Assembly (NCBI GenBank): GCA_963677595.1
Contig: OY782041.1
Location: forward strand, 2,944,001 to 3,008,000
Length of the DNA stretch: 64,000 nucleotides
Direction of reading: 5' to 3'
Source: Spirochaetia bacterium
GTDB lineage: Bacteria > Spirochaetota > Spirochaetia > CAKZLE01
In this document: piece after piece, positions 1-64,000 of the stretch
Position numbering within the stretch: the first letter of the stretch is position 1
How the letters are laid out: every line of letters begins with the position of its first letter
The notes under the pieces: model-generated
Seen by the model: the letters and a program-made list of their open reading frames with translations, nothing else
What the model was told of the DNA's origin: nothing
The model's database searches: none
Translations under genes and position numbers: made by a program

Positions 1-134
1 AAATGGCTTGTTCTCACTGAAATACCCACTATAAATCTGATAAATCAGACACAATGCTGACCATCTTCTTGTCACAGGAGGAGGAATGTGGTACTATTGT
101 GGTACGAATACAGAAGTACCACAAGGAGTATGCA

Positions 135-1661
135 GTGGCACACTACATCAGATACCAGAACAAGGCAGATAAGACCTATGCGCAGATTATTGATGCGGTC
201 AGGGTGGACGGCAAGAAGGAAAACCACTATATCGCCAGCCTCGGTACGGTAATCGATAAAGAGCAAGGGGTCTTCAGATCAAAAGAGCGAGGGATCTACA
301 CCTATACCCTGGAGGACGGATACGGTGAAGCTCCTCGAGAGATTGAGATGCTCCATGAAGGCATGAAGCGGGAGCGGCTTATCCTTGATTTCGGTGACAG
401 TTATATGCTGGATCACTATCTGAGGAATTCCAGTCCGTTCTTTGATCTGTTCTCTGCTATCCTGCCACAACAGCGTGACAGTCTGTTTGCGCTTCTGTTC
501 TTCAGGCTCCTCACTGATAAAAAGGCCTATATGTATGCACAGTCCTGGCATGAAGGGAATTATGCAAGCATTCTCTATCCAAACGCACGACTCCAGAGTC
601 AGCGGATCAGTGATTTCCTCACCGCACTTGGTGATGAAGAGGTGGGCCGGGGCTTTTTCTCTTCCTATCTGAACCAGCTGTATCCGGATCATACCGGCAC
701 GGGGATTCTCATTGACAGTACCGGGCTGCATAATGCGGTGGATATGCCGTTGACCGCACTGAGCAACCATAATGGAGACATCAACTTTGAGACACGGTTG
801 ATCTATGTGATTGACCGGTTCAACGGCATGCCGCTGTACCTGCGCTATTGCCCCGGGAATGTAGTCGATGTAACCACATTGTGCACCACGGTAGAGGAGT
901 TACGGCAGTTAGGAGTACGGACAGACTTTGCGATCGTAGATGCCGGATACTATAGTGAAGATAACGTTGATGCGCTTTATGCAGCTGATATAGCTTTTGT
1001 CTCCCGAGTGGGCCCCAACAGGAAGCTGTGCAAGACGCTTATCGAAACGCATGCCCCAAGTATCCGACAGGCACAGTATATGGTGCCGTTTGGTAATCGA
1101 ATCGTGTATATGAGGCGATTCTCCGTTGATTTGCATGGACATCCCGGCTATGCCTATTTGGGCGTTGACATGGACAGTCGCAATTTGCAGGAGAAGAAGG
1201 TGTCCCTGCAGGCGCTCAATGACAGGCTCCCATTTGATGAGATAGACAAGAAGATGGGGAAGTTAGGCTCCTTTGTCCTCGTATCCTCTCAGAAGATGGA
1301 GTGCCAGGATATGCTGCCCCTGTATTATACGAGAACACAGGTGGAGCAGGTATTTGATATCGCCAAGAATAATGCTGATGTGGTTCCGCTCAGGATTCAT
1401 GGAGAACAGACCCTTCGAGGTCATCTGCTGCTCACATTTCTCGCAACGGTACTGTTTCAGCAACTTCAGAAAGACCTGGTACTGCATACGCAGAAAAAGG
1501 ACAAACTGAACCCTGAAGGCAGTTTCTTCGTACTGAGAAACCAGAAGTGTAAAGTATATGATCGACTGGTGATTCCACAAGAACCGACAAAGAAGATGAA
1601 TGACATCTATAGACTTCTAAAGGTTCCTACCCCAACTTCCATCCCCTATACGCGGTTGTAA
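135..1661 (+). mobile_element. IS1634-family (IS4-like DDE) transposase
   Basis: DDE-type motifs LIDSTG, AIVDAGYYS and YYTRTQVEQVF...LRGHLLLTFLA; AGGAG RBS at 124-128 before GTG 135. A candidate right end GGGGTGGGAACTATAG lies at ~1680-1695; the left end was not identified in the window. Confidence 0.85.
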
Positions 1662-1792
1662 GTCCTGTGGTACGAAAAGGGGGTGGGAACTATAGGTAAT
1701 TTGTTCGAGAGACCTATGGTCCGCAAATAGGCATGCAAGATTGTGCAAATCAGTGATATACTCAGAGAACAAAGATATAAGAGGTAGTAGGT

Positions 1793-2416
1793 ATGAAGAA
1801 TATTCTCTGTTTCGGAGACTCGAACACCTGGGGGTACAATCCGGTCTCTAAGGAACGGTACGACCGGGATACCCGGTGGACCGGGGTCCTGCAGAAGCTG
1901 ATCGGGAGTGAGTACTACATCATCGAGGAGGGGCTCAACGGAAGGACCACGGTCTTCGATGACCCGATCGAAGAGGGTAGGTGCGGCAAGGTGTACCTTG
2001 AACCCTGCCTTATCTCCCACAAGCCGCTGGACCTGGTCGTGCTGATGCTCGGGACCAATGACCTGAAGAAGCGGTTCGACGTCTCTGCCGATGATATCGC
2101 CAGAGGGATAGAACTCCTGATCGAGAAGATACAGAAGAGCGAGACCGGAAGAGGCGGTGCCGCTCCTGAAATACTCCTGCTTTCCCCAGCCGTGATCAAG
2201 GAGACCGGGGAGTTCAGCGAGATGTTCGCAGGTGGAGAAGAGAAGTCGAAGAGGTTCGCCCGGAAGTATCAGGCAATCGCATCGTTACACGGCTGTCACT
2301 TCCTCGATACCGCACCGTTCATGGCGGTCTCGGATGTGGACGGGATCCACTTCCCTCCTGAAGCTCATAAGACGTTGGCGGAGCGGTTGCACGATGTGGT
2401 AGCAGAACTCATATAA
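1793..2416 (+). CDS. SGNH/GDSL-family hydrolase (arylesterase-like)
   Basis: Blocks FGDSNTWG, EEGLNGRT, MLGTND and DGIH are all present. Confidence 0.92.
   Translation: MKNILCFGDSNTWGYNPVSKERYDRDTRWTGVLQKLIGSEYYIIEEGLNGRTTVFDDPIEEGRCGKVYLEPCLISHKPLDLVVLMLGTNDLKKRFDVSADDIARGIELLIEKIQKSETGRGGAAPEILLLSPAVIKETGEFSEMFAGGEEKSKRFARKYQAIASLHGCHFLDTAPFMAVSDVDGIHFPPEAHKTLAERLHDVVAELI
1824..2383 (+). repeat. Direct repeat copy 1 (560 bp) of SGNH gene body
   Basis: Colinear with 4103-4662 (offset 2279, no indels seen), with an identical block at about 1979-2109. Confidence 0.92.
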
Positions 2417-2496
2417 CACGTCTTGCTTCACGTTTTGCTCTTTACTTACGGATAAAATATGCTATACTTAATATATAAGAGTAGTAGAAAGTATAC

Positions 2497-3114
2497 ATGC
2501 GTAAAGATGGCAGACAAACAGAGACAGAGAAAGCACTGAAGATAATCGAAGAATACCATGGTCTTATTCGGACCTCCCAGGCTATAGCACTCGGCATTCA
2601 TCCGAGAGCATTGTATGCATTGCGGGATTCCGGGGAGTTGATGCAGTTAACAAGAGGGGTTTACTGCCTGCCCCATTATGAATTCTCAGGGAGTATGGAC
2701 CTTGAGGTTGTTGCTGTTCGAATCCCTAAGGCTGTCGTTTGTCTGGTTTCAGCATTGGCTTTTCATGAGATGACTACTCATATACCGCATACTGTTTCCA
2801 TAGCGATCCCGAAATCTATGAAAAACCCCATTCTGGAGTTTCCGCCCATAGAGGTGTATCATTTTTCGAAGAACCCATATGAGACTGGGATTGAGTACCA
2901 TGAAAAAAAGCATGTTACAATAGCTGTATACGATCGTGAGAAGACCATAATTGACTGCTTCAAGTTCAGAAACACCATAGGTCTTGATATTGCCATTGAA
3001 GCGCTGAAAACCTATAGACAGCAACAACGGCCTGATTTTATCAAACTGATTGAATATGCACGTATCTGCCGGGTAGAGAAGGTCATGACACCGTATCTGG
3101 AGATGCTGCAATGA
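2497..3114 (+). CDS. abiEi: Type IV toxin-antitoxin antitoxin, AbiEi family
   Basis: N-terminal wHTH (GELMQLTRGVY), SALAFHEMT and YDREKTIIDCFK motifs; ATGA overlap with the toxin gene. Confidence 0.88.
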   Translation: MRKDGRQTETEKALKIIEEYHGLIRTSQAIALGIHPRALYALRDSGELMQLTRGVYCLPHYEFSGSMDLEVVAVRIPKAVVCLVSALAFHEMTTHIPHTVSIAIPKSMKNPILEFPPIEVYHFSKNPYETGIEYHEKKHVTIAVYDREKTIIDCFKFRNTIGLDIAIEALKTYRQQQRPDFIKLIEYARICRVEKVMTPYLEMLQ

Positions 3115-4025
3115 AAGAGATTAAGAACCTGCCTGCATCGGTTAGACAACGCCTCATGAATGAGGCGAGAAAAGAGAAAAGGCCATATGATGAACTCGTA
3201 CGGTACTATGCTATGGAACGTTTTCTTTTTCGGTTGTCAGAATCAGTATTCTCAAGACAGTATATCTTGAAGGGCGGGCTTCTTCTTAAGCTGTGGGATT
3301 CCTCAAAAACACGGTCCACCATGGATATTGATATGAAGGGTGTTGCCAGTAACCATGAGCAGGAAGTACTGAACCAGATTGAGAGGATCCTCTCTCATCC
3401 TGTTGTGCCTGATGGTATCATCTTCGATCCGAGTAGTCTGAAAGTGGAGAGCATTACCGATGATTCTGAGTATTCCGGCCTAAGAATAAAGTTCTTGGGC
3501 TTTATTGGGACCCAGCGAATCCCCATGCAGCTGGATATCGGGTTCGGTGATGTGATTACCCCTGAACCAATAGTGCTAGAGTATCCCACTATATTGGATT
3601 TCCCTGAACCGAAGATTTTCTGCTATAACATGGAAAGTGTCATTGCTGAAAAGTTTGAGGCAATGATCAGTTTAGGAAGAATCAACAGCAGAATGAAAGA
3701 TTTCTATGATATCTGGTTGTTGGCTTCACAAAACCATTTTGATTTTCATTCTCTGGAAACTGCTATTGAGGCGACTTTACGAAATAGGGGGACCAGAATA
3801 CCCGAAGATCTTAATGTATTCTCAGAAGGGTTCATAACTTCAAAACAAGCACAGTGGGAAGCTTATAAAAAACGAACTAAGCTCGATACCGTACCACTGG
3901 AGTTTGCGGTGATCGTACGGCTGATATCATGTTTCTTAACTCCTATTGTTGAGCATTTGATTTATGATTCTATTTATTACGTAAAGCTGCATTGGGTTCC
4001 CACTGATGGGTGGATGGATGCTTGA
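3111..4025 (+). CDS. abiEii: Nucleotidyltransferase toxin, AbiEii/AbiGii family
   Basis: LKGG...RSTMDID, LDIGFGD, AEKFEAM and NSRMKDFYD motifs; lower GC than the flanks. Confidence 0.9.
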   Translation: MKEIKNLPASVRQRLMNEARKEKRPYDELVRYYAMERFLFRLSESVFSRQYILKGGLLLKLWDSSKTRSTMDIDMKGVASNHEQEVLNQIERILSHPVVPDGIIFDPSSLKVESITDDSEYSGLRIKFLGFIGTQRIPMQLDIGFGDVITPEPIVLEYPTILDFPEPKIFCYNMESVIAEKFEAMISLGRINSRMKDFYDIWLLASQNHFDFHSLETAIEATLRNRGTRIPEDLNVFSEGFITSKQAQWEAYKKRTKLDTVPLEFAVIVRLISCFLTPIVEHLIYDSIYYVKLHWVPTDGWMDA

Positions 4026-4102
4026 GAAAGAGAACAGCTACTCGTCCTATGCAAAGAAGAGAGTATCTTCTTTAAGTATTTATTCATTACTATAAAGTCT
4101 GT

Positions 4103-4698
4103 ACACCTGGGGGTACGACCCGGTATCGAAGGAGTGGTATGACCGCGATACCCGGTGGACCGGTATCCTGCAGAAGCTGCTCGGGAGTGAGTACTACATC
4201 ATCGAGGAGGGGCTCAACGGAAGGACTACGGTCTTCGATGACCCGATCGAGGAGGGAAGGTGCGGCAAGGTGTACCTTGAACCCTGCCTTATCTCCCACA
4301 AGCCGCTGGACCTGGTCGTGCTGATGCTCGGGACCAATGACCTGAAGAAGCGGTTCGACGTCTCTGCCGATGATATCGCCAGAGGGATTGAACTCCTGAA
4401 CGAGAAGATCCAGAAGAGCGGGACGGGCAGGGATGGTGCCGCTCCTGCTATCCTCCTGCTTGCACCTGCAGTGATCAAGGAGACCGGGGAGTTCGGTGAG
4501 ATGTTCGCAGGTGGAGAAGAGAAGTCGAAGAGATTCGCAAGGAAGTATCAGGCAATCGCATCGTTACACGGATGTTATTTCCTCGATACCGCACCGTGCA
4601 TGGAGGTCTCGGATGTGGACGGGATCCACTTCCCGCCTGAGGCCCATAAGACGTTGGCGGAGAAGCTGGAACTTAAGCTGCAGGACTTGTTTTCGTAA
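4103..4698 (+). pseudogene. 5'-truncated second copy of SGNH hydrolase (direct repeat copy 2, 4103-4662)
   Basis: Open frame TWGYDPVSKEW... to stop 4698, but an in-frame TAA at 4093-4095 precedes it. The start and the catalytic GDS block are missing. Confidence 0.85.
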
Positions 4699-4713
4699 CC
4701 TGCAGGGTGTCCC

Positions 4714-5172
4714 TCACACCGAGATCCTGGCAGAACCAGGGAACCAGGGACCGTTGTTCCTGGAGGATCCCTGCGCCTTCTTTGGACGCAGTGCTGCTGT
4801 GAACACGGCCTTGAGCTTCCTCACGATATTTTCCGGGATGGTGTAATGTTCCCGCCGGGAGAGCTTCAGGTAGTACATGGCGACCTTGCGGTCGGCATCC
4901 CCCTGACGGTTGGGGTGGCAGAAGTAGCGCTCGAGGGTCCGCAGGCCGGAGAGCCTGTCCTGGTTCATCTCATAGAGCCCGGCAAGTTCCATGTAGGGTG
5001 CCGATGATATCCTGGAGGGGACGAGGCTGCAGGTTTCGAACTCCCTGAGCAGGATGATCTTCGTCAGGATCTCGATGGCAGAATCGTAATCTCTCTTCTG
5101 TTTCAACCTCTCGACCAACTCTGCACAGGCGATGGCATCGCCGACGAGACTCTCCTTGAAGTCGTTATCCAT
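4714..5172 (-). CDS. Hypothetical helical (TPR-like) protein
   Basis: ORF with GAGGAGG RBS before ATG 5172; helical-repeat-like segment APYMELAGLYE. Confidence 0.6.
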   Translation of the reverse strand: MDNDFKESLVGDAIACAELVERLKQKRDYDSAIEILTKIILLREFETCSLVPSRISSAPYMELAGLYEMNQDRLSGLRTLERYFCHPNRQGDADRKVAMYYLKLSRREHYTIPENIVRKLKAVFTAALRPKKAQGSSRNNGPWFPGSARISV

Positions 5173-5278
5173 TGAGTCCTCCTCATAGGGATTTCTGTAA
5201 AAAGATCCTCTAAGGCAGCAGGGAAAGTATACCACCTATCTCATGGTCCGATTATGAGCATATCGTGTATTCGTTTTC

Positions 5279-6553
5279 TCAGACGCTGTAGGTGCTGATC
5301 ATGTAGCCGCCGGGCTCCCGCTCCTTCACGGTGTTCATCGCGTTGTAAGCCCGGTTGATGAGCGGCAGGACCTGGTCCCCGTTCGTCGGGTAGATCGCGA
5401 TCCCGATATTGACCTGCAGGTCTATCGAGTAGTGCTGGAAGACGATGGGGTCCTTGAACCCCTGGGTAAGCTTCTCCGCGACAGCGAGGATATCCTTCCG
5501 GGAGGTGATGCTCGGCAGGAGGACGAGGAAGGTGGACCCTTCATACCGGGCGAGGAGGTCGCTCTTCCTGAAGAGCTGCTTCATCCTGGCCGTGGCGAGC
5601 TTGAGGACCTCATCCCCGATGTTCCTCCCGTACCGCTCGTTGATCATGGTGAACTTGTCAAGCTCGATGATGAAGAAGGTGACGAGATCCTTGGTATAGC
5701 GTGCCTGGGACAGGGTGAGCTCTGCCTGGAGCTGGAAGAAGTTCTTGTTCGGGAGGCCGGTCAGGATATCATGGTTGGAGAGGAAGGAGAGCTTCTGCTC
5801 CAACTCCTTCTGGAAGGTGATGTCCTCGAAGGTCCCTTCGATGGAGATGATCGACTGGTCATCCCCATAGTTGGCTGTGAGGTTGATGCGTGCCCAGATG
5901 ACCACCCCGTCATACCGCTGGATCTCCACACTCCGGCCCTGCACCTGGCCCTCCTGGCTGATGATGGAGGTGATCACCTTCTTCTCTTCCTCATCGTTGA
6001 AGAAGGAGAAGAAGTTGTCCTCGTAGATGACATCCTTGAACGGTGCCTTCAGCAGGGATGCCATCTGCTTGTTGGTCTCGATGAAATCGCCTTCGGGATT
6101 GGTCCTGAAGAGTCCCAGCGGGACAGAGTCGATGAGCGGCGTACCTGTCTCAACCCTGCGGCTTGACTTCATGGCGCGATCGAGCTCATCTAGCTGGTTG
6201 TCAATGATCGAGAGGATCATGGCTGCCCCGCCCTGGGGATCCTCGATGAGGATCGGCATCACCTTCTCGTCAAGTTCAGTTTCCAGGGGGACCCCGCGTT
6301 CAGTGAGCAGGAGTACCTTCTGGATCTCAGGCAGGCTGGTGAGGGTATCGAGGACCATGGAGACCGAATAGGAATCCTCGAAATCATAGGAGATGAGCAC
6401 GAGGTTGAAGGTGTGGGCTTTCATGAGGGTCAGCCCGCTGAGCAGCGAGTCCGTGCTGACAAGCTCGTTATGGGCTCTCTTCAGCTGGTCGAGGATCATG
6501 TCCTTCTTCTCGCTCTTCTCGGTGATCGATATGATGTGCATCTGGTTCTTCAT
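5279..6553 (-). CDS. Pseudo-receiver/PAS/degenerate GGDEF protein
   Basis: PAS region (DSVPLGLFRTNPEG...EDIT), HDILTGLPN; active site reads YEGST instead of GGDEF, preceded by RKSD. Confidence 0.85.
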   Translation of the reverse strand: MKNQMHIISITEKSEKKDMILDQLKRAHNELVSTDSLLSGLTLMKAHTFNLVLISYDFEDSYSVSMVLDTLTSLPEIQKVLLLTERGVPLETELDEKVMPILIEDPQGGAAMILSIIDNQLDELDRAMKSSRRVETGTPLIDSVPLGLFRTNPEGDFIETNKQMASLLKAPFKDVIYEDNFFSFFNDEEEKKVITSIISQEGQVQGRSVEIQRYDGVVIWARINLTANYGDDQSIISIEGTFEDITFQKELEQKLSFLSNHDILTGLPNKNFFQLQAELTLSQARYTKDLVTFFIIELDKFTMINERYGRNIGDEVLKLATARMKQLFRKSDLLARYEGSTFLVLLPSITSRKDILAVAEKLTQGFKDPIVFQHYSIDLQVNIGIAIYPTNGDQVLPLINRAYNAMNTVKEREPGGYMISTYSV

Positions 6554-6752
6554 GACTGGGTTCCCCTTGCTTGATACGTGGATTCCTATAAAAAAGAGTA
6601 TATCGGCAGGTCATTAATGTCAATGAAAGAGTAGGACCGCAGGGGGTTTTCCTTGCTGATACCCCCCTGCTTACCGGAGGAAACAGGCCTGGTCAGACGA
6701 TTTTGTGTAAAAAACAGTAGAAAATAGCTACCTGCTCTTCTATACTGAATAT

Positions 6753-8039
6753 ATGCAGGAACCAAGACGCATTTACCACATTCCCAGGCGGTTCGTCACC
6801 GACGAGTGGGGCGGATCAGAGACCTTCATCTCGGAGATAGCGGTGCGGCAGAAAGCCGCGGGGCTCCAGCCGGAGATCCTCACGACCCTGGCCCTCAGCA
6901 CTGTGCGGGCTGAAGAGCACCGGGGAGTGCAGGTGCGGAGGTTCCCCTATTTCTATCCCTACCTGGGGCTGAAGCCTGCCCAGAAGACAGCACTCGACAA
7001 GAAGGCAGGAAACCTCTTCTCCTTCTCCCTCATGAGGGCGCTTCGGAAGGGGCCAAGGCCTGACCTGATTCATCTCCATACCGGCAAGCGGCTCGGGGGT
7101 ATCATCCGCCACTATGCCGTGAAGCGCGGCATCCCCTATATCATATCGCTGCACGGCGGCAGGCTTGCCGTACCGCAGGAGGAGCAGGAGACCTGGACCG
7201 AACCGACGAAGGGTGCCTTCGAATGGGGCAAGCTGCTCGGGATGCTCGTCGGTTCCCGACGGGTGCTGCAGGATGCGGCAGCCGTCATCTGCGTCGGCAG
7301 AGAGGAGTATGAGGCTGTCTCGAGGCAGTTCCCGGACAAGGAGGTCATCTATCTCCCGAACGGGGTGGATGTGAAGAGGTTCTCGACCGGTGACGGGGCA
7401 GCCTTCAGGAAGAAGTACGGCATCCCGTCCGACCGGTTCGTATGCCTGACCGCCGCACGGATCGATGTGCAGAAGAACCAGACGGCACTGATCGAGGCGC
7501 TCTCCGGCTGCGCGGCAGAGCTGCCGAAGCTGCATCTTCTGCTGCTCGGTGCGGTGACCACTCCCTCCTACCTGGAGGAGGTGAACCGGCTCATCGACTC
7601 TGAAGGGCTTGCTGACCGGGTGACCATCATCCCCGGCATCCCCTACCAGAGCCCTGACCTCATCGATGCCTATCATGCATCCGACTGCTTCATGCTCCCC
7701 TCGCTCCATGAACCCTTCGGCATGGTCGTGCTCGAGGCCTGGGCGGCAGGCCTGCCGACCGCGGCTTCAGCCCGGGGCGGGCTGACGGGGATCATCACCC
7801 ACGGGGAGAACGGGCTGCTCTTCGAGCCGGTACCGTCAGATGACGGGGAGCATTCTGCCGATGGGAAGTGGTTCTCCTCTATCACTGAATCCTTCCGCTA
7901 CCTCTACGGTGAACGTGAGGAGAGGATGAGGCTGGCCGAAGCCGGCAGAAGACAGGCACGGGAGGTCTACAGTTGGGATGCTGTGGCTCTCCGGCTGCTC
8001 GAGATCTATAGGGGGGTGTATGCGCGTACTCTTCCTTAA
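6753..8039 (+). CDS. Glycosyltransferase family 4
   Basis: GGSE, PNGVD and EPFGMVVLEAW (EX7E) motifs. Confidence 0.92.
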   Translation: MQEPRRIYHIPRRFVTDEWGGSETFISEIAVRQKAAGLQPEILTTLALSTVRAEEHRGVQVRRFPYFYPYLGLKPAQKTALDKKAGNLFSFSLMRALRKGPRPDLIHLHTGKRLGGIIRHYAVKRGIPYIISLHGGRLAVPQEEQETWTEPTKGAFEWGKLLGMLVGSRRVLQDAAAVICVGREEYEAVSRQFPDKEVIYLPNGVDVKRFSTGDGAAFRKKYGIPSDRFVCLTAARIDVQKNQTALIEALSGCAAELPKLHLLLLGAVTTPSYLEEVNRLIDSEGLADRVTIIPGIPYQSPDLIDAYHASDCFMLPSLHEPFGMVVLEAWAAGLPTAASARGGLTGIITHGENGLLFEPVPSDDGEHSADGKWFSSITESFRYLYGEREERMRLAEAGRRQAREVYSWDAVALRLLEIYRGVYARTLP

Positions 8040-9180
8040 TACGACCGGGGGGTTCTTCGGTGGTGTGGAACAGAACATCTACCTTGCGGCATCCGGGCTG
8101 GCTGTGCGGGGGGTCGAGGTCTTCTTCGCCTCCTGGAACTGGTCCGGGAAGGAATTGGCGAGGTTCTCAAGCGTCTTCACAGAGGTCTACAATGTCATAG
8201 AACAACCGCTCGGGGAGATCATCGCAGCCTGCGCTCCCGATGTCATCTATATCCACAAGGTGGAGAGCGTCCGCCCGGTGATGGAAGCCGCGGGGGACAT
8301 ACCGCTGGTGCGGATGTACCATGACCACGACGTCTACTGCCCCCGCAGGCATAAGTACTATGCCCATAACCAGCACATCTGTACCCACCGTGCAGGCTGG
8401 CGGTGTTATGCCGACCTCGCCTTCCTCGAGCGGGGGCCGAACGGGCTGCGGTATGCATCGATCGGGAGGAAGCTCGCCGAGCTTCACCTGAATACCAGGA
8501 TCGGTACCGCGATTGCCGGAAGCAGCTACACGAAGGGGGAACTTATCAGGAACGGGTTCGACCCCGACCGAATCGTGGTACTCCCGCCCTGTACGGCACC
8601 GTCGGACCATGCACCGCTTCCCATGCCGGAAGACCCGTCCCTGCTCTTCGTAGGACAGCTGATCAGGGGAAAGGGGGTGGATTTCCTGCTCGAGGCCTAT
8701 AAGAAGCTGGTTGACCGTACCGGTACGGCAGTCCCCCTCCATATCGTCGGTACGGGGAACAGCTTCGATGCCCTTACCAGGATGGCAGAGGATCTCGGGA
8801 TCTCCGCCTCGGTGACGTTCCACGGCTGGGTGTCGAGCGGGGAGATCCGCCAGTTCTACCAGGAGGCATCCCTCGTGGTCGTCCCGTCACGCTGGCCGGA
8901 ACCCTTCGGGATGATCGGCCCTGAGGCCATGTTCAATGGGCGTCCGGTAGTCGCCTCCCGGGCCGGGGGTATCCCCGACTGGCTGGAGGACGGGGTGACC
9001 GGCTATCTGGTCCCACCGGGTGACACCGATGCACTCTCCCGGAAGATCGAAGAGTTGATCGATGACCCTGAACGTGCCCGTCAGTTCGGGCTGGCAGGGT
9101 TCGAACGTGCCACTGCCCGGTTCGGGTACGATGACTATATTGATTCCCTCAAGACACTGCTTGAAAGGAGTATGCTATGA
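8020..9180 (+). CDS. Glycosyltransferase family 4
   Basis: GGVE, GQLIRGKG and EPFGMIGPEAM motifs; start taken at ATG 8020. Confidence 0.92.
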   Translation: MRVLFLNTTGGFFGGVEQNIYLAASGLAVRGVEVFFASWNWSGKELARFSSVFTEVYNVIEQPLGEIIAACAPDVIYIHKVESVRPVMEAAGDIPLVRMYHDHDVYCPRRHKYYAHNQHICTHRAGWRCYADLAFLERGPNGLRYASIGRKLAELHLNTRIGTAIAGSSYTKGELIRNGFDPDRIVVLPPCTAPSDHAPLPMPEDPSLLFVGQLIRGKGVDFLLEAYKKLVDRTGTAVPLHIVGTGNSFDALTRMAEDLGISASVTFHGWVSSGEIRQFYQEASLVVVPSRWPEPFGMIGPEAMFNGRPVVASRAGGIPDWLEDGVTGYLVPPGDTDALSRKIEELIDDPERARQFGLAGFERATARFGYDDYIDSLKTLLERSML

Positions 9181-10328
9181 TCCGTATCGGGATACCGAGC
9201 TTCGGGACAGACAGAGGACGGTCCGGGATCGGCAGTTACATGCAGGAACTGATCGACCGGTTCGACCGTGATGAACTCAAAGGAGAGTTCTCCTTCGAGC
9301 TCATCGGGCCGCAGGAGGATAAGGAGCAGTATCTGGGTAAGACTCAGAACATCGGATGGTACCAGGTGGAGGGGGCTGACTCCTCCCCGATACACAACTT
9401 CTTCTGGAACCAGTTCCGGCTGCCCGGGATCTGCAGGAAGCGAGGCTATGACCTGCTCTTCCTCCCGGCTGCGAACCGGAGGCTGACGGGAAGGGCCCCG
9501 TGCCCTTCGGTCGGCACGGTCCATGACCTGGCTCCGCTCCATGTGAAGGACAAATATGACTTCATCCATACCGTCTTCAACCGGAACCTGCTACCGAGGC
9601 TGATCAGGGGCCTGGATGAGATCATCACGGTGAGCCAGTTCTCCAAGGATGATATCGTCCGGTTCTCCGGTGTGGAGGAGGAGCGTGTCCATGTGATCCA
9701 CCTTGCGGCGGATGACGCACGCTACTTACCGGCTTCTGGGGAGGACCCGGCTGCAGCCTTGGGTGAGAAGTACCACTTCGCTGCCCCCTACATCCTCTAC
9801 ATCTCGCGGATCGAGCACCCGGGGAAGAACCATGTCCAGCTGATCAGGGCCTATTCGGAGTTCCGCAGCCGGACCGGCATGCAGGTATCCCTCGTCCTGC
9901 CCGGGCCGGACAAGGAACGGGCCGAGGAGGTCCACCTGGAGGCGGAACAGTCCCCCTTCGCGGGAGATATCATCTTTCCCGGCTTTATCGATGCCGCTGA
10001 TGTCCCCGACTTCTACCGCGGGGCGAAGCTCTTCGTCATGCCATCCCGGTTCGAGGGGTTCGGGCTCCCCGTGCTGGAGGCAATGGCCTGCGGGACGCCG
10101 GTCATCACCTCCACCGAAGCATCGCTGCCCGAGGTCAGCGGGCCCCACGCCCCGAAGGTCGACCCTGATGATGTCGGGGAGCTGAGCCGCATGATGGAGG
10201 GGATCCTCACCGATGGGAAGCGGGCTCAGGAGCTCGCTGACGCAGGCCTTGCCTGGGTGAAGGGGTTCTCCTGGGAGAAGACGCTCGAAGAGACGCTTGA
10301 GGTGTTCAGGAAGAGCGTGGGGCAGTGA
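9177..10328 (+). CDS. Glycosyltransferase family 4 (mannosyltransferase-like)
   Basis: TVHDL and [14 protein letters not shown] motifs. Confidence 0.92.
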
Positions 10329-10372
10329 GCGGGTCACTTGACGAGCTGCGAGGAAACAGGGGAGTATAACGT

Positions 10373-11581
10373 ATGGATAGATATATCGTCTTATTGGACG
10401 GCCCGCTCGAAGCTAGGAACCGGCAGTTCGCCAAGGAGCTGATACGGCTCCTCTCCGGGGAAGCGACAGCCAAGGCTGTTCCGTTCTCTGAACTTCCGGC
10501 TGTGCTGGACATGGCTGCATGTGCTGACTGCCGCTACTCAGTCGTCTACGGGGACGGGGTCTTCTCCCATGAGGAGCTCTTCGGCCTGGCTGACTTCCGG
10601 GTCTTCATCGAGAGCAGCCAGCTCGATATCACGGCGGCAGAGCTGAAGGGGAGGAAGGCTTCACGGAACCTGCAGTCAGGTTCCCTCAATGCCGACATCG
10701 CGGAGATCGTGAAGGGCGATGAGGGCGGCAGTCACGGCAGTAGTGACCGGAAGGGCCAGGCCCATACGACCATCGGTCCTGATGAGATGCCTCAGGAGGC
10801 AGTCGTAGGTCTGTACCGGTACATCCTCAGGACGGACCCGGCCCTTGCCGGCAAGCGGGTTGCTGAGGAAGAACGGAAGAAGCGCATCAATGAGATGGCA
10901 AAGCGACTCGAGTCCTCCCAGCGGGGGGCACGGCTGAAGGCCCGGGTGAAGCGGGCTCTCTGGATGGCCCTCATCAAGGCGACCCTGCTCTTCAAGCGGA
11001 TCCTGGACTTCGCTGCCGCCTTCACCATCCTGCTGATCCTCTCACCCCTCCTCCTTACCGTTGCGCTGATCATCAAGGCGACCGACCGGGGGCCGGTCTT
11101 CTATACACAGACCCGTATCGGCCGGCACGGGAAGCCCTTCCCGTTCCCCAAGTTCCGGTCCATGGTGCTCGATGCCGACAAGATGAAGGATAACCTGCTC
11201 AAGGATGCCGACCGGGTCGGGGATGTGACCTTCAAGATGAAGCATGACCCCCGTGTGACGAGGATCGGCAGGTTCATCCGCCGTTTCTCCATCGATGAGA
11301 TGCCCCAGCTCTGGTGTGTCCTCAAGGGTCAGATGTCCCTCGTGGGACCACGACCGCCTGTCCCGAGGGAGGTTGCCCTCTATACCCAGGAGGACCGCAG
11401 GCGCCTCGAGGTGACTCCCGGGCTGACCGGGATCTGGCAGGTGAGCGGACGTGCCGATATCGAGTTCAAGCGGCAAGTCGAGCTGGATGTGCTCTACATC
11501 GAGAGCCACGGGTTCTGGCTCGATATCCTGCTGCTGTTCAAGACCATCCCTGCAGTCCTCACCGGACGGGGGGCGTACTGA
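10373..11581 (+). CDS. Priming polyprenyl-phosphate sugar-phosphate transferase with ~200-aa N-terminal extension
   Basis: KRILD, KFRSM, DPRVT, IDEMPQL, MSLVGPRP and PGLTGIWQV motifs. Confidence 0.93.
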   Translation: MDRYIVLLDGPLEARNRQFAKELIRLLSGEATAKAVPFSELPAVLDMAACADCRYSVVYGDGVFSHEELFGLADFRVFIESSQLDITAAELKGRKASRNLQSGSLNADIAEIVKGDEGGSHGSSDRKGQAHTTIGPDEMPQEAVVGLYRYILRTDPALAGKRVAEEERKKRINEMAKRLESSQRGARLKARVKRALWMALIKATLLFKRILDFAAAFTILLILSPLLLTVALIIKATDRGPVFYTQTRIGRHGKPFPFPKFRSMVLDADKMKDNLLKDADRVGDVTFKMKHDPRVTRIGRFIRRFSIDEMPQLWCVLKGQMSLVGPRPPVPREVALYTQEDRRRLEVTPGLTGIWQVSGRADIEFKRQVELDVLYIESHGFWLDILLLFKTIPAVLTGRGAY

Positions 11582-12348
11582 TGGAGAGGAAACCTCTTAC
11601 CCTGGCAGGCATCCGGATCGACAACCTCATGATGGACGAGGCCCTCGATATGATATTCTCGGTCGTGGGTTCCGGCGGACCCTGCCGGGAGCTCCACTTC
11701 GTGAATGCCCACTGCATCAATGTCGCCTATACCGATGATGCGTACCGGCTGTTGTTGCAGGGAGCCGCTGCGGTCTTCGCCGACGGGTCGGGGATCAGGA
11801 AGGCCGGCGAGATGCTTGGGACTCCGATCGTGGACAACGTCAACGGGACTGACATGTTCCCGCTGCTCTGCAGGCGGTGCCTGGCAGAAGGGAAGCAGCT
11901 CTACCTCCTCGGTGCCGAACCCGGGATCGCCGAGCGTACGGCTGGCTGGGTCGAGGAGCATATCGGGGGCGGGGTCGTTGCCGGCTGCCATGACGGCTTC
12001 TTCACCGAAGAACAGGCTCCCGGGGTGATCGCCGGGATCAACGACTCAGGGGCCTCGATCCTGCTCGCGGCCATGGGGGTCCCGAGACAGGAGCTGTGGA
12101 TCCATGAGCACCTGCAGCAGCTGCAGTGTCCGGCTGCTATTGGCGTCGGCGGGCTCTTCGACTTCTTCTCCGGGAAGATCAGGCGGGCGCCGCTGTTCAT
12201 GCGGAAGCTCGGGATCGAGTGGGTCTGGCGCCTGCTCATGGAGCCTCGCCGGATGTGGAGGAGGTATGTCATTGGGAACTTCGTGTTCCTCAGGCGCATG
12301 AAGCGATTGATGAAGGCAGGGGGAGAGCCTGCCGGAGGGAGAGATTAA
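11581..12348 (+). CDS. WecB/TagA/CpsF (GT26) glycosyltransferase
   Basis: FVNAH, DGSG, NGTD, GVPRQE, GVGGLFDF and EWVWRL..EPRR motifs; start ATG 11581. Confidence 0.93.
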   Translation: MERKPLTLAGIRIDNLMMDEALDMIFSVVGSGGPCRELHFVNAHCINVAYTDDAYRLLLQGAAAVFADGSGIRKAGEMLGTPIVDNVNGTDMFPLLCRRCLAEGKQLYLLGAEPGIAERTAGWVEEHIGGGVVAGCHDGFFTEEQAPGVIAGINDSGASILLAAMGVPRQELWIHEHLQQLQCPAAIGVGGLFDFFSGKIRRAPLFMRKLGIEWVWRLLMEPRRMWRRYVIGNFVFLRRMKRLMKAGGEPAGGRD

Positions 12349-13767
12349 GTGAGAGCTATATGTGACTTTACCCGGATCCCGTCGCTGACCGAGGCAGGAG
12401 AATCGTTCAGGGTCCCGTCCTGCTTCCTGCCGATCATGGGGAAACGGTTCATCCAGCACGTCATCGAGTACATCGAGCGTCTCGGCTGCAGTACCCTCGA
12501 GATCTTCATCTCCTCCTATGCCGATGAGATCGAGCAGTTCGTCGGGGACGGGGAGCGCTGGGGCACGACCGTCTCCTACCACCTGCTGAAGCGGGATGAG
12601 TCTGTCTCTGCGCGGGTCGCCCTGCTCGAAAAGCGGTGGGATGAGCAGGAGTACCTCTTCTGCAATGTCGAGCACCTTCCGGTCATCGAGGCAGAGGACC
12701 TGCAGGCTCCCTGTTCCATCACTGCTGCAGCGTCACAGGGCGGCTATGATACCGGCTGGTTCTACGGGACCCTCGCTGCCTTCACCGACCGGGACGAGGC
12801 AGCGGTCATCCCTGCCGAGACCTACAGTATATCGAGTGGGGAAGTCTACCTGGAGAGCCTGAGGAAGGCCCTGCTCGAGGGAGGCCGCGGGCTGATCTTC
12901 ATGGGGAAGCAGGCCAGGGAAGGGATCTGGCTCGGGCCGGGTACTAATGTCCACTCGAGTGCCACCCTCATCCCGCCGGTCTATATAGGCGGCAAGGTCA
13001 GTATCGGCTCTGATGCGATCGTGGGGCCGCATGTCGAACTCGGCACGGGAGCGGTCATCGATACCGACAGCTATATCACCGACTCATCGATCCTGTCGGG
13101 AAGCTACATCGGCAAGAACCTCGATATCCGCAAGTCGGTGGTCAACCAGAACCAGATCCTCAGGGCAGACCTGAAGAGTATCTACACCGCTGCAGACCAG
13201 ATCCTGCTCTCCCCGGTGGAGTTCACCGAGACGGTGAAGAGGCGGGTCTCCGTCCCGCTCCTCTCACGGTTGTTCGCCGTACTGCTTATGATCGTGACGC
13301 TGCCGCTGTATCTCATCTCCCTTATCGCAGCGGGGAGGGGGAAGACGATCACCATCGTTCCCATTCCCCAGCAGGTCGGTGCTGACTCCCTCTCCGGGCC
13401 TGCGACCCGGAAGATGCGGGTCCTCAAGGAACGGCAGGAGACCAACGGTCCGCTCTACAGGCATCTGGTCTGGCGGCTGATCCCCGGGCTGTGGAGGGTC
13501 GCGGCGGGACAGCTTCGTTTCGTCGGCATCCCATTCAAGACGGTCGAGGAGGTCGACCACCTCGACCGGGACTGGAAGGGAGTCTATCTCCAGTCGAATC
13601 CCGGCCTCATCTCAGAGGCTGATGTGCTCTACCGCGAATACCCTGATGAGTATATGCTCTTCGCCTCGGAGATGCTCTATCGTGTCAATGAGTCATGGAA
13701 GTACAACCTGAAGCTATCTTTCAGGTACCTCAGGGCGCTCTTCCGGGGCCAGGAGGACTCCCGGTAG
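12349..13767 (+). CDS. Degenerate NDP-sugar pyrophosphorylase-like + hexapeptide-repeat + degenerate sugar-transferase domain protein
   Basis: LPIMGK..IQHVIE and GDGERWG segments; left-handed beta-helix repeats (PPVYIGGKVSIG...); C-terminus resembles an eroded Bac_transf domain (LRFVG, PGLIS). Confidence 0.7.
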   Translation: MRAICDFTRIPSLTEAGESFRVPSCFLPIMGKRFIQHVIEYIERLGCSTLEIFISSYADEIEQFVGDGERWGTTVSYHLLKRDESVSARVALLEKRWDEQEYLFCNVEHLPVIEAEDLQAPCSITAAASQGGYDTGWFYGTLAAFTDRDEAAVIPAETYSISSGEVYLESLRKALLEGGRGLIFMGKQAREGIWLGPGTNVHSSATLIPPVYIGGKVSIGSDAIVGPHVELGTGAVIDTDSYITDSSILSGSYIGKNLDIRKSVVNQNQILRADLKSIYTAADQILLSPVEFTETVKRRVSVPLLSRLFAVLLMIVTLPLYLISLIAAGRGKTITIVPIPQQVGADSLSGPATRKMRVLKERQETNGPLYRHLVWRLIPGLWRVAAGQLRFVGIPFKTVEEVDHLDRDWKGVYLQSNPGLISEADVLYREYPDEYMLFASEMLYRVNESWKYNLKLSFRYLRALFRGQEDSR

Positions 13768-13776
13768 CAGCCTTGT

Positions 13777-14859
13777 TCAGTTATAGTGGTTCCAGAGCCC
13801 GACGAACCGGTTGGCTCGTTCCCTCCACGCAGCATCCTCAACTGAGGGGCTGTCGAGCAGGGAGGCAAGCTCCCGGTAGAGTCCCTCCCTCGGGTACCGC
13901 AGGGAGAGGACTCCCCGCTTCACATTCTTCACCAGGTTCCTTACCAGCTTCTTTCCCCGGTGCTGCAGCTCCTCCCGGATGAATCGGTCACGGGAGTACG
14001 CAGCCGCGTCCTTCCAGTCTCTGCCGGTCCTCTCCTGTTCGCAGTGGAGGAGCGCAGCACAGAAGAGCCCCGCGGCCTCGATGAGTAGGGGCAGCTCCGG
14101 CGGGGCTTCGGGCAGTGAACCAGGGTTGGACTTGAACTCGATGGCTGCCCCGTAGAGCTCCGCAAGCTGTCCAGACGGGAGGTCGGTCTCACTGATGCAT
14201 TCCTTCAGGACCTCCGCCCGCTCAGCCATCGGTCGCGGGTAGGCCCCGTGCGTGATCAGGAGACTGTCCCCCAGGGCGAGGAGGCACTTCTGGAGGTTCC
14301 TCCTGATAAAGTCCCCATCGGGGAGGATGAAGTGCTCATCCGCCATGCTGCGGTACTGAGCGGTGATAGCCTGCAGGAGGCCTGAGCCGCGGTTGAGCAG
14401 CAGCCTGAGGGCCTCGATCTTCGGGAGGGGGTCCATCATGCCGGGAGGCATGTTGTCCGTGAGGACCGACTGGTCCCCCGATACCACCTGGTACCCGTTG
14501 AAGAGGTCCTGCCACATCAGTTCATGGGGCAGGGAGCGTAATCCCCCCGGTGTCAGGGGACGGCCGATGTCCACATCGATACCCAGGATATGTTCATACT
14601 TCTCCGAGACTCCCAGCACCGCCTCAGGCACTGGTCCCGGTGTCTGGAGGATGATGAAGAGATCAAGGTCATTGTAGGGGGCCTCAGCCCCGTCTTTCTG
14701 AACACAGGCTCCTTCCCCGCGCCCATACCCGCCTCCGAGGACCAGGGCGACGAAGGGGGCCCCGGCAGCCTCGGCTACGTCACGGCCGAGTGCCGTGATC
14801 GAGGTGTGGAGCTGGTCGTTGAATGCCTGCGTACCCCGCTGACTATACCGTTTACTCAT
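13777..14859 (-). CDS. Pol-beta-superfamily nucleotidyltransferase-domain protein
   Basis: LGGGYGRGEG...YNDLDL motif, a later VDI acidic strand, and a helical C-terminal part. Confidence 0.7.
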   Translation of the reverse strand: MSKRYSQRGTQAFNDQLHTSITALGRDVAEAAGAPFVALVLGGGYGRGEGACVQKDGAEAPYNDLDLFIILQTPGPVPEAVLGVSEKYEHILGIDVDIGRPLTPGGLRSLPHELMWQDLFNGYQVVSGDQSVLTDNMPPGMMDPLPKIEALRLLLNRGSGLLQAITAQYRSMADEHFILPDGDFIRRNLQKCLLALGDSLLITHGAYPRPMAERAEVLKECISETDLPSGQLAELYGAAIEFKSNPGSLPEAPPELPLLIEAAGLFCAALLHCEQERTGRDWKDAAAYSRDRFIREELQHRGKKLVRNLVKNVKRGVLSLRYPREGLYRELASLLDSPSVEDAAWRERANRFVGLWNHYN

Positions 14860-15715
14860 GCAGTCCCTCCTGGAAGCCCTTCCTCCTGCCGATCATCTGG
14901 TTGAAGCGGAGGGCCGGCGAGTGGAAGAACGCCTGGGCTGAACGGTGCTTGAGCGCATAGCCCCAGTCACTCTTCACCTGTCTGAGGCAGGGGAGGAGTG
15001 AGTACCGGAGCCAGGAGCGTTCCCAGCCGCTCCAGCTGAAGATCTGCGCATCCGCCTTTCCTTCCCCATAGTGCCGCTTGCGGAACTGCTTCAGGCTGTA
15101 GTTGTGCGAGTGGTAGACGGCAGAATCCCTCACATACGCGATGCCCCAGCCCCGCTGTCGTGCCCGCCATGTCCAGTCGATGTCCTCCGAATACTGGATA
15201 TCCTCCCGGAAGGGACTCTCCTCCCAGCAGGAACGTCGGATCGCAGATGAGGCCATCGAGAAGCAGTGCTTCCAGTACTGCTGCCTCGACCCGTCACCAT
15301 AGGTGTCCTCGGTGTCCTTGGCGAAGAGGGGGAGGCAGTCAGGGCGGGGCAGCTGGCGTCCGAAGACCGCTGCGGTCTTGGGATCGGAGAACCCTCCAAG
15401 GAGGTTCTCCAGCCAGTGTTCATCAGCCGGGGTGCAGTCGGAGTTCAGGAAGACGATGAACTCAGCGGCAGGGTCCGCTGCCTCGACTGCCCGGTTCAGC
15501 ACCTTCCCGGGGACGTAGGTCCCTGCCGGTACCCGGTAGACCTCGTCGGTATACTGGGAAAGGAGCTCCCGTGTGCCGTCAGTCGAATCGTTGTCGAAGG
15601 CAATGAGTGTGAAGGGGGTTGTCTGCTTTGAGACCATCCCGAGCGTCTCCCTGATCAAGGGCAGGTCGTTATGGGAACGCATCACAACCGGTACAGGTTT
15701 GGTCATGGATTCCAT
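14852..15715 (-). CDS. Glycosyltransferase family 2 (rhamnosyltransferase-like)
   Basis: DNDSTDGT, FLNSD, SEDIDW and YHSH motifs. Confidence 0.9.
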   Translation of the reverse strand: MESMTKPVPVVMRSHNDLPLIRETLGMVSKQTTPFTLIAFDNDSTDGTRELLSQYTDEVYRVPAGTYVPGKVLNRAVEAADPAAEFIVFLNSDCTPADEHWLENLLGGFSDPKTAAVFGRQLPRPDCLPLFAKDTEDTYGDGSRQQYWKHCFSMASSAIRRSCWEESPFREDIQYSEDIDWTWRARQRGWGIAYVRDSAVYHSHNYSLKQFRKRHYGEGKADAQIFSWSGWERSWLRYSLLPCLRQVKSDWGYALKHRSAQAFFHSPALRFNQMIGRRKGFQEGLHE

Positions 15716-16887
15716 CGGTCGATCTCCTCCCGCATCAGGGTATAGAGGCTGTCGAGCCGCGGGGGGTATGCGTCAAGTTCTACGTTCGTCATGAACGAGG
15801 CGGTGGAGTCGGGGTCACCTGGCTCATAGCCGTGCATCCCCGCAAGGGGGCGCTCTCCCATATGGCTCGGCACGAGCAGGATGCCCGGGTTGAGGAGGAA
15901 GAAGAGGTCCCCATACCGCTTGTCGCGGAAATCGGCACCCCAGAGGGTGAGTTCCTCATCAGTGAGGATCCTCCCGCCCTCTGCCGTCTCGAGGGCCCTT
16001 CGGATCGGTGCTTCTGACTGCTCATCGATGAACCAGAACCGCGCCATGGTGGAGTCATAGACAGCAGCGTAATCGGTGCCGAACTTCAGGCCGGTCGCCT
16101 CTATGACGGGGATCAGGTCGCAGGTCCCGGTGATGTTGGTCATGCCGTGGTCGGAGAAGAGGAAGATGCGTACCTCTTCATACTCCTCTTCTGCTGCACT
16201 GATGAGTTCCCGGAGTCGTGCGTCATACCAGCGCATCTTGGCAGAGACCTCGGGATGGGGTTTCCCGTACTGGTGGAGGGTCGCATCCATGGCTGCCATA
16301 TAGAGGTAGGCGAAGGTGCAGTCCCGTTCCGGGGAGGTGATCGCCTCCTTCAGTGCGGCAAGGTTGGTCTCCTCCGAGGCCCTCCAGTCGGAGAGGAAGA
16401 AGTCGATCCCCTTCTCCCTGGCATAATCCATGATGGTAGGGCTTCCGCTGTTGATCCCGTCCGGCTGGTAGAGGTCGCGCTTCTCGGTATAGTCGAAGAG
16501 GGGCAGGAGCCTGAAGGGCATGTTGTAGATGTTGAAGTAGCCTGAGTAGGCCAGCTGCCGTCTGAGGACCCTGCTTACCACGTTGCGGACCCGGTGCCTG
16601 CTCGCGAGTACCTTCGGTACAAGCCGCATGAGCAGGAGAAACAGGTTTCTCCTGAAGGGTGATCGTTCAGGGTCATAGGCGAAGAAGGAGAAGTGCCCGT
16701 GGTCGCGGGGCAGCAGCCCGGTGAGGATGGTGGGGTCGCAGGTGGCACTGTAACCGAAGATCGTCTCGATCGGCTCCCGGCAGGGGAGCAGGTCCGGGAG
16801 GAACTCCTCGGTCTTTAGCAGCTCCCAGCCGAGGGCATCGATGAATACCGCGATGCTGATGCCGGCTTTCTTGTTTCCTTTGGCCAT
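15703..16887 (-). CDS. Alkaline phosphatase superfamily protein (nucleotide pyrophosphatase/phosphodiesterase-like)
   Basis: FIDALG, DATLH, SDHG and GMHGY metal-ligand motifs; AGGAG RBS before ATG 16887; no signal peptide seen. Confidence 0.85.
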   Translation of the reverse strand: MAKGNKKAGISIAVFIDALGWELLKTEEFLPDLLPCREPIETIFGYSATCDPTILTGLLPRDHGHFSFFAYDPERSPFRRNLFLLLMRLVPKVLASRHRVRNVVSRVLRRQLAYSGYFNIYNMPFRLLPLFDYTEKRDLYQPDGINSGSPTIMDYAREKGIDFFLSDWRASEETNLAALKEAITSPERDCTFAYLYMAAMDATLHQYGKPHPEVSAKMRWYDARLRELISAAEEEYEEVRIFLFSDHGMTNITGTCDLIPVIEATGLKFGTDYAAVYDSTMARFWFIDEQSEAPIRRALETAEGGRILTDEELTLWGADFRDKRYGDLFFLLNPGILLVPSHMGERPLAGMHGYEPGDPDSTASFMTNVELDAYPPRLDSLYTLMREEIDRWNP

Positions 16888-16932
16888 AGAGTCTCTCCTG
16901 GATTGCTGGTCGGTCAGGGAGGTCACCTTTCC

Positions 16933-17262
16933 CTAATCGAGTGAGTCGAGTGCCTCATCCCGTGTGCCGTATATATCGAGGATCTGGTGGAGCCTGACCA
17001 TCTCGAAGAGGATCCGCACCGGCTTGTTGATGCCGCAGAGCTTCAGGTCCCCTCCGTTCTTCTGCAGGCGCTTGATGCAGAAGAGGAAGGCACCGAGGCC
17101 GGAACTGTCGATGAAGGTCAGGCTGCTCAGATCCAGGACGATATGCCGGCCCTTGTCGAGATAGGGCTCTATATCGGCCTTGAACTGCTTCACGTTATTG
17201 ACGTTGAGGGTCGTCAGGCTCAGCTCTATGATGATCGCCCGGGGGTCTTCGATGACTTGCAT
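16933..17262 (-). CDS. STAS-domain anti-sigma-factor antagonist
   Basis: LDLSSLTFIDSSGLG with the phosphorylatable Ser; ~110 aa. Confidence 0.93.
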   Translation of the reverse strand: MQVIEDPRAIIIELSLTTLNVNNVKQFKADIEPYLDKGRHIVLDLSSLTFIDSSGLGAFLFCIKRLQKNGGDLKLCGINKPVRILFEMVRLHQILDIYGTRDEALDSLD

Positions 17263-17442
17263 GGTACTCTCTCCTCTGCTCTGATGTGACAAATAGTATA
17301 TACCTCAGTATAGCAGGAGATTCCCATCTCTTCTACTGTTCTTTTACGACGGCATACGATTATCGCAGGCCGGCAGGGAAGAAATATTCGTGACATCTCC
17401 TGTGGTTATCCTGTATAGTGAATACGAGGAATCAGATCATAT

Positions 17443-18816
17443 ATGAAATACATACTGTTTGTCACAGCCCTCGTCGCAGGGGTACCGGGTATGGCAGCCC
17501 TGTCTGCACTCTCTGTGAAGATGAAGCACCTGCTCTTTACCCTGCTCATCTTCTCGTTCATGCTGGGGTCGCGCCTGAGTATCAACCTCGTCTCGATGGA
17601 ACACTACCGGGGGCCGGTGCGGGGCTTCGAGATCACGTTATCGGATCTCATCACCCTTGGGCTTGTCATAGGCATGCTGCTGCGCAGCGGCAGCCGGGTC
17701 GTCTTCCTCCCGAGGTTCTTCTGGCCCTTTCTCGCGTTCTTCCTCGTGGCTGTCGCGAATGTCGCCCTCTCGGAGTATACCCTCTACGGCTGGTTCGTCA
17801 TCTGGCAGCTCTTCCGGATGGGCCTCCTCTACTGGATGATATACAACTTCTTCGTCACCGATGAGTACAGTCCCGAGTCGATCCGTGCCCTCATGAACGG
17901 GTTCATCCTCACCGGTCTGCTCCTGCTTGCGATCACCTTCAAGCAGAAGTATGTCGACGGGATCTACCGGGCCATGGCGTTCTTCGACCACTCGAACACG
18001 ATACCATCGTTCGCTCTCCTCTATCTCTGCCTGCTGATCGTCTGGGGCCTGTATGAGCAGCGGCTGGGACTCATGACGGTCCTCATCGCCCTCGCAGCCG
18101 CCCTTGGGACGACCTTTGCCATCCTGGCTACCGGTTCCCGTACGGGGATGGTCACTGCCGCCGGTGCGTATGCGGCGGCGATCGGGCTCGCGAACCTCTT
18201 CAGGAGTTCGAGAGGGAGACCGAGGGGAGTGACCCTCAGGACGCGGGTAGCCTCGGTGATCATCATCCTCGGCATGCTTGCCGGGTTCCTCATGGTCCTC
18301 GATACCGTCATCGACCGGTTCCTCAATGCACCGGCCTCGAGTGAGGAGGCAAGGGAGGAGTTCGAGATCTCGGCCGTGATGATGGCAGACGACTATCGCT
18401 TCGGGGTCGGGCTCAACCAGTTCTCACAGGTGCTGACAGAAGAGTCTGCCTACCGTGAGCACTTCGTTGCCATGGGGAACGAGGAGGAGGGCGGGGTGGC
18501 CCACCATATCTACCTGCTCACGGCAGCCGAGATGGGCTGGCCGGGGATGTACCTCTTCATCGGGCTCATCGCCCTCCTGGTCCTGTCTATGGTGTGGAAC
18601 GGGATCAGGATGCGTACGACCGATGAGCGGCTGCTGCTGGCGGCAGCAGTGGGGGTGTGCATCCTGCTGCTCATCGGGTTCTATGAATGGGTACTGCGGC
18701 AGACGCCGGTCCTCTGTGAGTTCGTGACGCTGATCGCGTTCGGGCAGGCGATGGTCAGTAAGGTCAAGCGGGACCGGAAGGCCAGGATCCGGGCAGGCAG
18801 GGAGCAGAAGGGATGA
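17443..18816 (+). CDS. O-antigen ligase/Wzy polymerase-family membrane protein
   Basis: Multiple TM helices; TGSRTG, GVGLNQF and AHHIYL..AAEMG motifs. Confidence 0.85.
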   Translation: MKYILFVTALVAGVPGMAALSALSVKMKHLLFTLLIFSFMLGSRLSINLVSMEHYRGPVRGFEITLSDLITLGLVIGMLLRSGSRVVFLPRFFWPFLAFFLVAVANVALSEYTLYGWFVIWQLFRMGLLYWMIYNFFVTDEYSPESIRALMNGFILTGLLLLAITFKQKYVDGIYRAMAFFDHSNTIPSFALLYLCLLIVWGLYEQRLGLMTVLIALAAALGTTFAILATGSRTGMVTAAGAYAAAIGLANLFRSSRGRPRGVTLRTRVASVIIILGMLAGFLMVLDTVIDRFLNAPASSEEAREEFEISAVMMADDYRFGVGLNQFSQVLTEESAYREHFVAMGNEEEGGVAHHIYLLTAAEMGWPGMYLFIGLIALLVLSMVWNGIRMRTTDERLLLAAAVGVCILLLIGFYEWVLRQTPVLCEFVTLIAFGQAMVSKVKRDRKARIRAGREQKG

Positions 18817-18935
18817 AACCCTTCCCTGCAGCCGTTCTTTGGGGTATGATAGAGGGAACAGCCGTAGGTCCCTTAGGGGGCCAGGCGGATGAAAAGTGAA
18901 GAACGATCAGATCTTTGTATGAGGGTGCGTAGATT

Positions 18936-20861
18936 ATGAGTGAAGAATATGACGAACGGGCTGAGGAGTTCCACCTCCCCCTTGAACTGAAGACCGTCCT
19001 CAAGTCGGTCAGGCGCAAGTGGTACCTGCTCCTGCTCCTGGCAGTCCTTGCCGCTGGTGCCGGGTATGAGGCAGCCCTGGAGTTCGGCTCCAAGACCTAC
19101 GCTGCCGTGACGGTGCTCGCCTACCAGCCGATCGAGTCGATCGTTTCCGACACCTTCCAGATCTTCCAGACGATGGGCGAGGGGACTGAGCTCTCCTATG
19201 CCCAGGGGGCAGGCGTGGTCCGGCTCTCAGACAGCGACAAGTCGCTGAGCAACCAGATCCACCGGGTGAAGCTTCCCTCCAACCTCGAGCAGCTGCGCCA
19301 GGAGCTGCAGCTGGAGATGACCATCGACGCTGTCGGCAGTGCCGTCGATGTTGATACGGAGGGGAACACCAACCTGATGATCATCAGCGCTGAAGCCAAC
19401 ACTGCCGAGCTGGCGAGCAGCATGGCGAACACCCTCCGTGATATCTACCTGGAGCAGGCTGACGAGATCATCGCCGAGAACCTGCAGCAGAACATGGACT
19501 CTCTCAAGGCCCAGTATGAGGTCTCAAAGGGGATGCTCGATGACGTGAGGACCGAGTTCAGGGCCTATGTCGAGCAGTACAAGATCACCAACATCGATTT
19601 CGCTATCCAGAGGATCTCGGAGGAGCTCATCGGGCTCGAGCTCTCCCTGCCGCGGATCGCCGAGGAGATCGATTACAACAAGCAGCAGATCGCGGCTCTC
19701 GAGGCGAGCATCGGGAAGGACTCGGGGGCTGATTCCTACCTGGTCCCCCTGGTGAAGAAGAAGATCAACGACCACCAGCTAGCCCTGATCGAGGCTGAGG
19801 GCACCTATGCCTCAGACAAGAAGCGGTATGACCAGCTCTACGGGCAGTATGAGAACCTGCCGGAGATCAAGCAGCAGTATACCATCCTCTCAGGACAGCT
19901 CGCCACGCTCGAGGCTGAGACCAAGGGGCTCGAGAAGGTCCTCAGCCAGTATGACCTCCTGTCGGCAGATGTCTACTCCGATTTCGCGATCATCTCGGAA
20001 GCGGTGCCTCCCAGCCTCCCGATGAGTTCGAACAGGAAGCTGATCGCCGTTGCGGTAGCCGGGGTCATCTTCATCTTCGGCTTCATGCTTATCCTCCTCC
20101 TGATCATTACGGACACCCGCCTGCGATCTGCCGGGGATGCCCGGCAGAAGCTGCAGGAACCGGTGCTCAAGGAGTTCCCCTATGAGAAGCACCAGGGCAT
20201 CCTGCTGCCGGGAAGCGACGGGAGGGAGGCGAAACATATCGAGACCTACCGGATCCTCGCACGTTCCCTGCGGATGAAGCTCCCCGATACGGGGGGGACC
20301 CTCCTCATCACCAGCACGACTGCCGGTGAGGGGAAGACCACGGCCGCGATCAACCTCGCCGCGGTCTACGGGAGGCAGGACCAGCGGGTCCTGCTCATAG
20401 ACGCGCAGGTCCGTTCCGGTGCGAAACCGAAGCTGCTGCATAACCTCATCGCTGAGGATGAAGCCGACGAGGCTATGGGCCTGGGGGAATACCTCTCCTA
20501 TAAGGCCTTCGATCCCGAGGAGATCATCTCCCGGACGTGGCTGCCCGGCGTCGATATCATCACCGGTTCCCAGGAGGCGGTCATTCCCGACCTCCTGCAG
20601 TCCCAGCGCATGGCTGAGCTTGTGACGCAGCTCAAGGAGACCTATTCGATCATCATCTTCGAGGGGGCTCCCGTCGGGGAGAGTGTCGACTCGGAGATCA
20701 TCGCCCAGTACTGCGACTACTGGGTCATGACCGCCGCCTGCGGCAGGGAGAGACCGGACAGTATCAGGGCAGCATTGAAGCGGATGAAACAGGAGCCGAT
20801 CCTGTTCGCCGGGATCATCCTGACGAAGGTGAGGAAGACGTTTCGTGATACAGCCTTATAG
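18936..20861 (+). CDS. Wzc-like polysaccharide co-polymerase with P-loop domain
   Basis: Two TM helices, a coiled coil and Walker A STTAGEGKTT; no terminal Tyr cluster. Confidence 0.85.
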   Translation: MSEEYDERAEEFHLPLELKTVLKSVRRKWYLLLLLAVLAAGAGYEAALEFGSKTYAAVTVLAYQPIESIVSDTFQIFQTMGEGTELSYAQGAGVVRLSDSDKSLSNQIHRVKLPSNLEQLRQELQLEMTIDAVGSAVDVDTEGNTNLMIISAEANTAELASSMANTLRDIYLEQADEIIAENLQQNMDSLKAQYEVSKGMLDDVRTEFRAYVEQYKITNIDFAIQRISEELIGLELSLPRIAEEIDYNKQQIAALEASIGKDSGADSYLVPLVKKKINDHQLALIEAEGTYASDKKRYDQLYGQYENLPEIKQQYTILSGQLATLEAETKGLEKVLSQYDLLSADVYSDFAIISEAVPPSLPMSSNRKLIAVAVAGVIFIFGFMLILLLIITDTRLRSAGDARQKLQEPVLKEFPYEKHQGILLPGSDGREAKHIETYRILARSLRMKLPDTGGTLLITSTTAGEGKTTAAINLAAVYGRQDQRVLLIDAQVRSGAKPKLLHNLIAEDEADEAMGLGEYLSYKAFDPEEIISRTWLPGVDIITGSQEAVIPDLLQSQRMAELVTQLKETYSIIIFEGAPVGESVDSEIIAQYCDYWVMTAACGRERPDSIRAALKRMKQEPILFAGIILTKVRKTFRDTAL

Positions 20862-20889
20862 TAGACCTGAAGCAGGATGAGGGGGAGAG

Positions 20890-23451
20890 ATGGAAGAGCT
20901 CAAGACGATCGAACATATCTGCTATACGATACTCCTGGCCATCGGTGAGTCGAATGACCTGACCAGGATGCTCAGTACGAGCCTCTCTGCCTACATGCGG
21001 GAACTCAACTGTTCCAGGGGGGCTGTCCTCCTGCGGTCCGAAGGTCCTGCGGGACCATCAGACCTGTCGCTCGTCTACTCGATCCCGAGAAAGCTCGACC
21101 GTCATGAATCGTTCAACCTGCTCTACGAGGAGATCATGCACAGCCGGTATATAACCGGTGATGAGCTTGTCCGGCAGGGTGAGGATGGTATCTATTACGT
21201 CCTGAGCATCGGCGATATCGGGCTGCTCGTGCTCTACCGTAAGTATGGTTCTCTTCCCGATGAGCTCATCCGCCAGCTGCGGCCAGTCAACAGCAAGCTT
21301 GCCGTAGCCTGCAGGAGCTGTACAAAGCATGAGGCCTACCTGGCGAGCTATCACCGGTTCATGGACATGGTGAACATGCTCCCCGGGATCATCTTCGAGC
21401 TCGACCGGGACCTCACCATCACCTTCTACAACCGGTACACCCAGGAGGTCTTCCAGCAGGTGGACTCGAGCAACTTCAGTCCCGAGACCCTCTATGACTT
21501 CTTCCCGGCTGATGAGAAGCCGTCTGTCCGTGCCCTCTTCGACCGGATCAGCTCCGGGGAGGAGCTGGTGGACGAGGATCTCTGGATGATCAACAGCCGG
21601 CAGGAGCGGTACAAGGTGAACCTCCTCGTCTCGCCGATCCGCAGCAACCAGGCGGTCACCGGCTACCGGGGGATCGCCACCGATGTCACGCATCGGTACA
21701 AGCTCGAGCAGGACCTGCTCAGGCGGGATAAGGCCCTGCAGGCGATCACCTTCTCTGCCCAGGAGCTCGTCAAGTCAGATGACCTCATGGCGAGTCTCGA
21801 GACGGTCCTCAGACTCGTTGGCGAGGGGATGGCTGTCGACCGGTGCTACCTCTTCGTGAACGACCATGATGCATCAGGCAGGGCCGTGACGACGAGCCAG
21901 CGGATCGAGTGGTGTGCGCCGGGGGTCGTTCCGGAGATCGACAACCCCGAGCTGCAGGCCCTCCCGATGAATGAGGGTGACAGCCTTTACCAGCCACTGT
22001 TCAGCGGAGAGATCTTCAGTGCAGTCGTGGGTGAGATGGAAGAGGGGGAGATCCGCGAACTGCTGGAGTCCCAGAGTATCCGATCGCTGATCCTCTTGCC
22101 CATCTACCGGAAGAAACTCTTCTGGGGCTTCATCGGTTTCGATGACTGCTCGAATGATCGGCAGTGGGCCTTCCTCGAGCAGGGCCTGCTCGAGGTCCTG
22201 GCAGTCTCCATCTCGGAGGCGATAGAGCGGAAGGATCAGGAGATGAAGATCCGCTCCCTCTATGACGATATCCTCGAGGACCTCGATACCGCACAATCGA
22301 TCCAGAACTACCTGCTGCCTCCCTGGAGTACCAGGAAGAACACGATCGTCTCCTCCTCCAATTACCTCCCGTCGGAGAAGATCGGCGGCGACCTCTTCGA
22401 CTGCTTCCAGCTCTCTGAGAATCAGTATATCTTCTATGTCGCCGACATCTCAGGGCACGGGGTGCAGGCTGCCCTCATCATGACTGCGGTGAAGTCGATC
22501 ATCAAGATGATCCTCACCGAGGAGGAGGGGAAATCGAACCTGGGGAGGGTGATGACGAAACTCAATGCCATCCTCTGCCAGAGTCTCCTCCAGGAGAACT
22601 ACATGACGATCCTCATGTGCTACCTGGATCTGGAGTCAGATACACTCAGCTATCTCAATGCCGGCCATCCACCCCTGCTGATCCTCAACCGGGAGGCAGG
22701 CACGATGCGTGCTCTAGATGCCGGCGGTGCGATCCCGGTCGGCTGGATCGGTGACCACGTCTACCGGGATGACCAGGTGGAGACGGTCCCCGTCCTTCCT
22801 GCGGATCGTTTCTGCCTCTATACCGACGGTGTGTATGAGTGTGCTGATGCTTCTGGCGAGCTGCTCGGGTTCGACCGGTTCCTCTCATTCGTCTCGGAAG
22901 AGCTCATAGAATATGCACCGATCATGATCCCCCATGTCTGCTTCGACCGGATCAGGGATATGGGGTACCATGACCGGGGTGATGACTTCACCTTCATCGT
23001 GTTCCATACGCCGTTCGGGAAGGAGGCTTTCCCTGATACCTGGTGCTTCCATATGGAGAGTGACCTGCAGTATATAGACCAGGCGGTGGAGGAGAGCGAC
23101 CGGTTCATGGAAGCCCACCAGGCTGATGAGGTCCTTCGGATGCATGTGAGGCTCGTCATGACGGAGTTCCTGGCCAATATCATCACGCACGGGTTCGATG
23201 AACCCTCTGCTGAGATCATCGTCATCGAGATCGATTACGGGGAGGAGGTCGTCCTGACCTTCAGGGACCGGGCCATGGAGTGGGACATGCCGCCGAAGGC
23301 CGAGAGTCAGGAGCACTTCTTCGACATGCTCAATGATGAGCAGTCAGACTGCGGACGGGGCATGCAGCTCATCTATGCTGTCTCCGAATCACACAGCAGG
23401 GTACGGTACGACCGGGTCAATGAGACCCGGATCATCCTGAAACAGTCCTGA
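20890..23451 (+). CDS. PAS-GAF-PP2C (SpoIIE) phosphatase with C-terminal anti-sigma kinase (HATPase) domain
   Basis: GGDLFD, ADISGHG, NAGHP, YTDG and DDFT (PP2C); TEFLANIITHG and GRGMQLI (RsbW-like). Confidence 0.9.
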   Translation: MEELKTIEHICYTILLAIGESNDLTRMLSTSLSAYMRELNCSRGAVLLRSEGPAGPSDLSLVYSIPRKLDRHESFNLLYEEIMHSRYITGDELVRQGEDGIYYVLSIGDIGLLVLYRKYGSLPDELIRQLRPVNSKLAVACRSCTKHEAYLASYHRFMDMVNMLPGIIFELDRDLTITFYNRYTQEVFQQVDSSNFSPETLYDFFPADEKPSVRALFDRISSGEELVDEDLWMINSRQERYKVNLLVSPIRSNQAVTGYRGIATDVTHRYKLEQDLLRRDKALQAITFSAQELVKSDDLMASLETVLRLVGEGMAVDRCYLFVNDHDASGRAVTTSQRIEWCAPGVVPEIDNPELQALPMNEGDSLYQPLFSGEIFSAVVGEMEEGEIRELLESQSIRSLILLPIYRKKLFWGFIGFDDCSNDRQWAFLEQGLLEVLAVSISEAIERKDQEMKIRSLYDDILEDLDTAQSIQNYLLPPWSTRKNTIVSSSNYLPSEKIGGDLFDCFQLSENQYIFYVADISGHGVQAALIMTAVKSIIKMILTEEEGKSNLGRVMTKLNAILCQSLLQENYMTILMCYLDLESDTLSYLNAGHPPLLILNREAGTMRALDAGGAIPVGWIGDHVYRDDQVETVPVLPADRFCLYTDGVYECADASGELLGFDRFLSFVSEELIEYAPIMIPHVCFDRIRDMGYHDRGDDFTFIVFHTPFGKEAFPDTWCFHMESDLQYIDQAVEESDRFMEAHQADEVLRMHVRLVMTEFLANIITHGFDEPSAEIIVIEIDYGEEVVLTFRDRAMEWDMPPKAESQEHFFDMLNDEQSDCGRGMQLIYAVSESHSRVRYDRVNETRIILKQS

Positions 23452-23457
23452 GCAGCT

Positions 23458-24657
23458 TTAGTCGAGTACTGACTGCAGCAGGGTCTCGATCTCGTCGACG
23501 TAGCGGGTGAAGGAGAACCGTGTCACCGCTGTCTCCCTGCCGTTCTCCGTGAGACGGGAGTACAGTTCACTATCCCCAGCCATTCTTCCGATCGCCTCAG
23601 CAAGCTCCCCGGCATCGCCCGGGGAGAAGGTGAGGGCGTTCTTCCCGTCTTCCAGGAACTCTCCCTGCCCGCCGTTCGCCGTGCTGATCACGGCAAGGCC
23701 GCTCGACATCGCCTCAAGGTGGGTGAGCCCGAAGGGCTCCTCCCAGATCGAGGGGAAGATGAAGAGGTCATGGCTCTGGTAGAGTCCCTTCATCTGGTCA
23801 TGCGGCAGTCTGCCGAGGAATGTTACCAGTACCTCCAGCCTCCCTGAAAGCTCCTTGAGCTCTCTGACATACGCATCAGGTCCCGTCCCCGCGATCGAGA
23901 GCGTGCAGGGCGGGCATGCCGTCTTCTCCTCGAGCAGTGAAAGGGCCTCGAGGATGGTATGCACCCCCTTGTAGTGGTGGAGCTGTCCTGCATAGAGGAT
24001 CCTGATCGGGTTTCCCATGCTGCCGGCATCGGGCTTCAAGGGAAATTCCTCTAGTGGTATCCCCTGATAGATGACCGTAGAGTCCTCGACCGGGACCCCG
24101 CCGGCGATGAGATTGTCCTTCAGCAGCCTGCTGATGCTCGTCGAGGTGGGGAATCGCAGGCCCCGGAACGTGATCTGCGGGGTGATGAAGCGGTCCGTGA
24201 ACCATCGTACGGCTTTTCTCGGGTGTGATGAGCAACGCGTCGGGGCGAATCCAGCCATGTGTTCGTCATTGAAGGTGTAGAGGGTCGGGATCCCTGATTC
24301 CTCCGCAGCCCGGGCCGGGCCCAATGTGAGCCTGAGGATACTCCAGATGAAGATCACATCGGGCTTGACTTCCTCTATGACCGCTGCGGTCTCCCGGTGG
24401 TTGAACCGCTGGGTCTTTACCCGGTCGAACCGGTTGAAGTCCCCGGGTTCGCTGAACGGCAGGTAGAGTCTCAAAGAGCGCCGTACCGTATCAGTGGAGA
24501 CCGGGCTCTCATGGTCCGAGGTCAGGACGAACAGGGAATGGCCTCGTTCTTCGAGGTGCTGGACCACCTGCCCGCAGAGGATCTCGTAGCCGCCGAGGAT
24601 GTAGGGGGGATAGAGGTTAGAGATGATCAGGATCTTCATACCACCAGTGTACTCCAA
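23458..24657 (-). CDS. Glycosyltransferase family 4
   Basis: YPPYILGGYE and EEPFGLTHLEAM motifs. Confidence 0.92.
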   Translation of the reverse strand: MEYTGGMKILIISNLYPPYILGGYEILCGQVVQHLEERGHSLFVLTSDHESPVSTDTVRRSLRLYLPFSEPGDFNRFDRVKTQRFNHRETAAVIEEVKPDVIFIWSILRLTLGPARAAEESGIPTLYTFNDEHMAGFAPTRCSSHPRKAVRWFTDRFITPQITFRGLRFPTSTSISRLLKDNLIAGGVPVEDSTVIYQGIPLEEFPLKPDAGSMGNPIRILYAGQLHHYKGVHTILEALSLLEEKTACPPCTLSIAGTGPDAYVRELKELSGRLEVLVTFLGRLPHDQMKGLYQSHDLFIFPSIWEEPFGLTHLEAMSSGLAVISTANGGQGEFLEDGKNALTFSPGDAGELAEAIGRMAGDSELYSRLTENGRETAVTRFSFTRYVDEIETLLQSVLD

Positions 24658-24690
24658 GAACGGGGGTTTTCCAACCGGTTATCGCAGGTT

Positions 24691-27012
24691 TCAGAACCGG
24701 GCCCTGGTATCCAGGAAGCCGTAGAGACAGATGTTCCAGACCATGGTCTCCCAGACGGAGAACTCGTTGTTGTTTACCAGCGACCAGCCGTCAGCCCACC
24801 TGCGCTGCAGGGGGAGCTCTTCCCAGGCCGGGTAGAGGGTGTCTGATACCACCTTCTGGTACTCCTGTCCGCTGCGCCCCTCGGTCGGCCCGAAGACCAG
24901 GATGCCGGGTACCGACCCGATCGGGTCACCAGCATGGGCGGTGTTGTCCCCCACGACTGCACCGAACCCGGTCGCATAGGAATCAAGGTGGAGGATGCTC
25001 TGCGGCTGTTCGCTGCCGAGACCGGTGACAAAGGAGATACCCAGCGGGTTCAGGCCCAATGCATAGTCACCGAGCTGTGAAATGAGCCCGAAGAGCCGTT
25101 TACGCTCAGCCGGATCCGTCGACAACCGGTAGGCGAAGATATAGACATCGGCATACCTTCCCTGTGCGGTGGCTGCACCCCAGCCGTAGCCCTTGCTCAC
25201 GCCCTGCGGGTAGGGGGCCGTATCGAGGTCGACGCCCTGGTAGCCGCCTTTCGCTGCCTGATCCCTGATGATATCTTCCAGCTCCCGGGCGAGATCCCTG
25301 TCGGTAGGTTCGTCTGCTATGAGGTAGCTGATGAAGTGGGCGGTGGTACAGGTCGCATAGGTGTTCCCGGGCACATACTGGTCCGGCCAGCTGCCTCCCG
25401 CTACGAGTTCTCGTTTAGCTGTATCCTTGAAGACCCGGTGGTAGTAGTCTGCCAGTTCGGCCTTCTCCGGATACATCGCGGCAGTGGCGAGGTAGAGCTG
25501 CCCGGAGGCATAGAGGATCTCACTCTTCTGAGAATCCCCCACACTGGAGCCGTCGGCATCCCCGTGCTTCTCGAGATAGGACCAAGCCGTCTCTGCCTTG
25601 CCGTAGAGCTCCCCGGCACGAGCTGCGTATCGGGGGAATTCGGACAGCAGGCGAGCAGCCTGCGCCATCATCCCGGCACCGTAGCCCGTCACCTCGGGTG
25701 AGACTGCCCAGGTCCCGTAGTCGAGCCCGTCGGTATCGGCTGTTGCCTTCCCGTATTCGGGATGGGCATCCGTCTCGGTCCCGGCCCGTATCCCGCCGTA
25801 GTCGGGGTCATCCTCATCGAGTATGAGCAGCTGCTCCCAGATCGACATGCCCCAGAGGGCCTCGTCGAGGAAGTCGGGGATCGTGTTCCCCGATTCGGGT
25901 ATGGTGTGTTCCCCGTCAGAGAAGTTCCCGGGGAACGCCTCATAATAGCTTAACATGAGGATGGGGATGATCGTGTGCTGGGGTCGGCGGTCGAAGTCCC
26001 CGGCATCATGGTAGCCGCCTGAGATCTGGAACCAGGCATCATCCCTTTCTGGGGTGATCTTCCCGTTCGAACTCCAGGGGATGCGGGTATCGGCGACTTC
26101 CGTGTGGCAGATCTCGCGGGTGTAGGGAGTATAGGCCTCCTCGAGTGCGATCCCGCAGCGCTGGTGGTAGAGTCCGCGTGCGTAGACTTCCGCGATATGA
26201 GATACAGCATTTAAGCTGACCTCGAAGGGGTAGGACCTGCCGAAGCCGTCCACCTCCACCTGGTAGGGACCGCCTTGTGGAACATCAGCAAGGTCAAGGC
26301 GGTAGACATGCTCTCCCGAGGAGACGAGCCCCTCCTCGACAGTGGTGTCGTCTGCCCGATATGCAGCCGTGCCGGAGAACACGATCGACTGGCTCTCCAA
26401 ATCCCTGACCCGGTAGGCCACTGGTTCATCAAGCTTCCGGGAACCCCCAGTGCCGAGATAGACGCCGAGATTGGCATAGCGTACGGGGGAATCAGGATGG
26501 TAGCCTGCCTGGTTCACCTTGATCGACTCGCAGAAGGTGGAGGAGTCGTCGAAGGTGAGGATGATCTCCCCGTAGGGTCCCTCGATGGTATACACCTCAC
26601 CGTCAGCCAAGGGGGTTCCCAGCTCGAGGTAGGTCCAGTACTTCATGGACACAGGGTAGGTGCCGTCTTTCTGCTTCGGCAGCTCATCGACCGAACGGGC
26701 GTAGTGGAAGACTGCGTTCGGAGACATGCCGTTCACGCGCCAGTCATCGACCCCGGTCGTATTCGGGTCCGTCTCGAGGAGTTCCGGGTGGAAGTTATCG
26801 GTCAGGGTCACGGCAATCACTGTGGATGATGCGGTATGCACGTCAAGCAGGGCGGAGACGGGTACCTCGAGTGGTTCGGTTATCGCTTCGATCATTCGGG
26901 ACTCTGATCCCGGGTGGCTTGATGATGTCTCTGGGCTGCAGGCGAGGAGCAGCAGGGAGGACAGCAGGATCAGCAGAGCTACTGCAGAGTAAGAGATATG
27001 CCATTTTCTCAT
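24691..27012 (-). CDS. Glycoside hydrolase family 9 lipoprotein with Ig-like domain
   Basis: Lipobox LLLAC; KVNQAGY, YHQRCG, GGYHDAGD and C-terminal NNEF motifs; start ATG 27012. Confidence 0.85.
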   Translation of the reverse strand: MRKWHISYSAVALLILLSSLLLLACSPETSSSHPGSESRMIEAITEPLEVPVSALLDVHTASSTVIAVTLTDNFHPELLETDPNTTGVDDWRVNGMSPNAVFHYARSVDELPKQKDGTYPVSMKYWTYLELGTPLADGEVYTIEGPYGEIILTFDDSSTFCESIKVNQAGYHPDSPVRYANLGVYLGTGGSRKLDEPVAYRVRDLESQSIVFSGTAAYRADDTTVEEGLVSSGEHVYRLDLADVPQGGPYQVEVDGFGRSYPFEVSLNAVSHIAEVYARGLYHQRCGIALEEAYTPYTREICHTEVADTRIPWSSNGKITPERDDAWFQISGGYHDAGDFDRRPQHTIIPILMLSYYEAFPGNFSDGEHTIPESGNTIPDFLDEALWGMSIWEQLLILDEDDPDYGGIRAGTETDAHPEYGKATADTDGLDYGTWAVSPEVTGYGAGMMAQAARLLSEFPRYAARAGELYGKAETAWSYLEKHGDADGSSVGDSQKSEILYASGQLYLATAAMYPEKAELADYYHRVFKDTAKRELVAGGSWPDQYVPGNTYATCTTAHFISYLIADEPTDRDLARELEDIIRDQAAKGGYQGVDLDTAPYPQGVSKGYGWGAATAQGRYADVYIFAYRLSTDPAERKRLFGLISQLGDYALGLNPLGISFVTGLGSEQPQSILHLDSYATGFGAVVGDNTAHAGDPIGSVPGILVFGPTEGRSGQEYQKVVSDTLYPAWEELPLQRRWADGWSLVNNNEFSVWETMVWNICLYGFLDTRARF

Positions 27013-27199
27013 GTGGTGCGATCCTCCCCCTGGTCTCGATTCTACCTGATTTGGATTGCGTATGCAATGAAAAGGACTTAGGCACATACCATGCAGGAAG
27101 ACGTGTAAAAGGGAGACATAGTGCCGGTTCTCGTGTAGAATAAGGAAACGGCCGGGACCTGAACGGGTCAGCCCAATCCAGTAGACGGGGGAGCGGTTC

Positions 27200-29881
27200 A
27201 TGAAAGATGTTTCCAGGAAAGAGATGTCCAGGGTCCACAGGGTCTCGATAAACGCGGCTACGAACTACCTGCGTTTCATCGTCACCATGGTCATCACCTT
27301 CTTCCTGATCCCCTTCGTCATCAGGCAGCTCGGGGAGGACCTCTACGGTCTGTGGACGTTGAGCTTCTCTATCATCGGCTTCTTCGCCCTCCTGGACTTC
27401 GGGTTCGGACTGGGTGTGGTCAAATGGACCGGGGAGACGCGTGTCTCCGGGGATATAGAACACAGGAACCACATGCTGAGTACCGTGTTCTTCATCTATC
27501 TCATGATCGCAGCGCTCGCCATGGCCCTGCTCATCGGGTTCTCCTTCTTCTTCCCGCGACTCTTCTCGATCCCTGATGAACTCAGTAAGCCTGCTGTCCT
27601 CGTGCTGATCATCCTCGGTCTCAGGTCCCTGGTGATCCAGTTCCCGCTCTCCCTCTTCAAGGGAGTGCTCTTCGGGGAGCAGCATATACCGCTCATCAAC
27701 ATCATCCAGATGACCGGGACCGTGGTCTATGCAGGCCTCGCATGGTTCTTCCTTACCACAGGCGGCAGCCTGACGAGCCTTGCTGTTGCGAACTGCATAG
27801 GGTTCTTCGTCGAGAACCTCCTTTATACCATCCTCGCCTTCGCGAAGGTGAAGAAGCTGAGGATCTCGCCAAGGCTGGTGCGGAAGAAGTATGCCCTCGA
27901 GGCAGTCTCGTTCAGCGTCTTCTCCTTCATCACCACCATCGCAGGGCTGGTCCTCTTCAACACCGATGCCCTCATCATACAGCTGACCATGAGCCTCTCC
28001 TTCGTGGGTATCTACGGTGTCGCGCTGAAGGTGGCGGAATATGCGCTCATGCTGACCAAGCAGCTGGTCAATGTCTTCACCCCCCTCATCCTCGAATTGA
28101 AGGAGAAGCAGGAGCATGACTCGATCAGGTTCCTGCTGCTTGACGTATCGAAGTATATTCTCACGACCGGGGCGATCCTCACCGGGACCGTCGTGGTGTT
28201 CGGCAGCGACCTGCTGCTGTTCTGGGTCGGGGAGACCTTCCTCTCTGCCTATATCCCGCTCATCCTCCTGGTCACGGCACTGATGATCACGATCCCGGAG
28301 CTCGTTGCTTCCAGTGTGCTCATGCTGACCGGCCACCATGCCTTCACGGCAAAGATAGCGGTCTTCTCCATTGCCGTGAACATCACGGTCAGCCTGCTGC
28401 TGGTCGGTCCGCTCGGCTTGACGGGGATCGCCCTGGGGACCCTCTTCTCCACCCTGGTGAATTCCGGCATTCTGACGCTGAAGAAGGCTGCGGATGCCTA
28501 TGAGTTTCCCTTCCACCGCTATCTGTTCAAGGTCTTCCTTCCGGTACTCATCCCGCTCCCGCTGCTCATGGCGGCAGGCTGGCTGATCAGGCAGGCGACC
28601 GGGGTGCATTCCCTCCTGGACCTCATCCTCAAGGCAATCCCCGGGGTCGTCGTCTATGTCGTTATCTTCTGGGTCTTCTTCGTCGATAAGGGGATCAAGA
28701 GGAAGGTCTACCGAAGGTTGCCGGGAAGGAACGGCAAGAAGGGGGGGGCAGTGACAACGACAGGGTCCTGTGTGTCGGGACATGCTGAGGGCGGCCTCAA
28801 GGCCCAGTTGTGTGCCTGGCCGGTCGATGATGCGTTCCGGGCGGACTGGGACCATTTCCTGAACGACCTGCCGTGCCCCTATCCTTTCAACCGCCTCGAT
28901 TGGATCGAGAATGTAGTCTCCTGCTATCTTGCAGACGAGGGTACCGAGATCCTTCCTTTTCGATTCGTCGATGAACAGGGCCAGACCTGCGCTATGGGGA
29001 TCTACCAGCGGGTATTTGAACAGGCCTTTCCCGGTAACAGGGTAGTGATCAGGACCATCGACAACAATGCCCAGAGGATCGTCCCCCTGGTCTCACCATC
29101 CCCTGAGATGACTGCCATGGCCCTGAAAGCCCTCGTGAAGTGGGGAGGACGTCGGGTGGATTACTTCGATCTCTTCAAACTCGACAACCATGAATCGTAT
29201 CTGCAGACCGTGGACAGCCTGCTCAGACAGCAGAAGGTAGAGGTGAGCCTCACCACGTTCAACACACAGCCGAGGTTCATGCTCGTTGATGACTGGACTA
29301 CCTATCTCTCACGGAGGACCCAGGGGCATCGCAAGCGGATCCGCAGGTATACGAGGAAACTCCAGGAGGCGTATGATGACTACCAGTATATACGACTTCG
29401 CAGCGCTGCAGAGTTCGAGGCTTACGGGATCGACCATGCGTTCTCCGAGATCGCTGATATCTATTTCCTGAACTGGGATATCAATTCGCTGGCGGAGGGT
29501 GAGCAGGAGCGCCTGAGAGCCCTGTGCGGGTTCTACGAGCGCATCTTCCGTACCTGGATACCGGCTGGTCTGTGTGACCTCAACCTCCTGAAGGCGAATG
29601 GGGACCTGATCGCGTTCGACCTGAATATAGCGGAGAGGGGCAGTGTATTCATGATGGTCGGGACCTACCATCCTGATTATGCCTCACGTTCTCCTGGGAA
29701 CGCCATCTTCTGTGAAGAGGTGCAGGACAGTTTTTCCCGAAGTGAGCATGTTCTGGAGATGGGCGGGGAGTTCCTGGAGTACAAGAGGCTGTGGGCTAAA
29801 GAGAGTGTTGACAGTTATCATCTGCGTTTGTATGGGGGAACGCTGCGCTCACGCATCAAGAGGATGCTCAAGCGCGGTTGA
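27200..29881 (+). CDS. Wzx flippase fused in frame to a CelD/BcsL-like GNAT domain
   Basis: About 500 aa of multi-TM flippase (LDFGFG), then a soluble GNAT-like domain (SPGNAI, EMGGE..EYKRLW); the junction is at the G8 run 28741-28748. Confidence 0.8.
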   Translation: MKDVSRKEMSRVHRVSINAATNYLRFIVTMVITFFLIPFVIRQLGEDLYGLWTLSFSIIGFFALLDFGFGLGVVKWTGETRVSGDIEHRNHMLSTVFFIYLMIAALAMALLIGFSFFFPRLFSIPDELSKPAVLVLIILGLRSLVIQFPLSLFKGVLFGEQHIPLINIIQMTGTVVYAGLAWFFLTTGGSLTSLAVANCIGFFVENLLYTILAFAKVKKLRISPRLVRKKYALEAVSFSVFSFITTIAGLVLFNTDALIIQLTMSLSFVGIYGVALKVAEYALMLTKQLVNVFTPLILELKEKQEHDSIRFLLLDVSKYILTTGAILTGTVVVFGSDLLLFWVGETFLSAYIPLILLVTALMITIPELVASSVLMLTGHHAFTAKIAVFSIAVNITVSLLLVGPLGLTGIALGTLFSTLVNSGILTLKKAADAYEFPFHRYLFKVFLPVLIPLPLLMAAGWLIRQATGVHSLLDLILKAIPGVVVYVVIFWVFFVDKGIKRKVYRRLPGRNGKKGGAVTTTGSCVSGHAEGGLKAQLCAWPVDDAFRADWDHFLNDLPCPYPFNRLDWIENVVSCYLADEGTEILPFRFVDEQGQTCAMGIYQRVFEQAFPGNRVVIRTIDNNAQRIVPLVSPSPEMTAMALKALVKWGGRRVDYFDLFKLDNHESYLQTVDSLLRQQKVEVSLTTFNTQPRFMLVDDWTTYLSRRTQGHRKRIRRYTRKLQEAYDDYQYIRLRSAAEFEAYGIDHAFSEIADIYFLNWDINSLAEGEQERLRALCGFYERIFRTWIPAGLCDLNLLKANGDLIAFDLNIAERGSVFMMVGTYHPDYASRSPGNAIFCEEVQDSFSRSEHVLEMGGEFLEYKRLWAKESVDSYHLRLYGGTLRSRIKRMLKRG

Positions 29882-29888
29882 TCCACAG

Positions 29889-30908
29889 TCAGTGCACGAT
29901 GATCGGAGGCGCGGTCGACTCCCTGATCATGAACTCACATTTCAATGCACTCAGGTTCCCGAGGTTCGGCTTGCTCTGCTCGAGGTGCTCGCACAGCTTC
30001 CAGACCAGGGTCTGCCCGATCTTCCTCGTCGGCAGTGCGACCGTCGAGAGCGGGGGATTGGTATAGGCTGCGTAGTCGATGTCATTGAAGCCGATCAGGG
30101 AGAGGTCTTGGGGGATTCTCAGGCCCCTGCGGTTCGCCTCATGGAGTACCCCGATGGCGATCAGATCATCGAACGCCAGGATAGCCGTGGGCCGTTCTGC
30201 TTCCGGCCGATCCAGTAATCGCCGTGCCGCCTGGACTGCCTCCGAGATGTTGGGGAAGCACCAGGTATAGAGGTCCTCCGGGAGTGTCCTTCCATGGCTG
30301 CGGAGCTCGTCCCTGACGCTCGTGAGCTTGAGTTGTTCGGAGATCCATTCCGGAAGGCCCGAGATGCAGGCTATACGCTCATGGCTGAGGTTGAGGAGGT
30401 GCCTCACTGCCTGGGAGGTCCCGGACTCGTAGTCGATCAGGATGCAGGGCAGTTCGGGGACCTCAACCATCCGAGAGATGATGACCGGGATCTTCGACCT
30501 GCGGTTGAACTCGACGATCTCCTCCGGCGGCAGCTTGGTCCCGACGATGATCAGCCCGTCCAGTCCCCATTTCCTCGTCTTCTGGAGGTTCTCACGCTGC
30601 AGGCTGAGTTCCTGGGTAGCGGTGAAGACCGCGAGGATCATCCCCCTCCTTGCCGCTTCCTCCTGTGCCGCATTGGCGACCTCGGTCATGAAGGGGTTGT
30701 AGATGTCGGGAAGCAGGAGCCCGATCTTCAGAAGGGCTGGGGCAGCCTTGGTCTGGGACCGGGTATATCCCAGCTCGTCGATCGCCTGCTCGATCCGCTC
30801 CCTGACTTCCCGTTTCACCGGGGCGGTGTTATTGATGACCCGTGATACTGTTGCGCTCGATACACCGCAATGTCTCGCGATGTCTCCCAGTTTTATCTTC
30901 TTTGCCAA
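29889..30908 (-). CDS. LacI-family transcriptional regulator
   Basis: IARHCGVSSATVSRVIN HTH; DLSLIGFND and PPLSTV motifs. Confidence 0.95.
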   Translation of the reverse strand: MAKKIKLGDIARHCGVSSATVSRVINNTAPVKREVRERIEQAIDELGYTRSQTKAAPALLKIGLLLPDIYNPFMTEVANAAQEEAARRGMILAVFTATQELSLQRENLQKTRKWGLDGLIIVGTKLPPEEIVEFNRRSKIPVIISRMVEVPELPCILIDYESGTSQAVRHLLNLSHERIACISGLPEWISEQLKLTSVRDELRSHGRTLPEDLYTWCFPNISEAVQAARRLLDRPEAERPTAILAFDDLIAIGVLHEANRRGLRIPQDLSLIGFNDIDYAAYTNPPLSTVALPTRKIGQTLVWKLCEHLEQSKPNLGNLSALKCEFMIRESTAPPIIVH

Positions 30909-30996
30909 TTTCCTGATACCTCATAATCACACTGACTGTCAGGGAAGGGTATTCCCCTTGCCATGCTATGGTTATAGTATAAGATGATTGTTCAAT

Positions 30997-31057
30997 AATG
31001 TAAATATTTAAAAGTTTTCATGAAAGAAAAAAATATTTACAGTGAAATATTTACATT
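30997..31057. promoter_or_regulatory. Probable LacI operator array (TGTAAATATTT / AAATATTTACA)
   Basis: Three related AAATATTT-cored sites at 30997-31009, 31031-31041 and 31044-31057 in the divergent intergenic region. Confidence 0.6.
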
Positions 31058-31139
31058 TGCAGGATGGCGTTCTATAATCAGGGTAATTCCAAAACGGTGC
31101 CGCCTCATAAGGCGGGCACGAGTACAGGAGAGTATACAC

Positions 31140-32198
31140 ATGAACATGATGAAGAGATTGACAGGCCTGCTGGTCGTCCTATTGATGGCACTGGCATTCA
31201 CGAGCTGCAGCAAGCCGCCGGAGACCACTACACCGGCGGCCTCGAATGAGGTGTCGTCTGCTGCCGAGGAGACTACCCCGAAGATGAAGGTCGCCCTGCT
31301 GCTGGGTTCGACCATCGATGATGAGGGCTGGTCCCAGACCTCATACGAGGGGTTCAAGAAGGCCGAGGCTGACTTCGGGTTCGCCGGTGCCTATACCGAG
31401 AGCATCGCCCTTCCAGACCAGGAAGCGGTCGTACGCAACTATGCATCAAGCGGCTATGAGGTCATCGTCCTCTCCTCCGCTGATTTCACCGATGTGGGCG
31501 TGAACATGGCTGAGGTCTACCCGGATGTCAAGTTCATCCTGATCAACGGCAACGCGGCCAAGGAGCCGAACCTCGCCAACTACCGACCGCTGACGGTCGA
31601 ATGCGGGTTCATCGCAGGTGCGTTCTCAGCACTCGTCACGACGAACAACGCAGTCGGGATCATCAACGGTCAGAAGTTCCCGCCGGTCGAGGATGCGGCA
31701 AAGGGGTTCGAGGCTGGGGCGAAGTACATCAATCCTTCGATCGATGTGCGTGTTGCCTATACCGACAGCTGGACCGACGTCCAGAAGGCGAACGAGGCCG
31801 CGCTCGGCATGATCGAGGCGGGGGTAGACGTCTTCTCCTCCAACTGCAGCAACGGGGTCGCAGGCGTACTTGATGCCGCGATCAAGAACGATGCCCTGGT
31901 TACCGGCTATATCGGGGACCAGTACGGCATGGCTCCGGGGACCGTCCCCTTCTCAGCCATCCAGGATATCGGGATGGTCGTCTATTCGGGTATCAGGGAT
32001 GTCATCAACGGTGAGTTCGAGGCGAAGCTCATCCCGGTAGGGGTGCAGGCTGGAGTCATCAGGCTGTCGGACTTCTACACGATCGGTGACGAGCCGGTAT
32101 CACAGGAGATCCAGGACAAGATGGCTGAGGTCTATGACGGGATCCTCGATGGGTCACTGAAGACTTCCGGGGTCGTACCCAAGTCAGTGTTCGAGTAG
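31140..32198 (+). CDS. BMP-family (nucleoside-type) ABC substrate-binding lipoprotein
   Basis: Lipobox FTSC; IDDEGWSQTSYEG, GFEAGAKYINP and DQY motifs. Confidence 0.9.
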   Translation: MNMMKRLTGLLVVLLMALAFTSCSKPPETTTPAASNEVSSAAEETTPKMKVALLLGSTIDDEGWSQTSYEGFKKAEADFGFAGAYTESIALPDQEAVVRNYASSGYEVIVLSSADFTDVGVNMAEVYPDVKFILINGNAAKEPNLANYRPLTVECGFIAGAFSALVTTNNAVGIINGQKFPPVEDAAKGFEAGAKYINPSIDVRVAYTDSWTDVQKANEAALGMIEAGVDVFSSNCSNGVAGVLDAAIKNDALVTGYIGDQYGMAPGTVPFSAIQDIGMVVYSGIRDVINGEFEAKLIPVGVQAGVIRLSDFYTIGDEPVSQEIQDKMAEVYDGILDGSLKTSGVVPKSVFE

Positions 32199-32209
32199 CC
32201 ACACCAAGA

Positions 32210-32239
32210 ATCATAGCCTGGGGAAACCCAGGCTATGAT
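32210..32239 (+). terminator. 13-bp perfect hairpin with GAAA loop after the binding-protein gene (mRNA stabiliser or attenuator)
   Basis: ATCATAGCCTGGG-GAAA-CCCAGGCTATGAT; no U-tract. Confidence 0.65.
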
Positions 32240-32259
32240 GGTGATGAGGAGTAAAACGT

Positions 32260-33828
32260 ATGAACCGGACAACGCTCAACGGAACAGGTGATGTAGTGCT
32301 GGAATGTGTCGGCGTCACGAAACGGTTCCCAGGGGTCATAGCGAACAATCGCGTCGATTTCTCCCTGCGAAGGGGGGAAATCCATGCACTCCTCGGTGAG
32401 AACGGGGCTGGCAAGTCGACCCTGATGAACTGCGTCTATGGTCTCTATGCCCCGGATGAGGGATCGATCAGGAAAGACGGGAGAGAGCTCCGGCTCAAGT
32501 CCCCGGCTGATGCGATCCATGAACACATCGGGATGATCCACCAGCACTTCATGCTCGTGCCTACCCTGAGCGTGGTCGAGAACGTCGCCCTCTGCCTGGG
32601 GGGAGGCAACCCCCTGAAGCTGAACCTGCGCAGTGTCGAGAAGAAGATCCGCGGACTTTCGGTGCAGTACGGGCTGGATATAGACCCGAGGGCGAAGGTC
32701 TCAGACCTGTCGGTCGGGGAGCAGCAGCGGGTAGAGATCCTCAAGGTCCTCTACCGCGATGCCGAGATCCTCATCATGGATGAGCCGACAGCGGTCCTGA
32801 CCCCTGCTGAGGTAGATGGCCTCTTCTCAGTCCTGAGGGACCTCACGAAGCACGGAAACTCGGTGATCTTCATCTCACATAAGCTCTGGGAGGTCATGGA
32901 GATTACGGACCGGGTCACGATCCTGCGTGACGGTGAGAAGGTCGACACGGTCTCCTCCTCCGGCATGACCAAGGAGAAGCTAGCCGAGATGATGGTAGGC
33001 CGGGAGGTCTTCCTCCAATACGACCATCCACCAGTCGAGAAGGGCAGGACCATCCTCGAGGTGAAGGATGTTACCTTGAGTACTGCACAGGGGGTGAAAG
33101 TGCTTGATGCGATGAACCTCCAGGTGGCAGCCGGTGAGATCGTCGGGATCGCCGGGGTCGACGGGAACGGCCAGAAGGAGCTCGCCGGCGTGATCCATGG
33201 GCTCTATACCCCTGACTCCGGGCAGATCTTCTTCGACGGGAAGGATGTCACCGAGATGCCGGTGAAGGGAAGGCTTGCCCTCGGGCTCGGGCACATCCCC
33301 GAGGATCGATTGTCGACCGGGGTGGTCCCGGCCTTCAGCGTCGCGGAGAACATGGTGCTCATCGAGTTCGACGGGCCGCCGTTCACCCGCAAAGGGTTCT
33401 ATGACCACAAGGCTGTGGACGAGCGAGCGAAGACCCTGACCAAAGCCTATGATATTCGCCTCTCATCGGTCAGCAGCCCGATCGCCGACCTCTCCGGGGG
33501 AAACCAGCAGAAGGTCGTGCTTGCGCGTGAGATCACGAGAAGTCCCAAACTCCTGATCGCCGCACAGCCGACGAGGGGCCTCGATATCGGGGCGACGGAG
33601 TTCACCCAGAGGACGCTCATCGAGGAGCGGACGAAGGGGAGCGCCGTGCTGCTGATCTCGACCGACCTCGATGAGGTACTGGCAGTCTCCGACCGGGTCC
33701 TGGTCATCTATGAGGGGTCGGTCATCGGGGAGGTGACTCCCGGGAAGCACAGCATCACCGAGATCGGCATGATGATGGCCGGTATGAAGCAGGAAGGTGT
33801 ACATACGGATACGGGGGATCAGCTATGA
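32260..33828 (+). CDS. ABC transporter ATP-binding protein (two-domain nucleoside/sugar type)
   Basis: GENGAGKST, DEPT, LSGGNQQK and QPTRGLDIGA motifs. Confidence 0.95.
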   Translation: MNRTTLNGTGDVVLECVGVTKRFPGVIANNRVDFSLRRGEIHALLGENGAGKSTLMNCVYGLYAPDEGSIRKDGRELRLKSPADAIHEHIGMIHQHFMLVPTLSVVENVALCLGGGNPLKLNLRSVEKKIRGLSVQYGLDIDPRAKVSDLSVGEQQRVEILKVLYRDAEILIMDEPTAVLTPAEVDGLFSVLRDLTKHGNSVIFISHKLWEVMEITDRVTILRDGEKVDTVSSSGMTKEKLAEMMVGREVFLQYDHPPVEKGRTILEVKDVTLSTAQGVKVLDAMNLQVAAGEIVGIAGVDGNGQKELAGVIHGLYTPDSGQIFFDGKDVTEMPVKGRLALGLGHIPEDRLSTGVVPAFSVAENMVLIEFDGPPFTRKGFYDHKAVDERAKTLTKAYDIRLSSVSSPIADLSGGNQQKVVLAREITRSPKLLIAAQPTRGLDIGATEFTQRTLIEERTKGSAVLLISTDLDEVLAVSDRVLVIYEGSVIGEVTPGKHSITEIGMMMAGMKQEGVHTDTGDQL

Positions 33829-34937
33829 CGGGAAAGAGACTCATTACTATGGATTCCGATATGTTCACCCGGCTGGCGCTGAACCTGATGACCCCATTGA
33901 TCGCCATCGCGGGATCGATCATCGTGGGGGGCTTCGTCATCTTCTTAGCCGGCGTCAACCCGATACTCGCCTACCACCATCTTCTCTACGGGGCCTTCGG
34001 TACGGTGAACAACTTCTCCGAGACACTGGTGAAGACGACCCCGATCCTCATCGCGGGTATCGGCCTGAGCATCTCCTTCAGGAGCAGCCTGACGAACATC
34101 GGGGCAGAGGGCCAGATGATCGCCGGTGCGATCGTCTCGACGGTCGCGGCATTCATGGTCCCTGCGGGGAACCCGGTCATCGCCGTCGGGATCGTGATCA
34201 TCGCCGGCTTCATCGGCGGGGCCCTCTACGGCGCGCTGCCGGGATACCTGAAGGCGAGGTTCGGGACCTCGGAGATCATCAGCACCATCATGCTGAACTA
34301 TATCGCGATCAGTATGCTCGCATTCCTCCTTGATGGACCGATGAAGGAGGAGGGGGGCTTCTTCCCCCAGACCGCACTGGTCCCAGCGGCTGCACAGCTG
34401 CCGAGACTCATCGAGGGGGCACGGCTCCATATGGGGATCCTCATAGCCCTCGTGCTTGTCGGTCTCTACTACCTCCTGCTCTTCCGACTCCCGCTGGGAT
34501 TCCGGATCAGGACAGTGGGGCTCAATCCCCATGCGGCCCGTTATGCCGGGATCAATGTGAAGCGTCATATCATGATCGCCATGGCCCTCTCAGGCGGGCT
34601 TGCGGGGATAGCCGGTACCAGCGAGATCTTCGGGATCCATCACCGGCTCTATAACGGGTTCTCCGCCGGCTACGGGTTCGATGCGGTGGCGATCGCCCTG
34701 CTCGGGCGACTGCATCCGGTCGGGGTGGTCCTCGCGGCGATCTTCTTCGGTGCGCTCCGTGTAGGGGCGAACGCGATGCAGAATGCCGTACAGGTACCGG
34801 TACCCGTGGTCTATGTCATCCAGGGGGTGTCGGTCCTCTTCATCCTGACCGACACGCTGATGAAGGACACGATCACGGGGTTCATCAAGAGACGGAAGAC
34901 CCTGCACGCGCAGGTCGAGGGAGGGCAGCTATCATGA
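33825..34937 (+). CDS. Nucleoside-type ABC permease
   Basis: NIGAEGQ, EIISTIMLN and GYGFDAVAIALLG motifs. Confidence 0.92.
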   Translation: MTGKRLITMDSDMFTRLALNLMTPLIAIAGSIIVGGFVIFLAGVNPILAYHHLLYGAFGTVNNFSETLVKTTPILIAGIGLSISFRSSLTNIGAEGQMIAGAIVSTVAAFMVPAGNPVIAVGIVIIAGFIGGALYGALPGYLKARFGTSEIISTIMLNYIAISMLAFLLDGPMKEEGGFFPQTALVPAAAQLPRLIEGARLHMGILIALVLVGLYYLLLFRLPLGFRIRTVGLNPHAARYAGINVKRHIMIAMALSGGLAGIAGTSEIFGIHHRLYNGFSAGYGFDAVAIALLGRLHPVGVVLAAIFFGALRVGANAMQNAVQVPVPVVYVIQGVSVLFILTDTLMKDTITGFIKRRKTLHAQVEGGQLS

Positions 34938-35866
34938 ACATCCTTGCAGGACTCTCAGTAGAGGGGATACTCTCGGCGATGCTGCGGATGGCAGCGCCAC
35001 TGCTCCTGGCCTGTCTCGGGGGGCTCTTCACGGCCCGGGCCGGCATCATCAACCTTGCCCTCGAGGGTGTGATGCTCGCAGGGGCGTTCACCGGGTTCGT
35101 GGGTGCATACATCAGCGGAAGTCTCTTCGTCGGCGTCATCACCGCGATGGCAGGCGGGGTCGCGATGTCGATGATCCTCGGCGTCCTCTCGATCCACGGG
35201 AGGGCAAACCAGACCGTCGCGGGGGTCGGGATCAATATTGCATCGTTAGGTATCACCAGCTACCTCTTCAAGGTCTTCTTCTCCGGGAAGGGCCTCATGA
35301 AGGCTCCCTCATTCAGTCCCATACCGATACCGCTCCTCTCTAGGATCCCGGTGGTCGGCAAGGCCTTCTTCGACCAGGGACTGCTGGTATACCTCGCATT
35401 CGCCCTGGTGCCGGTCGTCTGGTACGTCCTCTACCGGACCCCCTACGGCCTGACGATCCGTGCGACGGGAGAGCACCCCAAGGCGGTCGATACGCTCGGC
35501 GGGAACGTCTACCGGGTTCGCTATGTGAGCATCATCGCGCTCGGCATGCTCGCCGGTCTCGGCGGTGCCTGTCTGACCATCGGGCAGACGGGGACTTTCG
35601 CCGAGAACATCACGGCCGGAAAAGGGTATATCGCGCTGGCAGCCCTGATCTTCGGACGGTTCACCCCGATAGGCTCCCTTGCCTCGGCGCTCATCTTCGG
35701 GTTCTTCGAGGGGATCCAGCTGAGGCTGCAGACTGCAGGGGTAGCTATCCCCCACCAGTTCCTCACCATGCTCCCGTACCTCATGACCCTGCTTGCCCTC
35801 ACGGTCTTCGTCAAGAGGTCCCAGGCTCCGGCAGCGATGGGGAAACCCTACAACAGGCAGGATTGA
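34934..35866 (+). CDS. Nucleoside-type ABC permease
   Basis: GIINLALEG, GEHPKA and GKGYIALAALIFG motifs. Confidence 0.92.
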   Translation: MNILAGLSVEGILSAMLRMAAPLLLACLGGLFTARAGIINLALEGVMLAGAFTGFVGAYISGSLFVGVITAMAGGVAMSMILGVLSIHGRANQTVAGVGINIASLGITSYLFKVFFSGKGLMKAPSFSPIPIPLLSRIPVVGKAFFDQGLLVYLAFALVPVVWYVLYRTPYGLTIRATGEHPKAVDTLGGNVYRVRYVSIIALGMLAGLGGACLTIGQTGTFAENITAGKGYIALAALIFGRFTPIGSLASALIFGFFEGIQLRLQTAGVAIPHQFLTMLPYLMTLLALTVFVKRSQAPAAMGKPYNRQD

Positions 35867-35869
35867 CCT

Positions 35870-37225
35870 ATGAGTGAAACGAAGAAGATTCCCTGCGACA
35901 TCCTGATCCATGATGCTTCCGTGCTGTACCCTGACCTCACGATCACAGAAGGGCGATCGATCGCCGTGGCAGGCGGTACGATCATCGAGATCGGGAAGGC
36001 AGACGTCCTCCGGGAGCGCTACGCCCCGATGACCCTGCTCGATGGGGCCGGGCGGCTTGCCATGCCGAGCTTCGTCGACGGGCATACCCATATCTCGCAG
36101 CAGCTGCTGCGGGGGATGCTCACTGATGAGTATCCGGTCCTCTACCTCCGGTTCAACCTGCCCTATGAGAACAGGCTGACTGCCGATGACATGCGCATCT
36201 GCACGGAGCTGAGCTGCCTCGAGATGATCAAGTCAGGCATCACCTCCTTTGCCGATGCCGGTGCCGACTACCTCGAGCAGACGGCTTCCATCATCGATGA
36301 GGCTGGACTGCGGGCTGTCCTGACACGGCCATCCTCCGATACCGGTGCACATCTCCCGAAGGGGCGTACTGACTCGATCGACACGATCCTCGCCGAGAGC
36401 GAAGCGCTCTATCGTGCGATCGACGGCATGGGGGAGGGACGGATCCGTTTCTGGTTCCAGTTCCGCTCGATCGCGAGCTGCTCGGATGCGCTCATCAGGG
36501 CGATCGTGGAGAAAGCTTCTGAGCATGGTACCGGGCTGCATGCCCATATCAGCGAGTACCCGGAGACGAACCTGAACAGCCTGAGGAAGCACGGGATGCG
36601 GGAGTTGGCATACCTCGAGAAACTCGGGGCCCTCGGTCCCAACTTCCTCGCGGCCCACTGCATCCAGCTCTCGAATGATGATATACGCATCCTCAAGGAG
36701 CATGAGGTGAAGGTCGTCCATTGCCCGAGGAGCAACCTCGGGAAGGCGGTGACCAAGACTCCCCAGTTGCTTGGCGAGGGGATCTCCGTCGGCTTCGGCA
36801 CGGACGGGACGGCGCATTCAGGCTTGAGCATGTTCCGGGAGATGACGGCGTTCAGGCACTCGCAGGTCGTCCACTGGGGAGTCCCCTACTGTGATTACGA
36901 CGTGATGAACACGAGTATGCTCCTTGATATAGCGACCATGGGCGGGGCACGAGCCCTGCAGCAGGAGAAGCGGATCGGGTCGCTCGAGGTCGGGAAGCAG
37001 GCTGACATCATCCTCATCGACATCGACCAGCCCCATATCCTCCCGACGCACAACCTGCTCAATACGCTGACCGAGTCGGTTGAGACCGGTGACATCAGGG
37101 ATGTCATCATCGACGGGAAGCTCGTCATGCGGGAGAGGGAGGTCCTGACCCTTGATGAGGGGAGGATCCTCACTGAAGGGAAGCAGAGGATCCGGAAGAT
37201 AGCGAAGAACAACGACTGGACTTGA
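35870..37225 (+). CDS. Amidohydrolase-superfamily deaminase (SsnA/MtaD/AtzA-like)
   Basis: DGHTHISQ, HAHISE, AHC, GTDG and GSLEVGKQADI motifs. Confidence 0.9.
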   Translation: MSETKKIPCDILIHDASVLYPDLTITEGRSIAVAGGTIIEIGKADVLRERYAPMTLLDGAGRLAMPSFVDGHTHISQQLLRGMLTDEYPVLYLRFNLPYENRLTADDMRICTELSCLEMIKSGITSFADAGADYLEQTASIIDEAGLRAVLTRPSSDTGAHLPKGRTDSIDTILAESEALYRAIDGMGEGRIRFWFQFRSIASCSDALIRAIVEKASEHGTGLHAHISEYPETNLNSLRKHGMRELAYLEKLGALGPNFLAAHCIQLSNDDIRILKEHEVKVVHCPRSNLGKAVTKTPQLLGEGISVGFGTDGTAHSGLSMFREMTAFRHSQVVHWGVPYCDYDVMNTSMLLDIATMGGARALQQEKRIGSLEVGKQADIILIDIDQPHILPTHNLLNTLTESVETGDIRDVIIDGKLVMREREVLTLDEGRILTEGKQRIRKIAKNNDWT

Positions 37226-37251
37226 ACAGGCCACTCATGCAGGAGAGATAT

Positions 37252-38217
37252 ATGAATACGGCAACAGATGTTACACCTATGCACAGATTCAGGACGGAGG
37301 AGATCCTCGTGGACCCGGGTCCTCCCAGGATGTTCGCATCGATTGACTCAGGTACCTTCCTGGTCACCCTCGGGACCAGTACCCCAAGCCCGAACCCCTA
37401 CCGATTCGGGCCAGCCGGTGCGGTCGTTGCGAACGGGAACCCATACCTCATCGACGCAGGGGAGGGGATCCTGCGGGCGATCGCAAAAGCGGCGACCTCC
37501 CATGGGAAGCTGCTCGTCGACTGCTTCGCCCCGAAGAAGCTCACCCGCCTCTTCCTCACACATCTCCACTCGGACCATGTGGTGGGGCTGCCAAGCATCA
37601 TCCTGAACCCGTGGATCTTCGGGAGGACCGAGCCGATGGAGATCTTCGGTCCGGTCGGGACAAGAAAGCTGGTGGACAGTATCCTCGAAGGCTACGGGGG
37701 TGATATACACGAACGGATCAACGGGGCTGAGCATGCGAATGACACTGGCTGGCGGGTGACGGTCCATGAGATCGACGAGGACGGCATCGTCTATGAGGAC
37801 GGCAACCTTACCGTCGAGGCTTTCTTCCACGAGCATGGAAGCATGCCGAACTACGGCTATGTCTTCAGGACTGAGGAGAAGTCAGTTCTCTGGGCTGGGG
37901 ACGGCAGGGTGAATGAGAAGTTCCTCGAGGCTGCGCGGGGGGTAGACTTCCTGGTCACGGAGGTCTGCTCTGAGGAGCATGTCGGCAAGGCTCCCTGGGG
38001 CGGTGTGTCGGAAGAGGAGAAGGAACGGATCATCTGGGCCTACCACCTGAAGCCGTGGGAACTTGCCCGGCTCGCTGAGCAGGCCGGGATCGGTACGCTG
38101 GTGCTGACCCATGAGTCGAACTACTCCGCCCCCTTTGACATCAATGCCCTGTATGACGAGATGCGGGCTCTCTTCAAGGGGAACCTGGTAGCCTCCAGGG
38201 ACGCCGATGTATTCTAG
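37252..38217 (+). CDS. MBL-fold hydrolase (RNase Z / AtsA arylsulfatase-like)
   Basis: LGTSTP, DAGEG, THLHSDH and LTH motifs; RBS before ATG 37252. Confidence 0.85.
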   Translation: MNTATDVTPMHRFRTEEILVDPGPPRMFASIDSGTFLVTLGTSTPSPNPYRFGPAGAVVANGNPYLIDAGEGILRAIAKAATSHGKLLVDCFAPKKLTRLFLTHLHSDHVVGLPSIILNPWIFGRTEPMEIFGPVGTRKLVDSILEGYGGDIHERINGAEHANDTGWRVTVHEIDEDGIVYEDGNLTVEAFFHEHGSMPNYGYVFRTEEKSVLWAGDGRVNEKFLEAARGVDFLVTEVCSEEHVGKAPWGGVSEEEKERIIWAYHLKPWELARLAEQAGIGTLVLTHESNYSAPFDINALYDEMRALFKGNLVASRDADVF

Positions 38218-38226
38218 GGGTAACGC

Positions 38227-38988
38227 TTGATCGACTATCTCGCCGTTATCCTGTTCACCTTTCTGGTGGGGATCTTCCTCGGCGCCACCGGCATCGGGGG
38301 CTTCCTGATTCCGATCTTCCTGATCGGGGTGCTCGGCTTCGGTGTGGCTGAGACCTACAGCATGAGTTTCCTCGCCTTCACGGCTGCAGGAGCCCTCGGT
38401 GCCTGGTTCTACTGGAAGGCGGATGAACTCTATGTAAGGACAGCTATCCTCTTGAGTATCGGGAGCTTCCCCGGAGCGATCGCCGGTGTGCTGCTCAACC
38501 GTATCATCCCAACATCTGTTGCCACTGGCGTCCTCTACTCGTTCATCATCCTCTCAAGCCTCTATTCCCTGCTGAAGAACCGGGAACCCGGGTCAGCCGC
38601 AGGGGATGGAAGCAGGGGGCAGGTGCTTCCTGCAACACTGCTCATCCCCATCGGGTTCGGTTCTGCGCTCTTCTGCACCTTCGCCGGTGCCGGCGGGCCG
38701 GTGCTGGTCATCCCCATCCTGCTGCTCCTTCACGTCGATGCCCGGAAAGCCATCGGGATCGCCCTCTTCGACTCAGTATTCGTTGGCATCCCGGCATCGA
38801 TCGGCTACGGGCTGAGTTCCGGCTATGTCGTGAGCATGATGGGGGTCGTAGGGGCGGTCGCGGTGCTTATCGGGGTTCGGGTCGGTACGGCCTTCGTGAG
38901 CCGCATCAGGCAGGAGGTGACCAGGGATTTCATACTGGTTCTTGCCTCCGCTGCTTCTGTATTCCTGCTGGTACGGCAGCTGGTATGA
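38227..38988 (+). CDS. TauE/SafE sulfite-exporter family membrane protein
   Basis: Two repeats, GIGGFLIP and GAGGPVLVIP; about 8 TM helices. Confidence 0.85.
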   Translation: MIDYLAVILFTFLVGIFLGATGIGGFLIPIFLIGVLGFGVAETYSMSFLAFTAAGALGAWFYWKADELYVRTAILLSIGSFPGAIAGVLLNRIIPTSVATGVLYSFIILSSLYSLLKNREPGSAAGDGSRGQVLPATLLIPIGFGSALFCTFAGAGGPVLVIPILLLLHVDARKAIGIALFDSVFVGIPASIGYGLSSGYVVSMMGVVGAVAVLIGVRVGTAFVSRIRQEVTRDFILVLASAASVFLLVRQLV

Positions 38989-39075
38989 CCGTCAGGGCAG
39001 TCAGCTGTTGGGGGGCTAAGAGTCGGAATTAGTTGTGTCAGATTCTTCATCTTGAGCTAGATTGCGTTTGGATAC

Positions 39076-39098
39076 ATGTATATGATGATAGTATACAT
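39076..39098. promoter_or_regulatory. Inverted repeat upstream of brnTA (probable autoregulatory operator)
   Basis: ATGTATA-N9-TATACAT. Confidence 0.5.
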
Positions 39099-39110
39099 AA
39101 GGGGTTGCTC

Positions 39111-39422
39111 TTGGCATATACTGAATGTAGCGGGTTTGACTGGGATGATGATAATCTCTACAAGAAAATAGCAAAACATGCTGAATATGGAGCCGATATC
39201 GAACAGGTATTCTTCAATACCCCGGTACTTGCCAGGAAGGATACAGAGCATTCAGCCCGGAAGCAGCGATTCTATGTACTGGGACATACCGATTCTTATC
39301 GGTTGCTTTTCGCGGCTTGTACGATCAGAGGGAATCTGATACGGGTGATCTCTGCGAGGGATATGACATCCAGGGAGATGAGAGTCTATGAAGAATTCAT
39401 TAAAAGAGATCCCAGTTTTTGA
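39111..39422 (+). CDS. brnT: BrnT-family toxin
   Basis: GFDWDDDN..K...KH, EQVFFN and IRVISARDM motifs; start uncertain (TTG). Confidence 0.85.
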   Translation: MAYTECSGFDWDDDNLYKKIAKHAEYGADIEQVFFNTPVLARKDTEHSARKQRFYVLGHTDSYRLLFAACTIRGNLIRVISARDMTSREMRVYEEFIKRDPSF

Positions 39423-39675
39423 TTCTGAGAAAGAAGAACGTGAATTCTGGGAGCAGCATGATTCGACTGAGTGTATAGACTGGGAAGCGGGGAGTGAGGC
39501 AAAGTTCCCGAACTTGAAGCCGTCGACAAGATCAATATCTATCAGGCTTCCCCAAAGCCTGATAGATGACTTGAAGATCCTGGCAAACAAACGGGATGTC
39601 CCGTACCAGTCATTGCTGAAGATATACCTTTCTGAACGGGTAGCCAGTGAGTTCGGGAAGAAGGATCTCTCCTAA
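39388..39675 (+). CDS. BrnA/CopG-like antitoxin
   Basis: IPVFDSEKEEREFW..HDS and ISIRL...VPYQSLLK (ribbon-helix-helix) motifs. Confidence 0.88.
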   Translation: MKNSLKEIPVFDSEKEEREFWEQHDSTECIDWEAGSEAKFPNLKPSTRSISIRLPQSLIDDLKILANKRDVPYQSLLKIYLSERVASEFGKKDLS

Positions 39676-39704
39676 AGCCGATTGGACGTGTCTTTCTGGT
39701 GTGA

Positions 39705-41054
39705 TCAGTCGATAACCTGGTACCGGGTTGCCGGCCCTTTCCCAAACTTCTTCACGGTTCCTTCCTTCTGCAGCCTCTGCAGTGCGTTCTTGGCCGTTGC
39801 CTGTGACCTCCCAAGGTATTGTGCTGCCTCGCTGGAGGTGAAGGAATCCCTTGAGGTGAAATGGTACCGTATCCTCTGCTCATAGGTAGAAGCAGCATCG
39901 TATGGTTCATGCTGATATGCTTCGCGTTGTTCCCTATAGAGGATGACTTTCACGTGGTTCTCGAGTTCCACGAATTCCGGCTCCCTCAGCCCTGCCTCGA
40001 GGCAGCTAGAGATGATCAGGGAGATACCGATGCCCTGCTTCTCCATATACCCGGTCTTCCTCAGGGCATCGGCTATGAGGGGGTTCCGGTAGCGGGACAG
40101 GCCTTCTTTCAGGTTTTCCTGGTTGATTGGCGCATAGAAGGTTCCCGGGTTCAGGAATTCGATCCGGTCCGGGAAGATCGATATCCTCACCGGGGCCTCA
40201 TAGTCATACGCACGATGGGCTGCGGCATTGACGAGGACCTCGCGTATCGCTTCGAGGGGGATCTCGAACTCGACCGGCTTCCTGACCATCCCTGAGAGTT
40301 CATACCGGGAACCGAGGATATCGGACAGGTACGCGTAGGCTGACTCAAGCATGACCTTGATCCCGCCAGTGATCATATCTGTCCTGATCAGGTCCTGTCG
40401 GTCACGACTGGAGAACCTGGCAATGGAGATCCCTGATTCGGCTATGATCTCCTGGTGGGCGGGATAGAAGAGGAGTATCCCGGCTGCGTTGGGGATGGTC
40501 CTGCCGGATACATCCGTGACACCATATCCCGACCCTACGAAGAGTGATTCGCTGCATGAGGTGAAGATCCAATCCAAGAGATCCTGAGAGAGGTCTGAGT
40601 AGGAGATCTGCGGACAGACGGTCTGCTCATACCGCAACCCGGTTCTTTGTCGGGAGAACTCCTCGACTGCATACGTGTCGGCCTTGCGGTTATGCGAACC
40701 GAAACGCAGGTATATACCGCCGGGGTACCCGTGACGCTTGATGAAGTAGGGTTTCTGCGGGCCGGGGAATACCCGTATGGTCAGGCAGACCTCCCCGCCA
40801 ATGGCCTGTTCGAACATGTCGACGGAGGTCTGCGGGGAGATCGCATCTGCGACTGCCTGCGGGATCTCCTCGTGGTAGGTGGAGATCTCCTCTCGCGATA
40901 ATCCGATGATCTCCCGGTCACTGTCCCTGATACCGATGATGATCGTCCCGCCCTGGGTGTTCGAGAACGCCGTGATCGTCTCTATCAGCCGGGAGTAATC
41001 TGACAGTCTCTCCTTGAACTCGAGAATCTTCGACTCGATACGATCATACTTCAT
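39705..41054 (-). CDS. AlbA_2 (Schlafen-like) + HATPase_c_4 + wHTH protein
   Basis: LEFKE, AFSNTQGG.IIIG, REVLVNAAAHRAY, RNPLIA and G.GPATRY motifs. Confidence 0.88.
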   Translation of the reverse strand: MKYDRIESKILEFKERLSDYSRLIETITAFSNTQGGTIIIGIRDSDREIIGLSREEISTYHEEIPQAVADAISPQTSVDMFEQAIGGEVCLTIRVFPGPQKPYFIKRHGYPGGIYLRFGSHNRKADTYAVEEFSRQRTGLRYEQTVCPQISYSDLSQDLLDWIFTSCSESLFVGSGYGVTDVSGRTIPNAAGILLFYPAHQEIIAESGISIARFSSRDRQDLIRTDMITGGIKVMLESAYAYLSDILGSRYELSGMVRKPVEFEIPLEAIREVLVNAAAHRAYDYEAPVRISIFPDRIEFLNPGTFYAPINQENLKEGLSRYRNPLIADALRKTGYMEKQGIGISLIISSCLEAGLREPEFVELENHVKVILYREQREAYQHEPYDAASTYEQRIRYHFTSRDSFTSSEAAQYLGRSQATAKNALQRLQKEGTVKKFGKGPATRYQVID

Positions 41055-41071
41055 CGGCTAACCCTCCCGTT

Positions 41072-41107
41072 TATTATCGGATAGTATCTGATATTATCGG
41101 ATAATAT
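41072..41107. promoter_or_regulatory. Tandem palindromic operator upstream of the AlbA_2 gene
   Basis: TATTATCGGATA at 41072 and 41092; the second extends to the perfect palindrome ATATTATC-G-GATAATAT. Confidence 0.6.
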
Positions 41108-41160
41108 TTATACTATACGATAAAGTACGGAAAGGCAAGAGATATTACACAACGTTGATG

Positions 41161-41182
41161 ACCAGCAGTTACACCTGCTGGT
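41161..41182 (-). terminator. Hairpin downstream of the Rpn gene
   Basis: ACCAGCAG-TTACAC-CTGCTGGT. Confidence 0.45.
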
Positions 41183-41229
41183 TATCCTCCTTGTCAAAAT
41201 CATGTTCAAATCATTGCATAAATGAGGTA

Positions 41230-42192
41230 TCAATCAGCTAGGTTATCCTGGAGTTCCTGGATGGCATTCATGCTCAAACCCGTGATGTCAGCGATATCAG
41301 GGAGAGACATACCTTTAGCCAGCATACGCTTTGCGATCGCTTCCTTCTCTTCTTCCTTGCCTTTTTTCTCACCAATCTCAATACCTTTAGCCAGGTATGC
41401 AGTAGCAGTGTCCTCTACGAGTGCCGCCTCACGGGCAGCTTCATCGAGTTCCGCCATACTCTTCCGGACATATGCATACCGGAGCTCTTCATCCGCACTT
41501 ACATGTACCATCTGCTTCATCGCCTCCTCGAAGATCCTGTTCTGATGGGAGAGCTCTTCCAGCCCTTCCAAGTCTTCAGCCCTGAAGAACCTCGTCCACT
41601 GATCCCTCAGGCTTTCGGGATCATCATGGTCCATACGCTTAAGTTCCACGAAGACCATCTCCATGAGGTCCGTGAACTCTTCTTTCGTCTCCCGGTCATG
41701 GAAGGTTATGTGCCGTATATAGGACCTGGTCGTATCCGGCTTCTCTTCGTAGTTCTCTCCGTTCTTCTCTTCTTCCGTCTCTATCAGATTATAGCACAGA
41801 AAGTTGAGAGTTATAGACTTGCCGAAATCGGCAGGCCGCTTTCGGCAGTCTCCCCTCTTGATCTGGCTTGAGTAGAGGCGGGCAAGGTAATGCAGGCTGC
41901 GGGGAATGATGTCAAACTCATTGCGGACCTGGATCTCGACATCGATGTGTTCGTTGCCTGCGGTCTTGACCCGCAGGTCAAGGCGGAAGAGCTTGTCATC
42001 GGGGTAATCCCGTTCCTTTTCCGTGGTCATGATGGTGATGTCCTCCGGGCTCTTCGGGGAGATGTCGAGGTAGGCGGTGAGCAGGAAGAGCAGCAGGTCC
42101 TTGTTCTCTTCTTTGGTGAAGATCGCCTTGAAGACGATGTCACTGGTTAGCGGCAGTAAGGTGCTGTTCCCGTACTTTATCTCTTTGAACAT
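41230..42192 (-). CDS. Rpn-family (PD-(D/E)XK) recombination-promoting nuclease/putative transposase
   Basis: SDIVFKAIF, RLDL, DVEIQ and RSLHYLARLY motifs; typical tail KGIEIG...IADITGLS. Confidence 0.9.
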   Translation of the reverse strand: MFKEIKYGNSTLLPLTSDIVFKAIFTKEENKDLLLFLLTAYLDISPKSPEDITIMTTEKERDYPDDKLFRLDLRVKTAGNEHIDVEIQVRNEFDIIPRSLHYLARLYSSQIKRGDCRKRPADFGKSITLNFLCYNLIETEEEKNGENYEEKPDTTRSYIRHITFHDRETKEEFTDLMEMVFVELKRMDHDDPESLRDQWTRFFRAEDLEGLEELSHQNRIFEEAMKQMVHVSADEELRYAYVRKSMAELDEAAREAALVEDTATAYLAKGIEIGEKKGKEEEKEAIAKRMLAKGMSLPDIADITGLSMNAIQELQDNLAD

Positions 42193-42446
42193 GCGGGTTC
42201 CTCCTGTGTTCGTATATCTACTACAAACAGGATTCAGGTCGATTTGATTTAAAAACATGCTGCGATCGACGAAGAACCTGACACTCTTGCTGCGGCTGGT
42301 CGATTCCGGTACTTTTCTGGTTTGGGTCATACAATGCAGGATTCTCAGCATCTATGCCTTCCAGACCCTGCAGAAGAGGTGTATGATATCTATGAAGAGG
42401 TGTTCGCAAAGCCTTGCCTATCGGCAAGCATCAGGAGGAGGATGAG

Positions 42447-43598
42447 ATGAGTGACCGGATCATACAGCTCTATATCTTGCTTGGGGAGGTGGAACCTGCC
42501 GTGTGGCGGAGGATCCAGGTGCCTGCTGACCACTGCTTCGCGGAGCTCCACCTGGATCTCCAGGATGCCATGGGGTGGGGCGGCTACCACGGCTACTCTT
42601 TCTTCGATGCTAAGGGCAGCATGATCAGGACCAATCGACCTGAGCCGATCTCCCTGACCCTGACTGAGGGGATGATTTTCCAGTACCTCTATGACTATGA
42701 CTCGAAGTGGATGCATCTCGTCACGGTCGAGAAGATCCTCGATGCGCAGGAGGGTGTGTTCTACCCCATAGCGCTGGACGGGGAACAGGCCTGCCCGCTC
42801 GAGGATATGGGAGGGGCTGAATTCTACCAGGATCTCGCAGACCGCATCAGGGCGGCGAAAGATATCGAGGACGAGGAGCGGGCGAGGGAACTCTTCGACG
42901 ACGATGACTGGATGTACCTCGCCTTCGACCCGGACGAGTTCGTGCTGGAGTACACCCATTTCACCCTTGCACCCATCAGTCCCGAGGAGAAACACCTCGA
43001 GGACTACATCGTCAGTGCGGTCAATCTCTACGGGATGATCAGCACAGAGAAGCTCATAGAGATCTACAACAGCCACCATCCAGCTGCCCCGCTGGATCCC
43101 ATCGATCCCGGCACCTGCATGGCAGGGGATCTGAAGATCAACCTGAACAGGCTCGAGGACCGGTATGTGGAGTTCGATGAGGGGTATTTCGAGCATGAGA
43201 GCCTCATCTATGATGAGGAGCAGGAGGCACTCGTATCTTCGCAGCGTACCAAGCCCTGGTATATACCGGAACAGGAGGAGTTCTTGAAGCACCTCGATGA
43301 CAAGCACATCATGGAGTGTCCTGCCTTTGACCGGCTCAAGGAGTACCTCTCCCTGCAGCCGCTGCCGATGAACATAAATGCGGACGATATCGCCGAAGGG
43401 ATCGCGCTCGGCTGCAATGAGGTTACCAACCCGCAAGGGGGCCAAGACAGCCTGGGGCGCTGCAATATCGGGTTCACGAAGGCGGGGATGGAGATCGCGG
43501 TGCATCTCGTGGATGACCTGAAGAACAGCATGCGGCTCTGGGTCAATAACGGGTACAGCCAGTCGGAGCTCTCCGGGATGACTTCAGGCCGGGAATGA
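42447..43598 (+). CDS. pRiA4b ORF-3 family domain protein
   Basis: VWRRIQVP, LH..LQDAMGW, YLYDY and ACPLEDMGG motifs, followed by an unrelated C-terminal domain. Confidence 0.8.
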   Translation: MSDRIIQLYILLGEVEPAVWRRIQVPADHCFAELHLDLQDAMGWGGYHGYSFFDAKGSMIRTNRPEPISLTLTEGMIFQYLYDYDSKWMHLVTVEKILDAQEGVFYPIALDGEQACPLEDMGGAEFYQDLADRIRAAKDIEDEERARELFDDDDWMYLAFDPDEFVLEYTHFTLAPISPEEKHLEDYIVSAVNLYGMISTEKLIEIYNSHHPAAPLDPIDPGTCMAGDLKINLNRLEDRYVEFDEGYFEHESLIYDEEQEALVSSQRTKPWYIPEQEEFLKHLDDKHIMECPAFDRLKEYLSLQPLPMNINADDIAEGIALGCNEVTNPQGGQDSLGRCNIGFTKAGMEIAVHLVDDLKNSMRLWVNNGYSQSELSGMTSGRE

Positions 43599-43674
43599 AC
43601 GGCAGCGCTTGACTGCCGGAAATCCGGCAGGGATCATGGTATCTTCGTACCAATATGCTATCTGGGGGGGCGAG

Positions 43675-44850
43675 ATGAGGGTCGCGATCACGAAATCAAG
43701 CATACACCGGAACCGGCTCCTGCTGCTGGTGATCTTCGTCTCCGTCCTGGTTCTCGTCGCCATCCCTGCGGGGGTGCTCTCCTACTACCACAGGCAGTTC
43801 GTCATAGAGGTATTCCAGCGGAACGCCCTGAACATCTCGCAGACCGTCGCTGACGTGATCGAGCAGGAGATAGAGCCCTACCGGGATCTCGTCGAGATCG
43901 AGGACTACGAGGAGACCTGGTACAGTCACTCCTACTACTGGAAGATGAACACCCTGCTGAGGAACATCACCCGCGAGACGCAGGCCGATTATATCTACAC
44001 CCTGAAGCAAGTCGGGGAGGCTGAGGCTGCCTATATCCTCGACGGTACCAACCCCAATTCCGACGACTTCTTCCCCATCGGCATGGGCGGGGAGATCGAG
44101 GATACCGCAGCCCTGGCGATCAGGACCGTGGAGCCGAAGGTCTCGGGACTGAGCCAGTATGAGGACTGGGGGAAGTACCTCACCGCCTACACGCCGATCG
44201 TGGACGAGACGGACGGCAGGGTGCTGGGACTTGTCTGCGTCGACTTCTCGGAGGAGACCCTCCAGACCTGGCAGCAGGGGCTGTGGACCGTCCTGGGAGT
44301 GAGCTTCTTCATCCTGGTCATCGTCATGACCCTCATCATCTACCTGCTGGTGAACTACCTCTACCAGTACAGCAACATGGACCACCTCACCGGTCTCTAC
44401 ACGAGGAAGCACCTGCTGGTGCGCATGCGGCACCTGATCAGGAGATACCAGAGGACCGGTGAGCAGTTCTGCTTCATGATGATGGACATCGATTGGTTCA
44501 AGCAGATCAATGATACCTACGGTCACGGGGTCGGGGACATGTTCATCGTCGCCGTGGCTGACAAGCTCAAGAGCTTCTGCTCACCTGATGATATATGCAC
44601 CCGCTACGGCGGGGACGAGTTCTGCGTCCTCCATCCGGGGTCCTCTGTCCAGGAGTGCCGTATCCTTGCGGAACGGCTGCTGGGAGAGGTCAGGGAACTG
44701 CGGACCATGGATGGGAAACCGGTCTCTATCAGCATCGGGGTCTGTGTATGGGAAGCGGGGAAGTCGATGAACATGGTGATCGACGAGGCTGACAAAGCCC
44801 TCTACCAGGCAAAGGAGCAGGGAAAGGGCAGGGTCTGCTTCACGGCATAG
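43675..44850 (+). CDS. Membrane-bound diguanylate cyclase with Cache-like sensor
   Basis: Two TM helices; DHLTGL, DIDWFKQINDTYGH and intact RYGGDEF; no RxxD I-site. Confidence 0.93.
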   Translation: MRVAITKSSIHRNRLLLLVIFVSVLVLVAIPAGVLSYYHRQFVIEVFQRNALNISQTVADVIEQEIEPYRDLVEIEDYEETWYSHSYYWKMNTLLRNITRETQADYIYTLKQVGEAEAAYILDGTNPNSDDFFPIGMGGEIEDTAALAIRTVEPKVSGLSQYEDWGKYLTAYTPIVDETDGRVLGLVCVDFSEETLQTWQQGLWTVLGVSFFILVIVMTLIIYLLVNYLYQYSNMDHLTGLYTRKHLLVRMRHLIRRYQRTGEQFCFMMMDIDWFKQINDTYGHGVGDMFIVAVADKLKSFCSPDDICTRYGGDEFCVLHPGSSVQECRILAERLLGEVRELRTMDGKPVSISIGVCVWEAGKSMNMVIDEADKALYQAKEQGKGRVCFTA

Positions 44851-44852
44851 AT

Positions 44853-45617
44853 TCACTCATACAGGCTCTTTGGATCAGCAGCCGCTATCGCCGCTATGTA
44901 GCCGGCTAGTTCTCTCGCCGCATCCTGGAAGAATCGTTCACCCTTCTCGGCTGTTGATGCAGCCGGATTCCCAACACCTGTGTCTCTGGTAGCTGACCTC
45001 CAGTGCCTCGGTGCCCAGACGGAACGGTCTGCGAGCCCGTTCGGTGCGAAGGGGATACTCATCCCCTCTCCAGCCGACGAGAGCGGCAGGACGAACTCCG
45101 GATGGAGGTGCATCATACAGCTGGTCTCGAGTTCACCTGCATGGTCCCCCGGTTCTGAGAAATAGTCTTCAGCCTGGGGGATCGTCCACCAGTTGGCAAG
45201 GCAGCAGAAGACTTCAGGTATCTTCTGCTGCAGCTCACGGAGCTGCGGCTTGAAGTCGTTGCCCCCGTGACCGTTGATGACCATGAGCCTCGGGATGCCG
45301 AGGTCCCGGAGATTGCTCACGATCGACTCAAGGAGCAGGTACTGCACAGAGGGAGGGATGGACATGCAGAGGTTGAGGTCCCGCTGCCCGGTGTTGACCC
45401 CGTAGGGGACAGCCGGCAGGATCGCGATGGTAAGGTCCTCCTCATCAGGGATGAGGGATACTGCCGTGATCGCGACATCCCTGCTGCAGTAGGTGTCGGT
45501 CCCGTAGGGGAGGTGGAGGTTATGGGGTTCAGTGGCTCCCCAGGGGAGCAGGGCCATGTCGACAGACAGGTCCCGTACCTCTGCCCAGTGGGCTTCCTCC
45601 ACGATGATCCTTCTCAT
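44853..45617 (-). CDS. Creatininase-family amidohydrolase
   Basis: GATEPHNLHLPYGTD, NGHGGN and HAGELETS motifs. Confidence 0.93.
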   Translation of the reverse strand: MRRIIVEEAHWAEVRDLSVDMALLPWGATEPHNLHLPYGTDTYCSRDVAITAVSLIPDEEDLTIAILPAVPYGVNTGQRDLNLCMSIPPSVQYLLLESIVSNLRDLGIPRLMVINGHGGNDFKPQLRELQQKIPEVFCCLANWWTIPQAEDYFSEPGDHAGELETSCMMHLHPEFVLPLSSAGEGMSIPFAPNGLADRSVWAPRHWRSATRDTGVGNPAASTAEKGERFFQDAARELAGYIAAIAAADPKSLYE

Positions 45618-46669
45618 AGCGTGCCTCCCTGCAGTCTCGCCTTCAGGATGAGGTGGGTGACCGGAAGCGGTTTCTCCCTGATGATCCTCATCAGCAGTTT
45701 CCCTGACTCCCTGCCGAGGTCGTAGACCGGGTGGATGATCGTGAGATCGCTGTCGCTGTCATGCCCGTTCACGGCGATGGACCCGACGACGACCTCCTTC
45801 CCAAGCTGCCTCGCGATATCCTTCCCCAGTCTCGTGTAAAGAGAGTTCATGCCGATGACGGCGGTGAAGTCACCCAGAGTGTCCGTCCCTGCAGGAAGCG
45901 TGCGGCCCAGTTCATACCGGTATTCGTCGCAGAGGATTGTCATGACGCCTGCGGGGTCGAGGCCTGCCTCATCGAAAGCATCGAAGACTCCCGCGATGCG
46001 GTCCTCCACGCTGGTCGCCTCGAACCCGCAGGGGATCAGGATCCTGCTGTGCCCCATGGCTATGAGCCTCCTGGTGAGTTCCCTGAAGCACTCACGGTTG
46101 TTGATGACCACATGGTCATGCAGTTGGTCCCTGATGAACCGGTCAACCAGGACGAAGGGGACATCATGCTCCTCGAGGAAGGAGAGGATCTTTCGGTTCG
46201 TCCGGTCATACTCGGTACCGAGCAGGGGAGAGAGGATGAACCCCTGCACCTGGTGTTCGGTGACGAGGGCTTTGATCTTCGGGAAGAGCAGCTCGTTCTC
46301 GCGGTAGGTGTTGCAGTAGATGGTATGCAGTCCCTCCTCCCAGAGGGCATTATGGATACCCTGCATGAGGCTCGTGGCGAACTCAGGGGTATGGTTGTCG
46401 ACTGCAACTCCGATCAGCCCTTCGGAATGGGCTTCAGAGCCCTTCCCGGCTGTCTGGTCGACAACGAAGGCTCCCTGCCGTCCCTCCCGGTATTCGAGGT
46501 ATCCCCCGGCCAGGAGGTCGGAGATAGCCCGCCGGACGGTGAGACGGCTCACCCCGTACTGTTCGGCAAGCTGCCGTTCAGAATAGATCTTGTCACCGAT
46601 GCCCCAGAAACCATCCCTGATCAGGCGGAGTATGGTCTCATACATCTTTTGGTATTTGAGTTCTTTCAA
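45614..46669 (-). CDS. GntR-HTH + LacI-type sensor regulator (AraR-like architecture)
   Basis: SERQLAEQYGVSRLTVRRA HTH followed by a periplasmic-binding-fold domain. Confidence 0.9.
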   Translation of the reverse strand: MKELKYQKMYETILRLIRDGFWGIGDKIYSERQLAEQYGVSRLTVRRAISDLLAGGYLEYREGRQGAFVVDQTAGKGSEAHSEGLIGVAVDNHTPEFATSLMQGIHNALWEEGLHTIYCNTYRENELLFPKIKALVTEHQVQGFILSPLLGTEYDRTNRKILSFLEEHDVPFVLVDRFIRDQLHDHVVINNRECFRELTRRLIAMGHSRILIPCGFEATSVEDRIAGVFDAFDEAGLDPAGVMTILCDEYRYELGRTLPAGTDTLGDFTAVIGMNSLYTRLGKDIARQLGKEVVVGSIAVNGHDSDSDLTIIHPVYDLGRESGKLLMRIIREKPLPVTHLILKARLQGGTL

Positions 46670-46742
46670 TTTTTCATTCCCTTCTGAACACTGATGAGTT
46701 CAGTTATACCATGAAATAGACAGGAAAACAATAAGCGTTACA

Positions 46743-46891
46743 TAATGGTAGTACCATTACCTGAGAAACTGTGGGTAAATCTGTCTTGTCGGAGGGAGTG
46801 GTTCATCGATGAATAAAAAAAGTGATTTTTCCGCTTGACACAGCAGGTGAAATGGTATGTAATATGGACATACCAAATGTATGTTTGGTAT
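46743..46891. promoter_or_regulatory. Operator/promoter region with TGGTA/TACCA palindromes
   Basis: TAATGGTA-G-TACCATTA at 46743-46759; TTGACA at 46835; ATACCAAA-N6-TTTGGTAT at 46870-46891. Confidence 0.6.
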
Positions 46892-47298
46892 TATATCGAG
46901 CGTATGGCAACAGAGCTGTACTTCAACGTGAAACATGCGCTTATGGTCCCGATGCTGTCCTGTGTACCTGTGTTATGTGTTAACAGGCGACCTCCCTGCA
47001 GATGGACCGGTATAGTTAAACCCAGATCTCAGGCGGCGGCCCCACATCCCTCATTCAGAAAATCGGGGTCGTCGCCATCTTGTATCCCGAATGGCCTGCT
47101 GCCCGGCTCAAAGATCGGCATCCCTATATACGAAGAAATACACTCACCAAGAGATATCACCTTCGGTGTCAGTGGGTCACTCACACGATATAAAGTCAGC
47201 CGTCCCCTGTATGGTTCTGTGAGGATCGGATGGACCCATACCTGCAGGATAACTGATTATACCTGGATCGAGGAAACATGGTAGAGCATGCTGTTTGA

Positions 47299-48408
47299 TC
47301 AGATAGGGGCATCCTCGCCGAAGAGGATCCCCTCCATTGCGTAGGCAACAGTCTCCAGGGCTGTGCGGTCATCGTTGTTGGTCAGGAAGATGAGGGTGTG
47401 ACCCGATTCCGGGAAGATGATGATCAGGGAGTTGTAGCCGCTCCCCCCGATGGTTCCGCCGTGGAAGAACTGCTTCTCGCCGTAGGTCTCGGTGATCTCC
47501 CAGCCGTAGCCGTAGCCCTCGTTATAGGCGGTGGTCATGGCTGCTATGGACTCCTCTGTCAGCAGTTCGCCGGATGTATAGCTCCTGGCATAGCGGAAGA
47601 GGTCATCGGCGGTGCCGAGGATGTTCGCGGCGCCGATGACCCTGGAGAGGTTGTAGAGGGTGAGCTCCTCGGTGCCCGAGGGGATGATCCGGTACCCGAT
47701 GGCCTGGTTTGGGGCATGGGAGTCGTCGTAGCTGGTGAAGGCCCTCCTCATCCCCAGGGGGAAGAAGATGTTGTCATAGAGGTACTCGTCATAGGTGAGG
47801 CCGGAGACCCGCTCGATGATCATCGCAAGCATGATGTAGCCGGCATTGCTGTACATGAACCGGACGCCGGGCTTGTAGGCTATGGAGTAGTCGTTGAGGT
47901 AGGCGGCATGCTCCTCGAGCGACAGCCGGTCGTTGTAGGTGAACTTACCCTCCCGCTGCAGGCCGGAGGTGTGGGTGAGCAGGTGGTGGATCGTGATGTC
48001 GCTTCCCAGGCTGAAGGAGGGGATGTAGTCGGTGATGTAGCCCGAAAGGGAGAGTTCTCCCCTCTCGACGAGCTGCATGATCGCTGTCGCCGTGATCGAC
48101 TTCGAGATGGAGCCGTAGCCGAAGACCGTGGAGGTATCGTTGGGGAGCTCCTGCTCCCTGTCGGCATAGCCGTAGCCTTCGTGCAGGAGGATCTTGTCCC
48201 CCTCCGCGACGAGGATGACCCCGCTGTAGGGGTAGTCAGCCCCCTCCTGGTAGGAAGCCATATACCCGGTGAGCTTCTCTGTCATGGTGGAGACCTTTTC
48301 AGCGACTGCCGCTGCCTCAGCGGCGGGACGGTTCAGGACAGAGAGTATGATCCCGATGAGGATGAGGCTGACGAACAGCACGATGAGGATGATGATGCGT
48401 TTCTTCAT
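47299..48408 (-). CDS. Serine hydrolase, beta-lactamase/AmpC-like fold
   Basis: SISK, LLTHTSG, YSN and HGG motifs; N-terminal membrane anchor or signal. Confidence 0.9.
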   Translation of the reverse strand: MKKRIIILIVLFVSLILIGIILSVLNRPAAEAAAVAEKVSTMTEKLTGYMASYQEGADYPYSGVILVAEGDKILLHEGYGYADREQELPNDTSTVFGYGSISKSITATAIMQLVERGELSLSGYITDYIPSFSLGSDITIHHLLTHTSGLQREGKFTYNDRLSLEEHAAYLNDYSIAYKPGVRFMYSNAGYIMLAMIIERVSGLTYDEYLYDNIFFPLGMRRAFTSYDDSHAPNQAIGYRIIPSGTEELTLYNLSRVIGAANILGTADDLFRYARSYTSGELLTEESIAAMTTAYNEGYGYGWEITETYGEKQFFHGGTIGGSGYNSLIIIFPESGHTLIFLTNNDDRTALETVAYAMEGILFGEDAPI

Positions 48409-48583
48409 GGGGCAGACTCCCGGTTCGCTGGTGGAGGGAGAGCAGGAGGCTGTAGGAACCCCTCTCCCTATACAAAGTAGAACAGCTCGTCAGGGTAAAT
48501 CGTTACGGCAGGATGGAAAATACTGTCGGGGAGGGGTGTGGGTGATGGTTTGGGTGTTACATGGGTTTTAGCATGAATACTTA

Positions 48584-48638
48584 CCGTAAAAAAATTACGG
48601 ACTATTGCATATTCTTACCTTTTAGGTGATAATCACCT
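48584..48638 (+). promoter_or_regulatory. Sigma70-like promoter with two inverted repeats
   Basis: TTGCAT-N17-GATAAT (48605-48633); CCGTAA-N5-TTACGG and AGGTGAT-A-ATCACCT. Confidence 0.55.
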
Positions 48639-48653
48639 TAGATGGGGTGAAAC

Positions 48654-49760
48654 ATGTTATATAGATTTTCAGTTGAGAATTTCAAGAATTTCAAGAAGCG
48701 CATTGATTTAGATCTTTCAGATTCGAAGAACTATGCATTCAACAAAGAAGCTGTCAGAGATGGGATAGTCAAGACCTCAATCATCGTGGGTCCCAATGCC
48801 AGTGGTAAATCCAATCTATCCCTGGCAATATTCGATATCATAGGGCATGTCACTGATAAGAATACTACTGCAAAGCGTTATCAGAATTATACGTTTGGGA
48901 ATAATAGTGACCCCGTGAGGTTCTCATACTGGTTCCAGATCGAAGGATCGGTCATACAGTATGAGTATGTGAAGCTTGATCATGAGACGCTGGTGTATGA
49001 GAGACTCACGATACGGGATCGAGTCGTCCTGCTCTTCGACAGGGAGGATGGGACTGTACAGATCGATCTTGAGGGCGCAGAGACGCTCGATAAACAGATC
49101 CAGAACAAGAATCTATCGATACTCAAATACGTCAGGCGGAATACCAACCTGAAAGATACCGTTGAGAATAGATTATTTCATGCAATGTATGATTTCATTG
49201 ATCATATGCTCTCTTTCAGGTCGTTGGATGGGAATGAGTACCAGGGGTATGATGTAGGGTCTGGGAAGATCACGGAGGGAATACTCAAGAAAGGAAAATT
49301 GAAGGAATTTGAAGCGTTTCTGAAGACTGCTCATGTTGATTGTGTCCTGCGAGAGACCAGAACAGATACTAACCGGGATATAGTCTTTTGCTTTGGGAAC
49401 AGGGAGATCCCCTTCTTCGATATCGCTTCGACAGGAACACGGGCTCTGGCATTATTCTATCACTGGTATCTCGATGTACAGGAGTATGTTTCCTTCCTGC
49501 TGATAGATGAATTCGATGCATTCTACCATTTTGAACTTGCCCAGAGTATTGTGGCAGTATTGCGTTCTCTGGGGAAGACCCAGGTGATCCTGACGACCCA
49601 TAATACCGACCTCATCAGCAATGATCTCTTACGGCCTGACTGCTATTTTGAGTTGAAGGAAGACAGGATCGTTCCATTCTGGAGGAATACGAACAAGGAG
49701 ATCCGCCAGGCTCATAATATGCAGAAGATCTATAAGGCCGGCGGTTTCAATGGGAAATAA
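48654..49760 (+). CDS. AAA_21/ABC-type ATPase (RloA/AriA-like)
   Basis: VENFKNF, GPNASGKSN, STGT, LLIDEFD and TTHN motifs; low GC. Confidence 0.9.
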   Translation: MLYRFSVENFKNFKKRIDLDLSDSKNYAFNKEAVRDGIVKTSIIVGPNASGKSNLSLAIFDIIGHVTDKNTTAKRYQNYTFGNNSDPVRFSYWFQIEGSVIQYEYVKLDHETLVYERLTIRDRVVLLFDREDGTVQIDLEGAETLDKQIQNKNLSILKYVRRNTNLKDTVENRLFHAMYDFIDHMLSFRSLDGNEYQGYDVGSGKITEGILKKGKLKEFEAFLKTAHVDCVLRETRTDTNRDIVFCFGNREIPFFDIASTGTRALALFYHWYLDVQEYVSFLLIDEFDAFYHFELAQSIVAVLRSLGKTQVILTTHNTDLISNDLLRPDCYFELKEDRIVPFWRNTNKEIRQAHNMQKIYKAGGFNGK

Positions 49761-50553
49761 CATTCTCTTTGTCTTCGAAGGACGAAAAGCAGAACCTAAG
49801 ATCTTCAGGAATATCAATAGATTGTTCTTCACGTCTGATACAGGGTGCTCGAACTATTTCTATGGGGTCTTTGGGACACATGTGCATCAATTGTGCTGGG
49901 AAGTCCTGGATGATCCTGACCTCGATCTGTTCGTGCTACTGAAGCAACGGGGAATGATCAAGCCGTTGATGCCTCATATAGGTGACATGGGAAGGGATCC
50001 TTCTCAATTAAGACGTGAGGATTTTGCTGAGATATACCTGTTCTTTGATGCGGATAATCATGATCCCGACTTTGATGCTACGAAGCTGGAAGAGCTCGTT
50101 TCCTTCTTTGACAATGAGACAGAACATGGCAAACTGTATATCAACTATCCTATGGTTGAATCGTTAAAAGACTATCATCCGAAAAAAGCACAATATGCGA
50201 GATGCCTGGTACCAGTAGAAAACAATATACACTATAAGAAAGCAGTAGGCGACTATACCTGTAATGCCCATGTAGGAACATATACTGTTGGATACTGGAA
50301 AGAACTCATACGATACTTCATTAGAAGGGGAAACTGTCTGCTTGAAGACTACTACGAGATGATCAACTATGATGTATATATGGAGCGACTCTTGCAGATA
50401 TCGATCGTGAGGAAACAGCGTGATCATTGGGCACTACAGCAGACCTTTATGCTGAACAGCATCCCGTTTTTCCTGCTCGATTATTTCGGGAGGGATTTCT
50501 ATGATTCCTGCTGGCAGAATATCAACCAGGTTCGCTCAAGCGACTTCAGCTGA
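49750..50553 (+). CDS. RloB/TOPRIM-like protein
   Basis: FVFEG...EP.IF, FFDAD and INYPMVES motifs; overlaps the ATPase stop codon. Confidence 0.6.
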   Translation: MGNNILFVFEGRKAEPKIFRNINRLFFTSDTGCSNYFYGVFGTHVHQLCWEVLDDPDLDLFVLLKQRGMIKPLMPHIGDMGRDPSQLRREDFAEIYLFFDADNHDPDFDATKLEELVSFFDNETEHGKLYINYPMVESLKDYHPKKAQYARCLVPVENNIHYKKAVGDYTCNAHVGTYTVGYWKELIRYFIRRGNCLLEDYYEMINYDVYMERLLQISIVRKQRDHWALQQTFMLNSIPFFLLDYFGRDFYDSCWQNINQVRSSDFS

Positions 50554-50651
50554 ATGAAGTGTACACCAGGAAACCCCAAAGATCTTCAAGACACCCAGCA
50601 GTTGGAATAGCCATATCCCTTGAGGTGCAGGGACGTACAGCACCCTGAAGC

Positions 50652-51335
50652 TCACTCCTCCTGCTCGAACAGCCTCTGTATGTTCGGCAGCTTCAGCAGC
50701 CTGAGCTCAGAGTTGATCAGATGGTCGTGCATGAGCGCTGCTGCCGTCTTCCCGTCATGCACGAGCATGGCATCGAGGATGCCGATGTGCTCATCGATGG
50801 CGGCCTGTTCGATGATCACCTCCTTCTTCCCAAAGCCCCAGCGCCTGATGAGCCAGCACTGCTCCCGTACGGTCTGCAGGAGCTTCTGCAGGCGGGCGTT
50901 CTGTGAGCCGATCATGATGGTGTCATGGAAGAAGATGTCGAGGTCGATGAGTTCTGAGAGGCTGTGGTCTGCTATGAGTGCCTCGCTGTCGTGGAAGACC
51001 TGCCGGAGGGCCTGGATCTCCTCAGTCGCCATTTTCTTCACGGCCTGCTTGACTGAGAGGCTCTCGAGGACAGCTCGGATCTCGAAGAGGTCGCTGACCC
51101 CCCCGGCCGTGGGCTTGAAGACCGTGTAGCCGGTCCCGTTGTACTCGACGAGCCCCTGCTCCACGAGGGAGGAGAGGCCGTCGCGGACCGGGGTCCTGCT
51201 TACCTGGAGTTCTTCCGCGAGCTTGTCCACGACCAGCCGCTGGCCGGGAAGGTACTTCATGGAGAAGACGTTCTCCTTGATCAGGATGGTTGCCTGGTCA
51301 CTCAGGCTCTTTCGTACTACGACTTTCTGTGCCAT
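50652..51335 (-). CDS. GntR/FadR (FCD) regulator
   Basis: VSRTPVRD HTH; LDIFFH and EH..I motifs. Confidence 0.93.
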   Translation of the reverse strand: MAQKVVVRKSLSDQATILIKENVFSMKYLPGQRLVVDKLAEELQVSRTPVRDGLSSLVEQGLVEYNGTGYTVFKPTAGGVSDLFEIRAVLESLSVKQAVKKMATEEIQALRQVFHDSEALIADHSLSELIDLDIFFHDTIMIGSQNARLQKLLQTVREQCWLIRRWGFGKKEVIIEQAAIDEHIGILDAMLVHDGKTAAALMHDHLINSELRLLKLPNIQRLFEQEE

Positions 51336-51343
51336 GTATCACC

Positions 51344-52420
51344 TCACATTCCGAGTAACTTCTTCAACGGTTCGACTTCCCCCATATCCTCGACCATGAT
51401 ATGGAGGTAGAGACTGCTGCAGTCCAGCCGGGAGACGATGAGCCGCATCTCTTCCGGGGTGAAGGCCCCGCGGAAGATGACCGGCCTGCCGCTTTCCTGG
51501 ATCTTTCTGATATGGGGGATCATCTCGGAGACCGGGGGACCTCCCACATCGTTGTTCACCTCGAATGCCTTGATCCCCCGTATCTCGAGCAGTTCGTCCA
51601 GGACGAACATCGAGGTCGAGTGAAGGTGCATGAAGGTGTATGCATACCGCTCGGCGATCGCCGCGTCGATATGCTGGACGTACTTCCTGTAGAGAGTGGG
51701 GGAGAAGATCGGCAGCGCGTCCTCCTGCAGCCGGGCGATGGGTCCGGGCGCCCAGAGGTAGTACTGGGCATCGTAGTACCCTCCCTGCCAGAGGGGGGTA
51801 CGGTCCCAGACGGCATCGCGTGTTGCGGTGAAGACTTCCCCCATCTTCTCGAAGAGTTCCCCGATGCCGGGTGTCCCGTCCATCATGGAGATGGCTGTGT
51901 TCGTATGGCCGTGGAGGATGACTGCCAGGTCGGTCGGGCCGACGACGCAGCCGTGGCTGACGGGGTAAGCCCCGTCAGCATGGGCGATGAGGGCGTCGAC
52001 GTACTCAAGGTAGACCTTCATCCAGGGATTCGATGCATCAGTACATACCTGCGGGATCTCCTCGAGCGGCAGGTTCTTGTCCTCCGCGAGCAGGCTGCCG
52101 GGGAGGATACGCAACTCCCCGCCGATGACGGCGCAGTTCCAGGGGATCCCCTGGTGGGGACAGCCGCCCCGGATGATATCGTCATCCATACGCTCCCCCT
52201 CGGCTATCATCCGGTCCTGGTCGGCGAGGAAGTCCGCCGGGTCGACCATATCGGGGGTGAGGTAGCTGTCGAGCGGCCAGGAGGAGGTAATGCGGTACTC
52301 CTCCACCGGGAGCCAGCCCTTGAAGGTGAACCCGACAAGGGGCCGGTCGGAGAGGTTCATGTCCCAGAAGTCACGGTAGCGCCGGGTCTTGGCAGGGTCA
52401 TTGCCGAAGGGGTACGTCAT
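51344..52420 (-). CDS. Divergent URO-D/MtaA-fold (uroporphyrinogen decarboxylase-like) protein
   Basis: GPTDLA..LHG, QEDA..IFSP.LY and MHLH motifs; paralogous to 55387-56472. Confidence 0.65.
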   Translation of the reverse strand: MTYPFGNDPAKTRRYRDFWDMNLSDRPLVGFTFKGWLPVEEYRITSSWPLDSYLTPDMVDPADFLADQDRMIAEGERMDDDIIRGGCPHQGIPWNCAVIGGELRILPGSLLAEDKNLPLEEIPQVCTDASNPWMKVYLEYVDALIAHADGAYPVSHGCVVGPTDLAVILHGHTNTAISMMDGTPGIGELFEKMGEVFTATRDAVWDRTPLWQGGYYDAQYYLWAPGPIARLQEDALPIFSPTLYRKYVQHIDAAIAERYAYTFMHLHSTSMFVLDELLEIRGIKAFEVNNDVGGPPVSEMIPHIRKIQESGRPVIFRGAFTPEEMRLIVSRLDCSSLYLHIMVEDMGEVEPLKKLLGM

Positions 52421-52435
52421 ACAGCATATCTCCCC

Positions 52436-53725
52436 TTAGTAGACCAGGTTCGGCAGGAAGAGCGAGATCCCCGGAACGTAGGTGATCAGCAGCAGGCAGA
52501 TGAGCAGGACCAGGTAGAAGGGCCATGCCTCCTTGATGAAGTCCTTGATCTTCACCTTGGTGATCGTGCAGGTGGTGAACATCAGCGTCCCCATCGGTGG
52601 GCTCAGGGAGCCGACTGCGAGGTTGAAGATGAACACCAGGCCGAAATGGACGGTATCGATGCCGAGGGCTTTGACCATGGGCATGAGGATCGGGATGAGG
52701 ACGAGCATGATGGCGTTCCCCTCGATGAACATCCCGATCATGAGCAGGAAGATGTTCAGCAGCAGGAGGAACTGCCACTTGGAGCTGACGATCGAGAGGA
52801 TGAAGGAGGTCGCATGCTGCGGGACCTGCTCCCAGGTGAGGAACCAGCCGAAGGTGGAGGCAGCGCCGATGATCAGCATGATCGAGGAGGTGGTGACCAC
52901 CGTCTCGATGACCGCATCCTTGATCTGGATGAGTTTCATCTCCTTATAGACGAGCATCCCGAGGATGAAGGCATAGAGGATGGCGATGGCCCCGGCTTCG
53001 GTCGGGGTGAAGATACCCAGGCGGATACCGCCGATGATGACTACGGGTAGCAGCAGGGCGAGCATGGCGTCCTTGGACCCGCGCGCGACGTCCTTCACCG
53101 ATGCGCGTTTCTCGAAGATTGGGGTGTACCCGCGCTTGATCGAGACGAAATGGACGGCGGCCATCATGACGATACAGGTGAGGACCCCGGGGAGGATCCC
53201 TGCCAGGAAGAGCTTGCCGATCGATACGTTCCCAATATACCCGAAGATGATCAGGGCGATGCCCGGCGGGATGATCGGGGTGATGATGGCAGAGGCTGCC
53301 GTGACGACGGAGGAGAAGGCGGGGCTGTAGCCGCGCTGGATCATCTCCGGCACCAGGATCTTGGACTGCATCGCCGCGTCTGCGATACTCGAGCCTGAGA
53401 GCCCTCCCATGAGGGTGCTCAAGACGACGTTGGTCTGGGCGAGCCCTCCCGGCATGTGGCCGGTGAGGATCTCGCTGAAGCGGACCATCCGCCTCGTGAT
53501 CCCGGTATAGTTCATCAGGACGCCTGCCATGACGAAGAAGGGGACGGCGAGCAGCGGGATCGACTCGACGCCGCCGATCATCCGCTGGATGAGGATCATG
53601 AAGGTGACCTGGTCCGAGAGGAGGAAGTAGATGAAGGTGCTGCCGAGGATGGCGGCGAACACTGGGACGTTGATGAAGAGCAGCACGACCAGTGAGATCA
53701 GTGCGACATTTACTGAGGGATTCAT
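52436..53725 (-). CDS. dctM: TRAP transporter large permease
   Basis: LLAVPFF, GGLSGSSIAD, IIPPGI and FTPTEA motifs. Confidence 0.95.
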   Translation of the reverse strand: MNPSVNVALISLVVLLFINVPVFAAILGSTFIYFLLSDQVTFMILIQRMIGGVESIPLLAVPFFVMAGVLMNYTGITRRMVRFSEILTGHMPGGLAQTNVVLSTLMGGLSGSSIADAAMQSKILVPEMIQRGYSPAFSSVVTAASAIITPIIPPGIALIIFGYIGNVSIGKLFLAGILPGVLTCIVMMAAVHFVSIKRGYTPIFEKRASVKDVARGSKDAMLALLLPVVIIGGIRLGIFTPTEAGAIAILYAFILGMLVYKEMKLIQIKDAVIETVVTTSSIMLIIGAASTFGWFLTWEQVPQHATSFILSIVSSKWQFLLLLNIFLLMIGMFIEGNAIMLVLIPILMPMVKALGIDTVHFGLVFIFNLAVGSLSPPMGTLMFTTCTITKVKIKDFIKEAWPFYLVLLICLLLITYVPGISLFLPNLVY

Positions 53726-54228
53726 GATTCTGCCTCCTCGGTGTTCTTAGCAGGTTCCTTCCTGAATATGTCCAGGGAGTTCCTGATGGTATTGACGATC
53801 ATATAGAGACTCCCGATCGGGACCGCGATGTCGATGAACGGGTAGGGGACCTTCAGCAGCGGGGTGATCTTCGCCCCTGACTGCATGGCCTTCTTGTACC
53901 CGTAGATGAGGATGATGAGCAGCAGGATGTTGGTGATGGCAAGGCTGACGATATCGGCGACCTTCCTGGCCTTCGGCGGCAGTTCGTCCACCACGATGTC
54001 GATGCTGACATGGTTTCGGCGCTTCGTCGCCGAGCTTGCACCCATGAAGACCGCCCAGATGAAGAGGCCGAGCGAGACCTCTTCCACCCAACCGAGGGGG
54101 GAGTTCAGCAGATATCGGAAAACCACTCCCAGGACGGTGATCAGGATGATTGATGAGATGCAGACCCCTGAGATGATGTCATCGAGGTTCCCGATGACAT
54201 GGAGGATCTTCTTAACAGTTAGTTTCAT
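53722..54228 (-). CDS. dctQ: TRAP transporter small permease
   Basis: VVFRY, WVEE and HVSID motifs; 4 TM helices. Confidence 0.93.
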   Translation of the reverse strand: MKLTVKKILHVIGNLDDIISGVCISSIILITVLGVVFRYLLNSPLGWVEEVSLGLFIWAVFMGASSATKRRNHVSIDIVVDELPPKARKVADIVSLAITNILLLIILIYGYKKAMQSGAKITPLLKVPYPFIDIAVPIGSLYMIVNTIRNSLDIFRKEPAKNTEEAES

Positions 54229-54249
54229 GGTAATTCCCCTCGTTCGAAC

Positions 54250-54282
54250 GGCTGAGGACCCTTTACGTAAGAGTCCCCAGCC
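54250..54282 (-). terminator. Hairpin between dctP and dctQ
   Basis: Minus-strand stem GGCTGGGGACTCTT / AAGGGTCCTCAGCC with G-U pairs. Confidence 0.5.
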
Positions 54283-54314
54283 TGGATTCGGTTATATACT
54301 CATTTCCGGTTGGA

Positions 54315-55325
54315 TTATTTCATGTTCGCCTTGACCGTCTCATAGAGGCCTGGTGACCACTGTGAGAAGCTGTCGTATACCGGCCGGACTGCTTTCTGGA
54401 AGGCTGCCACATCGACATCGTCCACGATGGTCACGCCGGCTGCCTTGAGTTCTTCCATGGCTTCCTTGTCCGACTTGTCCAGGGATGCGTTCAGTGTCAG
54501 GCCTGCCTCGTCACCGGTCTCCATGATGATCTGCTTCATGTCTGCCGGGAGTCCGTTGAAGAAGTCCGCCCCGCCGATCCACATTGCCAGCAGCTTGATA
54601 TGGCCGGTGAGGTTCAGGTACTTGGCGCTCTCATACATCTTGGAGCCGTAGAGTACCGGGATCGGGTTCTCGACACCTTCGATGACGCCCTGTGCGAGTG
54701 CGGGGTATGCATCTCCCCAAGGCATCGGGGTAGCGGTAGCGCCCATGCCGTTGATGGTCTTGATGAAGAGCTCGTTGTTCGGGCACCGGATCTTCACGCC
54801 TTCGAGGTCTGCAGGGGTCCGTACTGCCTGCTTGCTGATGATATGACGGTCGCCGTAGGCCCAGTTCGCCGTGAGGACGGTGAGGCCGGTCTTCTCGAGC
54901 TTCGCAACCTGCTCATCGAACCAGGGGCTGCTCGTCAGGGTGAAGTACTCATCCCAGGTGGTCCCGAGGAAAGGACCTGAGAGGATGCCGATGTCGGGGA
55001 CGAAGTCCATGAGGAAGCTACCGTCGGTGATGGTGATGACGTTGCTGCCCATCTTCATCTGCTCGGTGAGGTCGACCTTCGACCCGAGCTGTGAACTCGG
55101 GAAGAGCTGGAGCTCAATCCTTCCGTTACTTCGCTCTGCAGCGAGTTCTGCCCACTTCTGTGCTGCGACATCGACCGGTTCCCCGGGGTTGTTCTCATAC
55201 CCGACTTTCAGGATGATCTTCTCCGCTGCCTTGGGGGCAGCTTCCTGGGAGCCGTTCGCCATCAGGAAGCCTGTTGACAGCAGACAGACGGCAACGAATG
55301 CCACGATCAGTTTTCTCATACTCAT
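54315..55325 (-). CDS. dctP: TRAP substrate-binding protein
   Basis: FPSSQLG, DLEGVKIR (carboxylate-binding Arg) and GVENP motifs; signal ...MANGSQE; start is one of three nearby ATGs. Confidence 0.93.
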   Translation of the reverse strand: MSMRKLIVAFVAVCLLSTGFLMANGSQEAAPKAAEKIILKVGYENNPGEPVDVAAQKWAELAAERSNGRIELQLFPSSQLGSKVDLTEQMKMGSNVITITDGSFLMDFVPDIGILSGPFLGTTWDEYFTLTSSPWFDEQVAKLEKTGLTVLTANWAYGDRHIISKQAVRTPADLEGVKIRCPNNELFIKTINGMGATATPMPWGDAYPALAQGVIEGVENPIPVLYGSKMYESAKYLNLTGHIKLLAMWIGGADFFNGLPADMKQIIMETGDEAGLTLNASLDKSDKEAMEELKAAGVTIVDDVDVAAFQKAVRPVYDSFSQWSPGLYETVKANMK

Positions 55326-55386
55326 ACTCATTCTCCTTTTGTTTTCTATGAAAAGCGACATACCCAGTCTGGACTGGGGATCCCGC

Positions 55387-56472
55387 CTAACTCCATACTC
55401 TCTTCTTCCAGAACTCGAGGTACTCCTTCGCGCTCTCGAGATCATCGCATTGGGTATCGACATAGAGCCGGTCGCACCTGAGCTCAGGCAGGAGCAGCTC
55501 CAGGTCCTCCGGTGTGAACTTCCTCAGCAGCAGGCAGTGGTCCTCCTGCACGAGCTTCAGCATCGGAATCATCTCCTCGACCTTCGGCCCTGCCGGCCAG
55601 TCGTTGACCACCTGGAGCCCGCGCAGCCCGGGGTGCTTGAGGAACTCGGGCACCAGCCGTATCTGTCCTGAGTGGGTGTGCATCCAGGGGGTGTCCATCG
55701 ACTCGAGGGCCTCGTCATCGGAGGCGAAGAGCAGGTCCATGTAGTCATCGGCAGACAGGCCTACCGTGAGGTCGTCATCCACCATGCAGCTCCGTCCCGG
55801 GGTCCAAAGGCTGTAGTAGTCGCAGTACCCGCCCTCGAGCGAGGGGATCATGTCGAAGCAGAGCTGCGTCGTCCTGATGTAGGCATCGGTGCAGATTCGT
55901 GCGAGCTTCCTGACATTCTCCCGGTCGAGCGCGATATCGAGGTACATCTCCGTGACGCCCCTGAGGTCTGCCATGATGTCCCCGGGTCCGGTGAAGAGGT
56001 TCGTCCCCACGGGGAACCGACCCCGTGCATGCTCGGTGAAGTAGGCTACCTGCTCCTCCATGAGGGCTATCCACGCATTTGTGGAGTCGATCGGGTGGTT
56101 CCGGTACCGATCAAGGTCCCCGTAGTCCTTCATGATGTGTTCGTTCCAGCTCGTTCCCTTCCCGAAGGTCACCGGGGCACCCATGATGCCGCCCATGAAG
56201 GCGGGGCCATGGTAGACGGCCGCGACGAGCATGTCGTCATCAGGCAGCTCTCGCTTCTGGTCGTTCATATGTTCCCAGTAGGCGAAGTGGGTGTCAGCTG
56301 CCTCGCAGCTCTCCTGCCACTCGGGATCGGAGACGCCGTCGAGCGGGTAGCGGATGCGGATCGGCGGGTGGTCGATGAACTCCCGCTCCCAGAACGCCTT
56401 GAGCCGCTGGAGGCTCTCAGGGCCATTGGGTTTATATGAGAGGTCATCTATGGAAAAATCTTCATGGTTCAT
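55387..56472 (-). CDS. Divergent URO-D/MtaA-fold protein
   Basis: GPGDIMADLRG, DDD..LS...Y and MHTH motifs. Confidence 0.65.
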   Translation of the reverse strand: MNHEDFSIDDLSYKPNGPESLQRLKAFWEREFIDHPPIRIRYPLDGVSDPEWQESCEAADTHFAYWEHMNDQKRELPDDDMLVAAVYHGPAFMGGIMGAPVTFGKGTSWNEHIMKDYGDLDRYRNHPIDSTNAWIALMEEQVAYFTEHARGRFPVGTNLFTGPGDIMADLRGVTEMYLDIALDRENVRKLARICTDAYIRTTQLCFDMIPSLEGGYCDYYSLWTPGRSCMVDDDLTVGLSADDYMDLLFASDDEALESMDTPWMHTHSGQIRLVPEFLKHPGLRGLQVVNDWPAGPKVEEMIPMLKLVQEDHCLLLRKFTPEDLELLLPELRCDRLYVDTQCDDLESAKEYLEFWKKRVWS

Positions 56473-56493
56473 TACTCACTACTCCATCATGTT

Positions 56494-56515
56494 CGCATTC
56501 CGTATACGAAATACG
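56494..56515. promoter_or_regulatory. Probable GntR operator 1
   Basis: Quasi-palindrome CGCATTC-CGTATACG-AAATACG; the same motif recurs at 57371. Confidence 0.65.
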
Positions 56516-56622
56516 ATGTAAATGAAGTATAGAACGGCTTAGTGCATCTGTCAATAATTTTTTTCAGCAGCTTTTTTAAGCTTGTGAGATAGGGGAAATG
56601 AGCGGTAAGGGGAAAGAGGAGA

Positions 56623-57273
56623 TCACTCCTCCCGGAGCATGGCCCTGCCTTCGGCATGATCGAGATGGGTCCTCATCGCCTTGACGGTCCGGGAGGCGTC
56701 GTGGGCCTTCAGGCCGTCGAGGATCGCTAAGTGCTCATCGATCGTCTCCTGCTCCATCGGCATATGGGGGCGCTTGCTGAAGAGCCACCGATTCACCAGC
56801 TGGTGCTGGTCCATGAGGGAGGAGAGGATGCGTGTCAGCCTGGTACAGTGGGATGCGCCTGCAAGGGCTTGGTGGAACCTGATATCGAGGTCGATCATGT
56901 CAACCGGGTCTGATGCCTTGATATGGCTGATCATAATATCTTGCATAGCAATGAGTTCTTCAGATGTTACACGTTCGGCTGCAAGCTTCACGGCAAGCTC
57001 TTCGAGCGGGGTGCGCAGGGCGTAGATATCGGTGATGTCCTCCGGTGAGAGGTCTATGACATGGTAGCCCTTTCCGTTGTAGTCGACGAGTCCCTGTTCC
57101 CCAAGCTTCTTCAGCGCCTCGCGAACGGGCGTCCTGCTGCTGTTGAACTTCTCTGCCAGGGTATCGACGATGAGACGGGATCCGGGAGGGAACTCGAGTG
57201 AGAAGATTGCTTCCTTGATGAGATCGATCATCTGGTCGCTGATACTCTGTCTGACTATGATCTTCTGTGCCAT
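56623..57273 (-). CDS. GntR/FadR (FCD) regulator
   Basis: SSRTPVREAL HTH and LDIRFH motif; paralog of 50652-51335. Confidence 0.93.
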   Translation of the reverse strand: MAQKIIVRQSISDQMIDLIKEAIFSLEFPPGSRLIVDTLAEKFNSSRTPVREALKKLGEQGLVDYNGKGYHVIDLSPEDITDIYALRTPLEELAVKLAAERVTSEELIAMQDIMISHIKASDPVDMIDLDIRFHQALAGASHCTRLTRILSSLMDQHQLVNRWLFSKRPHMPMEQETIDEHLAILDGLKAHDASRTVKAMRTHLDHAEGRAMLREE

Positions 57274-57364
57274 ATAGAAAGAATACTATCATAAATAGAG
57301 GACTCGGACAACTCTGCATCGATCCAGAGAAGTTTTTCCTTTACAACCTGGTGATTATGGTTTA

Positions 57365-57431
57365 CAGTATCGTATACGGAATACGGGATGCAGAAAGTGT
57401 CTGCAGAATATGTCTGCAGAATATGTCTGCA
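57365..57431. promoter_or_regulatory. Probable GntR operator 2 followed by a 13-bp tandem repeat
   Basis: CGTATACGGAATACG at 57371-57385; TGTCTGCAGAATA x2.6 at 57398-57431. Confidence 0.65.
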
Positions 57432-57460
57432 TGAGTTATAAGAAGGAGTTGTTTTTTATC

Positions 57461-59149
57461 ATGACCATCAGAGAGAAATATATCGCGGCAATCAGGGAAG
57501 AGCGTAAAGCCGCTTCCCGTGACGGTATACAGAAGGTACATGCTGGCCTGGAGAGGGGGGAGGTCGGGACGGTCCGGTCCTACCTGCTCTTCCACGCAGA
57601 TAGGGAGAATTGGGACGAAGAACTGGGGACCCTGCTGAAGGGACTCGGCCGGCTTATAGAGGAAGGTGACTACCAGGCGAAGCGTACAGGGCTCTCCGTG
57701 CTTGCCGGACTGGCGATCGACCTGCTGAGTTTCTTACCGATGTGGTACCTGAAGCCCGACGTCAGTGATGAGGTGCTTCACAGGGGAAGTGAGAAGGTTC
57801 AGGACCTGCTCGGGGAACTGGCCGCACGATATGCGCAGAGCGCGTCGGAGGTCCATGAAGGGATCATACGCAGGAGCAGGAAGCGGTTCGCCGCCGAGGC
57901 TGTTGCGGACGACGAGCTAGAGGATGAAGTACAGAAGCTGTGCGGCAGTTCGCTGCCGGAGTATGTCACGCGGATGATAGCGCAGCTGCATAGTTCGAAC
58001 CTCCTGGAGACAGCACGGCTCTTCAGGGAGGCGGGCAGCCCGACGGTCCTCGGCAACGATTACGGGGACTTCCTCGAGGAGACGCTCTGGATGGGGACCT
58101 CCTATGTCACCACCAACCCGCCGCTGATCAACCTCGCCTGGAACACGGAACCCGAGTTCTGGGACGGGGAGCTTGAAGCCTACACCAGGGAGAACCATAT
58201 CGACCTGAGCAGTGAGGGGGCAGCGACCACCCTCTGCAGGGCTGCGACCATGCTGGTGGTGGAGCGCAACTGTCGCCGTCTCAGGGACATCTTCCTGCTC
58301 ACTGAAGGGAAGCAGGGCTACTGCTGCTACCAGGTCAACCCCAACAACCACAACCATGCCGACGGCATGGTCGAGGAGGTCGCAGCGGTCTACGGACTGC
58401 TTGAGGAACGGCTCGGAGGCGTGCCGAACGTCTCCTTCAAGCTGCCGGGTACCCCGGCAAGCGTGGAGGCGGCAAAGACGTTGAGCGCCTGGGGCGTCTC
58501 CTTGACCATCACCCTCGAGTTCGGACTCTTCCAGGCGGTGGAGTTCGCGAAGATATTCTCGGCAGGGGAGGCGATCACCAGCAATGTGGTCGTCATGAAC
58601 GGGCGTCTCGCTTTCCCGGTTCGGGATGAACTCATCGCCAATGGGATCGAGGGCGGTTCGGAAGCCTCGAAGCTCGCAGGTGTGGAAGTCTCCAGGCACC
58701 TCTACCGCACGCTCTATGAGGGAGGTCTTGGGATCGACCCCCAACGGGTGAGGATCATGAATGCCTCCCTGCGGATCTACGGCTCTGATATCCCGGACCT
58801 CATCGAGCTCTGGGGCTTCCCGCTGATCACGATCTTCCCCAATGTGCGGAGGGTCTACGACGCCGTACCGCGGGAGATCACCATCGACCGGACGGCAGGG
58901 GAGACCCCTGCCGATGTCATGGCGGTCCTGCATGAGAGCGAGATCTTCAGGCAGGCATGGTGGACCGAGGGGGATTCCCCCGATACGAGACCAACGCAGT
59001 TGCTGGTACTCTCCGACGAGATGGAACCGCAGGTCGTCAGCTGGGGACCGATCACCGCGACGCTGGACCAGTTCCTCGGCTCGTATGCAGAGCTGGAGAC
59101 CCGTGTGAAGCGCATCATCGCAGGGATGAAGAAGGAGGAGACAGCATGA
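57461..59149 (+). CDS. Transaldolase-family protein with ~200-aa N-terminal extension
   Basis: VTTNP, FKLPGT (Schiff-base Lys), NGRL and MNASLR motifs. Confidence 0.85.
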   Translation: MTIREKYIAAIREERKAASRDGIQKVHAGLERGEVGTVRSYLLFHADRENWDEELGTLLKGLGRLIEEGDYQAKRTGLSVLAGLAIDLLSFLPMWYLKPDVSDEVLHRGSEKVQDLLGELAARYAQSASEVHEGIIRRSRKRFAAEAVADDELEDEVQKLCGSSLPEYVTRMIAQLHSSNLLETARLFREAGSPTVLGNDYGDFLEETLWMGTSYVTTNPPLINLAWNTEPEFWDGELEAYTRENHIDLSSEGAATTLCRAATMLVVERNCRRLRDIFLLTEGKQGYCCYQVNPNNHNHADGMVEEVAAVYGLLEERLGGVPNVSFKLPGTPASVEAAKTLSAWGVSLTITLEFGLFQAVEFAKIFSAGEAITSNVVVMNGRLAFPVRDELIANGIEGGSEASKLAGVEVSRHLYRTLYEGGLGIDPQRVRIMNASLRIYGSDIPDLIELWGFPLITIFPNVRRVYDAVPREITIDRTAGETPADVMAVLHESEIFRQAWWTEGDSPDTRPTQLLVLSDEMEPQVVSWGPITATLDQFLGSYAELETRVKRIIAGMKKEETA

Positions 59150-60822
59150 GTACCTACCAGTTCGGCAAGCTTGCCATCGACCCGAAGACCAACCCTGCCG
59201 TGCTCGATACGCTCACCTGGGACGAAGATACGGTTACCCGCGATATTCAGGCCAAGCGTATGACCATAGATGAGCATGCCGATGCCTCCTATCATGGGGC
59301 GGAGTATCGGGTCGGCTCGTTCGATGATGCGCAGAAGGTCATCATCGCAGTGGGGGAGGCTGAATCCCCCTTCCCGGATGCACCGATCCTCACGGAAGGG
59401 GCCGGGGCTAAGGTCGGGCGTCGCGTCTACCCGATGACGGATGCCAACCTCCATGCCTATGTGACGAAGATCCATCCCCGCAAGGGTCCGAGGGCTCTTG
59501 GGGCCGTACCACGGCTCGGTATCGGGGTGAGGCAGTCAACGACCATGTGGCCCGGTATCTGGAAGGCGATGAACCGGGGGGACTTCTCTGCCAATGCCAT
59601 CCAGAACTCGGTGCGGGAGCTCCATATACTCGAACGGCTCAAGGAGGGGAAGCCCCCAAGGGTCAACCACCTCTTCAGCTTCGGTGCCGTCCAGGAGGGA
59701 CATGCCGGCAGCACCTTCGAGGGGCTGTGGACCGCCGGGGTGGCTTCTGCGCTCTCCAGTGAGTACTACCCCCGCTACGGCGCGGATGCCGACCACCTCC
59801 AGGTCAAGCGAGGCCCGGAGGGGATCGAGCGTACCAAGGAGTTCATCAGAGCTTCCCGCTACTACACCTTCTATACCCTCGATGTGTCGGACATCCTCGA
59901 CTACGAGGCGCTCACGCTCTTCAGCGCCGGCGAGGCCCTCAGCCTGCTGGAGGAGACGATCCCCGATGTGAACCTGAGGAAGGATATCCTCTTCTACCAC
60001 CGGCAGCGGAAGGTCATCGGGAAGCAGGTCTATGACTTCGACGAAGCGACGATCGCGCGTCTCGTCGGCAAGTACTGGAAGGCTCTCGATGCGGTCGAGG
60101 AGCTCGATAAGTACATTCAGGAGCTCAAAGGCGGCGAGGCTTTCGACCTCGAGCTCAGCATCGATGAGAACCCGCCGGAAGTGACGACCTTCGAGTCGAT
60201 CACCATGAACGGGGAGCTGCTTTTCCTCATGGAGGAGATCAACAGACGCGGGATCGGGGTCACCCATATCGCGCCGAACTTCGGGGTGGAGAAGTGTACC
60301 GATTACCGTGGGACAGATGGTCTCGAGGGGCTGGGGCGGAGAGTCGCCGAACAGTCCCTCATGGCTTCGGAGTACGGCTTCATGCTCGACTGCCACTCAG
60401 GCGACGACCTGAGCCGGAAGACCCGGCAGGTCATCGGGAAGGCTGCGAAGGGCAGGATCCACTATAAGGTATCGCCGTCGCTGCAGGTCCTCTATGCGCA
60501 GGTGCTCTCCCAGGTGGACCCTGAGAAGTTCCTGCTCTGGTGGCAGGAGACCTATGAACTGGCTCGGGAGAGTGCACGGGGCGGTTCGTCCGTCGCACAG
60601 GATGCCCTCTTCCGCTACAAGCAGTTCGAGAACCCCGAACCCTCGGCAGACCACTTCTTCTTCCAGGAGTATAACTTCGCTGCTGTGGGAAGGCGGGATG
60701 CGAACGGTCAGTTCGTCAACAGGGAGCGGTTCTATGATGTGAGCGATGAGTTCCAGCAGCTGCTGACACAGAGGCTCGAGGCCCACCTGTGCAGCTGGGC
60801 TGCTGATCTCTTCGACCACTGA
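59146..60822 (+). CDS. Tagaturonate/fructuronate epimerase (UxaE)-family protein
   Basis: QNSVREL, GADADHL, ELSIDE, HSGDD and HYK motifs; ATGA overlap with the upstream gene. Confidence 0.8.
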   Translation: MSTYQFGKLAIDPKTNPAVLDTLTWDEDTVTRDIQAKRMTIDEHADASYHGAEYRVGSFDDAQKVIIAVGEAESPFPDAPILTEGAGAKVGRRVYPMTDANLHAYVTKIHPRKGPRALGAVPRLGIGVRQSTTMWPGIWKAMNRGDFSANAIQNSVRELHILERLKEGKPPRVNHLFSFGAVQEGHAGSTFEGLWTAGVASALSSEYYPRYGADADHLQVKRGPEGIERTKEFIRASRYYTFYTLDVSDILDYEALTLFSAGEALSLLEETIPDVNLRKDILFYHRQRKVIGKQVYDFDEATIARLVGKYWKALDAVEELDKYIQELKGGEAFDLELSIDENPPEVTTFESITMNGELLFLMEEINRRGIGVTHIAPNFGVEKCTDYRGTDGLEGLGRRVAEQSLMASEYGFMLDCHSGDDLSRKTRQVIGKAAKGRIHYKVSPSLQVLYAQVLSQVDPEKFLLWWQETYELARESARGGSSVAQDALFRYKQFENPEPSADHFFFQEYNFAAVGRRDANGQFVNRERFYDVSDEFQQLLTQRLEAHLCSWAADLFDH

Positions 60823-60847
60823 TGATTGACACACAGGAGATGGTATA

Positions 60848-61651
60848 ATGTTCAGATTACATGGGGAAGTCGCCCTCGTTGTGGGTGCCGGTTCTGGGAT
60901 AGGCCGTACCTGCGCCGTAAGGCTCGCAGCCGAAGGCGCGAAGGTCGCTGTGGCCGATATCCAGGCAGAAGGCGCCGACGAGACGGTACGGCAGATCAGG
61001 GAGGATGGAGGGACGGCCCAGGCTGTCCTGGTCAACCTCTCACAGTTGGAGAGCATCGAGAAGATGGTCGCCGGGGTAGTGAGCCTCTACGGGCGTATAG
61101 ACATGCTCGTAAACGTGGCGGGTATCTGCCAGAGCAAGCCCTTCCTTGAGGTGACCGAAGGAGAATGGGACCGCATCATCGACATCAACGAGAAGGGTAC
61201 GGCATTCTGCATGCAGTCCGTCGCGAAGCAGATGGTCAGCCAGATTGGGGAGGATGCTGCTCCAGGTTGTCACGGGAAGATCGTCAACTTCTCGTCGATC
61301 TCGGGACGCAGGGGCAGGGCGCTGCAGATCCACTACGCTGCATCCAAGGCAGCGGTGATCAGCCTCACCCAGTCGGGAGCGCTTGCGCTCTCCCCCTACG
61401 GGATCACCGTCAATGCGGTCTCCCCGAGCGTGGTGAAGACCCCGATGTGGGAGAAGAACGTGGCGGAGAAGAGTAAGGCCTTCGGCAACGACGTCGAGGA
61501 GGAGACGAGGGAGTTCCTCTCAAGGATCCCGCTCCAGCGGGCAGGGACCGCTGACGAGATGGCGGACGCCGTGCTCTTCCTCTGCTCGGAGGGATCGAAC
61601 TATATCACCGGCCAGACACTCAACGTGGACGGCGGATTCGAGATGGACTAG
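60848..61651 (+). CDS. SDR oxidoreductase (polyol/sorbitol dehydrogenase-like)
   Basis: GAGSGIG, SGRRG...HYAASK and TGQTLNVDGG motifs. Confidence 0.92.
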   Translation: MFRLHGEVALVVGAGSGIGRTCAVRLAAEGAKVAVADIQAEGADETVRQIREDGGTAQAVLVNLSQLESIEKMVAGVVSLYGRIDMLVNVAGICQSKPFLEVTEGEWDRIIDINEKGTAFCMQSVAKQMVSQIGEDAAPGCHGKIVNFSSISGRRGRALQIHYAASKAAVISLTQSGALALSPYGITVNAVSPSVVKTPMWEKNVAEKSKAFGNDVEEETREFLSRIPLQRAGTADEMADAVLFLCSEGSNYITGQTLNVDGGFEMD

Positions 61652-61669
61652 AGAGGGGAGAAACGATAT

Positions 61670-62758
61670 ATGAATGCAAAGGAACGTATACAGGCGGTGC
61701 TGCATCACCGGATGCCGGACAGGGTGCCCATCAACGAGTTTCTCTACAGCAAGGAGCTCTACCAGCATGTCCTTGGCCATAAGCCGGAGTTCTACAATGG
61801 CGAGGATGTCATGAACTGCGCACGGAAGCTCGGGATCGACATGGGGGTCCTGCCTATCGGGGGATTCTCCGGAATCGGGAATACCGCAGAGGATTCTGAT
61901 GTCTACATCGACGAGTGGGGGATCACCTACCACAAGCCGGAGGAGCACTCCTGGCCGTCGGGGGTCCCGATCGGGTTCCCCCTCACCGGCGCGGCGGACT
62001 GGAAGGGCTACTCGATTCCCGATATTCGGACCCCGGGCAGGCTCAAGGAGATCGACATCGCGGTGAGGCTGGGGAACGAGTACGGGATGGGCGTCTTCGG
62101 GAGCATCAGGGGGCCGTTCACGGCATCCTGGCTGCTCTTCGGCTTCGACCACTTCTCCATGCTCCTCTATGATGACCCCGAGTTCCTCAAGGTGGTCATC
62201 CACCAGGTGACTGACTTCTTCATCGAGGCAGGGCGCATGCTGGCGAACGCCGGGGTGGATGCCGTCCTCTTTGCTGACGACTACGGCAGCTCCACAGGAC
62301 CGTTGATCTCCCCTGCGCATTACCGGGAGTATATATGGCCGGAGGTGAATCGTCTGGTCTCGGGTATCAAGGAGGCCGGGGTGCCGGTGATCATGCACAG
62401 TGACGGCAACCTCAATGCCTTCCTCGATGACATCATGCAGAGCACCCCGATCGACGGATACCATCCTATCGAGCGGAATGCCGGGATGGATATCGCGGAG
62501 GTGAAGCGGAAGTACGGCCATGACCATGTGCTCATGGGTAACGTCAACAACCAGGGAGTCCTGGTGGACGGGTCGGTCGACGATGTGGTGGAGGCGACGA
62601 AGGAGTGCCTCAGGTCGGCAGCGCCGGGCGGGGGCTACATCCTCGGTTCAGACCACAGCATCCATGACGACATGCCCATTGAGAACATCCTGGCCATGAT
62701 CGATACCGGTCTCACCTATGGGACCTATCCCCTTGATATGGAAGCATTGAGCAGGTAG
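61670..62758 (+). CDS. Uroporphyrinogen decarboxylase/MtaA-family protein
   Basis: MNAKER...PDRVP, DEWG, GPF, DDYG...LISP, HSDG and GGYILGSDHSI motifs. Confidence 0.88.
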   Translation: MNAKERIQAVLHHRMPDRVPINEFLYSKELYQHVLGHKPEFYNGEDVMNCARKLGIDMGVLPIGGFSGIGNTAEDSDVYIDEWGITYHKPEEHSWPSGVPIGFPLTGAADWKGYSIPDIRTPGRLKEIDIAVRLGNEYGMGVFGSIRGPFTASWLLFGFDHFSMLLYDDPEFLKVVIHQVTDFFIEAGRMLANAGVDAVLFADDYGSSTGPLISPAHYREYIWPEVNRLVSGIKEAGVPVIMHSDGNLNAFLDDIMQSTPIDGYHPIERNAGMDIAEVKRKYGHDHVLMGNVNNQGVLVDGSVDDVVEATKECLRSAAPGGGYILGSDHSIHDDMPIENILAMIDTGLTYGTYPLDMEALSR

Positions 62759-62789
62759 TCTTCCTACCATAAGCAGTCTACTAGCTCCC

Positions 62790-62822
62790 GAGGGCACCTG
62801 TACCATCAGCGCAGGTGCCCTC
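62790..62822. terminator. Hairpin between convergent genes
   Basis: GAGGGCACCTG-N11-CAGGTGCCCTC. Confidence 0.5.
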
Positions 62823-62924
62823 ATCTTTGTCCGACTACCAACCGCCTGCATCATCCCCAATAACCGGTTGCTACCGGACTTTCGTCATGACAGAGGAATA
62901 TCACATGAAAAAGGTAATGGCTGT

Positions 62925-63893
62925 TCAGGGACAGAGCTCCGGTGCGTGGACCAGTCGGATGGTATCGGTTGAGCCATCGATAAGCTGCAGCAGTGCTTCT
63001 GCTGCTTCCCGGTATATATAGCTGATCCCGATCTCGATTGATGCTGGTTTCTTTTCCAGGACCAGGAGTTCCGTACTGTTGTCGTATCCGATCACTGGGC
63101 AGTGATCCTGAAGATTGATCTGTCTCTTGAACAGGGAAGTCAGCGTCCGTACCAGATGCATGTCATTGACTGAGGCGAGTCCGTCGATGCTCTTTTTCTG
63201 GATGTCCATAAACAGCTGATCGAACCAGTCAGACTGTTCATCCCGGTTGTAGATCCTGCATTCGGGGTATATCGACCTGAAGCCCTGTTCCCTGAGTTTG
63301 TGGGAGAACGGGTCCTCGCTGTAGGTGATGTACACCGGGTTCGCGCAGTCCCTGGACTTCAGGTACTCCGCCTGAATGACCCCTCCCCTGAAGTTGTCAG
63401 TTGCCGAGAAGTTCACATCCTTTAGATGTGCAGCCCTGTGGCAGATCACGTAGGGTATTTCCCAGGAATCTATATAGCGCGACTCCTCAGCCGTGACGAA
63501 GTCAAAGATCATGATACCGTCACAGTGGGCTTTGACATCCTTGGCACTGATGGAGTAGATGGAGGAGACCTGCTTGATCTCGAAGAAGTAGGGCTGCTCC
63601 TCGAAGTAATTGGTGAGTGTCAGCAATGCCTCCGAGAAGATCCAGTAATTTCTCTTTATATTGGTCCAGTAGTGTCCGTCTTCCCGTTTCACGTAGAGGA
63701 GCATGATCGTATTGGTCCCTTTCCTTCTGAGGGCGCTGGCATTCTTGTCGAGCTTGTATCCCATGGATTCTGCTGCTTCCATGATCTTCTGGCGGGTCGC
63801 CGGAGAAACCTTGTCCGGCCTGCTGAATGCCCTGGATACGGTTGCCTGGGATACTCCCACGACTTTTGCTATCATATAACTGTCAACTTTCAT
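62925..63893 (-). CDS. LacI-family transcriptional regulator
   Basis: IAKVVGVSQATVSRAF HTH and VIGYDN motif. Confidence 0.92.
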   Translation of the reverse strand: MKVDSYMIAKVVGVSQATVSRAFSRPDKVSPATRQKIMEAAESMGYKLDKNASALRRKGTNTIMLLYVKREDGHYWTNIKRNYWIFSEALLTLTNYFEEQPYFFEIKQVSSIYSISAKDVKAHCDGIMIFDFVTAEESRYIDSWEIPYVICHRAAHLKDVNFSATDNFRGGVIQAEYLKSRDCANPVYITYSEDPFSHKLREQGFRSIYPECRIYNRDEQSDWFDQLFMDIQKKSIDGLASVNDMHLVRTLTSLFKRQINLQDHCPVIGYDNSTELLVLEKKPASIEIGISYIYREAAEALLQLIDGSTDTIRLVHAPELCP

Positions 63894-64000
63894 ATTCCAC
63901 TACCTGATGCATACGAATGTATTAATTTGTTTGTATTAGGTATATAATATCATATCTTTATAAAATAAACAAATAATAAATATTTTTCTTGACATATCCT

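What the first reader, a model, noticed from the sequence alone, without database searches (positions are those of the whole stretch)
1793..4698. AbiE toxin-antitoxin cassette inserted between two alleles of a host esterase gene, with no integrase
Seen: low-GC abiEi/abiEii lies between 560-bp direct repeats (1824-2383 and 4103-4662). Copy 1 is a complete SGNH gene. Copy 2 lacks only the first ~10 codons, including the catalytic Ser. The copies differ at scattered, often third-codon, positions and have different 3' tails, but share an identical ~130-bp block (~1979-2109). Inference: a circle carrying a foreign, truncated SGNH allele plus abiE integrated by single-crossover homologous recombination, leaving a chimeric intact gene. 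The SGNH gene would act as a recombinase-free landing pad for defence cassettes, and the toxin-antitoxin pair would penalise loop-out.
Basis: partly seen in the sequence, partly recalled or inferred. Interest (0 to 1): 0.7.

Follow-up and report, generated by a model that had tools for sequence, protein, structure and literature searches.

The report
Defence cassettes nested in split esterase
In a spirochaete, a toxin-antitoxin pair sits between a whole and a start-less copy of an esterase gene, and a third piece of that gene upstream ends where the start-less copy begins, so a larger defence cassette carrying its own esterase copy likely split the resident gene, one of about a dozen islands with no nearby integrase that are framed by gene fragments in this genome.

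Summary
The 560-bp repeat (92.3% identical), the intact and the 5'-truncated SGNH copies, the 131-bp identical block and the low-GC abiEi/abiEii are real. Independent contigs bridge each junction, so misassembly is unlikely. It ends on the same 10 bases (ACACCTGGGG) on which copy 2 begins. Between them lie a PDC-M07-like pair, an IS, the intact SGNH and abiE. The SGNH-abiE linkage is old (G001, G003), and this SGNH is not at the family's likely ancestral site after gpmI. Best reading: one crossover at the 10-bp core inserted a 4.4-kb defence cassette with its own SGNH into the resident gene, and homologous recombination between the copies followed. No empty site was seen. The toxin is broken or lost in 3 of 4 lineages, which weakens the addiction idea. 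Eleven of 12 other hand-picked repeat-framed islands in this genome also lack a nearby integrase. The scan noted a similar gene-fragment scar (eno) in another genome. Verdict: a variant of known gene-replacement, CIME-like islands.

The parts
1..1695 (+). Insertion sequence (begins 97 bp before the window), 535-aa DDE_Tnp_1 transposase at 54-1661, 5-bp target duplication, 3 near-identical copies in the genome; later arrival. Further parts lie before the window start (G000:C1): AAA_21 5' fragment 2940399-2940532 (-), AAA_14/DUF4143 PDC-S01-like gene 2940646-2941800 (+), SGNH 5' stub with promoter-like element and codons 1-14 ending on the 10-bp core 2941862-2941942 (+), PDC-M07A/B-like pair 2941971-2943739 (-)
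   Evidence: an IS-free joint (skip 1797 bp, depth 33.5) is in run X1
1753..1792 (+). SGNH upstream region with extended -10-like element (1754-1762) and RBS; consensus match only
   Evidence: sequence, shared with the upstream stub
1793..2416 (+). SGNH/GDSL hydrolase, complete (copy 1); core ACACCTGGGG at 1824-1833; 131-bp identical block 1979-2109
2441..2490 (+). abiE promoter-like region (-35-like 2441-2446, -10-like 2463-2468, imperfect inverted repeat), similar in G001 and G003; untested
2497..3114 (+). abiEi antitoxin, 205 aa
3111..4025 (+). abiEii nucleotidyltransferase toxin, 304 aa, open frame
4026..4112 (+). AT-rich spacer and right junction (attR-like); core at 4103-4112; similar spacer follows abiEii in G001
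4103..4698 (+). SGNH copy 2, codon 11 to end, no promoter, start or catalytic Ser; likely the displaced 3' part of the resident gene

Best explanation
A 4.4-kb defence cassette (a PDC-M07-like pair, a complete SGNH gene with its promoter, and abiEi/abiEii) likely entered a resident SGNH gene by one reciprocal crossover at a 10-bp core in codons 11-14, leaving a 5' stub upstream and copy 2 downstream. Shown: the stub ends and copy 2 begins on the same 10 bases; the intact gene and two defence modules lie between them; no recombinase is encoded there. Inferred: the crossover used an old, decayed SGNH-like site carried behind abiE (attP-like), catalysed by an integrase since lost or supplied in trans, or by microhomology. 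The cassette's own SGNH would keep esterase function, as in gene-replacement islands. Inferred: afterwards homologous recombination or gene conversion between the two long copies produced the 131-bp identical tract, an IS inserted, and copy 2 began to decay. AbiE would act as ordinary defence or regulatory cargo rather than as a lasting lock on the cassette.
For: The stub (G000:C1:2941862-2941942, 2.1 kb before the window) and copy 2 overlap by exactly the 10-bp core; two independent breaks in a 624-bp gene would fall this close roughly 2-3% of the time (my arithmetic). SGNH-abiEi-abiEii is colinear at 70.6% over 2.1 kb in G001 and SGNH-abiEi at 67.9% in G003, so SGNH belongs to the module. 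After abiEii, G001 has an unbroken decayed site with the same TTATTCATTA and a TWGYD-like remnant, then AAA_14 and a second full SGNH. Left-arm likeness G000 vs G001: 79 of 3000 shuffles reach the score; G001's two relics to each other: 3 of 3000; controls against SGNH upstream regions are not significant. Copy 2 has the longer protein branch (0.09 vs 0.035) and changes the invariant R22 to W. GC3 of cargo 0.40-0.46 against 0.73-0.75 for SGNH. Conversion-like tracts occur in both genomes: 131 bp in G000 and about 400 bp without a mismatch between G001's copies.
Against: No integrase can be assigned: 6 tyrosine-recombinase matches and 2 serine-recombinase domains in G000 lie 51 kb or more away. 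I found no clear dyad symmetry at the core (by eye only). The right-arm likeness to G001 is weak (62 of 3000, and in a different register), and G000 vs the G001:C20 relic is not significant (1428 of 3000). No empty site of the 4.4-kb segment was seen in the one run laid; that segment has full depth. A circle with a 92%-identical SGNH would be expected to integrate more often by RecA through the long homology. Eleven other islands without a shared end motif point to a general, sequence-independent route rather than one integrase.
Confidence: 0.45

Rival explanations
1. One reading: a circle of [SGNH codon 11-end, abiE, junction] (2279 bp) entered the resident SGNH by RecA single crossover, and the PDC-M07-like pair entered separately through the 81-bp promoter/5' homology (HFIR-like or Campbell-type). 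SGNH is a recombinase-free landing pad.
For: Significant 131-bp tract. G001 has two full SGNH genes, 97.3% identical with divergent ends, around abiE + AAA_14, the form a Campbell integration gives. In run X1 a third allele mixes copy-2-like letters at 2142 and 2169 with its own at 2170, and the contig leading into abiEi has the copy-2 letter at 2319 (unitig-level). Eleven of 12 other hand-picked islands in G000 with 88-98% direct repeats of 99-992 bp have no tyrosine or large serine recombinase within 30 kb and no shared end motif; mismatches are at third positions in asnS (4/4), DHDPS (19/25) and the SKI-family gene (9/10) (frames worked out by hand).
Against: Needs two independent breakpoints to coincide on the same 10 bp. 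No loop-out product seen: the KLELK-tail contig (depth 27.9) matches the abiEii-junction contig (27.5). An identical tract marks conversion, not necessarily the integrating crossover.
Confidence: 0.3
2. An old tandem array of SGNH-abiE-cargo units in the genus ancestor, kept alike by gene conversion and pruned by short-homology deletions between the decayed site and SGNH codons 11-14; no recent import of the SGNH allele.
For: Copies cluster by genome, not by position (G000 c1+c2 91/96, G001 A+B 89/86). The junction looks older than the G000/G001 split. A deletion variant exists in run X1.
Against: Needs two separate deletions at the same microhomology to give both reciprocal junctions. Flanking genes differ in G000, G001 and G003, so the module has moved.
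Confidence: 0.15
3. The 560-bp repeat is a relic of a long target-site duplication made by an IS1634-like element.
For: G000 has two DDE_Tnp_1 elements flanked by direct repeats of 94-710 bp at 7 sites examined; repeats of 8-514 bp are reported for IS1549/IS1634 (PMC2266710, passages).
Against: The insert has neither element's ends; mismatches are third-position biased beyond the roughly 50% expected if one copy decays neutrally (p=0.016); the adjacent IS makes a 5-bp duplication.
Confidence: 0.05
4. Strain-chimera misassembly.
For: G000 is listed with 6.28% contamination; run X1 holds at least two strains and no single piece spans the whole stretch.
Against: Separate contigs bridge SGNH-abiEi (2263-3200), abiEii-copy 2 (3171-4195, 0 differences) and copy 2-downstream gene (4542-4822, 0 differences), the last two at equal depth. 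G001 shows a related double-SGNH layout. X1 may be the source sample, so it is not fully independent.
Confidence: 0.03

Closest known systems
Lambdoid phage 21 (and, recalled, e14) at icd
   Same: The element carries a replacement part of its protein-coding target, leaving a chimeric or foreign intact gene and a displaced, diverged fragment. Phage 21 replaces 165 bp of the icd 3' end (PMC4129442, one passage).
   Different: Here the duplicated part is 560 bp (90% of the gene), the break is at codons 11-14, there is no integrase or phage gene, and the cargo is defence modules.
CIMEs and site-specific tandem accretion (ICESt1/ICESt3-related islands)
   Same: Integrase-less element retaining attL/attR-like ends; several modules stacked at one site; 8-60-bp core repeats (PMC5704250, passages).
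   Different: No cognate ICE/IME or integrase was found, excision is untested, and the target gene itself is part of the mobile module.
AbiE type IV toxin-antitoxin system (AbiEi_4/AbiEii)
   Same: Gene pair, order, overlap and family matches. AbiE stabilises an ICE in S. suis, through AbiEi binding oriT (PMC11062541, abstract).
   Different: No oriT or ICE here; the toxin is broken or lost in 3 of 4 lineages seen.
Cryptic defence islands of unknown mobility
   Same: Defence genes in islands with no recognisable mobile-element markers (PMC13586616, abstract and section 29).
   Different: That work concerns P2/P4 defence homologues; here the borders are mapped to one gene and one 10-bp core.
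Homology-facilitated illegitimate recombination (HFIR)
   Same: One end by homology, the other by short-match joining, no recombinase (PMC3240628, start of abstract in a search listing).
   Different: Linear HFIR normally replaces DNA (recalled); a duplication needs a circle or an ends-in fragment.

Membership tests
AbiE type IV TA | abiEi (AbiEi_4) upstream of abiEii (nucleotidyltransferase), bicistronic | tested here: met
   Pfam and PADLOC hits, 4-bp overlap
AbiE type IV TA | Toxicity, neutralisation, abortive infection | not testable with these tools
   open frame in G000 only; no assay
Integrative element with its own integrase (IME, ICE, prophage, satellite) | Tyrosine or serine recombinase within or beside the element | tested here: not met
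   PF00589, PF07508, PF00239 searches of G000: nearest 51 kb and 525 kb
CIME (cis-mobilizable element) | Short direct repeat (8-60 bp) at both ends, inside the target gene | tested here: met
   10-bp core at G000:C1:2941933 and at window 4103-4112
CIME (cis-mobilizable element) | A related ICE/IME whose integrase uses the same site | tested here: inconclusive
   none found; G001:C20 has a relic beside a serine recombinase gene but no matching 5' stub in 16 kb; 2 of 16 viral SGNH loci inspected show only phage-like genes after an intact SGNH
CIME (cis-mobilizable element) | Excision, or an empty site | tested here: inconclusive
   no such joint in the contigs of one run; contigs drop rare variants
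Campbell-type HR integrant | Long direct repeats of two alleles with a crossover or conversion tract | tested here: met
Campbell-type HR integrant | Single-copy relative with copy-1 5' end and copy-2 tail, no cargo | tested here: inconclusive
   no conspecific genome available; the variant seen keeps the copy-1 tail and abiEi
IS1634-type long target duplication | Near-identical repeats flanking an element with IS ends | tested here: not met
SGNH/GDSL hydrolase | GDS block I, GTND block III, DxxH block V | tested here: met
   copy 1 has all three; copy 2 lacks block I (block names recalled)

The most novel reading that the evidence does not exclude
This spirochaete lineage builds its accessory genome without dedicated integrases. 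Circles or ends-in fragments carrying a 0.1-1 kb piece of a gene are inserted by homologous recombination, and a dispensable SGNH esterase serves as a reusable, self-renewing landing pad on which defence modules (AbiE, PDC-M07, PDC-S01, HipA/VapBC in G002) are stacked and swapped across the genus.
Probability: 0.3. Interest if true: 0.65.

Novelty: new variant of a known kind. Interest (0 to 1): 0.42.

Why it matters
Many defence islands have no known means of mobility. This locus has mapped borders, both reciprocal junctions, a relative showing the other (two full genes) outcome, and segregating variants in one community. A complete genome with about a dozen similar repeat-framed islands would let one test whether RecA or a trans-acting integrase moves such cassettes. 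The parts themselves (AbiE, gene-replacement islands, CIMEs) are known, and abiE between direct repeats of other sequences is common (10 of 88 other abiEii loci), so surprise is moderate.

Tried and rejected
Viral scan: 16 loci at 29-44%, two inspected, unrelated. SGNH beside abiE outside the family: 0 of 88 abiEii loci (61, 30 best of 43, minus 3 of G000/G001); flanks were 1.5-6 kb or shorter. The class-wide SGNH search (126 of 401 genomes) showed the family is common; I did not examine those neighbourhoods. A matching asnS 3' duplicate in G001-G005 was not found with a 100-aa query. A shared end motif among the G000 islands was not seen by eye. A loose end at 1842 in run X1 continues in frame as a divergent SGNH-like sequence not in G000; depth arithmetic puts it near 2, so it may be another organism and I did not use it. 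The 10 of 88 repeat-bracketed abiE loci have no non-abiE control, and I read 8 of the 10 bracketing pairs. Literature searches returned no paper on SGNH genes as island targets, but none used SGNH as a term, so this is no claim of absence. No supplements were read.

Full report
Observation. The window is G000:C1:2944001-3008000 of a one-contig, 4.33-Mb genome; the same-genus genome G001 is titled an uncultured Spirochaetia bacterium. The direct repeat is 1824-2383 / 4103-4662, 517 of 560 identical, ungapped. Of 43 mismatches 29 are at third positions; 24 codons differ synonymously and 13 non-synonymously. The 131-bp identical run (1979-2109) is reached by 23 of 100,000 permutations, and the same block is freely variable at third positions against G001 and G003. 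Copy 1 is a whole SGNH hydrolase; copy 2 starts in codon 11, lacks the catalytic Ser and has a stop upstream. abiEi/abiEii are confirmed and are compositionally foreign (GC3 0.45-0.46 vs 0.73-0.86).

Assembly. One public run holds the stretch (it may be the source sample). Its contigs bridge copy 1 to abiEi (2263-3200), abiEii to copy 2 (3171-4195, no differences, depth 27.5) and copy 2 to the next gene (4542-4822, depth 27.9). No piece spans the whole stretch. A second form joins 3200 to 4714 (depth 26.5), lacking most of the toxin and all of copy 2; the 2263-3200 contig carries a 1-base insertion early in abiEii. An IS-free form also exists. No joint for either predicted empty site was listed.

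What lies outside the window. Self-comparison found a third SGNH piece at G000:C1:2941862-2941942, about 2.1 kb before the window start: extended -10-like element, RBS and codons 1-14, 78 of 81 identical to 1753-1833. It ends on ACACCTGGGG, the 10 bases on which copy 2 begins. The order is: ISL3, AT-rich ORFs, a 5' fragment of an AAA_21 gene, AAA_14/DUF4143 (PDC-S01-like), SGNH stub, a PDC-M07A/B-like pair on the minus strand, an IS with a 5-bp duplication, SGNH, abiEi, abiEii, copy 2. Core to core is 6170 bp, or 4373 bp without the IS. So the abiE pair is one module of a small defence island, and stub plus copy 2 make up one split gene.

Relatives. All 5 other family genomes have an SGNH match. 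G001: helicase, SGNH A, abiEi, abiEii with a TAG stop, a decayed site, AAA_14, SGNH B. A and B are 97.3% identical with a tract of about 400 bp without mismatch and divergent ends. G003: gpmI, SGNH, abiEi, and no abiEii match. G004: gpmI, SGNH, and a DUF401-like gene next. G002: AAA_14, HipA, PIN and a broken SGNH 3' end on one 4-kb contig. In G000, G001 and G005 gpmI is not followed by SGNH (only 538 bases were available in G005), so the window's gene is not at the likely ancestral site and moves with defence cargo. Copies group by genome in a 9-protein tree (G000 pair 91/96, G001 pair 89/86, no starred branch). The spacer between abiEii and the core resembles the G001 spacer before its TWGYD-like remnant (79 of 3000 shuffles); a second G001 relic (C20) resembles the first (3 of 3000) but not G000's significantly (1428 of 3000). 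The junction is therefore probably older than the 92% identity of the copies suggests. Outside the family, 0 of 88 abiEii loci had an SGNH, while 10 of 88 had abiE between other direct repeats of 45 bp or more (no control set).

Genome context. A census of direct repeats within 20 kb gave, besides tandem genes and IS copies, 12 other pairs that I picked by hand (88-98% identity, 99-992 bp, cargo between). They frame defence or sugar-uptake cargo at asnS, DUF401, OpuAC, araA, DHDPS, DUF454/tRNA-Asn and others. One (ssb) encloses serine recombinases; the other 11 have none within 30 kb, though three enclose an IS. No common end motif was seen. Two IS1634-like elements make 94-710-bp repeats at 7 sites, as reported for IS1549/IS1634 (PMC2266710, passages), but the abiE insert lacks their ends.

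Mechanism. Both reciprocal junctions at one 10-bp core are most simply made by one crossover between a resident SGNH and a circle carrying PDC-M07, promoter, SGNH, abiE and a decayed SGNH-like site (0.45). G001 would be the other outcome, integration through the long SGNH homology, leaving two full genes and the decayed site unbroken. The catalyst is not identified: no recombinase is near. An old array with concerted evolution (0.15), an IS1634-type duplication (0.05) and misassembly (0.03) follow. Homologous exchange between the copies is supported under all three leading models. Stabilisation by the toxin is doubtful: it is broken or lost in G001, G003 and the second form in X1. AbiE does stabilise an ICE in S. 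suis, but via AbiEi at oriT (PMC11062541, abstract).

Comparison with known systems. It works like gene-replacement islands (phage 21 at icd, PMC4129442 passage) and CIME accretion (PMC5704250 passages). It meets the short-core criterion but no cognate integrase or excision was shown, so I do not file it as a CIME. It fits the cryptic defence islands of unknown mobility described in PMC13586616 (abstract, section 29). What is unusual is the near-whole-gene duplication, the target gene riding on the cassette, its reuse as a defence hotspot in 3 of 3 genomes of the genus, and the number of similar islands in one chromosome. Earlier scan notes describe an eno 5'-fragment scar in another genome and the Shango cassette at araA in this genome; I checked only the latter's Pfam domains and its 188-bp flanking repeat.

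Verdict. Real feature; interpretation partly supported and enlarged; new variant of a known kind; interest 0.42.

Noticed in passing
G000:C1:492820, 571329, 589005, 784874, 2572738 (630-aa element; L121-L123, L126, L127) and 756995, 1575878 (597-aa element; L124, L125): Two IS1634-like DDE elements flanked by long, variable direct repeats of host DNA (94, 128, 215, 301, 567, 577, 710 bp; 97-100% identical). Several repeats begin at a -10-like sequence and duplicate promoter plus gene start, leaving one intact gene. 710 bp exceeds the 514 bp quoted in PMC2266710.
   Followed up: partly
G000:C1:144584, 330128, 933745, 1552956, 1891674, 2923842, 3325533, 3453552, 3644156, 4175721, 4202837 (L108-L119): Eleven further islands framed by 88-98% direct repeats of gene fragments with no nearby integrase; cargo includes HepT/MNT, Abi_2, TerB-BrxD-helicase, sugar ABC/sulfatase and TRAP clusters.
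   Followed up: partly
G000:C1:2879816-2891850 (L120) and G001:C20 (L128:5109-14414): Large serine recombinase genes beside ssb in both genomes; in G000 a 204-bp repeat covers the ssb upstream region and first codons; in G001 the recombinase gene is duplicated (1240 bp, 99.4%) around a sugar/sulfatase cluster with an SGNH relic.
   Followed up: partly
L001:14400-14533: A 5' fragment of a second AAA_21 allele broken in its Walker A motif, identical to the full gene over the ~73 bp next to the break; origin unexplained.
   Followed up: partly
G000 genome-wide: 22 tblastn matches to the AAA_14/DUF4143 protein, an expanded PDC-S01-like family.
   Followed up: no
window 1842 (run X1): A low-depth contig matches the SGNH start and continues in frame as a divergent SGNH-like sequence absent from G000; either a swapped 3' allele or another organism.
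   Followed up: partly
L151, L153, L154, L168, L171, L180, L190, L229, L231, L240: abiE bracketed by direct repeats (tRNA pieces, gene 3' ends, paralogues) in unrelated genomes; L171 and L240 enclose little but abiE.
   Followed up: partly
window 6753 onward: Host-like glycosyltransferase / sugar transferase cluster begins after a PAS-GGDEF gene; not studied.
   Followed up: no

Follow-up and report, generated by a model that had tools for sequence, protein, structure and literature searches.

A Putative Kinase-Free Aldonate Pathway around a Transaldolase-Fold Enzyme in a Spirochaetia Bacterium

How could a locus without a kinase or a dehydratase degrade a sugar acid? Textbook uronate and aldonate catabolism combines a dehydratase, a kinase, and a KDPG aldolase. 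The question is raised by 11 genes in the window, which is the whole 64,000-nt stretch of a Spirochaetia genome analyzed here. A preliminary description had proposed that these genes degrade a sugar acid by a route other than the Ashwell pathway (uptake, redox, epimerization, and aldol cleavage) and that this route is built on three URO-D-fold enzymes (U1, U2, and U3). Our analysis supports a route of this kind, and its conserved core is a transaldolase-like protein (TAL-like), a UxaE-like epimerase, and an SDR, not the URO-D trio. On balance, we consider it probable that a GntR-operator-controlled importer and a TAL-like/UxaE-like/SDR operon together degrade a six-carbon aldonate without a kinase, by the reactions proposed below.

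Organization of the Locus

An open reading frame check confirmed all 11 genes (table 1), with intra-operon gaps of −4 to 86 bp. The two divergent operons and their shared operator motif, both part of the preliminary description, proved to be real. The operator CGTATACGNNATACG has exact copies at 56501 and 57371, each with a predicted −10 box directly ahead of it, and these are the only exact copies in the whole 4.3-Mb genome. When up to two mismatches were allowed, we found four matches relative to 0.5 expected, a number reached in none of 100 shuffles. Copies with 0–1 mismatch were found in 5 of 80 related loci. A second locus of the same genome (G000:C1:3296794-3302930), which carries an Fe-alcohol dehydrogenase (Fe-ADH), a split transketolase, and LarA, presented no operator match, which counts against the explanation that we prefer. 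The two GntR regulators are 41% identical. As previously proposed, none of the 11 genes was assigned by profile searches to a kinase, a dehydratase, or a tetrapyrrole or corrinoid function.

Table 1. Features of the locus, with positions in the window
Feature	Position	Strand	Basis or remark
GntR_a, GntR/FadR-family regulator	50652..51335	−	Pfam GntR+FCD; last gene of the TRAP operon
U1, URO-D/MtaA-fold, unnamed family, accessory	51344..52420	−	Model and fold match
DctM, TRAP large permease	52436..53725	−	TIGR00786 over cut-off
DctQ, TRAP small permease	53722..54228	−	PF04290
DctP, TRAP solute-binding protein	54315..55322	−	NF037995 over cut-off
U2, divergent U1-family member, rare	55387..56472	−	24% to U1
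TRAP-operon operator and promoter	56494..56554	−	Operator 56494-56515, behind sigma70-like promoter 56554-56526
GntR_b, GntR/FadR-family regulator	56623..57273	−	Pfam GntR+FCD; between the operons
Catabolic-operon promoter-like site and operator	57340..57385	+	Promoter-like site 57340-57368; operator 57371-57385
TAL-like, transaldolase fold, uncharacterized ~570-aa subfamily	57410..59149	+	PF00923
UxaE-family (tagaturonate/fructuronate-type) epimerase	59146..60822	+	PF16257; overlaps the TAL stop codon
SDR nearest sorbitol (L-iditol 2-) dehydrogenases	60848..61651	+	PRK07067 247 bits, below cut-off 338
U3, URO-D family (DD-x-G, H-S-D-G), accessory	61670..62758	+	PF01208 139 bits

Importer and Core Enzymes

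DctM, DctQ, and DctP each pass the Pfam cut-offs and constitute a TRAP transporter. Scores over the Pfam cut-offs were also obtained for both GntR/FCD regulators, TAL-like (TAL_FSA), the UxaE-like protein, the SDR, and U3. The best PDB matches of DctP are 4OVT (E 4e-95) and 4O8M (E 6e-80); based on what we take to be the ligands of these structures, DctP is predicted to bind an aldonate of the L-galactonate/L-fuconate type. Five DctP orthologs were found and the surroundings of four were examined. Two of the four regions contain Zn-ADH and UxaA-like genes, and one of these also contains UxaB, KdgA, and KdgK; genes of this set are the canonical L-galactonate genes in the available part of the source (PMC5507952). 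Another of the four contains TAL-UxaE-SDR. The DctP ortholog at L226 adjoins PdxA/DHDPS genes, which counts against the aldonate reading. A uronate such as 4-O-methylglucuronate, the substrate first suggested, is disfavored by the lack of a uronate isomerase at the locus, by the much closer match of DctP to 4OVT/4O8M, and by the L-galactonate-type operons in which DctP orthologs are located.

TAL-like probably starts at the ATG at 57461, because a ribosome site precedes this codon and residues 1–14 are modeled with pLDDT <50. The model as a whole (pLDDT 94.5) presents a TIM-barrel transaldolase fold (Foldseek E 2.5e-10) with a helical N-terminal extension of ~190 aa, and it superimposes on 3clm (VIA Z 33.8, rmsd 2.7, 317 aligned) and BmSF-TAL (Z 20.0). 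K344 aligns with the Schiff-base K of solved TALs, and D217, N236, K344, T368, R399, and S453 are invariant in 80/80 rows (the window and 79 loci), such that the Schiff-base Lys, the Asp, the TxNP Asn, and the Thr of transaldolases are all present. The transaldolase Glu is the acid/base residue. At its position, as judged from the profile column relative to the E of 3clm, TAL-like carries Gln308 (80/80 rows), and Met396 (80/80 rows) presumably occupies the Phe/Tyr position, which we take to be that of the FSA Tyr, on a strand outside the alignments. Both replacements weigh against the proposed catalysis. All NCBIfam TAL models score TAL-like far below cut-off.

The UxaE-like protein scores 90.5 bits against PF16257 (cut-off 27.1) and matches PDB UxaE entries with E values of 1e-13 to 1e-16. 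Residues D216, H217, E336, D340, and E341 are conserved in 31/31 rows and H417 in 30/31, and the metal/catalytic motifs are also found in the 9lhw/9kcs alignments. It is a putative tagaturonate/fructuronate epimerase by sequence, but it belongs to a distant subfamily (about 25–28% to classical UxaE), which weighs against the assigned activity. UxaE is described as acting on tagaturonate by a retro-aldol mechanism in the available text of PMC11194214. The SDR is predicted to be a hexonate 5-dehydrogenase. It presents an Arg where sorbitol dehydrogenase 1k2w has a Glu, and this Arg was found in all 19 motif-parsed rows (of 26).

Conservation of the Neighborhood

We analyzed the neighborhoods of the best 80 of the 92 loci with TAL-like family members; 56 of the 80 are at least 10 kb long, and these loci are related rather than independent. 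UxaE-family genes occur in 42 of the best 80 and in 34/41 of the loci in the clades nearest the window, SDR orthologs at ≥48% occur in 25, and a close UxaE and a close SDR are found together in 24. TAL-like is fused to UxaE in three loci (L002–L004) and to Fe-ADH in two (L065 and L069). The operon at L069, ordered LacI-uxaC-uxaE-TAL~Fe-ADH with uxaC over the cut-off, would form a minimal uronate route. Across the best 80 loci, IolO-like (isomerase-type) TIM barrels were found in 30, IolB in 6 (3/3 tested pass TIGR04378), UxaB in 5, and UxaC in 1. A family that makes or interconverts 5-keto-hexonates is present in 60 of the best 80 (47/56 of those of at least 10 kb), and 11 of the 20 loci without one are shorter than 10 kb; the IolO-like, SDR, and Zn-ADH assignments have scores below their cut-offs. 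The Ashwell exits UxaA, UxuA, and KdgA were each found in 0 of the best 80 loci and a KdgK-like gene in 1. The same best 80 contain aldehyde-reductase-type genes (27), Fe-ADH (20), transketolase halves (19), and glycerate kinase (3). Close DctP orthologs are present in just 2 of the best 80, which counts against the explanation that we prefer.

The URO-D-Fold Proteins

All three proteins share the URO-D barrel fold, U1 by its model (pLDDT 93.7; Foldseek E 5e-9 to MtaA/UroD), U3 by Pfam, and U2 by its BLAST match to U1 (24%, E 1e-23); no Pfam match was found for U1 or U2. Among the structural matches of U1, MtaA ranks first (VIA Z 20.1, rmsd 3.5, 294 aligned). The three had been called paralogs: the common fold stands, but they are not close paralogs, as BLAST gave no significant match between U3 and U2. 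Close U2 orthologs were not found, the best matches (30–32%) being in 2 of 300 class genomes. The HLH (U1 H265-H267), HTH (U2), and HSD (U3) motifs are as first reported. In U1, D234, H265, H267, and R317 are invariant, together with E/Q287 (75 rows); in U3, D204, H243, D245, H265, and D328-H329 are invariant (70 rows). A conserved barrel Cys pair was found in neither alignment.

Several known identities were rejected. RQAGR is the N-terminal motif of HemE; it is absent from the 27 URO-D-superfamily ORFs of the genome, MRQAGR is absent from every ORF of the genome, and U3 scores 48.8 bits against TIGR01464 (HemE; cut-off 302.95), which supports the earlier view that these are not haem enzymes. 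MtaA, MtbA, and CmuA were rejected because HLH, HTH, and HSD replace the HxC zinc motif; U3 scores 99 bits against TIGR01463 (cut-off 235) and U1 does not score. A Type 1 mlp gene cluster, defined in the available part of PMC10418091 by at least two Mlps with co-transcribed corrinoid protein and Ram, was rejected because the locus has no corrinoid or RACo gene.

The claim that the pathway is built on the URO-D trio did not hold. Among the best 80 TAL loci, U1 orthologs lie behind the SDR in 6, any URO-D-fold gene occurs in 13, and the trio occurs together in none; moreover, the genome encodes 27 such ORFs. Decarboxylation by these proteins, also suggested earlier, found no support. Nine U3 orthologs were found, and two of the four regions examined have the order lactonase-U3-Zn-ADH-UxaB-UxaA, which places U3 ahead of tagaturonate. 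The URO-D-fold proteins are optional upstream modules that probably make plain aldonates from modified ones.

Proposed Pathway and Rival Explanations

DctPQM would import an L-galactonate-type acid, which the SDR would oxidize to D-tagaturonate and the UxaE-like enzyme would epimerize to D-fructuronate. D-Fructuronate is the predicted substrate of TAL-like, which would split it through a Lys344 Schiff base to give tartronate semialdehyde and a dihydroxyacetone unit. The latter would most likely be transferred to glyceraldehyde 3-phosphate, giving fructose 6-phosphate, with free aldolase-type release nearly as likely. An Fe-ADH, here encoded in the second locus with the split transketolase and LarA, would reduce tartronate semialdehyde to glycerate. 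The genes, operator, folds, conserved residues, co-occurrence, and fusions are observations; the substrates and reactions are all deduced. The URO-D-fold proteins may strip a methyl group upstream of this core.

This core leaves the role of U1–U3 to be weighed. Our best single guess, a tentative one, is that they act as O-demethylases that pass the methyl group to a corrinoid protein from another locus, and such a role is compatible with the TAL-UxaE-SDR core. In a rival form, likewise tentative, these proteins provide the defining step of the locus: as corrinoid-dependent O-demethylases (MT I type) they would act on a sugar acid that is O-methylated, with the genes for carrier and activator outside the locus. 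The available parts of PMC13222342 and PMC10418091 include O-demethylases and CdmB in the UroD superfamily, some of them without zinc; the missing HxC therefore leaves methyl transfer possible. The search for corrinoid protein and activator genes recommended in the preliminary description revealed two corrinoid and RACo clusters in this genome, outside the locus. RACo is present in 18/18 genomes with a U1-family match relative to 32/61 overall, a difference confounded by kinship and genome size. Further in favor are MttB-family genes in 11 of the best 80 TAL loci (2 of which also hold a corrinoid gene), U3 orthologs between a lactonase and a hexonate dehydrogenase, and alpha-L-fucosidase-family genes in 7/80 U1 loci. 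However, neither corrinoid proteins nor RACo were matched in the U1-family metagenome loci (0/80, many of them short), a corrinoid gene is present within 20 kb of just 2/27 URO-D ORFs, 67 of the best 80 TAL loci contain no URO-D gene, and the genome has no stand-alone H4folate methyltransferase (MT II), its sole pterin-binding match being a 1205-aa MetH-like ORF, such that a catabolic methyl sink is in doubt. It is somewhat unlikely that the URO-D-fold proteins are instead metalloenzymes that work without a corrinoid (as a hydrolase, lyase, decarboxylase, or isomerase) and have an Asp/His/His(Asp) site for sugar acids. The conserved U1 and U3 residues (except U1 R317) and the missing Cys pair agree with such a site, and the neighbors are carboxylate transporters, enolase-superfamily dehydratases, 2-hydroxyacid dehydrogenases, and glycosidases rather than corrinoid genes; against it, no characterized member of the fold performs such sugar chemistry as far as the literature was searched, and all 18 genomes in which the U1 family was detected also carry RACo.

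The cleavage assigned to TAL-like also has alternatives. UxaE and SDR could feed an Ashwell route, since its genes exist elsewhere in these genomes: a UxuA-family gene in 5/5 TAL-carrying genomes tested (4 strong, G028 partial), a UxaA-family gene in 4/5, and UxaC and two UxuA in this genome. Tagaturonate would then be converted through fructuronate to mannonate for UxuA, KdgK, and KdgA, as in Thermotoga, while TAL-like and the split transketolase act on sugar phosphates. The failure to find a UxaB ortholog in this genome, the split transketolase in 19 of the best 80 loci, the anion-binding Arg/Ser retained by TAL-like, and the absence of a strongly scoring housekeeping transaldolase from this genome (three weak matches) all fit. 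We nevertheless consider this quite unlikely: it leaves unexplained both fusion types, the uxaC-uxaE-TAL~ADH operon, the IolB adjacency, and the absence of UxuA, UxaA, and KdgA from the best 80 loci, and TAL-like is present in only 8/61 related genomes. Very unlikely is a cleavage of the 5-keto-hexonate by the split transketolase (a sulfo-TK analog), with the Glu-less TAL-fold protein as an isomerase or noncatalytic partner. The replaced acid/base Glu and the above frequencies of transketolase halves, Fe-ADH, and isomerase-type TIM barrels in the best 80 loci are in line with it, but Lys344, Asp217, Asn236, and Thr368 are invariant, and TAL occurs without a transketolase both at L069 and in the IolB loci.

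If the preferred kinase-free reading is true, a (trans)aldolase exit overlooked by annotation pipelines, the carboxylate twin of sulfo-TAL, operates in anaerobic sediment, digester, and oral bacteria. The lack of the canonical acid/base Glu makes the mechanism itself a question, and an aldolase that accepts keto-aldonates without a phosphate would be of use for pectin-derived feedstocks. The four-activity operon of L069 and commercially reachable substrates make the route directly testable, and the position of U3 between lactonase and dehydrogenase narrows the substrate class for probing orphan URO-D expansions. A broader joint reading is unlikely: that in Spirochaetota, Planctomycetota, Chloroflexota, and some archaea the Glu-less ~570-aa TAL subfamily splits 5-keto-hexonates such as fructuronate and 2-deoxy-5-keto-gluconate in their unphosphorylated form, and that the URO-D-fold enzymes here demethylate O-methylated aldonates via a shared corrinoid carrier. 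It would add a third catabolic route for hexuronates and hexonates and give a first function to the sugar-linked URO-D families that are so expanded in anaerobes.

Comparison with Known Systems

FsaA/B (fructose-6-phosphate aldolase) has a Gln at the transaldolase Glu position and a catalytic Tyr. TAL-like shares this Gln and, at what we take to be the C1-binding positions, the Thr/Ala-Val changes; unlike FsaA/B, it carries Met396 at the presumed acid/base Tyr position and is of another size class. U1 has the fold of the UroD-superfamily methyltransferases, which in the available excerpts comprise MtaA/MtbA (MT2), Mlps, OdmB/VdmB/MtvB/MtoB, and CdmB (PMC10418091, PMC13222342), but at 11–13% identity and without HxC, and unlike those systems the locus lacks genes for a corrinoid protein, an activase, and an H4folate methyltransferase.

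The Thermotoga UxaR regulon (uxaE, uxaD, gntE [LarA], gntK, gnd; PMC3750489, PMC7583248) likewise combines a GntR regulator, UxaE, an SDR-type reductase, a LarA-family epimerase and, in some species, TRAP; its exit, in the parts of these sources available, is gluconate kinase or UxuA with no transaldolase step, and the UxaE here is of a distant subfamily. The L-galactonate pathway, given as LgoD-UxaB-UxaA-KdgK-KdgA with an L-fuconate/L-galactonate TRAP in part of PMC5507952, shares a putative tagaturonate intermediate, and members of the DctP clade as well as U3 orthologs adjoin its genes in other spirochaetes. In contrast, SDR, UxaE, and TAL-like here replace Zn-ADH, UxaB, UxaA, KdgK, and KdgA.

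The sulfo-TAL (SFT) pathway uses SftI, SftT, and SftR/SftD, and SftT is a precedent for transaldolase action on an anionic ketose that carries no phosphate, according to the available text of PMC7491151. The sulfo-TAL pathway proper was rejected, as sulfoquinovose isomerase, SQase, and the SL/DHPS exporter are absent from the 11 genes and the recurrent neighbor families. SftT is ~220 aa long, of the decameric type, and 41.7% identical to T. acidophilum TAL in the same text; unlike SftT, TAL-like is ~570 aa long and of the large type, has Gln in place of Glu, and carries a helical N-domain, and its partners are UxaE/IolB/UxaC rather than sulfoquinovose genes. By analogy, we infer that the proposed route is a carboxylate counterpart of sulfo-TAL sulfoglycolysis: in both, a transaldolase fold would act without a kinase on an unphosphorylated ketose with a C6 anion, and an adjacent dehydrogenase would reduce or oxidize the C3 aldehyde acid.

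Conservation of gene neighborhoods

We analyzed the genes surrounding the transaldolase-fold (TAL-like) enzyme in the best 80 of the 92 genome loci carrying a member of its family (TAL loci). UxaE-family epimerase genes were found in 42/80 of these loci and short-chain dehydrogenases (SDRs) in 46/80, with close relatives of the window's UxaE-like and SDR proteins present in 33/80 and 25/80, respectively, and together in 24/80. The preliminary description had built the pathway on three URO-D/MtaA-fold proteins (U1, U2 and U3), a view that these loci contradict: URO-D-fold genes of any kind were found in 13/80, U1 orthologs in 6/80, a close DctP (the solute-binding part of the TRAP importer) in 2/80 and the complete U1-U2-U3 set in 0/80. 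These counts rule out the trio as the conserved core and indicate that the URO-D genes are accessory and that TAL-UxaE-SDR is the core. The sole hint of a second full copy of the trio is that P0002, P0122 and P0314 share a source and each lie on one contig of 16,715 bp.

The TAL-like family has few members: of 1.84 billion representatives, 97 match at E 1e-30, a shorter sister group included. It was found in 8/61 related genomes and is spread across Spirochaetota, Planctomycetota, Chloroflexota, Bacillota and archaea.

Organization of the locus

The protein relatives of the genome identify the host as a spirochaete. Checking the ORFs confirmed all 11 at the positions first claimed; within each of the two operons, neighboring genes are spaced by -4 to 86 bp. 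Pfam matches comprised GntR/FCD (twice), DctM, DctQ, DctP, TAL_FSA, UxaE and SDR. The operator thought to be shared by the two operons was recovered as two exact copies, which are the only ones in the 4,325,376-bp genome; it scored above all 100 shuffles, both copies lie directly behind predicted -10 boxes, and it was also found with 0-1 mismatch in 5/80 related loci. The genome search for exact copies showed no operator link to the neighboring LacI, ABC transporter and sulfatase-like genes, and an Rfam search of window positions 44000-64000 returned 0 matches.

Features of the window and of its genome (window positions, or positions on the contig, C1, where so marked)
Feature	Position	Strand	Observation
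U1	51344-52420		No Pfam match
U2	55387-56472		No Pfam match
U3	61670-62758		Pfam URO-D
Operator CGTATACGNNATACG	56501		Exact copy
Operator CGTATACGNNATACG	57371		Exact copy
Short tandem duplication, TGTCTGCAGAATA-type	57397-57430		2-3 copies, between operator and probable TAL start (57461)
Regulator (GntR/LacI-type), then creatininase-family gene	44853-46669	-	Apart from the cluster
Low-GC ATPase and partner gene	48654-50553	+	Abut TRAP operon end; match PADLOC candidate defence system PDC-M12A/B (E 2e-141 and 2e-63)
LacI regulator	62925-63893		Divergent from ABC sugar transporter just outside window
ABC sugar transporter, two sulfatase-like ORFs	C1:3008048-3014284		Just past window
Corrinoid and RACo clusters	C1:298545-305642; C1:411638-421704		Each with one ~450-aa MtaA-like gene; no H4folate methyltransferase in either; corrinoid proteins at C1:301916 and C1:417518
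Transaldolase-family ORFs (~350 aa)	C1:1679829-1680881; C1:2213882-2214928		Both in TRAP loci; Asn where N-terminal Asp expected
Second locus (L218)	C1:3296794-3302930		GntR / split transketolase, Fe-ADH, LarA, GntR

The TAL-like enzyme and its neighbors

In the structural model of the TAL-like protein (pLDDT 94.5), about 190 N-terminal residues form a helical extension ahead of a transaldolase barrel of the large type (Z 33.8 against 3clm in a structure comparison of the model); an Atlas search with the N-domain gave no usable match. Residues D217, N236, K344, T368, R399, S453 and Y457 are invariant in 80/80 rows (the window and 79 loci). K344 aligns with the Schiff-base Lys of transaldolases, Gln308 occupies their acid/base Glu position in the profile alignment, and Met396 presumably stands at the Phe/Tyr position, on a strand outside the alignments. 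By its residues, the protein is predicted to combine class I aldol chemistry with an anion-binding site, while departing from the standard form of both transaldolases and FSA. No housekeeping transaldolase with a strong score was found in the genome search.

At least one gene of the UxaE, IolO-like, IolB, UxaB or UxaC families was found in 60/80 TAL loci (union), several neighbor assignments scoring under the model cut-off; 11 of the 20 loci without such genes are under 10 kb. TAL is fused to UxaE in three loci (L002-L004) and to Fe-ADH in two (L065 and L069); L069 reads LacI, uxaC, classical-type uxaE and TAL~Fe-ADH, its uxaC scoring over cut-off (506 bits vs 387). IolB, whose product is 2-deoxy-5-keto-gluconate, adjoins TAL in 6 Chloroflexota loci (3/3 tested over cut-off). 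IolO-like barrels are present in 30/80 loci (best model 5-keto-L-gluconate epimerase, with a score under cut-off), reductase-type genes in 27/80 and UxaB in 5/80.

Chloroflexota TAL loci (L044, L054, L056, L065, L070 and others) also contain MttB, class III aminotransferase, IolO-like barrels, Asp/Glu racemase and 2-oxoacid dehydrogenase E1. It is possible that these genes encode an N-methyl-amino-sugar-acid route into the TAL-like enzyme.

Predicted substrate

The best PDB matches of DctP, far better than to other solved DctPs, are 4OVT (E 4e-95) and 4O8M (E 6e-80), whose ligands we take to be L-fuconate and L-galactonate. The nearest relatives of the SDR are sorbitol dehydrogenases, enzymes that act on sorbitol and galactitol by oxidation at the equivalent carbon; the SDR carries a conserved Arg in place of their Glu. 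No uronate isomerase was found in the window locus. Five DctP orthologs were identified in 300 class genomes and four regions were read: L225 contains TAL-UxaE-SDR, L226 an unrelated PdxA/DHDPS set, L223 Zn-ADH and UxaA-like genes, and L224 Zn-ADH, UxaB, UxaA-like, KdgA and KdgK. The gene sets of L224 and L223 match the canonical L-galactonate route (PMC5507952). From the DctP matches and ortholog contexts, the kinship of the SDR and the lack of a uronate isomerase in the locus, we infer that the imported substrate is an aldonate, not a uronate. The same matches, together with the DctP and U3 ortholog contexts, disfavor 4-O-methylglucuronate, which had been put forward as an example substrate.

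Possible roles of the URO-D-fold proteins

The URO-D/MtaA fold originally assigned to the trio holds, because the AlphaFold model of U1 (pLDDT 93.7) matches MtaA and UroD first (Z 20.1) and U2 shares 24% identity with U1; U3 is recognized by Pfam and presented no significant BLAST match to U2. PDB sequence searches with U1 and its profile gave no match, and Atlas matches of U1 were to unnamed and URO-D clusters only. Acidic residues and histidines are retained at the top of the barrel in all three proteins. The genome contains 23 PF01208 matches (27 URO-D-superfamily ORFs by two profiles), and many relatives present similar expansions. A haem role (HemE) was ruled out by model scores and a HemE motif search, MtaA-type thiol methylation by model scores and the residues at zinc-motif positions, and a type 1 mlp cluster by the lack of corrinoid and RACo (corrinoid activator) genes in the locus.

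Nine U3 orthologs were found and four regions read: two present lactonase-U3-Zn-ADH-UxaB-UxaA and two TRAP-U3-IclR-type. Based on these gene contexts, U3 appears to act on an aldonate ahead of C5 oxidation, whichever exit comes after. The neighbors of U1 relatives include carboxylate transporters, enolase-superfamily dehydratases and 2-hydroxyacid dehydrogenases, and alpha-L-fucosidase-family genes occur in 7/80 U1 loci. In four spirochaete genomes (L183, L184, L187 and L189), U1-family genes lie beside Tct-type tripartite tricarboxylate transporters and a PrpR-like regulator, as labeled by sequence inspection.

It is plausible, though less likely than not, that U1-U3 demethylate sugar acids via a corrinoid protein encoded elsewhere. 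The UroD fold includes O-demethylases and the zinc-free CdmB (PMC13222342 and PMC10418091), and the genome search for corrinoid and activator genes proposed in the preliminary description yielded two corrinoid/RACo clusters, both outside the window. RACo was found in 18/18 genomes with a U1-family match vs 32/61 overall, a comparison confounded by kinship and lifestyle, and MttB genes flank 11/80 TAL loci. However, corrinoid or RACo genes were found in 0/80 U1 loci and the genome contains no stand-alone MT II, though FTHFS is present. RACo is accompanied by ~450-aa MtaA-like genes in 32/61 related genomes.

Alternative pathways

We consider it unlikely that UxaE and the SDR feed an ordinary Ashwell exit encoded elsewhere, with the TAL-like enzyme acting on sugar phosphates. 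UxaA, KdgA and UxuA were found in 0/80 TAL loci and a KdgK-like gene in 1/80. On the other side, UxuA-family genes are present elsewhere in this genome and in 5/5 tested TAL genomes, and a UxaA-family gene in 4/5; the test for a missing exit in TAL genomes thus went against a kinase-free reading, since exit genes are present. A KdgA-KdgK pair lies 3 kb from the second locus, whose genes are the commonest accessories of TAL loci elsewhere: its split transketolase and Fe-ADH match those of 19 TAL loci at 54-69%, its two GntRs match those of the window at 39-41%, and the operator is absent there. Elsewhere, the genome encodes a glycerate kinase as well as an ortholog of a 2-hydroxyacid dehydrogenase.

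Comparison with known systems

Literature searches, with most subscription journals outside their scope, returned no published description of the pathway, no relevant account of URO-D expansions, no publication on cobalamin-dependent demethylation of methylated sugars, none on fructuronate, tartronate semialdehyde and transaldolase together, and only unrelated-looking papers on UxaE and transaldolase together. Epimerisation of tagaturonate by UxaE yields the C3/C4 configuration needed by transaldolases. This reaction proceeds through retro-aldol/aldol chemistry (PMC11194214). By analogy with SftT, the TAL-like enzyme would convert fructuronate to F6P and tartronate semialdehyde. We consider the locus a real, uncharacterized variant of transaldolase-type anionic-sugar catabolism. 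In SftT, according to PMC7491151, a transaldolase fold cleaves an unphosphorylated anionic ketose and hands dihydroxyacetone to GAP; the TAL-like enzyme resembles it in its transaldolase fold and in its predicted substrate, likewise an unphosphorylated anionic ketose.
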